NCBI GenBank assembly: GCA_017499595.2
Contig: CM039001.1
Span: forward strand, 1,302,001-1,366,000
Direction: 5' to 3'
DNA length: 64,000 nucleotides
From: Psilocybe cubensis
Lineage: Eukaryota
Shown here: positions 1 through 64,000 of the stretch, piece by piece
How the letters are laid out: the number at the start of each line of letters is the position of its first letter
How positions within the stretch are numbered: position 1 is the first letter of the stretch
Notes under the pieces: generated by a model
What the model saw: the letters and a program-made list of their open reading frames with translations, nothing else
Database searches by the model: none
Told to the model about the DNA's origin: nothing
Position numbers and translations under genes: made by a program

Positions 1-96
1 CTTGTTGACGCTCTAGCTCAATTTATTGAACATACCTTCGGGGAAATGTTTTGAAGCGTACGGTATATTCCCCATCTGTCAATGGGTCGATGGTTA

Positions 97-142
97 TTAT
101 CTCGATGATAGAGTCTAGTCCCACGAGCCGCAACCTTTATCG
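97..142. promoter_or_regulatory. Cluster of three HGATAR sites upstream of nitrite reductase (possible AreA/NIT2-type GATA factor sites)
   Basis: TTATCT 97-102, TGATAG 106-111 and TTATCG 137-142 lie 115-160 bp upstream of the NiR ATG. GATA control of nitrate genes is established in ascomycetes. These short motifs can occur by chance. Confidence 0.3.
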
Positions 143-256
143 AGGATATTCTCATCCTTCAGGATATGCTGCTTCTTTCTCAGCCTCCTCTGTACTGCTC
201 CTTATATTCCCTGAGTTTGACGGACATCTTTTATACTTCCAATACACCATATCAAT

Positions 257-3200
257 ATGGATCATTCAATTCCTTCTGCCTCTGTGGATAGTGTCGGAAA
301 AGGGGACACAGGACGCATTCTCGTCATTGGTATGGGAATGGTAAGGTCTCAGAGTTCTGATATCTTTCGTTATTTTTTTTATTAATATTCAATAGACAGC
401 TTTAGCATTTTTGGAGAACCTGTTTGCATATGAAAATGACTCTGGATTCAAAGAGACCACGTACTGGCAAGTTACTGTAGTCGGAGAAGAACCATGGTAT
501 CCATACAACCGGGTCGGTTTGGTAAGTGAGCTAGTATCACCGAGGAACTTTTGATCACTAATTATCAAACCTTCCAAAGACACAATACTTTGCCCATCGA
601 ACTGTCGCAGACCTTTACCTACAGCACCCTTCCTGGTATTCATCTCATAAAAAGAACCGTCTAATTCATATCACAAACGACCCGGTCATCCATCTCGATA
701 TTACTAAGCAACAGGCATCAACCAGAAATGTTAGCCAATCGTCATTGTTTCAACCATCGTCTGACCATATTATAGGGTATCCATATCCAATATGATATAT
801 GCATTTTTGCCACTGGGTCGCATGCAGCTATACCACCATACCTATCGACAACCGCATTGCAAAATACACAAGGAATTTACGTTTACCGCACCATTGAAGA
901 CCTGGAACGAATGATAGTTTTTGCAGAGTCGACGTCGATTAGAAATGCTGCAGTAATAGGCGGAGGTCTGCTGGGGTTGGAAGCTGCCAAGGCCCTCTTG
1001 GACTTGGATTCCGTTTCTCGCGTTACACTCATCGAGCGAAACAAATGGGTATATCGTGGTTTCCTTTTGTGTACAGTATTACTAACACTAAATAAGGTTT
1101 TAAGCCGTCAACTGGACGAAAAAGGCGGAAACTTGGTCTTAGCTCAAGTGCAATCTTTGGGTATCGAAGTCTTACTCGAAACGCAGGTTCAATGTATTCT
1201 CACTACCAAGGTTGACGGAAATCTAGTGGCCAGCGGTCTAGGTTTCAAAGACGGCTCACAAAAATCTTTCGATATGATTGTATTCGCTATTGGCATCACC
1301 CCGCGAGGAGAGCTTGCCCAGCAGGCCGGTATTGCGACAGATGTTAGAGGGGGGATCATCGTCAAAGATGATTTACGGACTTCCTCGCCCAATGTATACG
1401 CTATCGGAGAATGTGCTTCTTGGAAAGAAGAGTCCTATGGATTTATAGCTCCCTGTATTGATATGGCCGATATATTGGCGTATAATTTGACTCGAGGTCC
1501 TGGCCATGAAATGAAGGCCATGACACCTCCTGACAGAAGTACAAAGCTCAAACTCATGGGAGTAAACGTGGCCTCATTTGGCGACTACTTCGCTGACCAA
1601 AAGCCCTTGGAAACGGTGGATATTCCGGGCCACAGAAAACATGGCAAAAACGCTACCTCTGTCGCTCCTCTTCGGTCACTCACATATCATGATCCATTTG
1701 GCCCAGTTTACAAAAAATATATCTTCACGGGAGATGGAAAATATCTTTTGGGTGGAATGATGGTCGGAGACGTTAATGATTACACTAAGCTAATTTCTAT
1801 CATAAGGAAGAGGGTAATGTGTTGTTTGGCAGTTATATTTAAATCTTTTTTACTTATCATACCTGGATGCAGCAACCATTGGAATATCCCCCTAGTCAAT
1901 TGATTTTGGGTATTCCCAGGCAAGAAGGCGAATCCGACGGCGACGACCTGGACGACAATGCACAAATCTGCTCCTGCTATAATGTATCTAAGGCCACAAT
2001 AGCTAAAGCTATTGCCACGGGATGCAAATCATTCGGCGAGATGAAAGCAAAGACTAAAGTTAGCAGCGGATGCGGCGGATGTGCACCACTTGCAACTTCG
2101 ATATTCAACTCTGAAATGAAGAAAGCTGGTCATGTTATAATGAACCATATATGCCACCATTTCAGAAAGAGCCGTCAAGATTTGTTCATGATCGTCAAAG
2201 TCAAAAAATTGACAACATTCAGCGAAGTCATGCGCGAGGCTGGGGAGCAAATGAGCTCTCTAGGGTGCGAAATTTGCAAACCGGCAGTGGCCAGCATCTT
2301 ATCTTCCTTGCATAATGAATTTATTCTCAATCCCGTTCATCGCCAAAATCAAGATACCAACGACAAGTACCTTGCAAATATTCAACGCAATGGCACATAC
2401 TCGGTTATACCGCGAGTACCCGCAGGCGAAATAGTTAGCTCTTTCTTACTTTTTCTAATTTGTTTTGTTTATGAATATATTTACTGCCAGACCCCAGCAA
2501 AACTTGCAGCTATCGCTACTGTTGCTGAAAAATACGATCTTTACACTAAAATAACAGGAGCGTGAGTAACAGTAAAATACGGGCTCATATGCTGGAATTA
2601 ACAACAACTAGGCAACGAATCGACCTGTTAGGAGCGAAGAAGCAAGATTTGCCTGAAATTTGGGAAGAATTGGGTTCCGCAGGCTTTGAGAGTGGCCATG
2701 CATACGGAAAGGCGTTAAGGACAGTTAAAAGCTGTGTTGGGACAAGCTGGTGTCGATTCGGGGTGGGTGATTCGGTTGGGCTAGCTATCGAACTTGAAGA
2801 ACGATACAAAGGCATACGGTCACCTCACAAGCTCAAAGGAGGCGTGAGTGGATGTGTACGCGAATGTGCCGAGGCGCAAAGCAAAGGTTTGTCGGTTTCA
2901 TATTTTCAAATTCTTCTCTCATGCTATTCATTAGATTTTGGAGTTATTGCCACTAGTACGGGATGGAATGTATACATTGGCGGCAATGGCGGCGCCAAAC
3001 CTCGACACGCTGAACTGATCGCTGTTGATGTCTCAAAAGAGAAGGCAAGTTTATAAACTTATCCACAAATATACTTGACATGAGCCATTAAAACTTGAGC
3101 ATTATAGGCAGTCAAGATTATCGATAGATTCTTGATGCTCTACATCCAATCCGCGGATCGACTGCAGCGAACTGCAAGATGGGTTGAGACATTAGGTGAA

Positions 3201-4183
3201 GGGGGTAAAAGTGGGTTGGAGTACCTCAAGCGAGTTATCATAGATGATTCACTGGGTATATGCAACAACTTGGATCAGGCCATGGAGGAACTAGTCGGGA
3301 CCTATTTTGATGAATGGGCTGAAGTAGTACGAAGTCCAGAAAAAAGGGCTCTTTTTTGTCAGGTAAGCATCATATCGTTCGTTCGAATGAAGCTGAATCT
3401 AAAATCACCCTTCTAGTTTTCAAATACAGAAGCGATCAAACAAGGGGCGGAGTTGATTGAAGAAAGAGGTCAACGTCGCCCTCCTGACTGGCCTGAGGAA
3501 GCAACCTCATTGAAGTTCGAAACAAGTGATATTGTGAATGGCCATTGGAAATGGCGAAAGGTCGCAAAATTCGGAGATTTGAGACCAACAGAGGATGCCT
3601 CTACATCCATGGTTGTGAACTATTCCGACACAGAGATAGCCATCTTTAGGCTTGCCAACGGAGAGATGTATGCAACACAGCAAATGTGTCCTCATCGAAG
3701 GGCCTTTGTTTTATCGGATGGTTTAGTTGGCGAAAGTCAAGACGGCAAACCATATGTTTCGTGCCCCTTGCATAAGTGGGTGAAAAAAAAATCTTGATCG
3801 TATAAATATTGAGATTATCATTTCAGAAAAAACTTTACTCTAAAGGACGGCCAATGCTTGACTGACGACAAATACAAAATTATGACCTTCGAGGTATGGG
3901 TTGACTTACATCCTGCGAGCTACATCTAATGCGATATTGCGTGTAGGTTAAAGTCGAGGGCGAACATATTTACATTAAGCTTCCAGAGCCACCTGCGATT
4001 GATTCTGTGCTTGGAACTGCAACGTGGATGCACAGAGGAACGAAAGAGGACTCAGACTACTATGTCCCTAGCCGGGTTGAAATTGTAGCACCGTCTGAGG
4101 AAGTAGAGAAGATTGCGGAGCCAAGGGCGGCCAGTTCGACAAGTGTTTCTTGTATGGCATTAAACAAAGAGTTGGATTGGTAG
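257..4183 (+). CDS. NAD(P)H-dependent assimilatory nitrite reductase (multi-exon)
   Basis: ATG257 gives MDHSIPS...RILVIGMGM. Motifs: FAD/NAD-binding VIGGGLLGLEAAKAL, BFD-like CSCYNV...SGCGGC, siroheme/[4Fe-4S] VKSCVGTSWCRFG and GVSGCVRECAEAQ, C-terminal Rieske CPHRRAFVLS...SCPLHK. Ends KELDW-TAG at 4181-4183. Confidence 0.95.
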
Positions 4184-4328
4184 TAACCAGAAGTAGCCAG
4201 AAATCAGATCAATTGGATATTCATGGGGCGGAGTTGACACGCTCTACATATTCAAACTCAGTCGACGCGTTCATATACAAAGTTCATGAATGGGGTTCTT
4301 AAAGCCACATCAAACCAGCCAAAGCTTC

Positions 4329-5088
4329 ATGGAAAACGATAACCCTCAACTCAAGAAAAGAAAAATGTCTCCCGCAGTAGAAGATAACGCGTCAGAAGCC
4401 CCCCTTGCCCCTGTCGCAAACCTTTTAATTAAGCGCCTCTCTGAGAAGGCCAGGTTGCCCACTCGCGGCTCACCCTTGGCTGCTGGCTATGATCTATACA
4501 GGTATACAACACTGCTGCAACCTTCATTATTTTGCTGACATTTTTCCTTCTTAATAGCGCGGAAAGGAAAGTTATCCCTGCACACGGGAAAGCTCTCGTC
4601 GATACTCAAATATCAATTGCTGTTCCCGCTGGCACATATGGACGCGTTGCTCCTCGAAGCGGATTGGGTAGAGCCATCCCCCACCTTTCTCGTTCTTGCG
4701 CTAAATAAAATTCAGCTTCCAAATTCATGATTGATACAGGAGCAGGTGTCATCGATGCAGATTACAGAGGTGTTGTCTTTGTTCTTTTGTTCAATCTCTC
4801 GGATAAGGATTTCCAAGGTATGTGTTACCGCAAAAGGCGTAGGTTTTCGTGTAAATCGTTATTTGGCAGTCGAAGAAGGAGACAGGATTGCCCAACTGAT
4901 TATTGAACGCATCTATACTCCCGATGTACTAGAAGTCGATGTGAGTCTGTCTACCCTCTTTTGTATTTTGGACCTATATTCACAACGAGTATTCATAATA
5001 GGATTTGGATCAAACTATTCGCGGTGCTGGCGGTTTCGGATCCACTGGCGGCCACACATTGCTGAATGCAGCGCCCAGTGCCCCTTGA
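4329..5088 (+). CDS. DUT1: dUTP pyrophosphatase (multi-exon)
   Basis: Motifs [46 protein letters not shown] and [10 protein letters not shown] across the exons. TGA at 5086-5088. Confidence 0.95.
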
Positions 5089-5184
5089 AGTGGTGTATAA
5101 TCTAGAAGAATGTTAGAAAATGAATAATTCATGTAACGATGTGAAATCGACCTAGTAAATTGTGGGCTCAAAAATCAACCTGGT

Positions 5185-5670
5185 TTATCTTGCCCTCTCC
5201 GAGTCCACGACGTAGAACTGGTCCTTAGTCTGGGAAGCGTGCTTTAACAACTGTTGACCAACTTCACCCAGTTGCGATGGATCAATTGGGGCGATATTTC
5301 TATCTGCGTCTTCCTTCTCTCCACGTCCAGATACAGATACAGAAGATGTGTCAACCAATCTCACTGCTTCCACAAGTCTGACCATTTCCTCCAAATCTGA
5401 TTTAACTGCCTCGAATTGTGGCGTGCCTTCTTGGGGTGGTATAAGCGCAGACAAGTCGTAAAGCCGAGTAATAGTTGTCGAGGAAAGCCTGGGAGAAGGA
5501 TAAGACGAAAGTAGATCATTCACGGACCATGTTGGCTGCAGTGGTATACCACATGAATCAGTGTCATGTAGGGTAGGCTTGGACGAATTTCTTCTGATAA
5601 AACTCCTGGTTTGAACGAGTAAGGAATACGGTGGTCGGCGCAAACATCGTTGCATTGGATGCAGTGCCAT
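5185..5670 (-). CDS. Probable mitochondrial Glu-tRNA(Gln) amidotransferase small subunit (GatC/GatF-like)
   Basis: Arg-rich presequence-like N-terminus, PTWSVNDLLS, RLYDLSALIPP, DLEEMVRLVEAVRLVD and C-terminal LLKHASQTKDQFYVV resemble the GatC/GatF pattern. Confidence 0.65.
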   Translation of the reverse strand: MALHPMQRCLRRPPYSLLVQTRSFIRRNSSKPTLHDTDSCGIPLQPTWSVNDLLSSYPSPRLSSTTITRLYDLSALIPPQEGTPQFEAVKSDLEEMVRLVEAVRLVDTSSVSVSGRGEKEDADRNIAPIDPSQLGEVGQQLLKHASQTKDQFYVVDSERAR

Positions 5671-5810
5671 AGGCTTAGCTAAGCTCGAATTTCCGCAAAC
5701 AAATAATTTCTTTTCGGATGCTTTCCAATTCGTAACCTTTACAGTATCGCGGCTACTATTAACACAAACTTAATACTCAACCTTTTTTCCCCTTTACCGT
5801 CTCACCTACA

Positions 5811-6262
5811 ATGTCAGCAACGATATCCCAGACGATTACACGCCGCCTGCCTCTCAAAAGTGTTGCCCTCCCTCCCACTCTCAAGCCAGGCAAAGGAAAC
5901 TTGTATGAAGTGCTATCGCGGACCCCAACAGGCGGAGTTGGTACAGAGGTGTATCAAACACGATGGAGTGCAAAGAATATTCTGGGCTGCTACTGGCTAG
6001 TGACGCGTTCGGTGTTCAAAGATGAAGGAAAGCATGGTCGCGCGTGGGGTCGTTTATACTGGAAAGGTGTGCGCAATTCATGTCCAGCGCAAACGGCTGA
6101 ATAAACTTTGATTGGTTTCAAGGTGTCTGTGTGAGCCCTCGCGAAGAAAGAATTCGTGGCGCTTTGAAATATACATGGAGAGAGGGACGCTCGGGGTCAT
6201 CTCTTCTGGGGTCGACCCAATCTAGCTCTCCGGAACCTTCACAAAATGTATGTACAAACTAA
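5811..6262 (+). CDS. Mitochondrial ribosomal protein mS34-like (3' end approximate)
   Basis: NLYEVLSRTPTGGVGTEV...RW...CYWLVTRS...HGRAWGRLYWKG. After the intron at about 6068-6122 the frame continues EERIRGALKYTW. Confidence 0.75.
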
Positions 6263-6772
6263 TTTTTGACATTTTTCGGAGAAGTTCATTAATTTGCACC
6301 AGTAATATCGTACACTTTCTAATACCTTTCTCTTCCCCGGGGCCCGTGTAATGGATTGAATTTCCACATATAATATTGCTCTTCTCCGATGCAAATCCTC
6401 AAAGCGAAAACCCTCAACAATCAACTGAAAATACAATATCACCATCATTTTGTGGGCCTAAACATTACCTGGTCCTTGAACACAATTTTAATCCTTGAAC
6501 CAGCGTTGTAGAGCTCCTGAAGCCAGAGTGGGATTTCGAACGACGATGAGCAGTCAAATAATTTAACCTCTTCACGTGGGCAATGTACTAGTGTTATAAG
6601 AGTAGGATGCTATGACTTCGAGCAAATAAGCTTGATCTTTGAGACGTTTCGTATCTTTTCATTAAGTTGTACTGATGATAAATATTATACAGGAGACAAA
6701 GCGGATGTACTATATTCAACACACATCTGCCCTTTCAGGTCGAACCTCCTGCTGTGTATGTATGCAAGTTCT

Positions 6773-7893
6773 TTAGATACCCCTGTAGGTAGCAAGTTGA
6801 GAGTTCATGCGGGTGGTTTGTCCAGGGGTGAACTCAGTCATGCAGCTATCGTAACTGTAGTCCATGTAGTTGTCTGTTGGAGAAAATAAGAAACTGTATA
6901 TGAAATGGTTCCTACAAGTTGGACTTACGGATGGGGTCGACACCAGCGGAAGAGCAGGTATCACGGCCAATGGGGCACCCAGAAGCAGCGGAAGCCTCGG
7001 CAGGGGTGTCGGAGACGGAGTCACCAGTTCCAGAGCATCCGCCTTGGAAAGTGTGGTAGAGACCGACCCAGTGGCCGACTTCGTGCGTGAGCGTCTGGCC
7101 GAGATTGTAGTTGGTAGTGGTTCCTCCAGGGAGGGAAGAGTAGAGGAGGACTGATCGTCAAAATATTAGTTGGAGTGACTCGAAACATATTTAAACATCG
7201 AGTAAGAACACTAACCAACGCCATCATCCTTGTTGGAGCTGGAGAAGCTAGAGGGGAAGGTAGCATAGCCGAGCAATCCGCTAGTGGAGCTGGACTTGAA
7301 TCTGGAGAGGAAGGAATGTTATTACCTGCTGAGGTAGTTGCTCAATTGAAATAATAAAAACTTACCCAACAGAGTAAACGTTCAAGGTGGCCTTGGTACC
7401 TTGACGAAGAGCGTTCTTCATGGCGGTTTGGTAAGAGTTTGAAGGGCCAGCATTGTTAAACCAGTTGGAGTTGGTTGTCCTGGTGATGTTCTTGAGAACG
7501 AAGCTACGTCCGGTGGAAGCATAATCTTCGTTGAGAACATCAATCTGAGCCTTGATCTGGGAGTCACTGCAAGAAATAATTAGTACGGTTATGCTACCTT
7601 GAAATAGTGCTTGACATACGGAACATTCCCAGCTGAGAGGGAGGTGCCGGAAGAAACGACGTGGAAGTAGACTTCGATAGGGGGGTAAACAGCATTGGCC
7701 TTGACAGCAACTGCGTTGGCCTTGAAGTGAGCTTCCTGAATCTTGACCTGGGCATCAGAGATGACGGTTCCACAGTTCCTGTAATCAATTCTCAGTAAGC
7801 TATCACTTAAATATAAGAAATATTAGACACATACCTAGCGACAACAGTCGAGGCGGCGAAAAGGAGCCCGATAGTAATATTGCGGAGTTGCAT
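6773..7893 (-). CDS. Secreted M43 (pappalysin/ulilysin-like) zinc metalloprotease, paralog 1
   Basis: Signal peptide [20 protein letters not shown], intact [12 protein letters not shown] (HExxHxxGxxH), Met-turn [18 protein letters not shown]. Confidence 0.93.
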
Positions 7894-9185
7894 CGTGAAC
7901 TGGCTGAGGTCTCGAGAAGAAAACAAGGAAAGCTGGCACACTAGGCGATGCTGGCCTTCCCCCTCACTTTTTTGCCGTCTTATATGGTCCACAAGAATTA
8001 CACCATTCAACCAGAAAATATGGGTGCATATCTGTAAATTACTTTCGAACGCATGGTCATGTTCGATAGCAAACCTCAGCGCATGTTGTCGAATCAAGAT
8101 ACCTCCAAAATTTAGTGGTGTTGTGACCACTTAAAGAGATCGGCTACAACATTGTGTGGGTCGACTACGACAAGAAGGGGCCAAGACTGAAGAGAGTACC
8201 AAGAATTTCAATTTGAGGGAGTCACCACAAAGGCGCTGTCCCCAGATAGCTTGCCGTCAGATGGGTGTGTCGTTTACTGAAGCAGAAACGCGCGGGCGTT
8301 GAATCGTAATAGTCACCGGAATTAATGGACATCGTATCCCGCACAAGAATCAAAGATAACGCCATGGCAAACCATCGTGAATAAGGCTCGGAACCAGTTG
8401 ATAATCAGGGATTGCTTGTGGAGGACGCGCGCCTACATGACTGGACGGAATGTAAAAACCTCTATTGCAGAGAAGGTTGATGGGAAGACGGGTTGTGGAA
8501 CTGTGCATTAATGAATGAGCTATATTGGCGAGCAAGAGATCTGGGGTAGGTACGACTGTGCAGGACTCGACGAGTGTCGTCGGACCCTGATCTGTTGAAG
8601 TTGGGGCTCGGACGTTATGTATACATCATCGATGCAATCCGACACAAGAGGGCTTCCGACAGCTTAAATTGGGGCATCCAATTGGCTTCCAAGTTAGGGC
8701 AGGGTTTGATACCTCCCGGCCGGTCCGTGTGATAGTGGTATAGGTCTGGCGCTCTCAACCGGTGTGTTACTTGTGTTTTAAACAGGTGTTATACCACGTC
8801 ACGTGACTGTCGGACTTTTTACATATGACTGGTAAAACGACTACTAATTCTCATTTTTTAGGCTGTTTATGGCTTTACCAACAATTTCTCCAATATATAA
8901 ACAATAAATACAATACATATGTCACTTTCTCAAAGGCGCACAGTACCTTGGGCAGTTTGTGCGCCGTTTTCAGTCACATCAGGGTACGAGGTAGGGGTGT
9001 CACATGAATGTGACCCGCGAGTCACAAAGGTCGAATTTCGACAATGTTTGCAGTCTGCACGCCGGGGCATGAGCTGCTAAGGTATGAAAGGTGCGCGGTT
9101 CAATAGTGTATGGTACTTGGTATGATTTCGTGTAAAAAATTGATGTCACAGCAAAATGAGTATAAAGTAATATCTACCTGTATGA

Positions 9186-12100
9186 TTAAACAAAGTTATC
9201 TATGTTCCATTCACCCGGTTTGCCTTGAGCAAAGTTTGAATCATCATCGTGAGTTGTCCTTTCAAAAAATAATTTGGAGCCCGGTCCATTTGTGTCAACA
9301 TTGGTGATGAGCAAAACCAGGTTTTTATCATCAAGTTGCACAAAGGAAGAAATGTCAAACCGGTCAGATGTGCGAGTGAGTTGGATGGCACCTTCAGAAG
9401 TAGAGTTGGAGATGTGCAAAGCAGAATCCATGCGGTTGACTTCGTCCAAATCATATGGATCGGGATTATTGAACCATAGATGTTCCAAAGCCGCAGAATT
9501 GAGTTGGGGGTCAACATTGTCCTTGTTGACAAGGTCCATTAGCGTTGGAGCGGAGAATGTAGAGGGAGCTGAATTCATAGGAGATTCGGATATTGTGGAA
9601 AGATGAACACGAGCGCTATGCTTGAATCCCTTTTCACTGAATCCATTGACATAGTAGTCGTAAAGCTTCGCTGAGCTAATAAGATGCTCTGGAGTAATAG
9701 AGCTGCGACGTGCAGCATTGAACCAGCCAAGACGAGAGGCTGTTCTTTCATCACAAATCTCTGAAGGAGAGATGGAAAATATTTTGATTGCAACTCGCTA
9801 TAAGATAGGTCAGCTAAATGTGGCACAAAAATCGCAAAAATAAAGCTCACTGCAAGCAAATTACTGTTTGAATCTTGTGCAAATTGGTTCCACCATTTAA
9901 GAGGTTTTGTATTGCGTGTCAGGGGAGCTTGTTGGAACGGAGTCTGATTATAAGCATAGGCAATTAACTGGCGGATTAGAATGGGGACAACTTCCATTCC
10001 TGAATCTTGTGTGCGTAGTTGTTCGCCTTGGAAAATACAGAGAACAGATGTGAGAAGCAGCTTAAAAAGAGTGGGATAATTTTCTTTGGTCAATGCTTGG
10101 TCCTTTGAAAGTGGCGGCATGACAAGTTGTATTCCTCCATATTGATGAAATACTGAAGAATAGTTAGATATTAATTGGTACAAATCAGTTAATTAAGGAC
10201 ATACATGGATGAAGATAATATGCAAGAAAATATATGTGGTGAGACGACTCTTTCATCATCTGATTAAACCGATGATTGTAGATGTTGACAACTTCACTTC
10301 GAAGATTTCCAACTCCAATAACAGGAGATGCAAGAACTTGCTCCAAGTCGTATGCAATGCAGATCCAGCTATAGAAAACGTCGGCACAGGTAGTATTCTG
10401 ACCTTCGAGTGTAAGAATTGCCTTTGCTCCAGATGACAAAAGCGAGATAAAGCCATTCATAGAAGCCATAAACAAGTAGTGTTGAGCACCATCTTGAATA
10501 TATGGTAGAAGCTTCTTTGTCTGACAATAAAACTGTTAGAAATGCTAGTAAAATATGGGCATAAATATGTACCGGTGGAGTATCAAACTTTAGAACGTTA
10601 GATTTAATACACTTCTTGATCAAGGGCATGCAAGTGTAGACAGAAACAACTTGCGTATAGCTTGACGAAAACCGTGTGTCAGAATGTGACCTGATTCCTT
10701 GTGCCACTCCATCAACTTTGCGCTGAATATCCAGATGGAATGTGCCGTAGTTTGACTTTCCAAAATAGTTTGCAAGTGCAGATGAAATTGACAAAGTCTA
10801 CATGTATCAAATATTTCAACATCATAAAATTAACAAAAGTATTGTTTACATACGTCTTTAAAAAGCTTCCCGAGATCTTTCATGAAGAGATTCAAATTAT
10901 GACACGGATCGTAAATGTTAAGAATCCATGGATATTGCTTGTTGATTTTAATTCGAGCTGCTCGAACATTTGATCCACCATCACCTGCTACTGCACTATA
11001 ACGTTTTATGCCATATAGATTGAGAATCTAAACACAAACTTGAATCAGTATAAGTATAGAAAAAATTGGTTTAAAATTTACCCGTAAAGCAGCATCAACG
11101 AGAACTTCACCTGTTACAGAAATTCCATTGAAGACTCTTCCATCCGTAAAGAAAGATCTTCGTTTCGGAGTTGTTGTATGAAAAGTATAGATTTCATCCT
11201 TGGACCGTGAACTCCAGCCATCGAGAGATAGTGTAAGATGTGTCTTGCTTTCAATAAACTGTAAAAAGCTTTCACTCCAAGCAGAAACCTCTTGAGCAAG
11301 ATGTTTCGGAAAGAATGAGGAACGATCCGGAATGGTAAAATTTGGAGCTAAAGCAAAGCAAAAATTGACAAAGAACTCGCTGTCCATTGTTGCCCAGGGA
11401 AGTGCACAGCATATAAACATACGAAACATATGCAGCTCAATATTGAGTCGCTGCTGCTCGGTGATCTTTGCCGGATTCATGTACGTAAGAATACTAGACG
11501 GTTTGTTGACAGAAATAGACACTGATTTGCCGCTGCTCGTAATCCGATCAGATGAAGAAGAGACATTTTCGAGTTTTTTGGTGTGTGAACGAGAAGCGAG
11601 ATTCTTCACAACCAGGTTATACCAGTTTGGAAAGTTTGTAGCCAGCTTCTGAAATTTAAAATGAATGATATAATACTTTGAATATGCAAAGACATTACAT
11701 ACAGTACATTCCTGTGCATGATTTCTAATTCGAGTCGTGTCTCTCTGCACAGCCGCTCTATCACATCCAATGCAATAAACAATAGCTTTTGTTTTGACAG
11801 ACCCCGGAATTGATTGTTCAAACTGCAGAGTTACTGCATCTGCAAGATTGTCCCGAGTTTTTCCGCCTTTTCGAGCCTCACTGATAGACTTGGGGCCCCG
11901 AATAGGCCCAATATCTTCTCCAGGCTTTCCACTATCATGCAAGAGCTTTCTTTCAGCAACAAGCTTTGCACGATAATTGATAGCTTCTTGAGAGCCACCA
12001 ATACCAAGAACACCATCAGAAGATCCTGTGACACCGACAGATTCACATGGAGTTGAGTGTGGGAGTGTAGAGGCATCCAAAGATAGACCGTTTGAAGGCG

Positions 12101-12382
12101 GCTTAATTAAGAAATATTAGCTATACCGTGAAATGTAATAAAATTTTAAAAGCTGGACATACCGTAGGCCATGGTAAATGTTCTCCTTCTTTGTATATCC
12201 GTGTCCAAACCTCATTCAGCTTCTCCATGTATTGACTCCAGTCCTTCCAGTCTTCGCTTTTGTGATCCAAGATTGTTGAATTGACAGCATCCATTAGATT
12301 GGCAAGATTAACACCGTTATCTCCAGAATGAATAAATTGTTGACATAGGTCAACTAAAGTTTGGTAGTTGTTATGGTCTAGC
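9186..12382 (-). CDS. hAT-family transposase; original start codon displaced to 24671-24673 by the KDZ insertion
   Basis: BED-like CIGCD...IRNHAQEC finger, RNase H-fold LSLDGWSS, AGDGGSNV...YDPCHNLNL, DTRFSSSY, PLKWW and C-terminal dimerisation-region IFSISPSEICDERTAS. No stop or frameshift noticed once introns are removed. Confidence 0.9.
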
Positions 12383-12464
12383 CACCTGTAATTACCCTGC
12401 TTATATATAAAACCCTTGCACTGCAATAAAATGCTCCATACATGGCAGCAGGCACTTGCTGCAT

Positions 12465-12990
12465 GGATAATCTATTATCCATTTACTTAGTCTGCCTATC
12501 AATTATCCATTCCGTTATCCAAGAGCCTTGTTATCCATTATCCATTCCCGTGTGCGCCATTAACAATTGTTTCTATCCATTGTCCGCCGTATCATCCAAA
12601 GGGTACATTATCCATAGCCCCGCTTCATGATCCAACAGCCGTTATCCATTTCTGTGCGCGCCATTAATAATCTATTCCATCCATTGTCCGCTGTATTATC
12701 CAAAGGGTACATTATCCATAGCCCCGCTTCATAATCCAACAGCCGTTATCCATGTCTGTGCACCCCATTAATAATCGATTCCATCCATAGTCCGCCCTCT
12801 TATCCAAAGGGTATATTATCCATATACCCCTGAATTATCCAACTGCCCACTATCAATTTCCATGCAAACCATTCATGACCCGCTCTATCCATCATCTGTA
12901 TTCTTATCCATGGGTCATTTCCCCCTTTCATACCACGATATTCATTGCCCTGCGATTATCCAAGAGCCGTTTATCCACTCCCCTGCGCCT
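12465..12990 (+). repeat. Left subterminal tandem array of the KDZ element (about 104-bp unit, TTATCCAT-rich)
   Basis: Unit CCAACAGCCGTTATCCAT...CCATTAATAATC...TCCAAAGGGTACATTATCCATAGCCCCGCTTCAT recurs, e.g. at 12632 and 12736, with about three good copies plus degenerate flanks. Confidence 0.9.
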
Positions 12991-13201
12991 TATTCAACAC
13001 TATCTTCCAAGAAAACAATTACAATTCCAAGAAAACATACACTATAAATATACAGAATCACTAAAAGGATGTCAAGATGTACAAGGTACGTTCTGTCTGC
13101 ATCAGCTGGATGCGAGCGCAATAAAAAGCTCAAGAGAATTGAAAAAAACAGTCTGAATGTCCAAGATCACGTGTCAAAAACAAATGCCAGCGCATCACGC
13201 C

Positions 13202-16053
13202 TCAAGCCTTCGCTTTCTTTGTTCTTTTTTCCTTCCCAGTTTCCTCCGCCGCCTTCCTCTTGTTGTTCAGTTTCGCCTTTTGGAAGGTGTTGAAGGTGTT
13301 GAGTAGGTCACTTACTGCTAATTCCCAGAGACCATCCGAGGCTTGAGCCGAGTACCACCACTTTAACCCAACCATCACTGTCAACAGCCCATTGGGTCCA
13401 CCTTTCCGTAACGAAGCCATTGAATCTTTTGCCTTCGCAGTCTCGAACGACAACGGAAGGGAATTCGGGGTTTTGGTTTGACGCCACGCCGGCTGTATGG
13501 AGTTCCACCAGGTCATCCATGACTTCTGAAATTCGTCTTGACGGATAGCTGGGATAGCGGTGTATTTGCGGGATGAGGAAAGCCATTTCCCGAGGGCTGT
13601 TGGTCTGCCTTTCGCGGGGAGCCTCAACTGCAACGGTAATCAGTATCTTTATCTGCTTTTGTGCATGATCCGGGACTCACAGAACTCGTATCCATCTCAG
13701 CAATTTCCATTCTCTCGAAACTCTCCCATGCGCGCACACATTCCTGCCATTTTTCTACCTCGATATCTTTGAATAGATATTCACTCGCTGCCAACAGCCA
13801 TGCTGTGGTCTGTGGAGCATCCTTCGAAGCTGCTGCCTTTCTGTTACGACTACGCGTTGCACTGGCGTCCAAGTTCTCGCTTTTGTCTGGAGCCGCAGTC
13901 AAAGGTGCATGCATGCCACTCTCGGGAATAATTGGATCGTTTACTGCATGGTTGGATAGAACTCCAGCTGAGTTTGTGGCGCTGAGCACTGGCGCTGACG
14001 TCTGGGCAGGGACTATGGTGTGAGGTGCTGAGATGGAATGGTTTGGGTCCAATAGCATCGGTGCGTTTGCCTGTCCTGCCATCATATCCTGACTTTGTAA
14101 CATTTGGCCATGTAAACCAGGAAGCGTCACTGTGTTGTTTGTGTTGAGGGCAAGTGCGGTTCCCATCATGTTTGGATCCGCTGCGTACTGTTGCAGGGCC
14201 AGGTCAATTCTATCCCATTCCTCTTCTGAAAAGTTCAAGGTAAGTCCATCGCCCCTATTCGCATCACCCGCTTGTAGCCGCATCATATCCTGGCCTACAG
14301 CAGCTGTCAACTGGTCTATGTCTTGGCCACCAACTCCATCCGTCATAGAAATGGCAGCACCATAAGGCAAGAACGCAGCAACTGGATTTGGGGCCACCTT
14401 GGCCTGTTGAGGTAGAGGATTGGCAGGCGGAAGGAAGTTTTGTGCCTCAATGGTAGCGTGGGTAGCACCATTTGTAGCTGGGTAACAAGGTGGGCTTGGA
14501 CTTGCCACACTTTGAGTCGGTTGCACCTGAGCTGGTTGGACTGTGCTTTGTGTCATGACAGGAGCCTGAGCAAAGCCGATGGCCACCGCCGGCGCCGCTG
14601 TCATAGAGGCCATTGCAGTCTGTTGTGCGGCCTCAGGGGGAGTATGAGCTGCAGTTATGGTGTTTGGAATAGGGCCAGAAAGCTGAGCGGCACTTCCCAT
14701 GTGAGCATTGGTTGATGAGATGGGTACTGATGCAGCTGTATAAGTTGGATGGAAGGGCACCTGATTGATAGCAATTGGAAGGCCAGAAAGCTGAGCGACA
14801 CTGCCCATGTGAGCATGGGTTGATGAGGTGGGGACCAACGCAGCTGGGTCGGGCACCTGATTGACAGCGATTGGAAGTGCATTGCTCTGAATCTCTGGTT
14901 GTGTAGTCACAGGGGGAGTTGTTTCCGACAAGACATTTTCTTGCCCTGCGTCGCCGGTTTCAACTTTGCTGGTACTGGCAACTTGGTTCTCTTCTGGCTT
15001 TGCCTTTGAGCTATTGAGAGTTTGTCGGTCGCGATCCTCTTGCGCTAAAGAAAATGGTTGATTAGGTCACTATGTGTTAGAAATACAGATAAATTGCTCA
15101 CAGAAAACATTGTATAAAAAAAGTCTGAACGGCGATAGCACATGTTGGTAAAAATGTTCATTCGCAATAGAAAACAGTTGTTCATATTTGTCTCGACCGT
15201 TGTGGACAGCGACAGTACGAATTTTGCCTTGATCAGCAGGCTCAGGTCCTCCAGCAATTACTGTGAAAACCCATCCGGTACGACTGCTCATTTCATCTAT
15301 AAACGCTTGGATAGTTTCCGGCAATGTCAAGAGATTACTAACTTTGTATCAGTAAGACTTTAGCACAAAGAATAGATCACTTACATTGCGCATTCTTCTG
15401 GAGACATGACTTCCGGCATGTCAGGAATTTGTCCCTTCAGCTCCTTGAGCTTTGCCAACTCGGCACGAATTTCCGCCTTTACCTCATCAGACTCGTCATT
15501 CCAGGCCTCCCCGGTGCACTTGTTGATGATTGCAATTCGGTGACCTTCAGGATTGGTGCGGAGAGCCTCTATTACTCGTGGCCTAATGCGTTCATCATAA
15601 TATTTCTTGGAATACAAATTTGTTTCCGAGAGAAGTCGGGGAGCGTTGTTGCCACCAATAACAATGGTCGGACCTCGCCGATGTTGGGTGCCGGCCCCAC
15701 GATTATTAAACCAATTAACAATTTGCTGTTACAAATATGACCTCGTCAAAGAAACTCATACACTAAGTATGAATTGTGCTTACGTTTTTCCGCAACTTAA
15801 CCCATTCTGCATGAGAAAGTTCGGTTTTCGTTTGAGGCAAAACAACAGGTGCATTTTTCTTTTTCTTCTTCTTTTTTGGAACAGTCATTGGTCTAACTTC
15901 AGCCTCAGGCGTAGGCCACAAGACAAAAAATTCTTGGTATATTTTTGTCCAAAAATTGGGGGTGGTTTTTGTACGCTGGGACGCCTGGAACTCAGGAACC
16001 TTGGCGGATAGAAACTCAATTTGTTCGGGAGTCCCCCACGGTAGCGGCGGCAT
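13202..16053 (-). CDS. KDZ cargo gene A: large protein with helical N-domain, HMG-box-like segment, low-complexity linker and Trp-rich C-terminal domain (multi-exon)
   Basis: Spliceable exons: MPPLPWGTPEQIEFL...FFVLWP, poly-Lys NLS-like run, YSKKYYDERIRPRV...EAWNDESDEVKAEI (HMG-like), RTGWVFTVIAGGPEP, and WMTWWNSIQPAWR...LRKGGPNGLLTVMVGLKWW. HMG-type genes are known companions of fungal KDZ elements. Confidence 0.75.
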
Positions 16054-16355
16054 TTTGATCTAAGTATAGCAGTTGTTCTAAGAATAAATGAATGTCAAAT
16101 TGTTTGTTTTTTAAGCGCACGCAAACTCACCTCAAATAACAGAGTTAGACTTAAGGTCCAGAAAATGCAGTAAGACCTTCTAGCTACTTCTTCGATTTGA
16201 CGGCAATAGCTTGCTTACATTATTGAGAGATTCACCGCAATTTACCGTGTAACTGTACAGTTGCTGATGCTTCTTTGGACTCTGCATATAAAGATGCTCC
16301 TATCTGCCGCAATCTTATCCTTAACTCCCTACTCGCAAAAAAAACCTCTCACAAA

Positions 16356-17425
16356 ATGGCTCAACAAAGTACACCTCCCCCAACTCTCCCTAATTCTACC
16401 GTCCCTCCCTCTACCGCCCCTGCAAGCCGTATAATGTCTACCCGTGTTGGCGACGTTATCAATCTCCTTCTTGCACTAAACAATGCTGGTACGTGCCCAT
16501 TTTTGAGTTTCATGTTAATTTCAACTTGTTTACATTTAATCAGGATTAGAAGTTGTTCGTACACCCGATGGCGTTGATCATGCTTCAGGGTTGGAAAACC
16601 TTGCCATGGGGGAGCTTATCTTGATTCTCCAAATCATGGGCATTCATGTCAAGGGTAATCGCGCTACTGCTGCACCCCCTCCTCCTTCTGATAGTAAGTC
16701 ATCTTCGACTCCCTTTAACCTAATGTTTTATTTAATTGGACTGTAGGCCGTGATCCCTTGGTCCAAGAGATTGAACAGATGGTTATTTCATCTGCTCGTC
16801 GTCAGGCTATTAATCTTTTCTTTAGGCTTACCAATGGGCCGTTGAGTAAGTGAACACTGTTCATACTATCATGCTCAGCACAATCTAATTAATTTTAGCC
16901 GTCCCACCTGTCATTCTTGAAGAGTTATCATCAACTGTGGCTCCCCCTCCTTCGTCTGTTGAACCACAGGCCACCGTCACTGATCCTGCCCTACTTCCTC
17001 CAAAGTCCCAGTCTGCCTCCGACACTGTCATGCCCAAAGGCTTTGTGTGCATGTCCTGCAACACGTATAACCCTATTCGCCCATCTGAAAAGCCAGTCTA
17101 CGTTGTGTTTTGTGGTACAGATGTGGGGGTCTTTGACCATTGGTATGTTCCACATTCTTTTGAGATTGCATTTTGCTCAATTTAACACATATTTAACAGG
17201 AAAGATGCTCAGAGCCTTGTTTCTGGCATATCTCATGCTTGCCATTGTCGTTATAATAGTCGCGAGGAGGGTGAGAGGGCGTTCCAAGCTGCTTTGACTG
17301 CCGGAAAGGTTCGCATACTTGGTAATCCTATTGCTGCGCCTGGAGCTATTGTCTCTTCCTTGTCCCCAAATGCCCCCAATGGCACCTCTGGCTCCTCCAG
17401 CGAGGCCTCTAGTAGCTCGGATTAA
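16356..17425 (+). CDS. KDZ cargo gene B: protein with RNase H1 N-terminal (hybrid-binding/caulimovirus viroplasmin-like) domain preceded by a CxxC motif
   Basis: Spliced C-terminus reads FVCMSCNTYN...PVYVVFCGTDVGVFDHW|KDAQSLVSGISHACHCRYNSREEGERAFQAAL, which fits the YxVxxGxxxGVFxxW...V.G......F.S..EA..AF pattern. TAA at 17423-17425. Confidence 0.8.
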
Positions 17426-17775
17426 TGAGTAGACTTACTCCACCCTCGGGGTTTTTCCTTTTCCGTTCAATATCGTGTAGACAGCACCATTTGTCACCGC
17501 GTATGAAAAGTTTCCCCGCACTTTTAGTAGCACCACTTGTATCTCTTGTACATCTCATTTTGATTTCTTGTCTGTGTTTCCGAATATATCTTGAACTTGT
17601 GCTGCTCTCCATATCCGTGTGAATGAAATCTTCAATAATCAAATAAAATATTATTGAATGTCTCTTTTGTAGAGTCATTATATTATGCCATGTACCCCCA
17701 TGCACCGTAGCTTCAATGTCGAACGATATACAATGATGTTTGTACTATATTAAAAGTCCAATAGAAGTAATAACC

Positions 17776-18469
17776 CTATTGCGAAACCTTTTGAAATTCA
17801 AAGGATTTAGCATTGTAGTTGCGTTCAACGAATTCAAGGTCTTCCATTGCAGTCAATTCAATCTCTTGCAACCAAGATTGTGTCTTCTCTAGCAGTTTTG
17901 CAAGAGCGACTGTCTTATTCCACTCTGGGCCAACTCCTGAACACATATATATATGGTTTTTATATCGGGAAATTGGCCCAAGAAAGTGCTCTATCTTGTC
18001 AACCGATTCCGATAATTCGTGCATGTCTTGATTGCTGATAAACTGGAGGCAGATTGCCTCAGTATGTGCAATAGGATCCGATTTGATAAAGGTGTTGAAG
18101 CGCCGGTAGACTCGAAGAACTTCGTCCAACCAAGTGGCCGCCGGTGGCTTTGACTTGGAGACAGGCTCTTGTTCAACAGCCTGTGCTTTACGTGCCGTTT
18201 CAATTCTAGAAATGAAGATTAATTCAATCTATAGAGATTATGCACATTCATAATCAGCAGGAATACCTTTTTTGTTGGATGCGAGCATATTTTCTTCTGC
18301 GACGTCGGTTTATGCTATCCTTGCATCTAAAAAACATTATAAAACATGTTTGTAACCAGATTTATGGGAGGAAAACAACTGAATGCTACTTCTCATAATA
18401 TTTCTTGCTCTTCTGCCTATTTGCGGCAAGTTTCTCAGCTTCAGAAAAATACTTGCGCTGTCGTCCCAT
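17776..18469 (-). CDS. KDZ cargo gene C: small protein with highly basic N-terminus and helical C-domain
   Basis: Exons MGRQRKYFSEAEKLAANRQKSKKYYEK / CKDSINRRRRRKYARIQQK / ...WLDEVLRVYRRFNTFIK...WLQEIELTAMED, joined by canonical introns. Confidence 0.7.
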
Positions 18470-19049
18470 TGGTAAAGGTGAAAGCCAGGTAGCGATTTAT
18501 TAGAAACTTTGCATTACTTACACGCCATTTCAGGGCTTCGTCTGACTTTTTTAACTACCAGGTAAACCCCCCCTCCAAAGGGTACCAATTGAAACATTGA
18601 ATTAATCTACACTCAACTCTCGTCATCCAGAGCTTTACAACCATCTGTGCCGATGTTCTATGGTTTTTGAACTCTGCAAGATAAGTTTTCAGGCTATGTC
18701 TAGACTGGGATTGAAAATGTAAAATAATAATAGAAGACCTTACCGTCATCCATTTGTTCGTTGGCTATCAATGGCTGGCAGCACCCTAATGTCAACCTTC
18801 AGCTTCATTATCCATTTACTAGTCCTTTATTGATTGGGACTTACTTTACCGTCATCCATTCATTCAATTGTTATCCATGAGTTGTTTGCAACACTCTTGT
18901 CCTCGTTGTCCATTTCCTTGCCTGTTATTGATCAATTATTTTTGCTGACTCGCTGCTTATAAGTTGGGATGAACGCCACAAAACTCATCTGCATCACCTT
19001 TGACCTGCCCATAGACACCACTATCGCGTTTATCAGCAACTCACAACCA

Positions 19050-19578
19050 ATGGCCAAGGTTAAGCAAAGACGCCGTCGTACAGATAATTTCAAAGGTCCA
19101 TCGGTGAGTAGACTTGAGCCTGATTGTTATAAAATGTGATCATTTTTACTAAATTGTCGTTCAAATTTGTAGGCAGTCACAATAGAGCCCGGCATTAGAC
19201 CAGTTACATTGGATACGAAGTCCAAACAAGACAAATTTCTCGCCGATGCTGGCCCATATTATCGCCAGGCCAAGTCTAAGGGAGAAAAGGAAGAGTTTCT
19301 TCACGAAATCAGCCAACTTTGGTTTAGAATTTGGCCGGAGGATCCGTTGAATACGGCAGACATTGATTTTGCACGTCACAGACAAAAGAATATTATGAAG
19401 GTGAAAGTTGTGTTTATATTTTTGTATGCCGCTAACTAACGTCTATATGTTACAGAAAATCAGAACAAGGCTGTTACTCCTCGGTGCCTTTGGGATTGTG
19501 GAAGGAGATACGTTGTGGAGGGACTTTATTGCTGCCAAAATGCACGAGCTCCATCCTGACAAGCTACCCTCTGTCTGA
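19050..19578 (+). CDS. KDZ cargo gene D: small basic protein resembling the N-terminal domain of cargo gene A
   Basis: Three exons: MAKVKQRRRRTDNFKGPS / ...KQDKFLADAGPYYRQAKSKGEKEEFLHEISQLWFRIWPED... / KIRTRLLLLGAFG...LPSV-TGA. Confidence 0.65.
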
Positions 19579-19653
19579 TCTAGCCACTGTTTTGTTCGGC
19601 TTAATGTACCTACTACATAGTGGTCCAGATTTTAAATTTGCACAAATTATACT

Positions 19654-22600
19654 CTAGTGACACTCAACCATTTTGTATGCATTACGGCCTTCTGACATGG
19701 TCGTCAACTTCTCTGTTACACCATCCCATTGTTTCGCACAACGGTCACCTATATCACGTCGTATATCTGCCTGTTTCTTTGCATAAGCAATCTTACCAGA
19801 ATTGATAGCTTGTGCATCTCGGTTAGGTACATCCGTCGAGTCGATGATATCCTGTGCACGAGAATCCCACTGAGCGGCTTGCCAAGCAAAAAAAGCAATA
19901 ACACGGCGCATCTCCTCTGCTAATAATACACACTCCTCTTGCCAGCGATGTGCGCGTGCACGGGCTTTGCACCATTCGATACGAAGAGCTGGACACTAGC
20001 ATTTGTTTGCATTCAATTAGGTAAGGTAAAGACAACACACCTGCCTGTGTACACTTTTCGGCGTCTTCGCCCATACCGTGTACCTTCCATATCCAGGACA
20101 GTTTCTTGCGGCCTTCACTTCCAGAGTCGTCCATAGAGCTCAGTCCTCTAACATCAGTGTCCAGCAGTGGACGAAGGATATCACGCCACGTGTAGTATAC
20201 CGTTGGCGTTGAAAGCAAATCAAGAGCTTGATACGCAACATTGTATCGCGCTGTTGCAAATTTAATCTTTTCTTCAACAGCTGCGAGCAACGTCAAGCTT
20301 CTTGTCTGCATACGCTGTCCTCGTGAGTGTCGCTTTTTTGAGTTTAGCATATGTGAGCGAAGGAGTAAGAAAGCACGGAGGTTGTTGAGGCAATCTTCAG
20401 CCTGGGCATATCGGTACTGCGATTCGCATTTTAGCAATATGTGGGATGAAAATCGGATGGTTTCTGTGTTGTAGGAAGGCAAATATAGCTTGATATCCTG
20501 TACCGCTACTGGTGTCTCAGCCTGCAAGTTTTCGCGCGCACGCAGAGCTGCAACTGCAGGCATATAAAGGTGCTGTATATTTATCCAAGCATCAATGCGT
20601 CGTTTTAATGAGTTTGATCGTTCGAGAATTTTAGTCTGTTGGATGTTCGTAGAATGGGCTCCAAGTTTGGAGATGTCAAGCGCAAGTCGTGCTCTAGTCT
20701 TGTTTGTAACCATGTAAAAAATAGCCTATAAACGACGTACTGTGATTCCTCAAGCTGTAAGCCCTGTGATATCAAGACACTCGGAGTTACTTCCTCATGT
20801 AAAGTAGTCATCTCTCCGCGTTTTAATGCATCTGAGTCCTCACGAGCTAATTGAAGACGAACATCGGATTCCTTGACAGAACCTAGCAATGCACCATAAA
20901 CAATAGAACAAGAATCAGAAAAATACACGTACTATTCTTCGGAATCACATAGGGATTCGGTTGACTGGAGTCCTTTTCCCATGTCAAACACATCTGGGTC
21001 CATTCCGACGTCGATTCTTCTGGCAATGCAGCGTCAAACTCAATGAACGCCTCGACCTGTTCTTGTCGCTCTTGAATAGCTTCCTTCGCTTTCCGTAAAA
21101 ATGTTACAACTAAAGTGCTTGTCAATATATGTGCATAGATTGCAGAATATTACGACGTACCAATCGTGATAATTTTTCGCCAGTTATAATCTCCAAAATG
21201 GTCATCCAATGTGTCGTTCCGAGACCCTGGCCCCATTTCCTTTGTGCTGCTGGCTATACCGTTTGCCGTTGCCCATCCTCTCTCTGGTGCCTCCCCATCT
21301 GTGCGCCCAACTCCCGGAGTATAGTTGAAAGAGAAAGACGTTTGGCATTTCTGAATATGAGCAGCAAGGTGGAATTTTGGTACGAGGTAGACAATGGAGA
21401 GATTTGATGGATCGGAGAGCACATTCTTAGGATATAATTGGCACCTTTTCATGAGATTGATCCACCATTGGCAGGCAATGTCGTAGGAGACAACAAGACG
21501 GAGTAAAAGTGTGGCTGCGATTGTTGATAAGAAGAAATAATCCATATTAACGTATCTACGGCATCATGTGAGTCATGTTGACATGCAAGCATGTGACTGA
21601 AGACCTTACCTTTCACCCTTTTGTAAGTCTCCTACTGCCACGGGTCGCTTCATGTCGTGTCGACTACATTCGGCTGTACCAAGTCCACTTGCTGCTGTCC
21701 CATGTCCACCTCGTGAGTTAGCCGATTTGATAGCATCGTGGTTATTGCATGAGCTCTTTTCATCTGCAACTTGACCATCGTAGTTTGCCAAGTAGTTTTT
21801 GAATTTGCAACTCTCAACCATATAGGCATATCCATGATTAAGCCCAGGGTCTCGCTCATCTGTAGATACGTTCATTCGCTTCAAACGAAAGTTGGCATCA
21901 ATAGCTATAAAAAGAGAATAAAGCCATCTATTTTTGGACGTGACAATCAGACCCAATTGCCAGTGGACAACACCAACGAGTAAAAATTGGTACGTACTGT
22001 TCTGATTCTGGCCTCTCCTTCCAATTGTCGGGTAGATTGATGCCCGGGTGGGGACATGCAGGACATAGAACAGCACATTCACCCTCTTTAGTCCCATTAA
22101 CACCGGTCTCAGAGTGACCTCGACCCATCCGTTTGAGGAGACGTACATGACGCCACTCACGTATGATCCTCAAGAAGACAGGATATCTGTCCTACATATT
22201 GAATATTAAAGATAGCAGGATAATAGAAGAAATGGAAGAGCTCACTGGTGGTGCCTTTGTGCCGGTGTTGTCTGTCAACCGTGATAATGTAGAGTAATAC
22301 TCGTATCCCGAGACCTTCGAGTTAAATGAAAGGAGCTGAAAGTGTTCCAGCACATCAAATGTAGCCGCTGTTTTGGGATCGCCTACTGTAGAAGGAAATA
22401 AGCGGGCGCGAAGAAGTTGGATGGGCTTGGATGGTGCAGAAGGGCACCCGCAGTAGTCTAAGGCAATTTCATGGATTCCTGTACGCGCAATGACCACAAA
22501 TTCGTCGTTGAAAGCTACCATTGGTATAGGACAGTCATCATGTCCCAGCTGCACTCGCATTCCAAGTTTCTTGAGGCTGGTCCTGCGAAAGTAATGTCCA

Positions 22601-23354
22601 GTCCAGACCTGCAAATTTGTCAATAATTCAGTATCATCATAGCCAACCCCACTCGCCTCGATTCTATGAAATGGGTTGACCGAATGAGACCGGAGAACAC
22701 AAGCGAGACACAACAGAGATCCGCTCCAACAGTCTTTGCAGCGAAACGCGCCTGCTTCGAGGTCCGAAATACACCCAATTTCAGAGCATTTCTGGAGATT
22801 TGCCTGCCCACCAATACCCTCCAGCCGGAGAAACTCTTCAACGTAGGTGTCAATATGCGGAGTCCAGAAGTGGATGGGATGTGTCTAATCGAATATGTGA
22901 GTGGTAGGTGCTGAAACACACATCTATTAGAGCAGGAAACTGTACGTACCGATTGTGTTTTTCGTTTTTTCTGTGGAACCTCTTCTTCAGGATCAGCTTG
23001 AACCTTATCTCCAGTCTTCAAGTTTGGCTTGAGATAATTCTTTAGCCCCAATGCCTCCAATTCGCATTCTGCCATTTCTTCCAACTCAAGATCACCATCA
23101 AAAATCCTATACGGAGATTCTTCGCTCAGCACCCAATCAAGTCGAGGAGTAGGCGATTCCACAGAGCCTAGAGGAGGGGGTGTGGGAAGCATAGGCTGAA
23201 TTCCTTGCGGCAGCGGCATCCGTATGGTATGGTGCGTGCGTCCATGGTATTCAGTGTGAATGTCGCCAAACGATGCTGTTTTCGCGTCTCGTTCATCAGG
23301 AGAGATATATTCGTCATAATAAACCTTTTTCTTGCGATTCACTCGGCGTTTCAT
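19654..23354 (-). CDS. KDZ transposase with N-terminal CxC2 cysteine cluster (multi-exon)
   Basis: CxC2 region (CKDC...CLACVLRSHSVNPFHRIE, QLGHDDCP, YCGC, QLLRARLFP), ECAVLCPACPHPGINLP, and KDZ core LFIAIDANFRLKR, ECSRHD...GDLQKGERYVNMDY, VSYDIACQW, VPKFHLAAH, GRTDGEAPERGWA. The predicted catalytic D-D-E residues are present. Confidence 0.95.
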
Positions 23355-23479
23355 GTTGTAAGTTGAAAGAACCTGCGAGCTAAGTGTATACACAAAAGAG
23401 ACAAGGAAGCTTTGAACAGAAACGTCATTTCCAAGGAGACTAGAAGCGGAAACAAGAGGATGTATAACTCATACTGATA

Positions 23480-24570
23480 TGGATTATTAGCTCAGAGTGG
23501 TTGATGGATATTTTACAAGGAAATGGATAGACTTCAAACATTGATGGACAGTAAGGAAAGGTATCAATGACAGTGAATGATGGGAAATGTTACGGGGAAC
23601 CAAATTAATAAGTGCCTGATCTTCACGGGTGACAAGCGGGATGGATTAACGGGAGGCCATGGATGACAAGGGCATTCAATAATCAACGTTGGTATGGATG
23701 GAGACTGCGCACTGCACGGGTGTCAAGAGTGATGGATAAGTAGAGGGGCAATGAATGATTAGGGCAATAAATGAGCGCGATGGATAATGAGAAGAGAAAT
23801 GGATGTTGAGGGTGATGAATAATGAACGCACATATCGATAGGCGCCTGCACTACGCGGGTGTCAAGCCTGATGGATAATCAGAGAAATGGATGTCGAGGG
23901 CGATCAATAATGAATGTGGGAATGGATGAGGGGCAGCCTGTGCAATGGTGGAGGGCGATGGATAATAAGAAAGGCAGTTGATGTCGAGGATGATGAATAA
24001 TGAACATAGATATCGATAGGCGCCTGCACTGTGCGGGTGTCAAGCCTGATGGATAATCAGAAAGGCAATGGATGTCGAGGGATATCAATAATGAACGTAC
24101 ATATTGATAGGCACCTGCACTGCGCGGGTGTCAAGCGTGATGGATAATCAGAAGGGCAATGGATGTTGAGGGAGATCAGGCTGATGGATAATTATATGGG
24201 CAACGGATGACAAGGGCAATGAATAATGAACGTACATATCGATAGGCGCCTGCACTGCGCGGGTGTCAAGTGTGATGGATAATCGGAAGGGAAATGGATG
24301 TCAAGGGAGATCAGGCTGATGGATAATCATATGGGCAACGGATGACAAGGGCAATGGATAATGAACGTACATATCGATAGGCGGGTGCACTGCGCGGATG
24401 TCCAGCGTGATGGATAATCAGAAGGGCAATGGATGTTGAGGCCCATGGATGACATACTAGTTATGGATTACGAAGGGGTATGAATGACAGCGTGGGTATT
24501 GAATAATGGCTCAGCAGTTTGGGGAATACTATGGATAAAGTTCTAATGTATCTATCATAAAGGCGTTGGA
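23480..24570 (-). repeat. Right subterminal tandem array of the KDZ element (about 90-135-bp units, ATGGATAA-rich)
   Basis: Core ATAATGAACGTACATATCGATAGGCGCCTGCACTGCGCGGGTGTCAAGCGTGATGGATAATCAG occurs near 23820, 23998, 24088, 24223 and 24358, plus a degenerate copy near 23700. Its ATGGATAA octamer is the reverse complement of the left-array TTATCCAT. Confidence 0.92.
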
Positions 24571-25565
24571 TAATTATTGATGGGGAATGCATTGCCGTGG
24601 CTCATATATGAGGTATGCGCAAGGTCTTCTGGAGGTTGATATATAAGAACGACTGCTACGCCTCGTCTAGCATAGTTGATAGAGCAGTTTACTGGTAGAA
24701 CAAACAGGACAATCGACGATGAATGTACAATAAATAATTTAGACCGAGAAATTCCGATTTTTATTGCTCCCGGAGAATCACACCAGTAAAACACACAGAA
24801 TTTCCGCCTCCAGTCGTGTTATTGGTATATCACGTGTGTTACATTCGTGTAATACCTTGGCGTGGTATACCGGTATGTAACAAACCCTGCACTATTCCAA
24901 GTTGATCCCAAGAGACTTGTTTACATAGAGCTTGTGCGGCATGATTTTGATAACGAGCGAGCGACAGCGTGTTGAGAATGCTGCCATATGAACAGATTAG
25001 CAAGTGACCGCAAGTCGGACGGGGTAAGTGGGAGTTATGAACCCGTTACTACCCCCGGGCACACAACGCGATTTTGAGAACGTGAGAGACCTAATGATGG
25101 GTTCTCAGTATCATTAGACGGCATTCCTTTTATTACCACTGCTAGCTTGTGTTGTCGTTTTTCTTTAAAATATTTCAGTTTCGTTCAAAGTTCATGCGTA
25201 ATCTCCTCCAGGTTCAACAACTGTGAGAAGTACACACCGGTTCTTAGATTGAAATTAATAACATTCCTGCCCTCTGTCAGCAGAGCTCGTAAAGAGCTAT
25301 AGCATAGATACTTACCTCCCAATACATTTTGTTTCGCGTGGATGAATAACTTCTTAGAAAGAGCCGCGTGTCCTGGATGATCTCGTTGCCTTCTCGCCGA
25401 CAATAAAGTATAATGCAAGCACAAGCCCACGTGTTAATTTAAATAACATAAGATTTAAGCTACAAAGGTTAAGTACGTGTTGACTTGGGCATACATCTTG
25501 CGCACAATGTCCCCCGTTGAGATATATGCCTCAGCATGAGGACCTTAAAATTCGGAAGAGTTTTT

Positions 25566-26754
25566 TCAAGCTGAGATGCCACGGTATGTAGCGATTTGTG
25601 ACCTGAGACGCGTAATTTGTCCAGCTGTGAACTCAGTCATGCATGAGTCGTCTGAGTAGTCCATGAAGTTGTCTGCAAGTAAATTAATTGAGCTTCCTGC
25701 TGTACCATGCGTGGATGTGCAACAACGTACGAATGGGGTCAACGCCAGGGGATTTGCAGGTGTCGCGACCGGTTGGGCACCCAAAAGCAGCAGAAGCCTC
25801 GGCCGGTGTGTCCGAAACTTGGTCGCCTAAGCCTGAACAGCCTCCTTGGAAAGTGTGGTACAGACCAACCCAGTGGCCGGCTTCGTGAGTCAAGGTCTAG
25901 AAGATATTGAAATGTGGCTGATGATTAAAACTTCCTAAAATAAAACCTACCTGACCAAGGTTGTACGGAGAAGCGCTACCTCCTGGAAGAGAAGAGTATA
26001 AGATTACAACCCCGTCGTCACTGGGTGCACCAGAATAATCAGATGGAAATGTGGAGTAACCGAGGAGCCCTGCACCGGCACCAGAGTTGAATCTATAGAT
26101 GAAATAAATGAGTAGGTGAAGGAGTCACCCTGGTGAAATGACTAACCCGACTGTGTAGACATTGAGATCTTTAGGGCCGCCAACTCGGAGAGATGATTTC
26201 ATGTCTGTTTGAGACGATGTGTCAGGCCCCACGCCATTGAACCATCCTGAGTTGGTGGTATGGCTAGTACTGGCAAGGACCCAGGTTATACCTGCACTGG
26301 CATAAGCCTTGTTCATGACAGCAATTTGATCTTTGATTTGGGAATCCCTGGTAGTTTGTTTGGTACGCTTCTTTCCCGTAAACATGAAGACGTGGCGTAC
26401 GGAATATTGCCTCCTAACAATGTATTATTTTGTTGAATGACATGAAAATGAACCTGCAGGAGAAATTAGCAAGGGAATTCTATCAACTGCAATGTCCGGA
26501 AGTTACGTTTATAGTGGCAGTAGATGCAGATGCAAAAGAAGGCACAGTGACTTTGTTTGCATTGAAATGGGCTTCAGCCTTTGCGAGTTTTGCATCGCTG
26601 ATGACCGTCCCACACACTCTAACAAAGGAAGAGTCAGAGATATATGATACTCTAGTAGCGATAACATGAACCTTTGTGCAATAGTCGAATTCAAAGGTGT
26701 CGCAAATGCTGAAGTCGCGCTAAGGAGCGCGGTGATCAAGGGGAAGCTGAACAT
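25566..26754 (-). CDS. Secreted M43 zinc metalloprotease, paralog 2
   Basis: Signal peptide [54 protein letters not shown]. Closely similar to paralog 1. Confidence 0.93.
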
Positions 26755-28087
26755 GGCCGTGATGTTTGAGGCAGGGTAGAGGTAGGCGAAAGACCTGGAA
26801 GACAAGTGATTTTCTTGTGCAAAATGAATGAGGTTTTATAGGAAACCCGTTCACGGTGAAATAATATAGCCCCACGTAAGTTACAATGACCCTTCTCGCG
26901 ATAAGAAAGAATAAATATACATGCGGTTTGGAATTGTGGCACCCTACGTTTGAAAGTAGTCACCCATTTCAGAGATGGAAAGCAGGATGTAGAAGTTACA
27001 AACCGCATGCATTGAAAGTAAAAAAAAGGCAGTAACGTTCAACGGCACGGACAAATGATCTATGTTCCATGCGCAGAGTTGACGTTAAGAAGGTAAACTT
27101 CAGATAGTTGCTACATGGCCAGCTGTAAAAGGATGTCTGGGCATTATCCTTGCGGGGTCGTCCTTAAGATTCAAAATCGCTATCTGCAGCTAACGACGAT
27201 ATTCCACGCATCTGAACAGCTATTTTTAGCCAACAAGCTCACCACAGCACCAGATTAGGCGTAGGGTGGATATTCGGGTCAAAAGAAGTATGATAACAAG
27301 GTGTATGGCGTCAATTGAATTGTCATAACGGACAGTCAACGTCCGGCGAATGCAGAAGCAATAGCTCGTTAGGGCGAGAGGCCTGAAGCTGCAGCAGTGA
27401 TTGAGGTGCAGAAGAAGATAAATAAGAGCCACGAGCGTTGGGCTAGGTGATATTAATATGAAACTCGTGAATGAGGTAGACTCAAGGACAGTATACATGA
27501 ATCACCAAGTCCAAAAATAGCTCGAAGATGTACTCCGAGCAGAACTGATATCGCGGTCGGAGAGACTCCATAACCAGATGGTTTTGAACCGTTGCATGTG
27601 GGGTTTCGAACAGTAAATTTCCGTAATGCGATAGTCCTCGATCAACCTCGATCCAGATATATGCACTCCGATTTCGCAGAAGACTGCCAGCGCTATGCCT
27701 GTGTCGAAGTCGTTCGCGTGATATCGTACTGCGACATACCGCCGCATTATCGTGTGTCACACAGTTTCTGCGACTCCGAATTGACAGGCCATACCAGTTC
27801 CTAGCCGGGATGTTGCACTCAAAAATAGGGAGTATGTGCGAGGTATAGATGCCTCGCTTTGAAGATGAATGTAGTGGTAAGAGAAAAGTCAACGCTGCCC
27901 CTGACCCGGTTCCGGTTCCGTAAACGGCACGGGTTTTCACGTGCGTCCAAGTCAAGGTGCAACTCCGCGACAAGCAGCGACGAGCACAATTGACGCAAGT
28001 CACTTTTCATTTCATACATCCTGTTTTCTTGCCCAGTCCTGTCGTCGAAAGGATCTACATACCACTGTCTAATCAACCTTCTAACCC

Positions 28088-29731
28088 ATGGCTTCCCGAG
28101 AACTGATTGACGCTCAGTTCGATCGTGCAGTCGAGATTGTGCAAAGCTTGCCCAAAACAGGGCCTATACAAACTGACTATGAAGAGAAATTGACCATGTA
28201 CAGGTAAGGAGTTTGTCAATATACTAAACATATTTACTCATGGAAAAATCATATAGCCTCTTCAAACAAGGTAGTTTCTATTCATTGGCGTGTACGACCT
28301 CCAATGTCTAACAAATATGCAAACAGCAACTGCGGGCAACGTTAAATCTCCCCGTCCTGGCATTTGGGATATGCTTGGAAGGGCTAAATGGTGGCTTTTC
28401 TATAGCTAATGACTTCGAACATTACTGATGCTATAGTAGGGATGCTTGGGCTAAACACAAAGATTTGGATTCCTATGAAGCAAAGTGGTTATATGTCGAT
28501 GCTTTGCTTAAGGTAGCTATATATATATCAGGTTGGGCGCTCATTAATTATTCGTTATTCTCAGGTCCTGCGCAAGTACTCAGACAAGACTGTTGCAATG
28601 AATCTCGTGGAGGAATTGGAATCTTATGGCGGAGATCCATCACATATTATCATGAGTCGTAAGTTTGGGGAGACATACCTGTAATAATAATAGCTAACTT
28701 CAAGTGTGAACATAGGTACCCTTTCTCAATCTGATCGTTCAGACTCATCTGGTTCAACAGTATCTGATGGAGATGCACCGATACCCAGAGGTGCCCCTAT
28801 CACGGGTGATAGACAGAATATTCCTCGACACGAGGAAGAAACGGATTCAAATTCCGAAGAGGATTCAGAAGATGAAGCGCGCGACCTTCCAACTCTGAAT
28901 ACCGGAAGAATGTCTGTCGAAAACCGCCCACAATCATCTCTCTCTTCTCACCGCTATCGCACCCCGCTCGCAGGATCCCTAGCAATGTCTCCCCCTCCTC
29001 CGGTTCATCAACGAGTCCCTTCCCAGCAACCTCTGCCTGGCTTTGAGACTCCTTCCGCGTTTGCAGACACCACTGTCTCTCCACAATATCCTCCTTCTAA
29101 TCAGTACCCTGGCCACTTTTCAGAGACCTCAAGAATACAAGCCGTCTCACCCCCCAATCAATACCCTGCTCAGCCAAGCTATAACTTCCAGTCCCAATCT
29201 CACCCATCACAATACGTACCTTTACGTCCACCGTCAGGCATGGCGTTAGAGCGGGCGGTGGAAAATGTTCAAGTACAACTAGCTGCCCTTTCCGAGAGGC
29301 TGGAGACGTTGGAATCTCGCTCTCTGCTATTATCCCGATCGAATGTATCCATAAGTTCTCGTGGAAATGGAGGTGGATCTCCCTCGTGGGGAGGTGAGAG
29401 AAGGACGTCCAACGACCGCAACGTGCCTATATGGGACATCGATGATCTTGGGATGTGGTCCATGGTCCTAAATCCCTTATCCCGCGGACTGGATCGCTTG
29501 CGAGAACTGTCTGTCTTCTTTGCAAGCAATCAAAACCGGACACCTTCTATGATAATTATTCGCCGGCTATGCCTCGACGTTTCTTTCTTGCTATGTGTTG
29601 TTAGTATTATTGGCGCCCTGTGGAGAAAGAGCGGTGTGAGGAGGAGAGAGGTCAGAGCCGCACTTATTGTTCTTTGGAGGGCAATTGTTGGTTCAAAGCA
29701 GCAGCGATTGCTTGTGGATCAAGGTGTTTAG
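28088..29731 (+). CDS. Acyl-CoA-binding (ACBP) domain protein with coiled coil and C-terminal membrane anchor (ACBD5/Atg37-like architecture)
   Basis: Spliced N-terminus MASRELIDAQFDRAVEIVQSLPKTGPIQTDYEEKLTMYSLFKQAT.GN...RPGIWDMLGRAKWDAW...YVDALLKVL, then a disordered linker, LERAVENVQVQLAALSERLETLE and a hydrophobic C-terminus. Confidence 0.85.
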
Positions 29732-29937
29732 TGTGATATACCCTTTCGCTTGTATTCTAATCCAGATATCCTTAATATTCAACGTACCCGCCAAACCAGC
29801 GAATGACCTTTGATTCAGTGAATCGTTTTTATGTAGGTAGACACAGTTTTATTCTCTGTTCAATGCGCCATTTCCATTGGCTTCGACATTTAATTGATTT
29901 ACACTTGGTAGGGCATACACACAAGGTGCCCAGTCCA

Positions 29938-31739
<1,802 letters not shown>

Positions 31740-32184
31740 TTGAGATGATGGTGGTAACAAAGAAAGATGAGGTATGGAGCTATGTAGTTGAGAAATATAT
31801 GTTTGTAATACACACGCGAGCACGTAAAATGTTTATATTTGCAATTCCTGTGGGATCAAAGAGGACTGGAGAAGAGAAGAAGACCGTAGGATGCTCGTCA
31901 TATGCCCATGCGTGTGTTGACTTCTTTCGTCTCATTCATCTACCATTTTCCCATTGGTGGGTGAGCTGCTAAACAATTCGCCACTTTTCTCGCACACATA
32001 CTCGCGGAGCTGACTGATGCTAATACCCTTCGCAATGAATGCGATTTGATAAAGAAAGAGGCGGGGTTCTATGGTTAGAACCCTACCGATAAGATAAGCC
32101 GTAAAACAGCCGTGATCAATGACAGTGTCGTTGTCACTGACGGAACCAGCATCGCCGCTGCTGTAGTCTTGAAGGGGATCCAAC

Positions 32185-32819
32185 ATGTCTTTCACTAATT
32201 GTTACTACAAACGTGTAAGTGACCCCAGATTGCAGTTCTGTATGCAAGAACTCAAAACCAGTAAAGACGGCAGGGACACCCAAAGCCTGCTATGCCTGTT
32301 ATAAGCCAACAACCACTGTGCTGGCCACGATAAACACCGTGGATTTTCTGTACACATGTCCGATCCACTTAACTGACTCTGGATTCGCGACGTTAATATC
32401 CGATGGAGAGGAAAAACATACTATATCTGCAGATGAAATTGCAAAGGTAAAGGCCGAGTGGGAGGAGAAGCAGAAGAAGAAACTTGAAAAGGAGAAAGAG
32501 AAGGAAAAAGAAAAGGACAATAAAGATAAATCGGAGGCAGACAAGAAAGACAAGGAGACAAAGAAAGAGCCATCCAAGTCCCCACCGATGCCTGGATCTC
32601 TGAGCGCGACACCGTCCCCATCTACACCGAAAGGTACACACGAGCGATATGCACTTCACCGCGATTTCTTTGCCAGTGAGTATCTGCATTGGCGGGCGAT
32701 GGCATTCCCAGCTGACAAGATGTACAGTGCGTCAAGCTGAACACCGAAAGCGACGACAAGCGACGCAGGCGAAAGAGTTGGCGCCACGGCTTCCTGGGGC
32801 ACCCAAGGGAGATATTTGA
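32185..32819 (+). CDS. Vps4-associated protein 1 (Vfa1/DUF1742)-like
   Basis: MSFTNCYYKR|TAGTPKACYACYKPTTTVL...DFLYTCPIHLTDSGFA, Lys/Glu-rich coil, YALHRDFFA. Confidence 0.8.
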
Positions 32820-33102
32820 GGGAGAGGTGACGCGCTGGCGGAGTTCCAACTTTGGGTTGAAGTAAGCAAATTTTGGTCAAGGCATGCTCGAGTTGCACCG
32901 TCACTCGTTCGTTCTGCTTCAATTCTTTTCTCTTTTCTTTCTTTATCACCACCACCACCGCTGTCTGTATTCTCTGCCTGCCAAATATCCCCAGCTTTCT
33001 AAGCCAGTCTTGTACGAACCGTATTTCTGTTCCAATTCACTTTGACGCCTGACAATCGCGCAAGGACTGCTCTTTTGAATTGTTTCGAGCTTCTCTTTTG
33101 CT

Positions 33103-36100
33103 ATGAATAAGAATCCGTTTCTTCCGGCGCCCTCTTTTACCCCTCAGCAGCCTCCGTTGCCTCCTGGTCCTCCCCCACCTCAGCCGACTCAAGCAGATTA
33201 TTCCGCCTGGTGGGGAGGCGGCGCTGCACACCAACCGCACATACAACAGCCTCCAACTGTGGGTCCATATAATCCTAACCCACAATGGGCCCCGCCGCAG
33301 GCTCCCAGACCTCCTGCCGAACAGAGTGCATTGTATGCTAACTATGGATATGGACCTCAAAACAACCAATGGCAAAGGCAACAGCAGCAGCAACAACAAC
33401 AACAACAACAGCAACAGCAATATCATCAACCGCCACCAGTAATGCACCAGCCTCCACCTCCGCCAGCTCAGCCAGGCTACAATCCTTATCAGCCTACCGC
33501 AGGATATCCTCAACCATATGTCCCACAGCCAGGCCCACCTCCACAGCCCATGGTGCAAACTGCATATCCTCATCCTCCGTCACAACCCCAGCAGATGTAT
33601 GCTCCTCCTATGGCTGCTCCCCAGCCGCCTCAGCATCAACAGCATCAGCAACCAACTCAGCCGCGCAATCATCATGCTTCGCCGCAACATCTGCCTCCCG
33701 CAAAACGTCAAAGGTTTGACGGTCCAAATCCTAATAACAGACAACATCAAGGCCAACAGCACCATCAACAACCTCCACAACCCCAATTTCAGCCTCCTCC
33801 CGCTCCCCCTCAGCATCCAAGTGGTTTTGCAGGACCCAACCGTGGTTCTATTCCATCTGGACCTGGAGGGAGGAATGGCGGTCCACCAAATGGCCCTGGA
33901 GGTAGAGGAGGAAGTAACGCGGGAGGGCGAGGAGGTCGCAGCAACCAGCCATCAGGGAACAGAGGCGGTGGGATGGCTGGTGGTAGAGGACGCGGAGGAA
34001 GCTTCGTTGGTGGTCCTTCTGGGCGTGGTGGAGCAGGAGGTGGTCAACCTAATGGGCCGCTGAGAGGCCATGGTTCTCGAGGCAATTTTGGAGGAGGCAA
34101 CAAAGACTTTCATAATCGACGTGGCGGTGGAGCGGGTGGTTCTTTCAACAATGGGCCCGGGGGTGGTGGAAATTACTCTCATCAAGGCTCTTTCCGAGGT
34201 CGCAACCAAGGTCCTACGGGTCCTAGTAGAGGAAACAGGAATGACGCAGGTTCTAGTAACGCGTTTGCTTCAAGGGAAGCTACTGCGACATCCAGTTTTG
34301 GCGGTAAGAAAGATGAAAATAGACGAACACTCACAGACTTTAAGATTGTTGGTCTGGCTATTTCTGATTTGGGTTGGACTTGGGGTTCAGTTCCGTCTGC
34401 TGCTGCAAAGGTCGAGGAGGTTGACCATCCTACGGATGTTGCTGGAGCGTCTGATATAGGGGTCAAGAGTGAAGTCGTGGAGTCTGATATTGCATTGGCT
34501 ACTGTTAAAGATGAAAGTCAGCCAGAGAGCAAAACGGGGATTGTTCAGGCTTCTCGGAATGATGATATGGTGGACAGCAAACCGTTACAAGAGTCTTCTC
34601 GGATGCGTGTCTCGTCAGACACAAATGCAGGCGGCAGTCAACCCCCTCCATCTCGGATTCGCATCTATTTTCATACTCCTGTGACTGCTGATGACTCTCG
34701 CCCTATACCACACAACTCTTCCTATGGGGATGCTCCTTCTGATTCAAGGAAAGGAAAACGCAAAAAGTTGGAAGATGACGATGGAGATTTGGAAGAGCGT
34801 CGTGCCCCTCCGCCGCCGCCGCAGATGGCAAGTTCGGTCAATGATGATCGTGCTAGTGCTGCTCCGAGCGTGGCTGAGACAGCCAGTGAAGCTGATTGGC
34901 TGATGGCAGCAATTGTTGAAGGAGAGGAAGAGGACGCCGATGCAGCTGGCAACCATGATCATGTGGAGGGCGATGAGGATGACGTTCAGCTGCATGTCAA
35001 CCAAATTGCTAAAGATGATGACCATGGCGAACATGCGCATCATGCTGAAGCAGGTGATGCTCAGGATGAGGATGAAGCATTCCTTGGTGGTAAGCAAACA
35101 TTCACTGTTCGTGATGCTGCTTTGGGTGTGGAAGTTCCTCCTCTCTCTGATATGACAAGAGGAGGCATATCGCCTCGCGCGCACACTGCTGACTTGTTTG
35201 CTTTCATTCAAGGAGCTTCGCATGATGGTGGTGATGATGTCAATATGACAAGGCCCGCTGAAGGCGATGCTATGGTATCCTCCATGGCAGCTGGGGAGGC
35301 GGGCGGCGAGGTCGCTACCGAACCCGCAGGAGTTGCAATGGACACTTCCTCATTGGTTGGAAATGAACCTTCTGCTGGTGAAACCACCCTCCTACCCGCT
35401 GTTGCAGGGGAGCAACCGAGTTATTCCGAGGGTGTCCTTTCTGTGGATGAGCATTCTGCATCCCAATCTGCTGCTTTTGATTCTTCCTCTCATAATGATG
35501 CTCATGCCTCAGATTCTGTGTCCGTATTTTATCGTGTTCTTTATCTTCCTTGTCTTCCTCACAATCTTTGTCTTTCACAGTGCTGACCCTACTGCTGACC
35601 ATGATGAATATTCCGAAATGCAGGTTTACCCAGGATCATCTCAACCTTACCCCCCAAAGCCAAAATCATTGCAGGCGGCTTCAGCCGAACAGACTCTACT
35701 TGATGTGGAATCGCATGAGGCTACTCAAATCGACGACAGCCAGATGACGCAAATCATCGGTACGCCACCTCCTCAGTCAGAGCATCTTCCTGAACCTCCT
35801 GCTTCGCCATACGAAGAAACCCCTGCCACTGTTACCAAAACTGACGCCAAGATCGGCAAGACACCATCTGCCAACAGACTGTCTATATCATACGCCCGCG
35901 GTATTCGGCGCCTTGTGGTGGATGCTGAAGTTGTGGAAAGTTTGAAGCTCTTCCGGCAAGAGGGCCGTATCGAGGTGTCATTAAAACTTAGTAAGGAGAA
36001 AGACGATACTCTCAAGGGTGTTTTGGTATGGCTAAAATATATACTTGCTTTTTGAAATGCCATACTGATATTTTTGTAGGTTGAAGGTCTTTCTGATGTC

Positions 36101-36863
36101 ACTAAATCCTACCTTGTGCTCCCAGCACCCTCTGATCCCTCCGTTGAGCCTGACCCCACCGTTCCTCCCTTTGGAAATGTTGAAACACCAGCCACGCTAC
36201 AGCTAGTTGTATACCTTGATACTGCTCGGCCTTTGTCTGAGCCAAAATGGGCCAAATCTGGTGATATTCAAGATTGGTTGAAGAGCATGTTTGGTCGCAT
36301 GTTCTGGGTCGCTGGAGAGGCTGCCGAAGGATGGGAAAAGAAGATCCATGTCGTTGATCCCGACCCGGTATGCTGTTTTATTTTGTTCCGCTGTTCCCTT
36401 TTATTGACATTTGCTGAAGCCTCCGACCATCTGGACTGTTCTCGATGGCTGGGCTACCAACTCTCCTGTTGGTGCTCTGAATGAGCGACAGCGCTTCTTG
36501 AAGACGCATATGACAGAGTCTGATAATATTTTGGAAATTCTGTTGCGTCTTGTTCGTGGAGAAAGAGCCACAGCATTCTCTCAGTCCACTCCGACTATAT
36601 CTGCTCCAAGTGTTTCTGGTCCATTGTTATCTGCGTTGACTCATGGATCTGCTCATGGTGCTCAGCAAACCCATGTGTCACTGGCTGTCCTGGCGATGTT
36701 CCGACTATGCGTGGATTATGCGCAAAAGGCGTTGGGAGACAAAGGCAAAACGGACGTTGAAGAGCATATGGGAGAAATCATTAGATGTCTTCCTTCGCAC
36801 CTCGTCTATAAAAGTCTGGACGGCATTTTCAAGGAATGGAGGGTCGAAAAGAAGGGCCGCTGA
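33103..36863 (+). CDS. Large hypothetical protein with P/Q/Y-rich prion-like N-terminus, RGG region, acidic middle and folded C-terminal domain
   Basis: 827-aa first ORF (poly-Q, many RGG/RG repeats, RRTLTDFKIVGL, SRIRIYF), followed by spliceable exons ending DGIFKEWRVEKKGR. Confidence 0.8.
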
Positions 36864-37545
36864 ATGGCTTAGACAGTTTTCGAAGAAAAGGTCCTTTTTG
36901 TTTGTGTTATTCTACAAGCATGTACTAGTTTACAAGTTGAATATTTTCTTGTACATTTGCGTCATTCTTTCTAAGGTTTCTTCTTTGAGGACTATGATCT
37001 GCAACGAATCTTGTAGTATTGAAATACTATCGGAATTTCTTTACTTTCTCGCTAATAACTATTAACATGTTGGTTTCATTGCACAAGCTGTAGCAATATT
37101 AAGAATTCATAGGAGGAAGAATAAAATAAAAAAGATACACATTATGTAGGAGAAACTGTATAATAGTATATTTCCAAATGCTGAGCAAGAGTCGAAAAGG
37201 GATTAAATAACTAATTAACAATATGTGTAGCTCCCGGTAGAGGAATAAAAGAAGTCAATTAACAGTTGTGCAGCTTTAGATGTTTAACAACTATAGACAA
37301 TGTAAAAGAAAACAGAATGCAATCATAGCGCAGATCTGTGTTCATGTTAACAATAGGGAGGAAGCGAGGGAGAGCAGCAAGAAGGGGATTCCATCCTCTA
37401 ATCACATCTCACTGAGATTGTCAATCCGACCAGATCAAACACCCTTCTCCAAACCTTTACACTGGCAATATTAATAGTATAGCTTACTGAAATTTTAAAG
37501 CGGTTGCGATCTCAGAGCTAGTTCCAAGGAAGATCTGCATAATTG

Positions 37546-38793
37546 CTAGGGCTTAAGAAAAGGAGAGTTAAAAGGAAAGGAAGACGAACCAAAAGTGGCA
37601 GGTGGGGAAGTGGTGCGTCCACCGCGAAAATAGTTGTATTTGTCTGGCTTTTGGCAGGGCAAAGGCAAAGGCTTTTGCCAGACTTTGCCGGAACGCAGTC
37701 GCGATCGGGTACGTGTAGGAGGGTGGTAAACCTCGGCGCCTGAGTAAAAGGCTACAAGAAGCGGGATACGATTCCACTGATTGGTCACAAGTTCCTCATC
37801 ATCGTGCAGTTGGAATAATCCGGACCTATTTAGAAAGCTTTTCTTCTCATAGATCGACGCTTCAGAGACACTAGTGGCCTTGTTGTGTACGATTCTGTTG
37901 ACATGGACAAAACGTCCTCCAACCCGGTTTTTGTCGATAGAATCCTTCGCCATTACTTCGCTTAAACCGCACTCAAAATTAACCTCAAGTTCCGAGGCCT
38001 CAACCTCAACCTCAACCTCATCACGAATAATAGCCTTGGTTGCGACCCCGACTGAACCGTCCAAGGTAGAACCACAATCCGAAGCATCCTCAACGTCATG
38101 CAGGTGGTTTGATGAATCAAATACAGAATGGGTACTGATGGTGAAGGAGGATTGCTCTGAGTCCGACTCGGGTGCAACGACGACAGATTTAGAGGTTGAA
38201 TATGGAATAGGATATGTTTCATGACAACTTGAGAAACGAGTGTTCTCCGTGTTGTCTGCACTTTGGTTTTCATCCATAATATCCTCTATTTCTTCTATTT
38301 CAGACTCAGTTCCGGTGAAGAAAATTTTCTCCGTGCTTGATTCGCCTGCACAAAAAGCAGAGCTGGAGTATGCACTACAGGGAACAAGAAGAGAAGGATT
38401 AGCACAAGGGCAAGCATTCGTATCTCGAATATCCAATGCCTGAATCCCAACCTCTTCTTCATCACCAACGGAATTGAGTACCTCCGAGCTATCTAAAGTA
38501 TAGCCAGCATCCACAATACTCTCGAGATCCTGCTCGCAGGTAGACTCATCTGCGGGAGTAAGGTATGTTTCCTCCGAGTATGGCCGTGATTGGCGTGCAA
38601 TGACAACAGGGCTGGAGGACGAACAAGATGGAATAGAAGGAACGGTGCAAGGCCAACAGGGAAGGGTCTTCTCGGTCTCGTCTATATTACGGGTATCATC
38701 AAGGCGTTCGACAAGTAAGGCAGAGGCAGGCTCTCCAGAGGATACACGGCCCGTGAAGTATCTTTTGATATAATCCAAGGAAAAGGTAGACAT
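37546..38793 (-). CDS. Intronless acidic Ser-rich hypothetical protein (415 aa)
   Basis: Long uninterrupted ORF with biased composition and a short basic/aromatic C-terminus. No family recognised. Confidence 0.6.
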   Translation of the reverse strand: MSTFSLDYIKRYFTGRVSSGEPASALLVERLDDTRNIDETEKTLPCWPCTVPSIPSCSSSSPVVIARQSRPYSEETYLTPADESTCEQDLESIVDAGYTLDSSEVLNSVGDEEEVGIQALDIRDTNACPCANPSLLVPCSAYSSSAFCAGESSTEKIFFTGTESEIEEIEDIMDENQSADNTENTRFSSCHETYPIPYSTSKSVVVAPESDSEQSSFTISTHSVFDSSNHLHDVEDASDCGSTLDGSVGVATKAIIRDEVEVEVEASELEVNFECGLSEVMAKDSIDKNRVGGRFVHVNRIVHNKATSVSEASIYEKKSFLNRSGLFQLHDDEELVTNQWNRIPLLVAFYSGAEVYHPPTRTRSRLRSGKVWQKPLPLPCQKPDKYNYFRGGRTTSPPATFGSSSFPFNSPFLKP

Positions 38794-52595: not shown

Positions 52596-55500
52596 TCAAA
52601 ATTTCATGTGACTCACTACCCCTTTAGCCAGCCCTGCGTTCACTTTGTGAATATCTTGTTTTAATTGCCCCTCCGCGCTCGACTTGGGTAGAAATTGGCT
52701 CGTGTGTGATCTTAGCACTTAGGTTCACCCATTGATTTGGCGGCTGAAGCGCTGAAGGCTTAATGCTTAATGACTTTACTTGAGGCGACTTTGAATATTT
52801 TCCAATTCTATCGCGTCTATCTGGCTATGCACCCATTATTCTGCCTGCACAAGTTTACGCTTTTATATGACATTGTTGTTGTAACCGGTCTCTGGGCGCT
52901 TATATATTCTGTCTTAAATAAATTGTCACTGAAAGCGCTGGAAGGGGCATTTATACGGGCAACGTCATTCTACACCGAGTTGGTTGGCGAACGACTTGTC
53001 GTTAACACTTCAGCGGGTCGAGGGAGGTTAATTATATTCTGGGCTGGCTGTGCTAGATGGTATCACCAAATGACGGGAGGTATTGTCGCTAAAGAGGACT
53101 TCCTTGAACATTACTGTACAGGACACCCGGCAATTCCAAACACTATTATTCAACAGGGTGTTTTATTTGGTTGAAGGCCCATATGCATGCGTGCGCCGGG
53201 GGGTCTTTTACCTTGACGCCTTTTGCTCCTCACAGTGCTTTGCTCACATCTGAAGAGGGCACTCAGCTGGTCCAGGTCTGTGAAATTATCAATGTGTTCT
53301 CATGTTTTCAAAACCACAACCACAACTATTTCAAGGCTTTCAACTTCACCTGTAATGTCGGTATTTTGTTGCTTTGTAATGCTTAAGGCGGAGGGCAAGT
53401 GGGCGCATCAAAAGGATTAGCCGGATTAACCTACAAATGCAGGATCGTATAGGTATCCTATACACTCGCGGGATCGATTCTCCATTTGCTAAAGGGTTTT
53501 TTGATCCCGAAGAGCAGGGCTAACGGTGTAAGCGCGTGTATTTCTATCGCTTAATTGTAACGTAGAGTTGCCAAACAATTATTTTGAACTTTGCAGGGTC
53601 GGATTAGAAGCTGAACGTTCTAATCCTTGGAGTAGTCTAATGTCTGGAATATTCCGGTTGTGTACTCACCAGTCACTCCAAAGTATAAACCCGCAGTTGT
53701 GTAGAGTAGGAAGCCCGAGCGAAATGCCCTTTTACGTAAGATGGGTACGCGACATTGGCTACGATTTTGGCGTCTGTTGAAACTTGGCGTCCATCTTGCC
53801 GACTGCTAATCCTCCCTCCTCTTCGGCCTCTTTGCGATGTAGCTGTGTTTTCGACCACGCGTAAGACATGCAAATATGTCCACTCAAAACACCGACATCT
53901 TATCCACACCATGTCATGTAACACCAACGGAACAAATCCCACTGAACGCCATGAATCAACGCATCATGGCGATTACAGTAAACCTGCGGACATATTTTTG
54001 CGCGTACCGATGGAACTGTTTGCGCCGTCTTTGTCAACGTGAAATTGGAGATGTATCCAACCTGTTCATTGATATTAACCTCGCGAAGGCGAGACCTTGC
54101 AAGTCGCGACTTGATTCCAAACAACGGTGATGATGTACATCCGCACTTTGCACAACTTCTGAGGAGCAACAGGATGTCATCATAGCGCAACGGTGATTCT
54201 AGTTTCATTTCTGTGTACAGGATATCCCCTCTTCTGCATCCGATATGAGTTCCATCTGGTGGCAGGCAATGACGCTAAAGCGAAAGCAGCCGACTCGCCA
54301 CATGAGTGCCCTGTATTTTTGGAAGGCGAGGTTCAAGTAGATGGAGGCGAGGTGGGAGTCTGTTCCTGCAATTGAATATGCTGAATCGGGAGGTCCATTG
54401 CGAGCTTCTACTGATTTTTTAAATTTATTTTTGTTGAATGTCCATGGTCATCTTCAGCTTGGACCGCTTGGTAGTGTGTGTATTCGGTAGTCGGCCATTC
54501 TATCTCCTTGGAGAGGTCCCACAGACCTAAAAATATAGGACTCAGGTCGGGCGACCCTGCTGCCCGCCCTGGTCAGAATAATCGTGATGCCCTTGTCGCA
54601 TAGGGCATATTTCCACATCCAGCAAGGGCCCCACATCGTCGTTCTGCGACGTTATGATCCTTCCCTTAAAAGCGATATATATATTTATGGATACTTAACT
54701 CGGAGTCGCCAGCAAGTGACACTATCCCCAATGTCGTGTTCTGAATGAATCTCTCTTTGCTGAGTCTGTCTGAGATGGGTGTTAAATCGTCTCTATTGCC
54801 CTTCATTTCCTAGGGTTTACCGACACAGTCGTTATTTTGTCTTATGTGGCGCCGTCATCATCGAACCCAGGTATGCCATTGGTATCTATTTGTCTTTTCA
54901 GATTGTCATTGACTGCACAATCGAAACACCAAGCTTAGCTGGCTTGGCTCCCAAATAAAGAGACATGGAGCAGTCTATGCAGCATGTACTGGAGCATTGT
55001 ATTAAATTCTCTGAACGAAAGCCAATCATTTGAACTCTGTTGGACCATGAGATTTCTTTTTGACTGGAAGGAGGTGAGTATAATCTACTTCAGCATTTTA
55101 CATACAAGCTCGCTTTAAAGGTTATAGGACCACTGGCAGTATGTCGTATCATGCGAACGCCAGTGGCCTCATTGCTGGGTGGCGAGCTCTGCAAGCTCTA
55201 TACATTTGGTTAAACTTGTGATGGTCTTGGATATGCTCACGGCCTTTACGGTGGCTTCCATCACCATGTCTCGCGTATGGGCTCTAACTATAACTTCTCT
55301 TGTCTTTTTTAACTTAGCTGAACGGTTATCACCGGGTCACCTGTGAAAGCGATGTGCGGTCTCCTTTTGCGGGTTGAAGGTGGAACGTCTGAAGTAATCT
55401 TATTACATTTCTCGCCACAACACTAATGGCGCTGGAATAGGCTTCCTAATCACCCGGGCAGGACGCAACCCCATGTACGTACTTGCTCTTGCTTGTCGAG

Positions 55501-56240
55501 TTCATTGTTTGAATGCAGGTGATAGGGAGAGAAAAACATGCCCAATTCTAACCTCGAAAGCCGACAATACGCCACACAGTGTGCAGAGCAGCATGAGATA
55601 TACGAGAGAACGATGCTTGAGAGCAGCATCTGACCGAGACGGGAGAGAGATAGCTTGCTGGACGGAACCCTGTGATATAAGACCATCTGGTCGTCCCGGC
55701 GGCATATCTTTCTTTCAACATCGTCGAGAGACAAGTGGGTATAAGTTAAAACCCCTGGGCTGAGGACTATTTTTAGATATGGATCCGAGCGATACTGGAG
55801 CCATGGCTGTCAGGAGACGGCAATAGAAGAAAATTTGCCAAAAGTGGTATGATTGGACAGTGGAGGAGATGGAGGAGGATATGAGAGTTGAAAGAGGCCA
55901 AGAAAGACCTATTATAAGCGCTCAGAGGGTGGATTGGTGGATCAGTGATTGGTATTTTAGACTTGGCAATAGATTGTAATAGTTGTAGATGGATGGTCGG
56001 GGGTGTGGGCCGCAGCAAGGCCGAGCTTCAAGTCAGGCGATATGGATAAGATTGGCGTCTCCTGTAAAAGTTCCATGGCTCCCTGTTTGATGGAGGTCTC
56101 ACGGACTATTGGAGATGAGAGCGTATAAAATGAATATTGATGAGAAGAAAACGATGGATTTGCATTGGCCAGCTTGATGACAAGATGTTTGACAACTTTG
56201 TATTGTAATACCCTCCTTGCTCTTAGCCATTACCATCCCC

Positions 56241-59110
56241 ATGTCCGACAACCTCCATCTCAGGCCCTCCGCCTCTCCCCCCATCGTCCGTCCAAAGCCA
56301 AGCAGGTCCACCACCATTGGCGTCGTCCGCGGAAGGACCTCACCCACCCCTGGCGTCGGCGAGCAGCCTGCAGATGGCAGGCCTCCCACAAAACGCGCTC
56401 GCAAGGCTATCAACTGCGAGCCCTGTCGGAATAGCAAGCTCAAATGCGACAGGTCCCTTTTTTCTGTCTGGTTATGACTCTGCAGCGTGCTCATTCGTCC
56501 TATTTCGCAGGAATCGTCCGTGCTCGTCGTGTGTCCTCAGAGGCATGTCATTTGCTCGCCTTGCGGCTCCCATGTTTATCGGTAGGGGGATCTAACATAA
56601 CCTTTTAGGCACGTCTGCAATGTGCTATCAAGATGCCAGAGCCCATGAAGGCAGCGATCCTCACACCCGCGGAGATGATCAACCGTTAGTCACCTGTCCT
56701 TTGATTGTATTCAGTCCACAGCTCAGCCTTGCCCTTTTAACTGCCACTAGTACATATACCCGCATCGATCCTGCCCAGGAGATCGCACGCCTGCGCCATT
56801 CCATCTCACTTCTTGAGGCCTACGTTTTCCCAAACCAGAGATCGAACGCCCCTCAGCGGAGACCGAGCGACGCACATGCATTGGTCGTGCCGAAGAAAGA
56901 GACAGTTGAGGCGGATGTTACAGAAAAAAGTGCCTCAGCAATTGGCATGCTGGGCAGTCAGGTCCAGGGTGGACTATATGCGGGACCAACAAGTGCCGCT
57001 ACCCATCTTATAATGGTAAACCTCATTTTTGTTTTGCTCTTGTGTGATGTAAAAGAATATTGTGTTTAGAACGAAGGTCGCGACTCCGAAGACTCGGATG
57101 CTCATAGTCGTCAACATAGTCAGGATCGTGTCAGCGATGATTTTGCTTCTGTCACTCAAGATTATGACCGCGACCTACTCTCTCTCCTACCTACTCTCGA
57201 GATTATCGACGGCCTACTCGATTACTATTTTGAATATTGCAACTGGATTTATCGGCACGTCAACCAGACCACCTTCACACACCAATGGGAGAAATACAAA
57301 AGTGGCGTCAAACCCGACCGTGTTGTGCTATCAACCGCTTGCGCATTGATGGCAATAGCGACACATTACTTACCAACTCAACATGCTCTACTTGACAAGT
57401 TCAACGAGACGCATGAAGAAATCGGAATCAAATTCTTTGAGGTTTCCACCACATCGCTGCAAAAACACACCTCAGAATCGAGGACATACACACTAGAGCT
57501 TGTGGAACTTTTGCTTGTACGTACTCATTTTCACAGTCTAGCGAAGACCGACAGCGAGGAAATCTGGCACGTTACGGGGGAATTGGTCACCATTGGCACC
57601 GCTATGGGTCTTCACCGCGACCCCGGAAAATGGAGAATGCATCGGGACGTCGCCGAACGCCGGCGGTGGGCGTGGTGGCATATCATCTTGCTAGAGCGGT
57701 CAGCGTTTTCTGCACCCTATTTCCGGTTGGATTCTGACTTGTTGATTGATTTCCATTCCGATTAGTTGGCAAGCCTTTTTGTTCGGAAGGCCTTTATCGA
57801 TCGCATCGCACCACTTCGATACTCAATTACCAACATATTGTGACCCCGCTCTCGACAAGACGGGACGTTTATACCTTCCGAATATTGCGTTGTTCCGCCT
57901 TGCTTTCATTCTTGGAGATATTATGGATGACGCTGTTTCCATTCGTCCGGTCTCTTATGATAGTGTGCAGGCTAACGATCGTGCTCTTACCCAGTGGATG
58001 GAGACCTTGCCGCCGGAGTTGGACATGGATGAATTCCGTGTAGCCCGAAGTCTAGCTTCTCCCAGTGTTGCCGTACGCAGATTAGGTGTTCAAAGCGTGA
58101 TTATTCGAACTTCGTACTATCATATCCGCTTCACCCTTCACCGTCCTTACGCAAGTGCCAGTACAAATCCTTCGAACAGTAGCAAAGTGCCCACCGTTGA
58201 TCCTGCCAAGTCGGCCCAAAGCTTAGAAATCGCTGTCAGTGCTGCGGACAAACTGATCACCATGGTTGGCCAGTCTCGTCCCGATTTTCTGGCAAATTCA
58301 TCACTGGCTGTACCAGGGCACATGAATTGGCAACCTTTCCACTGTTTCTCGGCCGCGATGTTTTTTTCGTTCCAACTCATAGCAAACCCTGATCAGCCAG
58401 GTGCTGGTCTTTTCAGGGCGAGTATCCGCAAAGCTATAACAACTTTAGAACAAGCTAGAGGTATTGTGGTTGCTGATAAAGCCCTCGACATCTTGAACGC
58501 GCTCTGTCCTTTATATTCACCGGATTTCCCGCTCGAGTCTGTAGAGAGCCGAGAGAAGAAGCGCGCGCACGTCCTCGGTACAGTGCGTAAGTTGGCTTTC
58601 CCGTACCACGATTCGCACGATCCCCGGCGGTTCGGTGATTCGCCTGGTGCAAGGGGCGCCATGAGTTCGCCCGCGAATTCCAGTTCGGTAAGCCCTCCGA
58701 TGCCAGTGATACCTGCCCTTCCGCAACACTCTTATGATCAACCTCATAATTCTGTTCCTTCTATCCGCAATGCTGCTACCACTCTATATCAAAATCATCC
58801 ACAGCAGTCACATCCTTTGCCGCAGGGACATGGAGGACAGAACATTCACTCTCCGCAGAATCAGCCGCAGATGGTCAGCCCACATTCACAAAACCTGACG
58901 CCTACACCAACATATCAGACGTACAATAACCCACCGAACAATATGTCTCATCAGTCACAACAGATGTATGATCCAAATCGATATTCATACGTTCAGGTTG
59001 AAGATGCCATGTGGGGTGCCGCTGTTGGCTTCGGGCATGCGGAGTGGTCTCAATTTTTGGACAGCACTCGGACAGAAGGGCAATCAAGTAGGCATCTACA
59101 GGGTTCATAG
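56241..59110 (+). CDS. Zn(II)2Cys6 transcription factor with fungal-specific TF middle domain
   Basis: NCEPCRNSKLKCDR|NRPCSSCVLRG...C, and GTAMGLHRDPGKW...ERRRWAWWHIILLERWQAFLFGRPLSI. Confidence 0.95.
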
Positions 59111-59462
59111 GGACAGTTTTTTGCATGTATCTGTTGCCAGTTTTTCTTCTTTTTATTTGTCATTGACATGCTTTCTTGTCATTTGGGTGAAGTTGTTATC
59201 ATCTCATTGCTGCTCCATATTATTTGTTTTTTTTTTGAACCACATGTATCAATCCACTCGTAGACGCCACTTATCGGTTCATCATATTTTCTTACAATAC
59301 CCAAACGAACCATGTAGCTGTAGACAGTATCAATATGTATACTCAATGATTTTCGAGGAGCAATGAATGGGAATGTGGGAGACTTCAATGAATTAGTTAC
59401 AACAGGCATTCCAGCAATGACAAAAAACGAAGACAGTAATAGTTTGACCGACAGATACAACG

Positions 59463-62400
59463 CTATGAGACGTTCTGGCTAAATTTTTGCATACGTTTTA
59501 TTCGATTATTGAGGGCCGTTTTCAACTGTGTCAAATGTTGAGGATGGGTAATCTGAGCATCAGCAGCAATAAGCACTTGGTCGATCAGTGCATATGGAAG
59601 CCAAGTAGAAGATGCATCTCTCGATGATTCTCTGGACACATGTTTATCCGACTTGAAAGAAACGCAAATAAGATACATGGATAATGACAAAGATACAAAA
59701 ACAAATTCACCTTCAAAACTAGGGCGTAAGTGAAGTTCACAGCGTCGGCAATGTTTTCATATTTAAGGCTGATTCGGATAAGGTACTCAGGCTGGTATTT
59801 CTATGTGGCATTTCAGAAGAATGCTAAACAAATAAGGTTGCTCCACCTACCTCCAAAGAGTCGATCAGCCATGGAGGTGATGCTGAGGATTTACCGACAC
59901 TCAGAATAGTCTCAAATGACGCCTTAGTATATCGATAGTCATTTTCATGACCATCGTGACGCTTGAGGGATTGTTGTAGATATCGCCATCCACGATCAGA
60001 TGGAGCTCCTTGCCAGGATGCCGCAATATCTGTCAAAAGCCATCCAGAAGTATCTTCTCGGCTTGGTTGAAAGGGAGCTTTAGTGATGTTCACAACAAAA
60101 CGCAAAGATGCCATACATTAGTGAACCGGGATTTGTAGTGAGGCGTATGCACTGATTTGTCAAGTGGATAAAAACATCTGTCATATCGACCTTCAGACTT
60201 CTGGCGGTGGCCATTGCTTGCGTATACTGGTTTGCCTGGGCAAGTCTCATCACAATCAAAGCTGGGGGTAAAAGGTATTCTAGAAAGAATAGTGAGATCA
60301 GTATGCCTTAGAGAAAAGGTTACTAATTTCTAACCCGGAGATGAAAGAATCGAAGGATCTCGTTTAATTATGTCAATTTGAGCACGAAGAAGAATATATT
60401 CGTATTCCATCTCGGCCAGAGATATGATCTCAGCGTCATATTTGCCTGTGACAAATTTAGATTCCGGTATATGTTTCGACACCTTCTGTCGTTTTCCAGT
60501 CTGATAAAACCTGTTAAGAGGGAAATGTTGATGAAGAACATGAGAGCATACGGGGTCTGGAATGGCTGGCATCAAAATCCAAGCTGATTTATCTTCCACA
60601 AGATTGAGAGCATTAATGGCCACCGATAGTGACTCCAATTGATCTTCGGCCAAAGCAATGAAAGATGTAGAATCGGAAATGACGTCTCGCAACTTTCTTG
60701 CACGCTGAAACATCGATAATGAAGCTAAGATAGGAACAGTTACGTCAAAAATATGTCTAAATGAAAAAACTATTCATATGAATAACACCAACCGTTGCGA
60801 TAATCCCCTCTGCGAATATGCCAGGTATATAGAATCCTAGAGTAACAAGGTTGGATGCGTGGATCGGTATTCCGAGCTTTGAAAGCCAGCGCTGCTTCGA
60901 CTTCACTGGCGATGCCGGAAAAATCGAAGGACATAAGTTTAGCTACTGCATTCCCTTCGCACATTCGAACGGCCAATTGGGTAGCTAATTCTCGTTTTCT
61001 GAACAAACCTTTGTGAGTAAACGCCCGATGGTGATAAGTAAGCAGACAGACTCATTTTCAAATGGGGTTGCCATAGCAGCAGCATAGGCATCATCGTACA
61101 GAGCTAGATCTGTCAAACCTTTCACAACAGTGTTCCAGAGGGATGTTGTATCTGCGCTAGGAGGTGCAACTCGAATAGCCAGCTGGGAAAAGTAGGCCTC
61201 GTGATATACGTAGCCATTTTTGAAGAGATCGGCAGCAAAAAGATAGAAAGAATACTGTGAGTCTATCAATTGTGAGTTGGGAAGCACAGCCGACAAGGCC
61301 TCTGCATCTTCCAATGTAATATTGTTGACACCTGTAGGTACGTAAGCATCCTGAAAAGAAATTGAGGGGGATTCGCCTACCAAAAGCTCCTGCTAGGCTT
61401 TCTAGCAACTGGGAGGCATCGTCAATTCTCCCTTGACTCAAAAATACCTGTGACTGAAGATAAGTGGCACCAGGGGTCCGTGGTAGCCAAGATAATAGCT
61501 CGGAAGTAACCCCACTGAACCCTAGTGTCCTCACTTTTTCGCAGAAAAGAATTTCATGCCTAGTAGCATGCGCAGGCGAAATAGATTGAAGGAGACCTGT
61601 GGAATCCAAAAAGTTGTGGGCTGCCGATGCGATACCATCGGGAGGGGGTGATTGAGAAAGCAGATACACCAAAGAGGATTTCGAAGCAACTTGAGTCTTG
61701 TTTTTCGAAACGTTCATGTTGCGCAACTGGGTTGCAACGTCATCTGGAGAGGTCACATCAACTTGACCACGGCTCATCTGGGTTTCAGCAGGTTGACTAC
61801 TGATATAGCGAAGAATAGCTAGCCCTCGAAATACGGCAAAGACTTCAGCTAGAAGAGATGCATCCCAACCAGATAATTCCTCGGAGCAAAAGAAAAGAAG
61901 AATGATGAGACATAGGCAAAGGTCATACCTGGCCTCAACCGTGATAGTCGTGAAAGCGGCTGACTGAGACCTCAACCACTGTGACGATGGAGGAGGGTGC
62001 AAGAGCTCAGTGTCTGTGTATTCCTTTTTAATGGCGAGATCGAGCCCTCCAATAGCATCAAGTGCATTACGAGTTGCCCGGTCGAGGTCTGCAACGCTTT
62101 GAAGTCGTCCAACGAACCAACTAGCGGCACCTTCTTCCAGATTCTCTACAAAAGCAATTCGACGGGCCTGATCTTGCAGAATCTCCGCAAAAGAAAAGGC
62201 AATTTCTTGATGCATTATATCCACCACTCGACTCTCCAAACTCGACAAAATCTGAGGGCCTAATTTTGAACGCAGCGCCCAGATAATCGCAAATAAGTCA
62301 TACTGCGCATGAGGAGGTTGGTCGCATTGAAGCATACGACATAGAGATATCGGAACATCTTCGACAACCAAGGAACCTACTCTTTCTCGTTCAACCACAA

Positions 62401-64000
62401 TCACACCTTGTGGGCCCTGAGCCGCGATGGCGAGCGGCCATCTGGCACTCCGCTCTATTTCACGACATCTAGCTACGAAACCCTCCCAGTCTCTCTTCAA
62501 GGCAGTCCAATAATTTGCATGTTGGAAACCACCTGTTTGGTGATCGCGATTCAAAGTAACAGTACAGCCGACAACAGCGGCAATGTTTTCGCATAGGCTT
62601 GAGTAAACAGCGCTGAGTTGCGGTGGTTGTGGTCCTGGGAGAGTTAAGCAAGCTTCGATGTATCGGTCTAGAGCTGTTCGCAGCGTAAGCGAAGAAAATA
62701 CACCTGGTTTCATAATTGCGGAGAGGAATTTCTCGGTTAAAGATCCAGGCAAAAGCAATTGTTCTTCCATATTCGTTGGAGTGAGTTCGGATTGCTGCAT
62801 ATATTCTGATGTTTTCCATATCGTAGGTGCGAGGTCGTGGGAGAGTAGTAGTTCGAAGTTTATTGTTGTTCTTTCTACAACCGATTGTCCTTGTCGATCC
62901 CAAAGGGCGTATAAATTATTTCCACTAACGGTGAAGTCCTGAAGATGACAATGTGCCGTGTTTCTGGGACATTCGATAATGCCCACCTCAACAAAGTGGT
63001 CAGTGGAAGTGTCAAGAAGGCAGAAGAATCCACCTGATGTCGAAGAAGGGGTAGGGATAAACACCAAGACATAGACATCGAGTCTGGTTTCATCTTCGGA
63101 AGCAACCGAAAAAACTTTGACAAGGTTTTGTCGTTCTGCATCGAGAAGAAGATACTTTGCACTAGCAGAAGCACTTGTAGAAGGTTCCTTCATATTGGGT
63201 GAAGCAGGGAGCATCTTTGAAGTAACGCAACCAAGCCTAGCTTTCCACATTCTAAGAGTACGATCTCGAGAAAGGGTCCAAATACTTCCGATATCTGTTG
63301 GCCATGGATGAGAAGACATAGATATGATGTCGGACGCGTTGGGGGAAGAGGAATGTATGGGAAGGAACGAAGTCAATGACGAAAGGAATGAGCCATGATG
63401 TGATACTGTTTCCGTCCATTCTTCATCTGAAGTATAAATATGTCAGTAAGCTCAAGCTCACGCCTGACTGTCAAGAGAAGGCATACCGTCATGTACGTCG
63501 TATCCCATAGTTTCCGCTTCAAGTCTGAGAAGAACGCCGCTAGGCAGACTGACAGCTACAGAATGCGTTCCGAGAGCATGTACAGAGCATTCTTGGGCAT
63601 GCTCAGTGGGTAGATTTTGAACGTAGTATTCCCTTGGCCATATATTGTCCGCTTGGTCGGTCCACAACTTGAGCCCGTCAATAGGAATGATAAGTCGAAA
63701 CAATGAACCTATTTCAGTAATCAAGATAATGTGAATTTCGGACTCCTCGAAAAGAAACAAAGAGGGTGTTGGAATGATAGCTGCTGGTAGCACAAATCGG
63801 AGTGGTGGAACTGGCGTTGACAAAGAGACGAGTTCCACAATCAATCCACCGTGTATAACACGCATAAGGATTGTTCCTGTCGCAGTGGTTGTAAGTACTG
63901 AGCTGCTTGTTGCATGTTCGAGAGGTAGGTCTGAGTCTGGGACCACTGCCAAAGGTGCATTTCGTCGCGTTGTTGGAACAATAACAGTCGATGCTGAGGT
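59463..64000 (-). CDS. Nucleoporin Nup160/Nup120 (5' end beyond the window)
   Basis: N-terminal beta-propeller-like exons (IWTLSRDRTLRMW), a long helical solenoid, YSRILYTWHIRRGDYRN, and C-terminal WLPYALIDQVL. Confidence 0.85.

Follow-up and report, generated by a model that had tools for sequence, protein, structure and literature searches.

A Kyakuja-like KDZ transposon of 12,282 bp lies inside a hAT transposon in Psilocybe cubensis, and the hAT-bounded composite measures 16.2 kb. The history that we consider quite probable is a two-step nested insertion, hAT first and then KDZ, with both insertions of very recent date and polymorphic in the species. Because nested transposons are commonplace, the structure alone alters little, and the locus represents an ordinary nested insertion of known kinds of elements. 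Its value is that the insertion of a Kyakuja-like KDZ element is here resolved to the base and validated at the population level, with occupied and unoccupied targets both observed. All positions refer to the window, the stretch of 64,000 nt of contig CM039001.1 that was analysed.

Structure of the hAT Element

The outer limits of the hAT element are 8695–24894, and its length without the KDZ element and one copy of the KDZ target site duplication (TSD) is 3,911 bp. Two traits of the hAT superfamily are present, namely a perfect 8-bp TSD, TTCCAAGT, on both flanks (8687–8694 and 24895–24902) and short TIRs of 25 nt with 84% complementarity (21/25), one at 8695–8719 (plus strand, at the 3′ end of the transposase gene) and the other at 24870–24894. 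The hAT body at 8695–12382 (minus strand) comprises the 3′ subterminal region and transposase codons 4–938, and the detached 5′ end at 24672–24894 (minus strand) holds the second TIR and a leader/promoter region of 221 bp, together with bases 1 and 2 of the ATG. This start codon (24673–24671, minus strand) is located 221 bp inward of the right hAT end and 12,289 bp from the rest of the gene, a gap composed of the KDZ element (12383–24664, minus strand) and one 7-bp copy of its TSD, GTCTAGC. The insertion point lies directly behind the third codon of the transposase gene; the left copy of GTCTAGC (12376–12382), read on the minus strand, supplies the last base of the ATG and hAT codons 2 and 3, and the right copy occupies 24665–24671. 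A 5′ and a 3′ hAT end, correctly oriented, enclose foreign DNA, which is the layout of a macrotransposon. In addition, the motifs GGTATA and GTGTTA recur in the detached 5′ end and within 250 nt of the opposite hAT terminus (5 occurrences against 0.30 expected and 4 against 0.18, respectively, in the 473 nt of both subterminal regions), and all of them lie outside the KDZ insertion.

These results bear out the sequence-only reading, which had placed a KDZ element at the hAT start codon, and the base-exact boundaries reappear as joints in the reads of other sequencing runs. Its further statements, that the hAT TIRs agree at 21/25 positions around a perfect 8-bp TSD and that the ATG with about 220 bp upstream of it lies 12.3 kb from the rest of the gene, were reproduced, and TTCCAAGT and GTCTAGC are each intact in both copies, as it had also noted.

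Once the KDZ element and one copy of its TSD are taken out, an ATG-initiated hAT transposase gene of 938 codons reappears, with seven canonical introns and a coding region that runs from 12382 down to a stop at 9186 (minus strand). The introns are sequence predictions (GT–AG, 52–61 nt) at 12162–12102, 11702–11649, 11081–11028, 10853–10798, 10572–10521, 10204–10153 and 9850–9798, all on the minus strand. The restored N-terminus aligns from residue 1 of a Gymnopilus relative, P0013 (49% identity, residues 1–476), and further alignments gave 40% with P0001 (residues 40–899) and 41% with P0022; identity to the closest named protein reaches only 49%. A profile built from 14 relatives, which excludes the window's own sequence and whose members are 35–49% identical to the window gene where compared, matched the Hermes transposase with an E-value of 1.3e-17, and four of the five PDB matches at E ≤ 1 were Hermes. 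Among the 21 relatives of at least 500 aa, a Pfam search found DUF659 in 13 (6 above the cut-off), Dimer_Tnp_hAT (PF05699) in 4 (1 above) and zf-BED in 2, and P0001 scored 18.5 bits, below the cut-off of 21.4. The window's own hAT ORF pieces gave no Pfam match at E ≤ 0.01, and a relaxed threshold (E ≤ 1) returned DUF659 alone, as a weak match (E = 0.13). Membership of the putative transposase in the hAT family is supported by the match of the relatives' profile to Hermes and by the Pfam matches among the relatives.

Candidate DDE motifs (LDGWSS, GDGGSN..CHNLNL and CDERTAS) were read by eye, and on them we place, after the motifs usual in hAT elements, what we take to be the catalytic triad. 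In alignment A1, D383 of the first motif is invariant and D446 of the second is at least 90% conserved. As Pfam is silent on the window's own pieces at the stricter threshold, the catalytic motifs claimed earlier are candidates taken from reading the sequence and from the relatives. No ORF damage had been noticed, and this holds for both genes, since the nine exons of the KDZ transposase yield the annotated protein of 1085 aa and the hAT gene yields 938 codons once its seven introns are taken out. With the KDZ element in place, this hAT copy has probably lost the ability to produce full-length transposase, and we infer that it is no longer autonomous.

Structure of the KDZ Element

The KDZ transposase gene (19654–23354, minus strand) has nine exons and encodes a protein with CxC2 and KDZ domains. 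Minus-strand ORFs at 21153–22884 matched the Pfam families KDZ (PF18758; 138.6 and 67.4 bits) and CxC2 (PF18803; 136.6 bits), and the protein is identical to the annotated P. cubensis protein P0002 (JR316_0004538) at 1085/1085 residues. A passenger gene (13202–16053, minus strand) with six exons encodes 846 aa and corresponds to P0163 (P. cubensis JR316_0004534), which covers 845/846 passenger residues in exact 7-residue words. Pfam matched no family in this passenger protein, and its Atlas look-alikes are hypothetical proteins of Basidiomycota. The further interior (16100–19650) contains ORFs on both strands without assigned function; the numbering of the locus tags suggests three annotated genes within this interval. 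None of the 41 ORFs of at least 45 aa had a Pfam match at E ≤ 0.01, and the Pfam search of ORFs found no TET/JBP domain in the element.

Moreover, both subterminal regions carry an array of ATGGATAA. The left array (12463–12911, minus strand) has 10 motifs on the minus strand and 1 on the plus strand and includes three tandem 104-nt units (12535–12846), and the right array (23732–24538, plus strand) has 12 motifs, is inverted relative to the left one and includes five tandem 135-nt units (23763–24436). The window contains 28 matches to ATGGATAA against 2.74 expected, and 25 of the 28 fall within the KDZ element. These inverted arrays are candidate transposase-binding sites.

The ends of KDZ elements have been defined only lately. 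In the present element, GTCTAGC flanks both sides and the KDZ-skipping reads share seven letters at the joint, which is the 7-bp TSD trait of Kyakuja. A hand comparison of both ends revealed no TIRs (6 of the 17 outermost positions are complementary), and the sole inverted match between them is a 12/14 stretch that begins 18 nt inward of each end. According to the available part of the description of Kyakuja (PMC12730594), its families have 7-bp TSDs, no TIRs and 5′-CA..TG-3′ termini; the termini here are a half match, with CA at 12383, but with ..TC at the opposite end (24664). The 7-bp TSD and the absent TIRs fit the Kyakuja lineage, so far as such traits can place an element that we call Kyakuja-like, and the locus gives independent support for these two published features. 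No publication linking CxC2 with Kyakuja was found in a literature search. As far as the available part of the same source describes them, Kyakuja-1_LB and Kyakuja-2_LB of Laccaria bicolor (Kojima 2025, PMC12730594) have in common with the P. cubensis element a KDZ domain with an N-terminal CxC cluster, a 7-bp TSD, the lack of TIRs, an agaricomycete host and a multi-gene content. The P. cubensis element differs in having only one fitting terminus and no TET/JBP gene found, as well as in its long inverted subterminal ATGGATAA arrays, of which no mention was noticed for Kyakuja in that part of the text.

KDZ copies were counted from the protein records of the annotated assembly. Transposase variants P0165 (3 contigs) and P0166 agree with the window protein at 1084/1085 residues, with one residue changed, and 5 contigs share one identical passenger protein, P0163. 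In three other copies, the step from the passenger accession to that of the transposase is +4, and here the locus tags JR316_0004534 and JR316_0004538 are likewise four apart. Judging from the near-identical transposase and passenger on several contigs, the KDZ family is one that moves by itself, and the 7-bp TSD inside the hAT element likewise shows that it spreads on its own.

Alleles in Other Strains

Four other sequencing runs were compared, as contigs for X8 and X9 and as reads for X13 and X14. The sequence-only reading had proposed a search for three alleles, namely an empty site, a hAT element without the insert and the composite at other loci, and the four runs yielded the first two. 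A clean empty site with a single unaltered TTCCAAGT (joint 8686>24895, nine letters fitting both sides) was found in 4/4 runs, supported by one contig each in X8 and X9, 24 reads in X13 and 16 reads in X14. An uninterrupted hAT 5′ end (joint 12375>24665, seven letters fitting both sides), which skips 12,289 bp, was found in two of the four, with 10 reads in X13 and 9 in X14, which define the KDZ boundaries; this joint occurs in no X8 or X9 contig, and at this site a hAT element without KDZ is present in 0/4 of the runs compared. Reads of X13 and X14 show varied unmatched sequence ahead of 8694/8695, which indicates other hAT insertion sites. All four runs also contain a short hAT-related derivative whose right end is reduced to 39 nt (joint 9199>24856), and the KDZ interior is essentially without depth in every one of them. 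Near-zero KDZ depth in four runs stands against several near-identical copies in one lineage. The locus shows that both families are currently polymorphic in this cultivated mushroom species. The recency suggested earlier for both insertions agrees with the empty site in 4/4 runs, the uninterrupted hAT 5′ end in 2/4 and the near-identical KDZ copies on other contigs. Runs X1–X7 contain 0.94–0.99 of the sampled words from 6200–12600, and three of the four KDZ-free runs bear the species label organism B, shared with some of the composite-holding runs.

Both elements are repeated in the genome and able to mislead assemblers, so that the nesting might be an artefact joining unrelated repeats. We give this almost no credence, since each nesting level is flanked by a perfect duplication whose length suits the family concerned (8 bp for hAT, 7 bp for Kyakuja), the reading frame runs on unbroken once the hAT parts are joined, the joint in independent reads agrees with the boundaries to the base, and the locus tags separate passenger and transposase by four genes on a single contig of 4.15 Mb. 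The nested structure is beyond chance, as both joints, 8686>24895 and 12375>24665, recur exactly in raw reads from other strains.

History of the Locus

In the nested history that we favour, a 3,911-bp autonomous-type hAT element would have entered the spacer between two tandem Peptidase_M43 paralogues with an 8-bp duplication. Subsequently, the 12,282-bp Kyakuja-like KDZ element would have entered the hAT element behind codon 3 via its own transposase, with a 7-bp duplication, and thereby cut 935 codons of the hAT gene off from their ATG and promoter region. The product is a 16.2-kb segment with intact hAT ends, enclosing a complete, apparently autonomous KDZ element with its 846-aa passenger gene. 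We infer the order, hAT and then KDZ, and two insertions rather than three are the simplest history.

As hAT elements excise and the locus is polymorphic, the empty sites elsewhere might instead be excision products of the composite or of the hAT element and not ancestral targets. This is very improbable. In the available part of one report, excised Ac macrotransposons leave behind a footprint in which the TSD is modified (PMC9910405), whereas the X8 and X9 contigs and the 24 X13 and 16 X14 reads have one TTCCAAGT without extra or changed letters, and the empty site, therefore, looks never-occupied. The flanks are also near-identical to the window, with 0 differing letters over 7300–8686 and 1–2 over 24895–26300 in X8 and X9.

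Potential Mobility of the Composite

Since neither the hAT ends nor the subterminal motifs are disrupted, it is plausible that a hAT transposase acting in trans could mobilise the 16.2-kb unit. The proposals of the sequence-only reading that the unit could move whole, and that this would open a route to giant two-transposase elements, are possibilities that the present data do not support. The available part of a maize study reports that Ac/Ds macrotransposons of 10–28 kb, with foreign DNA likewise between 5′ and 3′ hAT ends, excise and reinsert with hAT transposase (PMC9910405). According to that part, the maize composites are products of alternative transposition involving two separate elements, whereas here a second transposon enlarged a single element from the inside, and movement of the whole is a possibility.

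The KDZ element might even have entered the hAT element elsewhere, with the composite then cut and pasted here whole by the transposase of another hAT copy. Other hAT copies in the species have an unbroken 5′ end, the KDZ-free hAT element at this site is missing from the four runs, the TIRs and the enriched GGTATA and GTGTTA motifs remain outside KDZ, the 39-nt derivative hints that little of the right end may be needed, and maize Ac ends are reported to move comparable cargo. However, we consider this unlikely, as three events are required against two, and the KDZ family's own 7-bp TSD signature and near-identical copies explain its spread without hAT; the four insertion-free runs lack any KDZ family and, therefore, fit both histories. 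That the composite should occur at one locus alone would speak only weakly against joint movement, since cut-and-paste leaves a single copy anyway. It is similarly doubtful, and slightly more so, that the 16.2-kb unit is a working two-transposase hAT macrotransposon that arrived whole via a transposase in trans, with KDZ also able to leave alone and the KDZ family perhaps a very recent invader of the species, given its several near-identical copies in one lineage and its near-absence from four runs whose flanks at this locus almost match the window. The two-insertion history remains our preferred reading, and with both families currently polymorphic, the species is a possible natural system for asking whether hAT ends carry a second autonomous transposon.

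Comparison with Known Elements

The hAT element resembles DUF659-core fungal and plant-type hATs (relatives in Gymnopilus, Hebeloma and Mycena; solved relative Hermes) in its 8-bp TSD, short imperfect TIRs starting with TAG, subterminal short repeats and single transposase gene, as well as in a BED-like CxxC...H...C, a DGWSS first-aspartate motif and a C-terminal DERTAS, all three read by eye; it differs in that the window's own pieces are below Pfam thresholds. Medaka Teratorn is likewise a composite of two mobile entities in which a cut-and-paste transposon supplies the ends, but the available part of its description (PMC10175614) presents a piggyBac–herpesvirus fusion of ~180 kb that is an established multi-copy unit, and the P. 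cubensis composite is known from one locus.

In the available part of a preprint (bioRxiv 10.1101/2024.08.15.608186), Cryptococcus KDZ1-3 and KDZx1 are likewise large mobile KDZ elements (6.4–10.9 kb) with extra ORFs lacking known domains, and they are likewise strain-polymorphic and insert into genes. They fall into the Dileera/Zisupton clades and have CxC1 or CxC4, and the TSD of KDZx1 is 8 bp, according to the same part of that text, whereas the P. cubensis element has 12.3 kb, CxC2 and a 7-bp TSD.

Structure and Setting of the hAT Element

The outer part of the 16.2-kb composite is a hAT element on the minus strand (8695-24894). Its perfect 8-bp target site duplication (TSD), TTCCAAGT, was read in the sequence at 8687-8694 and 24895-24902, and directly inside the two copies lie terminal inverted repeat (TIR) arms at 8695-8719 and 24870-24894, complementary at 21 of 25 nt (84%). 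TSD and TIRs are both as the sequence-only reading had described them. Across the two subterminal regions (473 nt scanned), GGTATA occurs five times against 0.30 expected and GTGTTA four times against 0.18 expected; all of these motifs are located outside the KDZ insertion, which lies 223 bp inward of the right hAT end. No second copy of the hAT or the KDZ element was found within the window by self-BLAST. The composite is flanked by two tandem Peptidase_M43 paralogues on the minus strand (6817-8000, 50.5 bits; 25566-26700, 43.8 bits), which explains the 78-82% DNA similarity of 6817-7085 to 25616-25887 in the self-BLAST, and the insertion is therefore intergenic.

The longest minus-strand ORF of the hAT element (11031-12116) had one named long relative, P0001 of Mycena citricolor (974 aa, 35% identity). 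An exhaustive HMMER search returned 394 relatives of the transposase at E <= 0.001, the nearest named ones belonging to Gymnopilus junonius, Hebeloma cylindrosporum and M. citricolor, while no annotated P. cubensis protein of this family was found by protein search and cluster look-ups. Pfam recognized none of the window's own hAT ORF pieces, and membership was therefore tested through the relatives. Among the matches listed, 21 of the 22 relatives of at least 500 aa were scanned with Pfam, the repetitive P0054 (1454 aa) being excluded. DUF659 was present in 13 of the 21 (E <= 0.001; six exceed the curated cut-off), the hAT dimerisation domain in four (one above its cut-off) and zf-BED in two, while six had no Pfam match at all and one matched an unrelated family only. 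Moreover, a profile of 14 relatives matched the Hermes transposase in the PDB (E = 1.3e-17). Judged from sequence, the relatives' domains, the Hermes match, the 8-bp TSD and the TIRs together place the element in the hAT superfamily; its catalytic residues are candidate assignments made by eye only.

In tblastn, matches to P0001 extend from 12029 to 9306, split into pieces that lie in different frames. To model the gene, GT..AG introns were enumerated and then scored against the relatives. The predicted gene has eight exons and seven introns of 52-61 nt. Five introns begin with GTATGT, GTAAAT or GTGAGC, and branch sites resembling CTAAY or CTGAC can be seen in several. The model shows no frame damage over its 938 codons, ends at a stop at 9186 and aligns with residues 40-899 of P0001, with residues 107-899 of the relative P0022 and, from residue 1, with the relative P0013 (49% identity). 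The ATG opens this frame only once the DNA between 12382 and 24672 is removed. In the present window, the ATG (24673-24671) and a 221-bp leader adjoin the right hAT end, apart from codons 4-938, which are read from 12375 onward; the earlier claim of a detached ATG with some 220 bp of upstream sequence is confirmed. Cut off from its own ATG and promoter region, this hAT copy has probably lost its autonomy. It could conceivably be expressed from read-out transcripts, and codon 31 is the next Met in frame.

Structure and Cargo of the KDZ Element

The nested KDZ element occupies 12,282 bp (12383-24664), with GTCTAGC on each side as a 7-bp TSD. Read on the minus strand, the heptamer comprises the last base (G) of the hAT ATG and codons 2 and 3, and the description of the insertion as lying in the start codons was accurate. 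Another repeat, ATATATAA (12403 and 24639), was considered as the TSD and dropped, since the ATG would be out of frame; reads later confirmed GTCTAGC. Compared by hand, the two ends show no TIRs: of the 17 positions nearest the tips, 6 are complementary. An inverted stretch matching at 12 of 14 positions begins 18 nt inward of each end. The motif ATGGATAA fills both subterminal regions in opposite orientations: of 28 matches in the window (2.74 expected), 25 fall within the element (11 at 12463-12911, 12 at 23732-24538 and 2 internal). The arrays are partly tandem, with 104-nt units in one and 135-nt units in the other. The two internal motifs are on the minus strand at 18808-18878, beside a 106-nt spaced direct repeat, and may be what is left of an older or internal end.

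As described in PMC12730594, Kyakuja families have 7-bp TSDs, 5'-CA..TG-3' termini and no TIRs, while Zisupton and Dileera families have 8-bp TSDs. The element in the window shares with the Kyakuja lineage, as so described, the 7-bp TSD and the lack of TIRs, but it fits at one terminus only, with CA at 12383, whereas the other end reads ..TC. It is best called Kyakuja-like, a label that refers to TSD length, TIR absence and one terminus.

Pfam identified a KDZ transposase domain and a CxC2 cluster in minus-strand ORFs at 21153-22884. The transposase gene (nine exons, 1085 aa) runs on the minus strand from 23354 down to 19657, and all its residues are identical to those of the annotated P. cubensis protein P0002 (JR316_0004538). 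The earlier reading of no ORF damage holds at every residue for this gene and, with the introns as predicted, for the hAT frame. The element also carries a passenger gene of 846 aa on the same strand (16053 down to 13202); 845 of these 846 residues lie in exact 7-residue words shared with P0163 (JR316_0004534). The passenger protein's look-alikes in the Atlas are only unnamed Basidiomycota clusters (score 0.91). None of 42 cargo sequences (P0163 and the 41 ORFs of at least 45 aa in 15.9-19.7 kb) had a Pfam match at E <= 0.01, and Pfam detected no TET/JBP domain among the ORFs of the KDZ interior. A weak HMG_box match (16.8 bits against a cut-off of 25.4) was below threshold and set aside.

By exact-sequence look-up, the window's transposase variant occurs on one contig of the annotated P. 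cubensis genome, and a one-residue variant, V652E (1084/1085), occurs on three further contigs. A single-copy reading, which the protein cluster on one contig might have invited, is ruled out by these members on three more contigs. The passenger protein is identical on five contigs; its accession is offset by four from that of the transposase in three other copies, and the window's locus tags are likewise four apart, so the gene order is repeated among the KDZ copies. The annotated genome holds at least four to five near-identical copies of the family. Codon 652 (~21110), with Val here and Glu on the three other contigs, is the sole difference in 1085 residues and lies two codons past an exon boundary.

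Alleles in Other Strains

A single run search gave 14 sequencing runs. Seven of them contain 0.94-0.99 of the words sampled from 6200-12600, three of the seven being a possible source, while X10 and X11, guessed to be RNA, contain 0.24 and 0.20; no run was listed as RNA covering this stretch. Four runs of other strains were compared with the window over 7300-26300: X8 and X9 (partial matches, contigs) and X13 and X14 (raw WGS reads), the latter two sharing their coded species label (organism B) with X2, a possible-source run.

The joint 8686>24895, which skips 16,208 bp, occurs in every one of the four runs: X8 and X9 contribute one contig each, X13 contributes 24 reads and X14 16 reads. This joint is the empty site, with one TTCCAAGT and no footprint, and in the contig pieces every 1.4 kb of flank differs from the window by 0-2 letters. 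A second joint, 12375>24665, skips 12,289 bp, and 7 letters at it could belong to either side; it is supported by 10 reads in X13 and nine in X14 and occurs in no X8 or X9 contig. This is a hAT copy with an uninterrupted start, and from it the limits of the KDZ element and its 7-bp TSD are known with base precision. Both the empty-site allele and the KDZ-free hAT allele that the sequence-only reading had proposed to look for therefore exist, in four and two of the four runs, respectively.

Across the KDZ interior (12372-24417), X8 and X9 have a depth of 0, and X13 and X14 never exceed 0.5 per bin and direction; for comparison, X13 reaches ~33-42 in the flanks and ~25-38 in the hAT body. The family is therefore absent from all four runs at a likeness of at least 90%. 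The flanks in these runs are nearly identical to the window, yet the annotated genome carries at least four to five near-identical KDZ copies; this points to a very recent event, be it a burst, an invasion or an introgression.

At 8694/8695 and 24894, reads break off into mixed unmatched sequence (agreement 0.51-0.60), which indicates that hAT ends lie at several other sites. All four runs also have a joint 9199>24856, which indicates a diverged short hAT derivative that retains ~505 nt at one end and 39 nt at the other. This derivative (8695-9199 joined to 24856-24894) has 22 differing letters in 345 nt in the X8 and X9 pieces, and it inflates the left-end depth. C>T plus G>A changes make up 70 of the 116 variant places in X13 over 7300-26300, with similar shares in the other runs, and the 40 variant rows listed, out of 122, all fall within 8902-10382. 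Such a pattern would be expected of deamination in methylated transposon copies or of a RIP-like process.

The right flank is further polymorphic at 25643-25887: the X8 and X9 contigs have a 200-bp skip or replacement (25643>25844), and in X13, 43 reads have unmatched ends at 25844 and 38 at 25887. The M43 paralogue may have diverged here or undergone gene conversion.

Origin and Potential Mobility of the Composite

The inner TSD, 7 bp long and inside the hAT element, shows that the KDZ transposase made that insertion, and the outer 8-bp TSD marks an insertion by hAT. In the most economical history, the hAT element would have inserted at this site first and the KDZ element would then have entered the resident hAT, with both insertions postdating the split from the empty-site strains. 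Arrival of the whole 16.2-kb composite at this site as one unit is quite unlikely; the four compared runs lack the KDZ element and are therefore uninformative on it.

Nested DNA transposons, large cargo-bearing KDZ elements and hAT-bounded macrotransposons are all already known. Large KDZ elements of 6.4-10.9 kb with passenger ORFs are described for Cryptococcus in bioRxiv 10.1101/2024.08.15.608186, and Teratorn, as presented in PMC10175614, is two mobile entities fused into one unit. In the literature searched, no paper was found on KDZ elements in Psilocybe, on hAT elements or transposon-related structural variants in P. cubensis, or on CxC2 in Kyakuja elements; the supplementary family lists of PMC12730594 may include Psilocybe families. 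What the present locus usefully adds is a base-exact pair of occupied and unoccupied targets for a Kyakuja-like element, together with inverted ATGGATAA arrays and a sharp contrast between very close strains in whether they have the KDZ family.

It is plausible that a hAT transposase acting in trans could move the whole 16.2-kb unit, because its ends are intact, the subterminal motifs lie outside the KDZ element, uninterrupted hAT copies are present in the species, and there is a precedent in maize, where Ac ends excise and reinsert macrotransposons of 10-28 kb (PMC9910405). The occurrence of the composite at a single locus is no argument against such joint movement, because cut-and-paste transposition leaves the copy number unraised.

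Follow-up and report, generated by a model that had tools for sequence, protein, structure and literature searches.

The window, that is, the whole 64-kb stretch of DNA analysed here, contains a hAT-like element (8695..24894, minus strand; 3,911 bp without its insert) that is interrupted by a second transposon of 12,282 bp at 12383..24664, on the minus strand if the strand of its transposase gene is taken. The inserted element is flanked by two copies of GTCTAGC, at 12376-12382 and 24665-24671. This repeat cannot be extended at either side (12375 is G and 24664 is C; 12383 is C and 24672 is A), as the first-pass annotation of this DNA had claimed and as we confirmed in the sequence.

Three runs other than that of the source (X5, X7 and X8) lack the element. 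A joint of 12375 to 24665 was found in contigs of X5 (3,838 bp) and X7 (12,355 bp), and 10 raw reads of X8 with 7 different starts show it as well. The joint skips 12,289 bp, corresponding to the 12,282 bp of the element plus 7 bp whose letters fit either side, and it is the exact empty site, with GTCTAGC present as a single copy. Since the X7 contig continues past the end of the hAT-like element to 26000, the empty site of X7 represents the same locus. Joining the flanks in silico gave a minus strand reading ATGCTAGACCATAACAACTAC, and the empty hAT allele, which had been proposed as a check, was found in all three runs with the predicted sequence. The 7-bp target site duplication (TSD) rests on this one insertion together with the literature on Kyakuja elements (PMC12730594, seen in part). 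Scanning the 64 kb of the window revealed neither a second copy of the element nor further ends of this kind.

The host element displays the short terminal inverted repeats (TIRs) and the 8-bp TSD expected of hAT transposons. Its TIRs, TAG[G/T]GCAGGGTTTG[A/T]TAC, cover 18 bp with 2 mismatches (8695-8712 and 24877-24894), and the TSD TTCCAAGT flanks both ends (8687-8694 and 24895-24902). The corresponding empty joint, 8686 to 24895, was present in X5, and 24 reads of X8 contain it too. The encoded protein carries LDGWSS and C-terminal motifs that we take to be those of a hAT transposase; Pfam returned only a weak match to DUF659 (E 0.13), a search of the PDB for relatives gave none, and exon 1 had no match among annotated proteins. 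An ATG at 24672-24674 (minus strand), the first in frame after a stop and followed by a GTATGT intron, had been proposed as the start of this transposase. The empty-allele sequence predicted on that basis does exist, and the ATG itself is a plausible start.

The gene that identifies the inserted element is P0001 (19654..23354, minus strand), whose exon map gives a spliced product of 1085 aa, 100% identical to an annotated protein of that length. The product harbors the N-terminal CxCn cysteine cluster of the KDZ superfamily, here of the CxC2 type (PF18803, E 4.4e-40), followed by a KDZ DDE domain spread over two exons (PF18758, E 3.3e-40 and 2e-18). The transposase is intact, and D423, D544 and E607/E610, as well as the Cys/His columns, were invariant across 22 aligned sequences. 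The catalytic triad would be drawn from these acidic residues, any choice among them being presumptive. Together with the empty-site joints, the CxC2 and KDZ domains bear out the earlier claim that this KDZ transposon is complete, that its boundaries are exact and that its TSD measures 7 bp.

A second large gene, P0121 (13202..16053, minus strand; 4 exons, mapped by tblastn), encodes a protein of 846 aa with conserved N- and C-terminal domains, which we refer to as the partner protein. No Pfam family matched P0121. A homeodomain-like helix was detected weakly by a PDB profile (E 0.013), and the Pfam Homeodomain was found in 2 of 45 members of the family (best E 0.023); an HMG_box match was below threshold (E 0.0096), and 1 of the 45 members showed one. 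The partner gene was present in 10 of 80 loci. The protein family is widespread in basidiomycetes (1,485 representative clusters), and an Atlas search gave unnamed basidiomycete clusters only. Three further internal ORFs without Pfam match are conserved by tblastx: ORF A (16898..17425, plus strand) in the related loci L001, L013, L039 and L046, ORF B (17791..18496, minus strand) in relatives, and ORF C (19173..19439, plus strand), which in relatives is found on the strand of the transposase and upstream of it. Pfam revealed no TET/JBP domain in P0121 or in the 29 element ORFs scanned (64-480 aa), a scan that short exons might escape.

Read inward, the left end of the element is CACCTGTAATTACCCTG-CTTATATAT and the right end is GAGGCGTAGCAGTCGTT-CTTATATAT. 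The first 17 positions, forming the L terminus (12383..12399, plus strand) and the R terminus (24648..24664, minus strand), match at only 6 places (2, 6-8, 14 and 16), while positions 18-26, which constitute an AT-rich box (12400..12408, plus strand; 24639..24647, minus strand), match throughout. Shuffling the two terminal 40-mers 200,000 times produced an in-register run of at least 9 on 29 occasions, and CTTATATAT occurs in the window twice on the plus strand and once on the minus strand. The lack of a conventional TIR and the in-register box had both been noted in the first-pass annotation and hold; the GTA at positions 6-8, which it also listed as common to the ends, is present but is absent from L001 and is probably due to chance.

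We then compared these ends with those of related elements. CACCTG, which begins the L terminus, likewise starts the corresponding end of L001 (position 2801), and the GAGGC-N6-GTCGTT of the R terminus recurs at ends of L001, L003, L004 and L040. L001 thus has both terminus types, in addition to the gene order and size of the window element. In metagenome contigs with related elements (2 x 528,587 bases), GAGGC.{6}GTCGTT matched 4 times against about 0.25 expected, with all 4 matches just outside the transposase-side array. The homology of the termini rests on exact short patterns picked after the data had been seen. Profiles of the termini built without the window (nhmmer, leave-one-out) missed the window ends, their best hits (E 0.3-0.6) lying at other places. 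AT-rich boxes were found at about positions 18-29 in ends of L001, L004, L040, L013 and L002. L002 and L031 have a CACC[AT]G end on the transposase side, and the left/right typing is therefore valid for the window element and L001 only. Since the 17-nt termini recur at corresponding ends of related elements, the earlier view that internal motifs are recognised instead of terminal identity was too strong: as judged from sequence, the two ends look differentiated rather than unrecognised, and termini that are unlike yet conserved suggest that the left and the right end differ in function.

Searches for the exact borders of relatives were less productive. L001, the sole relative with both ends on one contig, showed no TSD (its flanks are CAAGTGG and GAATGAT), and none of 9 related ends had a matching upstream 7-mer that could serve as TSD partner. 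We attribute a match of GTATGGC close to the ends of L001 to chance, as 251 x 251 bases contained 6 common 7-mers with about 3.8 expected. An apparent CACCTG end in L029 proved false because homology with L049 continues through the supposed boundary, and no exact ends could be fixed for L022.

Inside the termini, both ends carry arrays of TTATCCAT-type motifs in opposed orientation, 0.5-1.1 kb in length and starting 94 and 93 bases from the ends of the element. The left array (12463..12977, plus strand) has a higher-order period of 104 bp and the right array (23479..24572, minus strand) has periods of 91 and 135 bp. TATCCA points inward 18 times and is opposed once in the left array, the count being the same over the left 600 bp; on the right, it points inward 15 times and is never opposed, both in the array and over 1,200 bp. 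By comparison, it occurs 6+3 times in the 10,482-bp interior of the element and 19+12 times in the 51,718 bp outside. Eleven bipartite units, ATCCAT-N13-ATCCA, with a spacing of 19 bp, also point inward. The subterminal arrays described earlier were thus borne out at both ends, with 33 inward against 1 opposed motif. In L001, arithmetic from motif and end positions places the start of the arrays about 171-173 bases from either end. Clusters of k-mers of this type were found in 20 of 30 KDZ loci of at least 7 kb, the other 10 being without one, while the control gave 1 k-mer in 51.7 kb. The motifs vary among relatives (ATGGATA, ATTTGTA, AGGGAAC and TGTATAAAGG), but they track the transposase tree, sister transposases having motifs in common.

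Protein records suggest that the source genome has 4 to 5 near-identical copies of the element. The transposase recurs on 3 further contigs with one substitution (1 residue in 1085), 5 contigs encode one and the same partner protein, and accession numbers are 4 apart at 4 loci. In run X1, the read depth of the interior contig was 62.7 compared to about 16 for the flanks, and the source copies differ by 1 letter in 11,461 bp. In contrast, interior depth was 0 in X5 and X7, and in X8 a few bins rose to no more than 0.21. The near-identity of the copies points to recent spread, and the 12.3-kb element is probably still mobile.

Taken together, we are confident that the locus holds a complete, autonomous-looking cut-and-paste KDZ DNA transposon of the Kyakuja type, inserted in the presumed codons 1-3 of the hAT-like element in a Psilocybe cubensis-like genome. 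The assignment to Kyakuja is a presumptive one that follows from the 7-bp duplication and the absence of inverted ends, the 9-bp in-register box being all that the ends have in common. According to the available part of PMC12730594 (Biology 2025), complete Kyakuja elements generate TSDs of 7 bp, lack TIRs and have termini of the form 5'-CA..TG-3', while Dileera and Zisupton generate 8-bp TSDs. The CA is present here, but the 3' end is ..TC, and the published termini were reported for two Kyakuja families and may not be defining; the related L039 end, CAGGCC.., does correspond to ..TG. Kyakuja-1_LB, Kyakuja-2_LB and other TET+ families of Agaricomycotina share with the window element an Agaricomycete host, the KDZ transposase, the 7-bp TSD, the lack of TIRs and the 5' CA; the window element differs from these TET+ elements by its 3' ..TC and by having no TET/JBP match in the scanned ORFs (PMC12730594). 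For Kyakuja, the pairing of a 7-bp duplication with a lack of inverted ends is therefore already published, whereas the accessible text of that paper does not discuss subterminal arrays, end-specific termini or a partner gene.

Large mobile KDZ elements are also described in Cryptococcus, where KDZ1, KDZ2, KDZ3 (Dileera) and KDZx1 (Zisupton type) measure 6.4-11 kb, encode a CxCn+KDZ transposase and extra ORFs, and were caught inserting into genes (10.1101/2024.08.15.608186; 10.1101/2025.05.19.654958; both seen in part). KDZ1-3 differ from the window element by TIRs of 139-241 bp, a CxC1 domain and TSDs of 4-8 bp, mostly 8, and KDZx1, which also has no detectable TIRs, differs by 8-bp TSDs and by CxC4 and SWIM domains (same preprints). 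Fish Zisupton (cited in PMC12730594) belongs to the same superfamily and is likewise cut-and-paste, but has an 8-bp TSD and TIRs. The statement that fungal KDZ elements are known mainly from their transposases is thus outdated. Of the overall interpretation in the first-pass annotation, this statement is out of date and the dismissal of terminal identity goes too far, while the complete element, the TSD, the missing TIR, the arrays and the box stand. In the literature searched, we found no description of subterminal arrays or of a partner gene in Kyakuja-type elements, no paper among the matches listed that treats KDZ elements together with subterminal features, no information that ties particular CxC types to particular KDZ clades, and no link between Psilocybe and KDZ elements.

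In En/Spm (CACTA), Ac/Hermes (hAT) and the P element, a DNA-binding domain or second protein encoded by the element binds at many subterminal sites, and the left and right ends of Tn7 and Mu are functionally distinct. All of these have true terminal inverted repeats, other TSD lengths and transposases unrelated or distant to that of KDZ elements, so that the likeness would be one of working principle. Each end of the window element comprises a 17-nt side-specific terminus, the AT-rich box at 18-26 and an inward array from about base 93. A DNA-binding module encoded by the element, possibly the CxC2 part of its transposase, the homeodomain-like partner protein or both, would coat the arrays and thereby pair the unlike ends, setting the DDE core on the termini, and integration would involve cuts staggered by 7 bp. 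As a tentative extension, which we regard as possible rather than probable, Kyakuja-type KDZ elements in general could be two-protein transposons with asymmetric ends, whose CACCTG and [C/G]AGGC-N6-GTYGTT termini would enforce left-right pairing and whose dedicated end-binding partner, reading the inward arrays, would be the basidiomycete homeodomain-like family. If so, they would be the fungal equivalent of En/Spm with its TnpA/TnpD, or of Harbinger with its Myb partner.

Alternatively, the transposase might read the 17-nt termini alone, the AT box and the arrays not being recognition sites and the arrays acting as promoters, silencing targets or neutral satellite-like DNA. The conservation of the termini across families while array motifs diverge would fit this, as would the 10 long loci without a k-mer cluster; moreover, only about 125 bp separate the inner edge of the right array (23479) from the transposase ATG (23354), and the gene may thus have its promoter within that array. 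We nevertheless consider this explanation unlikely, given the strict inward polarity at both ends, the equidistant start of the arrays in the window element as well as in L001, and the motifs common to sister transposases. Polarity, spacing and motif sharing are rather what one expects of sites bound by a protein that the element encodes, by analogy with En/Spm, Ac and Hermes.

Two further explanations concern the mobility of the element as a whole. Strains without it could have arisen by precise deletion between the GTCTAGC copies, the element being old and perhaps immobile. A 7-bp direct repeat could indeed serve microhomology-mediated deletion, and contigs alone cannot separate excision from absence. 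However, every hAT copy in X5 (depth 322 compared to 85 for the flank) is uninterrupted at the site, with 0 deviating letters, the whole interior is missing from three runs, which would need the loss of all copies, and the near-identity of the source copies fits recent spread, making deletion very improbable. Equally, neither the partner protein nor any of the three internal ORFs matches a known function, leaving room for a 12.3-kb block moved by other machinery, such as a tyrosine recombinase, a Helitron or a Starship-type captain. Against this, the scanned ORFs gave no match to a recombinase, helicase or DUF3435 family, the 7-bp TSD is the value published for Kyakuja (PMC12730594, in its available part), and the element is bounded by termini and arrays common to other KDZ loci; we give transport by such machinery hardly any credence.

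For a group of transposons untouched by biochemistry, the Kyakuja-type element described here supplies ends exact to the base, an empty allele and a copy that is probably active. Its defined ends (17-nt termini, AT box and bipartite unit) and two candidate proteins suit a direct transposition assay. We agree with the earlier remark that TIR-based annotation will miss such elements, and terminal patterns combined with arrays offer a route to finding them. Finally, three runs, some of which carry the organism label of source-like runs, do not have the element, so that it can also serve as a strain marker.

Four sequencing runs, chosen by the presence of the left junction, were compared with window positions 8000-26000. 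Half of the sampled words were present in each of three runs, the contig sets X5 and X7 and the raw reads of X8, and all three contained the empty-site joint 12375->24665, in which 12,289 bp are skipped and 7 letters fit both sides. The empty site was carried by a single 3,838-bp contig with 0 other letters in X5, by a single 12,355-bp contig in X7 and by 10 reads with 7 starts in X8. Since the X7 contig runs past the hAT end as far as 26000, it represents the same locus. Depth over the element interior was 0 in X5 and X7; in X8, three bins within the transposase gene had depths of at most 0.21. The first-pass annotation had claimed a GTCTAGC duplication (12376-12382 and 24665-24671) that could not be extended, and had predicted the sequence of an empty hAT allele; the sequence and the empty-site joint bear out the former, and the allele reads as predicted. 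The bases beside the two GTCTAGC copies differ on either side, which fixes the repeat length at exactly 7 bp. The observed boundaries are right, exact to the base, and insertion of the element made the 7-bp duplication.

X1, a source-like run, has the interior as one collapsed 11,461-bp contig, in which the 1 other letter (A>T at 21106) fits V652E, the sole difference from the transposase found on three more contigs. An identical partner protein was found on 5 contigs, and partner and transposase accession numbers are 4 apart at four loci. Interior depth was 62.7 versus about 16 for unique flanks, word depth being a poor copy count. The X1 flank contigs end 30 and 28 letters into the element, as would be expected of the 31-letter words from which we take these contigs to have been built, if repeated DNA starts at these exact ends. 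Taken together, these data suggest about 4-5 near-identical copies in the source genome, against none in the three other runs, which points to recent movement of the element.

The hAT-like host element (8695-24894) was defined as 3,911 bp long by the hAT-empty joint 8686->24895, carried by a single contig of X5 and by 24 reads of X8, together with analysis of its 18-bp imperfect TIRs (TAG[G/T]GCAGGGTTTG[A/T]TAC) and 8-bp TSD (TTCCAAGT). The locus is hAT-filled in X7 and hAT-empty in the X5 contig and the 24 X8 reads, every run has loose ends at 8694/8695 and 24894, and X5 depth over the hAT is 322 versus 85 for the flank; the host element is multicopy and polymorphic. Its sole protein-family match was DUF659 (E 0.13), and a PDB search gave no relative; it behaves like a hAT, on thin protein evidence. 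Removal of the inserted sequence had been said to rebuild the start of the hAT transposase. The joined sequence does exist, and its ATG is the first in-frame ATG past an in-frame stop, with a GTATGT donor 222 nt downstream, a 61-nt intron and then a 362-aa ORF, but the exon starting there was absent from every annotated protein searched; this ATG is a plausible transposase start. A further joint, 9199->24856, is carried by a single contig of X1 and by 12 reads of X8 and would be a non-autonomous, ~544-bp deletion derivative of the hAT. At 8800-11400, C>T and G>A account for most differences among hAT copies (X1, 42 of 69 places; X8, 67 of 107), a bias that may be deamination- or RIP-like or may simply favour transitions. 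To the right of the hAT lies a structural difference (25643-25887): X1, X5 and X7 contigs omit 200 bp (25643->25844), X1 and X7 have a joint at 25887 that goes back, and loose ends occur in X8 at both 25844 and 25887.

Reading inward, one finds CACCTGTAATTACCCTG and then CTTATATAT at the left end of the element (12383), and GAGGCGTAGCAGTCGTT and then CTTATATAT at the right end (24664). In agreement with the first reading, the ends match at 6 of the 17 terminal positions and throughout 18-26. When the two 40-mers were shuffled 200,000 times, only 29 shuffles produced an in-register run of 9, and the CTTATATAT 9-mer is nearly absent elsewhere in the window. Behind these unlike termini lie inward-pointing arrays. 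The left 600 bp contain 18 copies of TATCCA on the inward strand and 1 opposed copy, the right 1,200 bp 15 and 0; for comparison, the interior (10,482 bp) has 6+3 copies and the 51,718 bp beyond the element 19+12. The first inward TATCCA stands at base 94 from the left end and base 93 from the right. Eleven ATCCAT-N13-ATCCA units were found, with higher-order periods of 104 bp on the left and 91/135 bp on the right.

Minus-strand ORFs matched CxC2 (4.4e-40) and KDZ (3.3e-40, 2e-18) in Pfam, and the transposase gene (19654-23354, minus strand) corresponds letter for letter to a 1085-aa NCBI hypothetical protein of Psilocybe cubensis. In an alignment of 22 of the 120 relatives listed, D423, D544, E607 and E610 were invariant, as was a set of Cys/His columns. 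Because the transposase ATG and the right array are ~125 bp apart, the promoter is probably within that array. The partner gene (13202-16053, minus strand) encodes P0121, an 846-aa protein of no Pfam family whose own family is large, numbering 1,485 representative clusters (threshold E <= 1e-3), and is conserved in two domains, one at the N-terminus (about 1-255) and one at the C-terminus (about 640-845). Searched against the PDB, a profile made from 45 of the 150 members listed touches homeodomains (PRH, E 0.013) over '..RkkQlknWFnNr..', and Pfam Homeodomain matches 2 of the 45 (best E 0.023) and HMG_box 1; this homeodomain likeness is a lead only. ORFs A, B and C belong to no Pfam family, and no TET/JBP match came from P0121 or from the 29 ORFs of the element (64-480 aa) that were scanned. 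ORF A (16889-17425, plus strand) reads ..KPVYVVFCGTDVGVFDHW.. and then ..AQSLVSGISHACHCRYNSREEGERAF.., reminiscent of the hybrid-binding domain at the N-terminus of RNase H1 / caulimovirus VI; neither piece had a Pfam match.

A scan of metagenome contigs yielded 80 KDZ loci, 30 of them at least 7 kb long. Array-type clusters (at least one 7-mer with at least 6 copies in 800 bp) were present in 20 of these 30 and absent from 10, a few (L030, L038 and L058, for example) being possibly ordinary tandem repeats; as a control, the rest of the window (51.7 kb) held one such 7-mer. L001 (11,788 bp) resembles the window element, with opposed arrays at both ends, ORFs A-B-C in identical order and the partner gene, which is conserved, 819 bp from its left end versus 822 bp in the window element. 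Its left end starts CACCTG and its right end starts GAGGCCAATACGTCGTT, and the two are alike from base 19 inward. Homology within the pairs L001/L003 and L004/L040 stops exactly at GAGGC, and GAGGC.{6}GTCGTT had 4 matches in 2 x 528,587 bases (about 0.25 expected), all 4 just past the transposase-side array. Variants of this right-type terminus were seen in L013 (ATCGTT), L039 (CAGGCC..GTTGTT) and L026 (GAGGCC), and in L065 it is cut off by the contig end. In a FastTree over 56 of 81 rows (rows below 70% coverage left out, support values set aside), the window element and all these terminus-bearing loci formed one clade, within which sisters have array motifs in common: ATGGATAA (window/L026) and ATTTGTA (L001/L003/L013/L046). 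Compared with L001, L013, L039 and L046, the window element has its transposase gene inverted relative to ORFs A-C.

Some results speak against this reading or narrow it. In L002 and L031 the CACC[AT]G end is the one next to the transposase, which leaves only two elements to which left/right typing applies. Terminus profiles built without the window did not recover its own ends, no partner 7-mer for a TSD was found at the 9 related ends examined, and repeat contigs from metagenomes may be chimeric. CACCTG in L029 was rejected as an element end. L001 has no TSD; a second GAGGCCATACGGTCGG, a right-type-like terminus, is found at L001:2572, beyond the CACCTG end and 229 bp away from it. It may be left over from another copy, which could explain the missing TSD.

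We propose that the arrays would be read by an element-encoded DNA-binding module, the CxC2 region and/or the partner protein, with the AT box at 18-26 as the innermost positioned contact, and that the DDE core would cut at end-specific termini, whose unlikeness may impose left-right pairing.

The core oddity, a 7-bp TSD without TIRs, is already published: the main text of PMC12730594 describes Kyakuja-1_LB and Kyakuja-2_LB with 7-bp TSDs and 5'-CA..TG-3' termini without TIRs, and Dileera and Zisupton with 8-bp TSDs. The running text of that paper makes no mention of subterminal, asymmetric-end, homeodomain or accessory features. As described in parts of 10.1101/2024.08.15.608186 and 10.1101/2025.05.19.654958, Cryptococcus KDZ1-3 are mobile, with 139-241-bp TIRs and mostly 8-bp TSDs, and KDZx1 makes an 8-bp TSD, no TIR being detectable. 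Among the papers listed in our literature search, none combined KDZ with subterminal, and none of those searched combined Psilocybe with KDZ. The element is a new, probably active, TET-less member of the Kyakuja kind, to which the conserved unlike termini, arrays and partner protein are worthwhile additions based on few elements. Gene-rich sequence rather than a repeat desert surrounds it, with Pfam matches to Pyr_redox_2/BFD (776-2565), a DEAD helicase (46700-47869), a fungal transcription-factor domain (57070-57765) and Nup120 (61157-63442).

What the first reader, a model, noticed from the sequence alone, without database searches (positions are those of the whole stretch)
13202..19578. Four-gene cargo module of nucleic-acid-binding-like proteins in a KDZ element with no TET/JBP gene
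Seen: two divergent gene pairs (A/B and C/D), all spliced and apparently intact, encoding an HMG-like/Trp-rich protein, an RNase H1-N-like protein and two small basic proteins. No TET/JBP dioxygenase was recognised. Established: basidiomycete KDZ elements often travel with TET/JBP and HMG genes. Inference: this is a dedicated accessory system for targeting, end-binding or anti-silencing that may replace TET-based demethylation. The exact boundaries show these genes belong to the element and not to the host.
Basis: partly seen in the sequence, partly recalled or inferred. Interest (0 to 1): 0.75.

Follow-up and report, generated by a model that had tools for sequence, protein, structure and literature searches.

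The report
Four-gene accessory module in KDZ transposon
A recently active 12-kb jumping gene of the mushroom Psilocybe cubensis carries, beside its transposase, four intact helper genes (one with a DNA-bending HMG box) that also sit next to related transposases in other mushroom-forming fungi, so they are probably part of the transposon's own machinery and not host genes.

Summary
At 13202-19578 there are four intact, spliced genes in two divergent pairs: A 878 aa, B 283 aa, C 189 aa, D 134 aa. They lie inside a 12,282-bp CxC2-KDZ transposon (12383-24664, 7-bp target duplication GTCTAGC). Its limits come from reads and contigs of other strains that join 12375 to 24665. This element is itself nested in a 3.9-kb hAT-like element (8695-24894, 8-bp duplication), which is absent from this site in other strains. 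The A, C and KDZ proteins recur with the same accession spacing at four or five loci of the P. cubensis assembly.

A belongs to a family with no Pfam model (1485 cluster representatives). It has an N-terminal helical module, an HMG-box fold, a disordered linker and a Trp-rich C-terminal helical module. D is a stand-alone copy of A's N-terminal module. B has an RNase H1-N-like motif (a lead only). C belongs to a Basidiomycota-wide unnamed family.

In environmental fungal contigs, 14 of 15 A-like genes with at least 6 kb of upstream flank have a CxC2-KDZ gene there. The closest ones keep the order D-C-(B)-A. dN/dS is about 0.26. No TET/JBP was found.

An accessory role in transposition is likely but inferred. 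Replacement of TET is untested.

The parts
12376..12382 (.). left copy of the 7-bp target-site duplication GTCTAGC of the KDZ element
   Evidence: the joint 12375->24665 has 7 letters that fit both sides
12383..24664 (.). CxC2-KDZ (Kyakuja-like) DNA transposon, 12,282 bp. It starts CACCTG and ends GCCTC and has no true TIR. A 9-nt core CTTATATAT sits at offset 18-26 from both ends, in inverted orientation.
   Evidence: A copy of the carrier element without it is seen in X9 (a 3838-nt contig) and in 10 reads of X7. End comparison.
24665..24671 (.). right copy of the 7-bp target-site duplication GTCTAGC
12460..12950 (.). left subterminal repeat array: 104-nt units that carry many TTATCCA motifs
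   Evidence: 15 of the window's 22 TTATCCA lie in 12500-12999.
13202..16053 (-). gene A, 878 aa, 5 exons. Residues 1-110 form helical module N1; 115-196 an HMG-box fold; 199-292 a helix, beta-hairpin and helices; 296-693 a disordered linker; 690-866 a Trp-rich helical C module.
   Evidence: (identical to P0003); intron 4 confirmed in RNA contigs
16356..17425 (+). gene B, 283 aa, 5 exons. An RNase H1 N-terminal (Cauli_VI)-like motif is split by intron 4 (17143-17199).
   Evidence: protein-atlas lead with scores 0.87-0.89; the motif and the intron place are conserved in 5 metagenome loci
17776..18469 (-). gene C, 189 aa, 3 exons, pI 9.6, with a basic N-terminus and a helical body
   Evidence: (P0002)
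18737..18935 (.). C-D intergenic region with short repeats like those of the subterminal arrays
   Evidence: D8, I3; I3, I4, I7, I21
19050..19578 (+). gene D, 134 aa, 3 exons, pI 9.9; a stand-alone paralogue of A's N1 module
19654..23468 (-). CxC2-KDZ transposase gene (annotated protein P0004, 1085 aa). The limits given are those of the outer open frames.
23500..24600 (.). right subterminal repeat array (units of 45, 91 and 135 nt with TGGATAA), inverted relative to the left array
   Evidence: 11 of the window's 17 TGGATAA lie in 23500-24499.
8695..12382 (.). left part of the carrier: a hAT-like element of about 3.9 kb into which the KDZ element inserted. Its TIR starts TAGGGCAGGGTTT. Its transposase-like frames lie on (-) at 9186-12290. 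It is not part of the finding but explains the outer 'exact boundaries'.
24665..24894 (.). right part of the hAT-like carrier. The 8-bp duplication TTCCAAGT lies at 8687-8694 and 24895-24902.
   Evidence: The empty-site joint 8686->24895 is seen in X7 (24 reads), X9, X10 and X5.

Best explanation
The region is the accessory half of an autonomous, recently active Kyakuja-like CxC2-KDZ DNA transposon of Psilocybe cubensis. The element spans 12383-24664 and has a 7-bp target duplication.

Shown: the four genes A-D are intact. They are bounded by the element's ends. They are repeated with the transposase gene at other loci of the genome. Related CxC2-KDZ elements of other fungi keep them in the same order.

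Shown for A: it has an HMG-box fold between a helical N-terminal module, which D carries on its own, and a Trp-rich helical C-terminal module. It evolves under purifying selection.

Inferred: A-D are the element's own accessory proteins, not cargo for the host. The likeliest mechanism is that A, helped by D, recognises and bends the element's ends. Both ends carry inverted arrays of TTATCCA-bearing repeats. This would help the KDZ transposase to pair and cut them, as TnpA does for En/Spm, the Myb-like protein for PIF/Harbinger, and host HMGB1 for RAG1/2 (comparisons recalled, not tested). C and B are further accessory factors. B possibly binds double-stranded RNA or RNA-DNA hybrids.
For: Boundaries: the joint 12375->24665 skips 12,289 nt, with 7 letters shared by both sides. 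It is seen in a 3838-nt contig of X9 and in 10 reads of X7. The TSD GTCTAGC is present on both sides.

Copies: the A protein is held under KAH9476125, 9477335, 9478905 and 9479964 (5 contigs). C is held under 9476127, 9477337, 9478907 and 9479966 (5 contigs). KDZ is held under 9477339, 9478909 and 9479968. This gives n, n+2, n+4 three times. The window's own locus tags are JR316_0004534, 4536 and 4538.

Polymorphism: depth is 0 over 12976-24263 in X7, X9 and X10.

Linkage elsewhere: the paralogue P0017 (JR316_0010230) lies three locus tags from KDZ paralogue P0007 (JR316_0010227). In Agrocybe pediades, P0018 and KDZ P0010 both give contig length 29030, and P0025 and KDZ P0009 both give 80420. 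Among metagenome loci, 14 of 15 with at least 6 kb upstream of the A-like C module have a KDZ gene there, and 10 of 11 with at least 8 kb. Pfam found KDZ in 10 of the 12 long loci examined, and CxC2 upstream of the A-like gene in 9 of those 10; L068 has a partial KDZ only. The order D(-) C(+) A(+) is seen in L008, L010, L019, L021, L026 and L034. L024 has C and A. B-like ORFs lie between C and A in L008 and L034, and upstream of A in L004, L017 and L056.

Selection: for the A C-module, 94 pairs with dS 0.1-1.0 give a median dN/dS of 0.26, a maximum of 0.57, and none at or above 1. For the HMG exon, 11 pairs give a median of 0.20.

Fold: in the AF2 model the N part (1-292) and the C part (690-866) mostly have pLDDT above 90. 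About half of the 50 VIA rows are HMG boxes on residues 115-196, with Z 5.0-7.1; an example is 5jgh, Z 7.1, rmsd 2.3 over 68 residues. Foldseek gives HMG boxes with probability up to 0.87.

D and A N1: 26.9 bits and E 4.9e-7, against 8.1 bits for the best of 500 shuffled D sequences.

End arrays.
Against: No experiment or expression data bear on function.

The only RNA seen covers A's exons 4-5. It comes from a strain that lacks this insertion, and it includes antisense spliced forms. B, C, D and KDZ were not seen in those contigs.

HMG_box in Pfam is below threshold: 16.8 bits against 25.4.

The N1 and C modules match only generic helical proteins. The best Z is 5.5 for the C module alone, so no DNA-binding or transposase-binding role can be read from the fold.

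B-like ORFs were not detected in 5 loci that have both C and A. C- and D-like ORFs were not detected in the more distant KDZ-linked loci.

The transposase gene is inverted here relative to 15 of 15 metagenome loci, so the unit is not rigid.

For 65 of the 80 loci the upstream flank was too short to judge linkage. The family is large (1485 representatives), so many members may be solo or domesticated.

Gene order in the other genomic copies is inferred from accession numbering, not seen as DNA.
Confidence: 0.6

Rival explanations
1. Anti-silencing kit. The module protects the element from RNAi or methylation-based silencing and stands in for the TET/JBP gene of other Kyakuja elements. B would bind double-stranded RNA or RNA-DNA hybrids through an RNase H1-N-like domain. 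The HMG-box protein would keep the chromatin open.
For: No TET/JBP is in the element or in 281 ORFs of 12 related loci. Kojima 2025 describes Kyakuja families with TET/JBP (section 3.2.1 read). B's exon 5 lies nearest to three Cauli_VI clusters, with scores 0.87-0.89 and 175-188 shared features. The motif is conserved in 5 loci. Sense and antisense spliced RNAs overlap gene A in X5, so double-stranded RNA could form.
Against: The Cauli_VI assignment never reached a Pfam or PDB sequence match on the single exons, and the spliced protein could not be scanned. B is the least conserved member of the module. Nothing links HMG, N1 or the C module to silencing. Lack of TET is the common state of transposons and needs no substitute.
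Confidence: 0.15
2. Passenger genes. A-D are captured or hitch-hiking genes with no role in transposition. They would be either neutral freight or genes of some use to the host, as in cargo-carrying giant elements.
For: The family of A is large and widespread in Agaricomycetes (1485 representatives; species). Stand-alone C-module proteins exist, such as P0025, 186 aa. Authors of the Cryptococcus KDZ study liken extra ORFs to cargo (passages read).
Against: The same genes stay in the same order next to CxC2-KDZ in diverged elements: 14 of 15 loci, with A at 30-45% identity. Purifying selection acts between element copies. One domain is DNA-binding in type (HMG box), and D duplicates A's N1 module. 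This pattern fits element functions better than freight.
Confidence: 0.15
3. Separate nested unit. The A-D block is a different mobile or repeated unit that merely tends to land beside KDZ genes, so the 12.3-kb unit is a composite.
For: The relative orientation of the KDZ gene and the A-D block differs between the window and the metagenome loci. Repeats like the left-end array recur between C and D.
Against: A single 7-bp duplication bounds the whole 12,282 bp, and the carrier copy without it lacks all of it at once. No second pair of ends or duplication was seen around A-D. The accession spacing repeats for A, C and KDZ together.
Confidence: 0.05

Closest known systems
Kyakuja elements of the KDZ group (Kyakuja-1_LB and Kyakuja-2_LB of Laccaria bicolor; Kojima 2025, PMC12730594, section 3.2.1 read)
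   Same: KDZ-domain transposase, 7-bp target duplication, start with CA, no terminal inverted repeats, host in Agaricomycetes
   Different: Those families were characterised because they carry a TET/JBP gene. This element has none and carries A-D instead. It ends in TC, not TG. Clade membership of the transposase was not tested by a tree. The paper text has 0 occurrences of 'HMG', 'RNase H' or 'accessory'. Its supplementary tables were not read.
KDZ1-3 and KDZx1 of Cryptococcus (bioRxiv 10.1101/2024.08.15.608186, passages read)
   Same: Large KDZ transposons (6.4-10.9 kb) that move today and hold extra ORFs 'without predicted functional domains'. An antisense RNA is noted in KDZ1.
   Different: CxC1 or CxC4 clusters, 8-bp duplications, TIRs up to 236 bp, Dileera or Zisupton clades. 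No relation of their extra ORFs to A-D was tested here.
Two-protein DNA transposons: En/Spm TnpA with subterminal repeats; the PIF/Harbinger Myb-like protein (the latter named in Kojima 2025; the rest recalled)
   Same: A second element-encoded protein, together with arrays of short motifs inside both ends in inverted orientation
   Different: The proteins are unrelated. Binding of A or D to the arrays is not shown.
HMG-box architectural proteins (Abf2p 5jgh, BAF57 7cyu, SOX, LEF1, TFAM). HMGB1 as helper of RAG1/2 is recalled, and 6cij appears.
   Same: Three-helix L-shaped fold over A residues 115-196: VIA Z 5.0-7.1 and Foldseek probability up to 0.87
   Different: The Pfam score is below threshold. 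The box is encoded by the transposon itself and sits between two modules of unknown fold class.
RNase H1 N-terminal hybrid-binding domain / Cauli_VI (PF01693)
   Same: B's exons 4-5 carry a motif of that type. The nearest atlas clusters are Cauli_VI.
   Different: No RNase H catalytic domain. No Pfam or PDB sequence match on the separate exons. The fold was not predicted.

Membership tests
KDZ DNA transposon | KDZ transposase domain (PF18758) | tested here: met
   3.3e-40 (profile 98-217) and 2e-18 (profile 1-98) on adjacent minus-strand frames; the annotated protein P0004 carries PF18803 and PF18758
KDZ DNA transposon | N-terminal CxC zinc cluster | tested here: met
   CxC2 PF18803, 4.4e-40
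KDZ DNA transposon | defined ends with a target-site duplication, and signs of mobility | tested here: met
   7-bp duplication GTCTAGC. The carrier without the element is seen in X9 and X7. Identical proteins occur at 4-5 loci. The element is absent from X7, X9 and X10.
Kyakuja lineage within KDZ (as described by Kojima 2025) | 7-bp target duplication | tested here: met
Kyakuja lineage within KDZ (as described by Kojima 2025) | termini 5'-CA..TG-3' without TIRs | tested here: inconclusive
   The element starts CA but ends TC. There is no TIR: 30 of 60 end positions match, with only a 9-nt shared core. The 7 shared letters do not allow a cut that gives TG.
Kyakuja lineage within KDZ (as described by Kojima 2025) | transposase groups with Kyakuja in a tree | not tested
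   No reference Kyakuja, Dileera or Zisupton sequences were at hand.
HMG box (gene A residues 115-196) | Pfam HMG_box above the gathering score | tested here: not met
   16.8 bits against 25.4, E 0.009; 0 of 44 family members hit it at E<=0.001
HMG box (gene A residues 115-196) | L-shaped three-helix fold | tested here: met
   AF2 pLDDT above 90. About half of the 50 VIA rows are HMG boxes, Z 5.0-7.1, rmsd 2.3-2.8 over 62-72 residues for the best. Foldseek gives TM to target 0.5-0.74 and probability up to 0.87, but E>=0.98 with the 878-aa query.
HMG box (gene A residues 115-196) | binds and bends DNA | not testable with these tools
   needs EMSA or a similar assay
RNase H1 N-terminal / Cauli_VI domain (gene B) | match to PF01693 | tested here: inconclusive
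   No hit on exon 4 or exon 5 alone, even at E<=10. The domain is split by an intron, and the spliced protein could not be handed to the scan.
RNase H1 N-terminal / Cauli_VI domain (gene B) | fold of the hybrid-binding domain | not tested
The atlas lead alone stands.
TET/JBP dioxygenase | match to Pfam Tet_JBP | tested here: not met
   No such hit on 30 ORFs, on 20 ORFs and exons at E<=0.1, on 4 exons at E<=10, on P0003 or P0002, or on 281 ORFs of 12 related loci.
TET/JBP dioxygenase | double-stranded beta-helix fold | tested here: inconclusive
   A's model has only two strands (229-236, 242-249), and no such chain is among the rows listed. C's atlas model matches a helical family. B and D were not folded. 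By size, a catalytic domain would not fit in either: 134 aa for D, and about 100 folded residues ahead of B's motif.

The most novel reading that the evidence does not exclude
A whole clade of CxC2-KDZ transposons of mushroom-forming fungi runs on a multi-protein machine that has not been described. A self-encoded HMG-box protein (A) and its mini-paralogue (D) would read the TTATCCA arrays and fold the ends into a transpososome. A's Trp-rich C module would recruit the transposase. B would bind the double-stranded RNA or R-loops that arise from the element's sense and antisense transcripts and so blunt RNAi. Together these would make a TET/JBP gene dispensable.
Probability: 0.15. Interest if true: 0.8.

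Novelty: new variant of a known kind. Interest (0 to 1): 0.6.

Why it matters
KDZ elements are large, poorly understood fungal transposons. Published work deals with their transposase and the TET/JBP passenger, and notes 'extra ORFs without domains'.

This finding gives a complete element with exact ends and four or five apparently identical copies in one strain. It is absent from three other strains' data. It also gives a conserved set of four companion genes. One of them founds a family of more than a thousand cluster representatives with no Pfam model, now tied to an HMG-box fold and to KDZ transposases.

This turns 'hypothetical proteins' common in mushroom genomes into testable transposon accessory factors. 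It offers a tractable system for asking what a KDZ transposase needs in order to move. It also matters for annotation, because these genes inflate fungal gene counts as host 'orphans'.

Tried and rejected
1. Whole-genome search of the window's own assembly: no genome is held. Copy number therefore rests on protein accessions.

2. TSD search by brute force: too many chance 7-8-mers. My first guess, the 8-bp ATATATAA at 12403 and 24639 with CACTG/CACGG ends, was wrong. Those bases are part of an inverted core inside the element.

3. Word-indexed homologue searches of A exon 5 and C exon 3 found only the P. cubensis proteins themselves.

4. PDB sequence searches: the family profile of A gave nothing better than E 0.6. 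B's exons gave nothing.

5. Fold searches for N1 and for the C module gave only generic helical or designed proteins, Z<=6.5 in the whole model and <=5.5 for the C module alone. No family is named. A weak likeness of the WFxN helix to homeodomains (2cuf, E 0.71) is not claimed.

6. Complex prediction with KDZ 275-1085 and A 690-878: verdict 'no answer', score 0.00. This is no evidence either way.

7. Runs: no listed holder is on record as RNA. X5 proved to be RNA by its spliced host genes, but it covers only 13071-15044.

A 6-sequence alignment worked.

9. Searching the Cauli_VI profile in the records behind the loci: not held.

10. Iyer et al. 2014 (PMC3918813): not held.

11. Literature searches found no description of this module. 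The searches were 'Kyakuja/Dileera/Zisupton' (21 papers), 'KDZ/TET JBP/HMG/Coprinopsis' (0 papers) and 'CxC2/KDZ'. Passages were read in PMC12730594, 10.1101/2024.08.15.608186 and PMC7641404. Supplements were not read.

12. Earlier findings of this scan: nothing relevant.

13. The hAT label of the carrier is weak. Pfam gives only DUF659 at E 0.13 and PDB nothing. It rests on the 8-bp duplication, the TAGGG-type TIR and a DGWS motif seen by eye.

Full report
**What is at the coordinates**

The window is fungal. Database proteins identical or nearly identical to its products are from Psilocybe cubensis. From three-frame views I built four gene models with short GT-AG introns.
- A (-): 878 aa, 5 exons, 13202-16053.
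- B (+): 283 aa, 5 exons, 16356-17425.
- C (-): 189 aa, 3 exons, 17776-18469.
- D (+): 134 aa, 3 exons, 19050-19578.

A is letter for letter the UniRef protein P0003. The NCBI model P0001 (846 aa) differs only in one splice. C has the length of P0002, which matches its main exon at 100%.

C and D are basic, with pI 9.6 and 9.9. A's last 189 residues are 5.8% Trp. Next to D lies a CxC2-KDZ transposase gene on the minus strand (P0004, 1085 aa).

**Whose genes they are**

Two nested elements are present.

The outer element runs 8695-24894. Its 25-nt TIRs match at 21 of 25 positions and it has an 8-bp duplication TTCCAAGT. They belong to a 3.9-kb hAT-like element. That label is weak; it rests.

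I laid four public runs of the same species label on 7000-26900. This gave two results.
- A joint 8686->24895 skips 16,208 nt, with 9 shared letters. It is seen in 24 reads of X7 and in one contig each of X10, X9 and X5. This is the empty site.
- A joint 12375->24665 skips 12,289 nt, with 7 shared letters. It is seen in a 3838-nt contig of X9 (depth 322, against about 85 in the flanks) and in 10 reads of X7. This is the carrier element without its insert.

Hence the KDZ element is 12383-24664, which is 12,282 bp, with a 7-bp duplication GTCTAGC. Kojima 2025 (section 3.2.1) reports 7-bp duplications, CA..TG termini and no TIRs for Kyakuja. Here the start is CA and the end is TC. There is no TIR. 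A 9-nt core sits at the same offset from both ends.

Inside both ends lie inverted arrays of repeats rich in TTATCCA/TGGATAA. Of the window's motifs, 15 of 22 and 11 of 17 fall in these arrays.

Depth over 12976-24263 is zero in X7, X9 and X10, so three other strains lack the element.

**Copies**

The A protein is held under four displayed GenBank accessions on 5 contigs, and so is C. KDZ proteins of the same 90% cluster carry accessions that lie 4 after A and 2 after C, three times over. The window's own locus tags are JR316_0004534, 4536 and 4538.

I read this as four or five copies of the whole five-gene unit with identical A and C proteins. Gene order in the other copies is inferred from the numbering, not seen as DNA.

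**What the proteins are**

A: phmmer against 1.84 billion representatives gave 1485 hits at E<=1e-3, 268 at <=1e-10 and 24 at <=1e-30. Two conserved blocks appear, 1-255 and about 640-846 of P0001, and they often occur in the same protein.

All ten hits I looked up are 'hypothetical proteins' of Agaricomycetes: Psilocybe, Agrocybe, Pholiota, Hypholoma, Tulosesus, Coprinopsis cinerea CC1G_02420, Gelatoporia and Pluteus. None of the 44 proteins scanned matches a Pfam family at E<=0.001 above its cut-off; the only row is an Extensin_1 hit far below its cut-off.

AlphaFold2 with 150 sequences models residues 1-292 and 690-866 mostly at pLDDT above 90, with a disordered linker at 296-693. Residues 115-196 match HMG boxes. 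About half of the 50 VIA rows are HMG boxes, with Z 5.0-7.1. Foldseek gives probability up to 0.87 and TM to target 0.5-0.74, though no E<=0.001 with the long query. Pfam HMG_box stays below threshold.

N1 (1-110) and the C module give only generic helical matches. This holds also when the C module is folded alone (pLDDT 86.5, best Z 5.5).

D matches a profile of the family's N1 module at 26.9 bits and E 4.9e-7. The best of 500 shuffled D sequences scores 8.1 bits (BLASTP E 0.006). D is therefore a stand-alone N1.

C: 29 of the 30 nearest atlas clusters are unnamed, and those shown are Basidiomycota families (scores 0.94-0.96). The atlas model aligns at TM 0.63 to a 187-member cluster.

B: exon 5 lies nearest to three Cauli_VI clusters, with scores 0.87-0.89. 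B-like ORFs in five metagenome loci conserve just this motif, and an intron at the same place. Pfam and PDB sequence searches on the separate exons are blank. The RNase H1-N reading therefore stays a lead.

**Linkage to KDZ elsewhere**

In P. cubensis, a 45%-identical paralogue of A (JR316_0010230) lies three locus tags from a 63%-identical KDZ paralogue (JR316_0010227). In Agrocybe pediades, two A-like proteins share contig lengths (29030 and 80420) with two KDZ proteins.

A scan of metagenome contigs with the C module gave 106 confirmed loci out of 551 pattern matches, and 80 were kept.
- Among loci with at least 6 kb upstream of the match, 14 of 15 have a KDZ gene there.
- With at least 8 kb, the count is 10 of 11.
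- With at least 4 kb, it is 14 of 20.

Pfam found KDZ in 10 of the 12 long loci examined, and CxC2 upstream of the A-like gene in 9 of those 10. L068 has a partial KDZ only. Host genes come soon after A; one example is ArgJ in L008.

Profile searches show the order D(-) C(+) A(+) in L008, L010, L019, L021, L026 and L034, and C plus A in L024. B-like ORFs lie between C and A in L008 and L034, and upstream of A in L004, L017 and L056. In the more distant KDZ-linked loci, C- and D-like ORFs were not detected.

None of the 281 ORFs of at least 110 aa in the 12 loci matched Tet_JBP.

One difference stands out. In 15 of 15 loci where the strand can be read, the KDZ gene is on the strand opposite to A. 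In the window it is on the same strand.

**Selection**

For the A C-module exon, 94 locus pairs with dS 0.1-1.0 give a median dN/dS of 0.26 and a maximum of 0.57. For the HMG exon, 11 pairs give a median of 0.20. For C there is a single pair, at 0.29. Pairs share ancestry, and the frames include a few intron-derived codons, so these are rough figures. Neutral evolution is still excluded for A.

**Expression**

No run on record as RNA holds the stretch. X5 shows spliced host genes, so it is RNA. Yet it covers only 13071-15044. It confirms A's intron 4. It also has two splices with GT..AG on the plus strand, which indicates an antisense RNA. X5's strain has the empty site, so these RNAs come from another copy or a fragment.

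**Mechanism**

Shown: A-D are transposon genes that are co-mobilised, conserved in order and selected. A has an HMG-box fold.

Inferred: they are accessory factors of transposition. A and D would read and bend the repeat-bearing ends. The comparison is with En/Spm TnpA, the Harbinger Myb-like protein and HMGB1 with RAG1/2, all recalled.

The anti-silencing and TET-replacement idea has only B's lead and the antisense RNA behind it. A test of A's C module against the transposase gave no answer.

**Novelty**

KDZ elements with extra ORFs of unknown function are in print for Cryptococcus. I found no description of this module or of A's family in the papers I could search and read. Iyer et al. 2014 and all supplements were not seen. 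I rate it a new variant of a known kind, of moderate to good interest.

Noticed in passing
window 8695-12382 and 24665-24894: The KDZ element sits inside a ~3.9-kb TIR element with an 8-bp duplication (TTCCAAGT) and transposase-like frames on the minus strand (BED-like Cys/His motif and DGWS motif seen by eye). This carrier is multi-copy in strain X9 (depth 322 against 85) and is absent from this site in X7, X9, X10 and X5. Pfam gives only DUF659 at E 0.13.
   Followed up: partly
window 13634-13700 and 14059-14120: RNA contigs of X5 carry two splices with canonical GT..AG on the plus strand, antisense to gene A's exons 4-5, alongside the sense splice 13627->13681. The strain has the empty site here, so the RNA comes from another copy. 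Only 13071-15044 is covered.
   Followed up: partly
window 19654-23468, compared with L008, L010, L019, L036, L045, L057, L067, L068, L075, L077 and others: The transposase gene is inverted here relative to the A-D block when compared with 15 of 15 metagenome loci. D and KDZ are convergent in the window, with 75 bp between their stop codons; they are tandem in the loci.
   Followed up: partly
window 18737-18935: The C-D divergent promoter region holds short repeats like those of the left subterminal array (ATCCAT-type). They may be shared binding sites for an element protein.
   Followed up: no
window 6775-7780 and 25575-26620: Two paralogous minus-strand host genes (about 71-77% DNA identity, weak Peptidase_M43 hits) flank the insertion. 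Both are spliced in X5 RNA contigs.
   Followed up: partly
window 776-about 4500: Host nitrite reductase-like gene on the plus strand (Pyr_redox_2, Fer2_BFD, NIR_SIR domains).
   Followed up: no
P0025, P0048, P0051 and others: Many small annotated proteins (about 100-200 aa) consist of the A-family C module alone. They may be truncated gene models or real stand-alone forms.
   Followed up: no
L068:10932-11789 (-); L036:14432-15977 (+): Other transposase genes lie just downstream of the A-like gene in two loci: Plavaka in L068 and a second CxC2-KDZ in L036. These regions are transposon-rich.
   Followed up: no
window 15102-15337 (A exon 3): The NCBI model (846 aa) skips 32 residues that the UniRef model and my model (878 aa) keep. 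The family consensus (TGW..GGP.P.G..H.G) runs into this stretch, which favours the longer model.
   Followed up: partly
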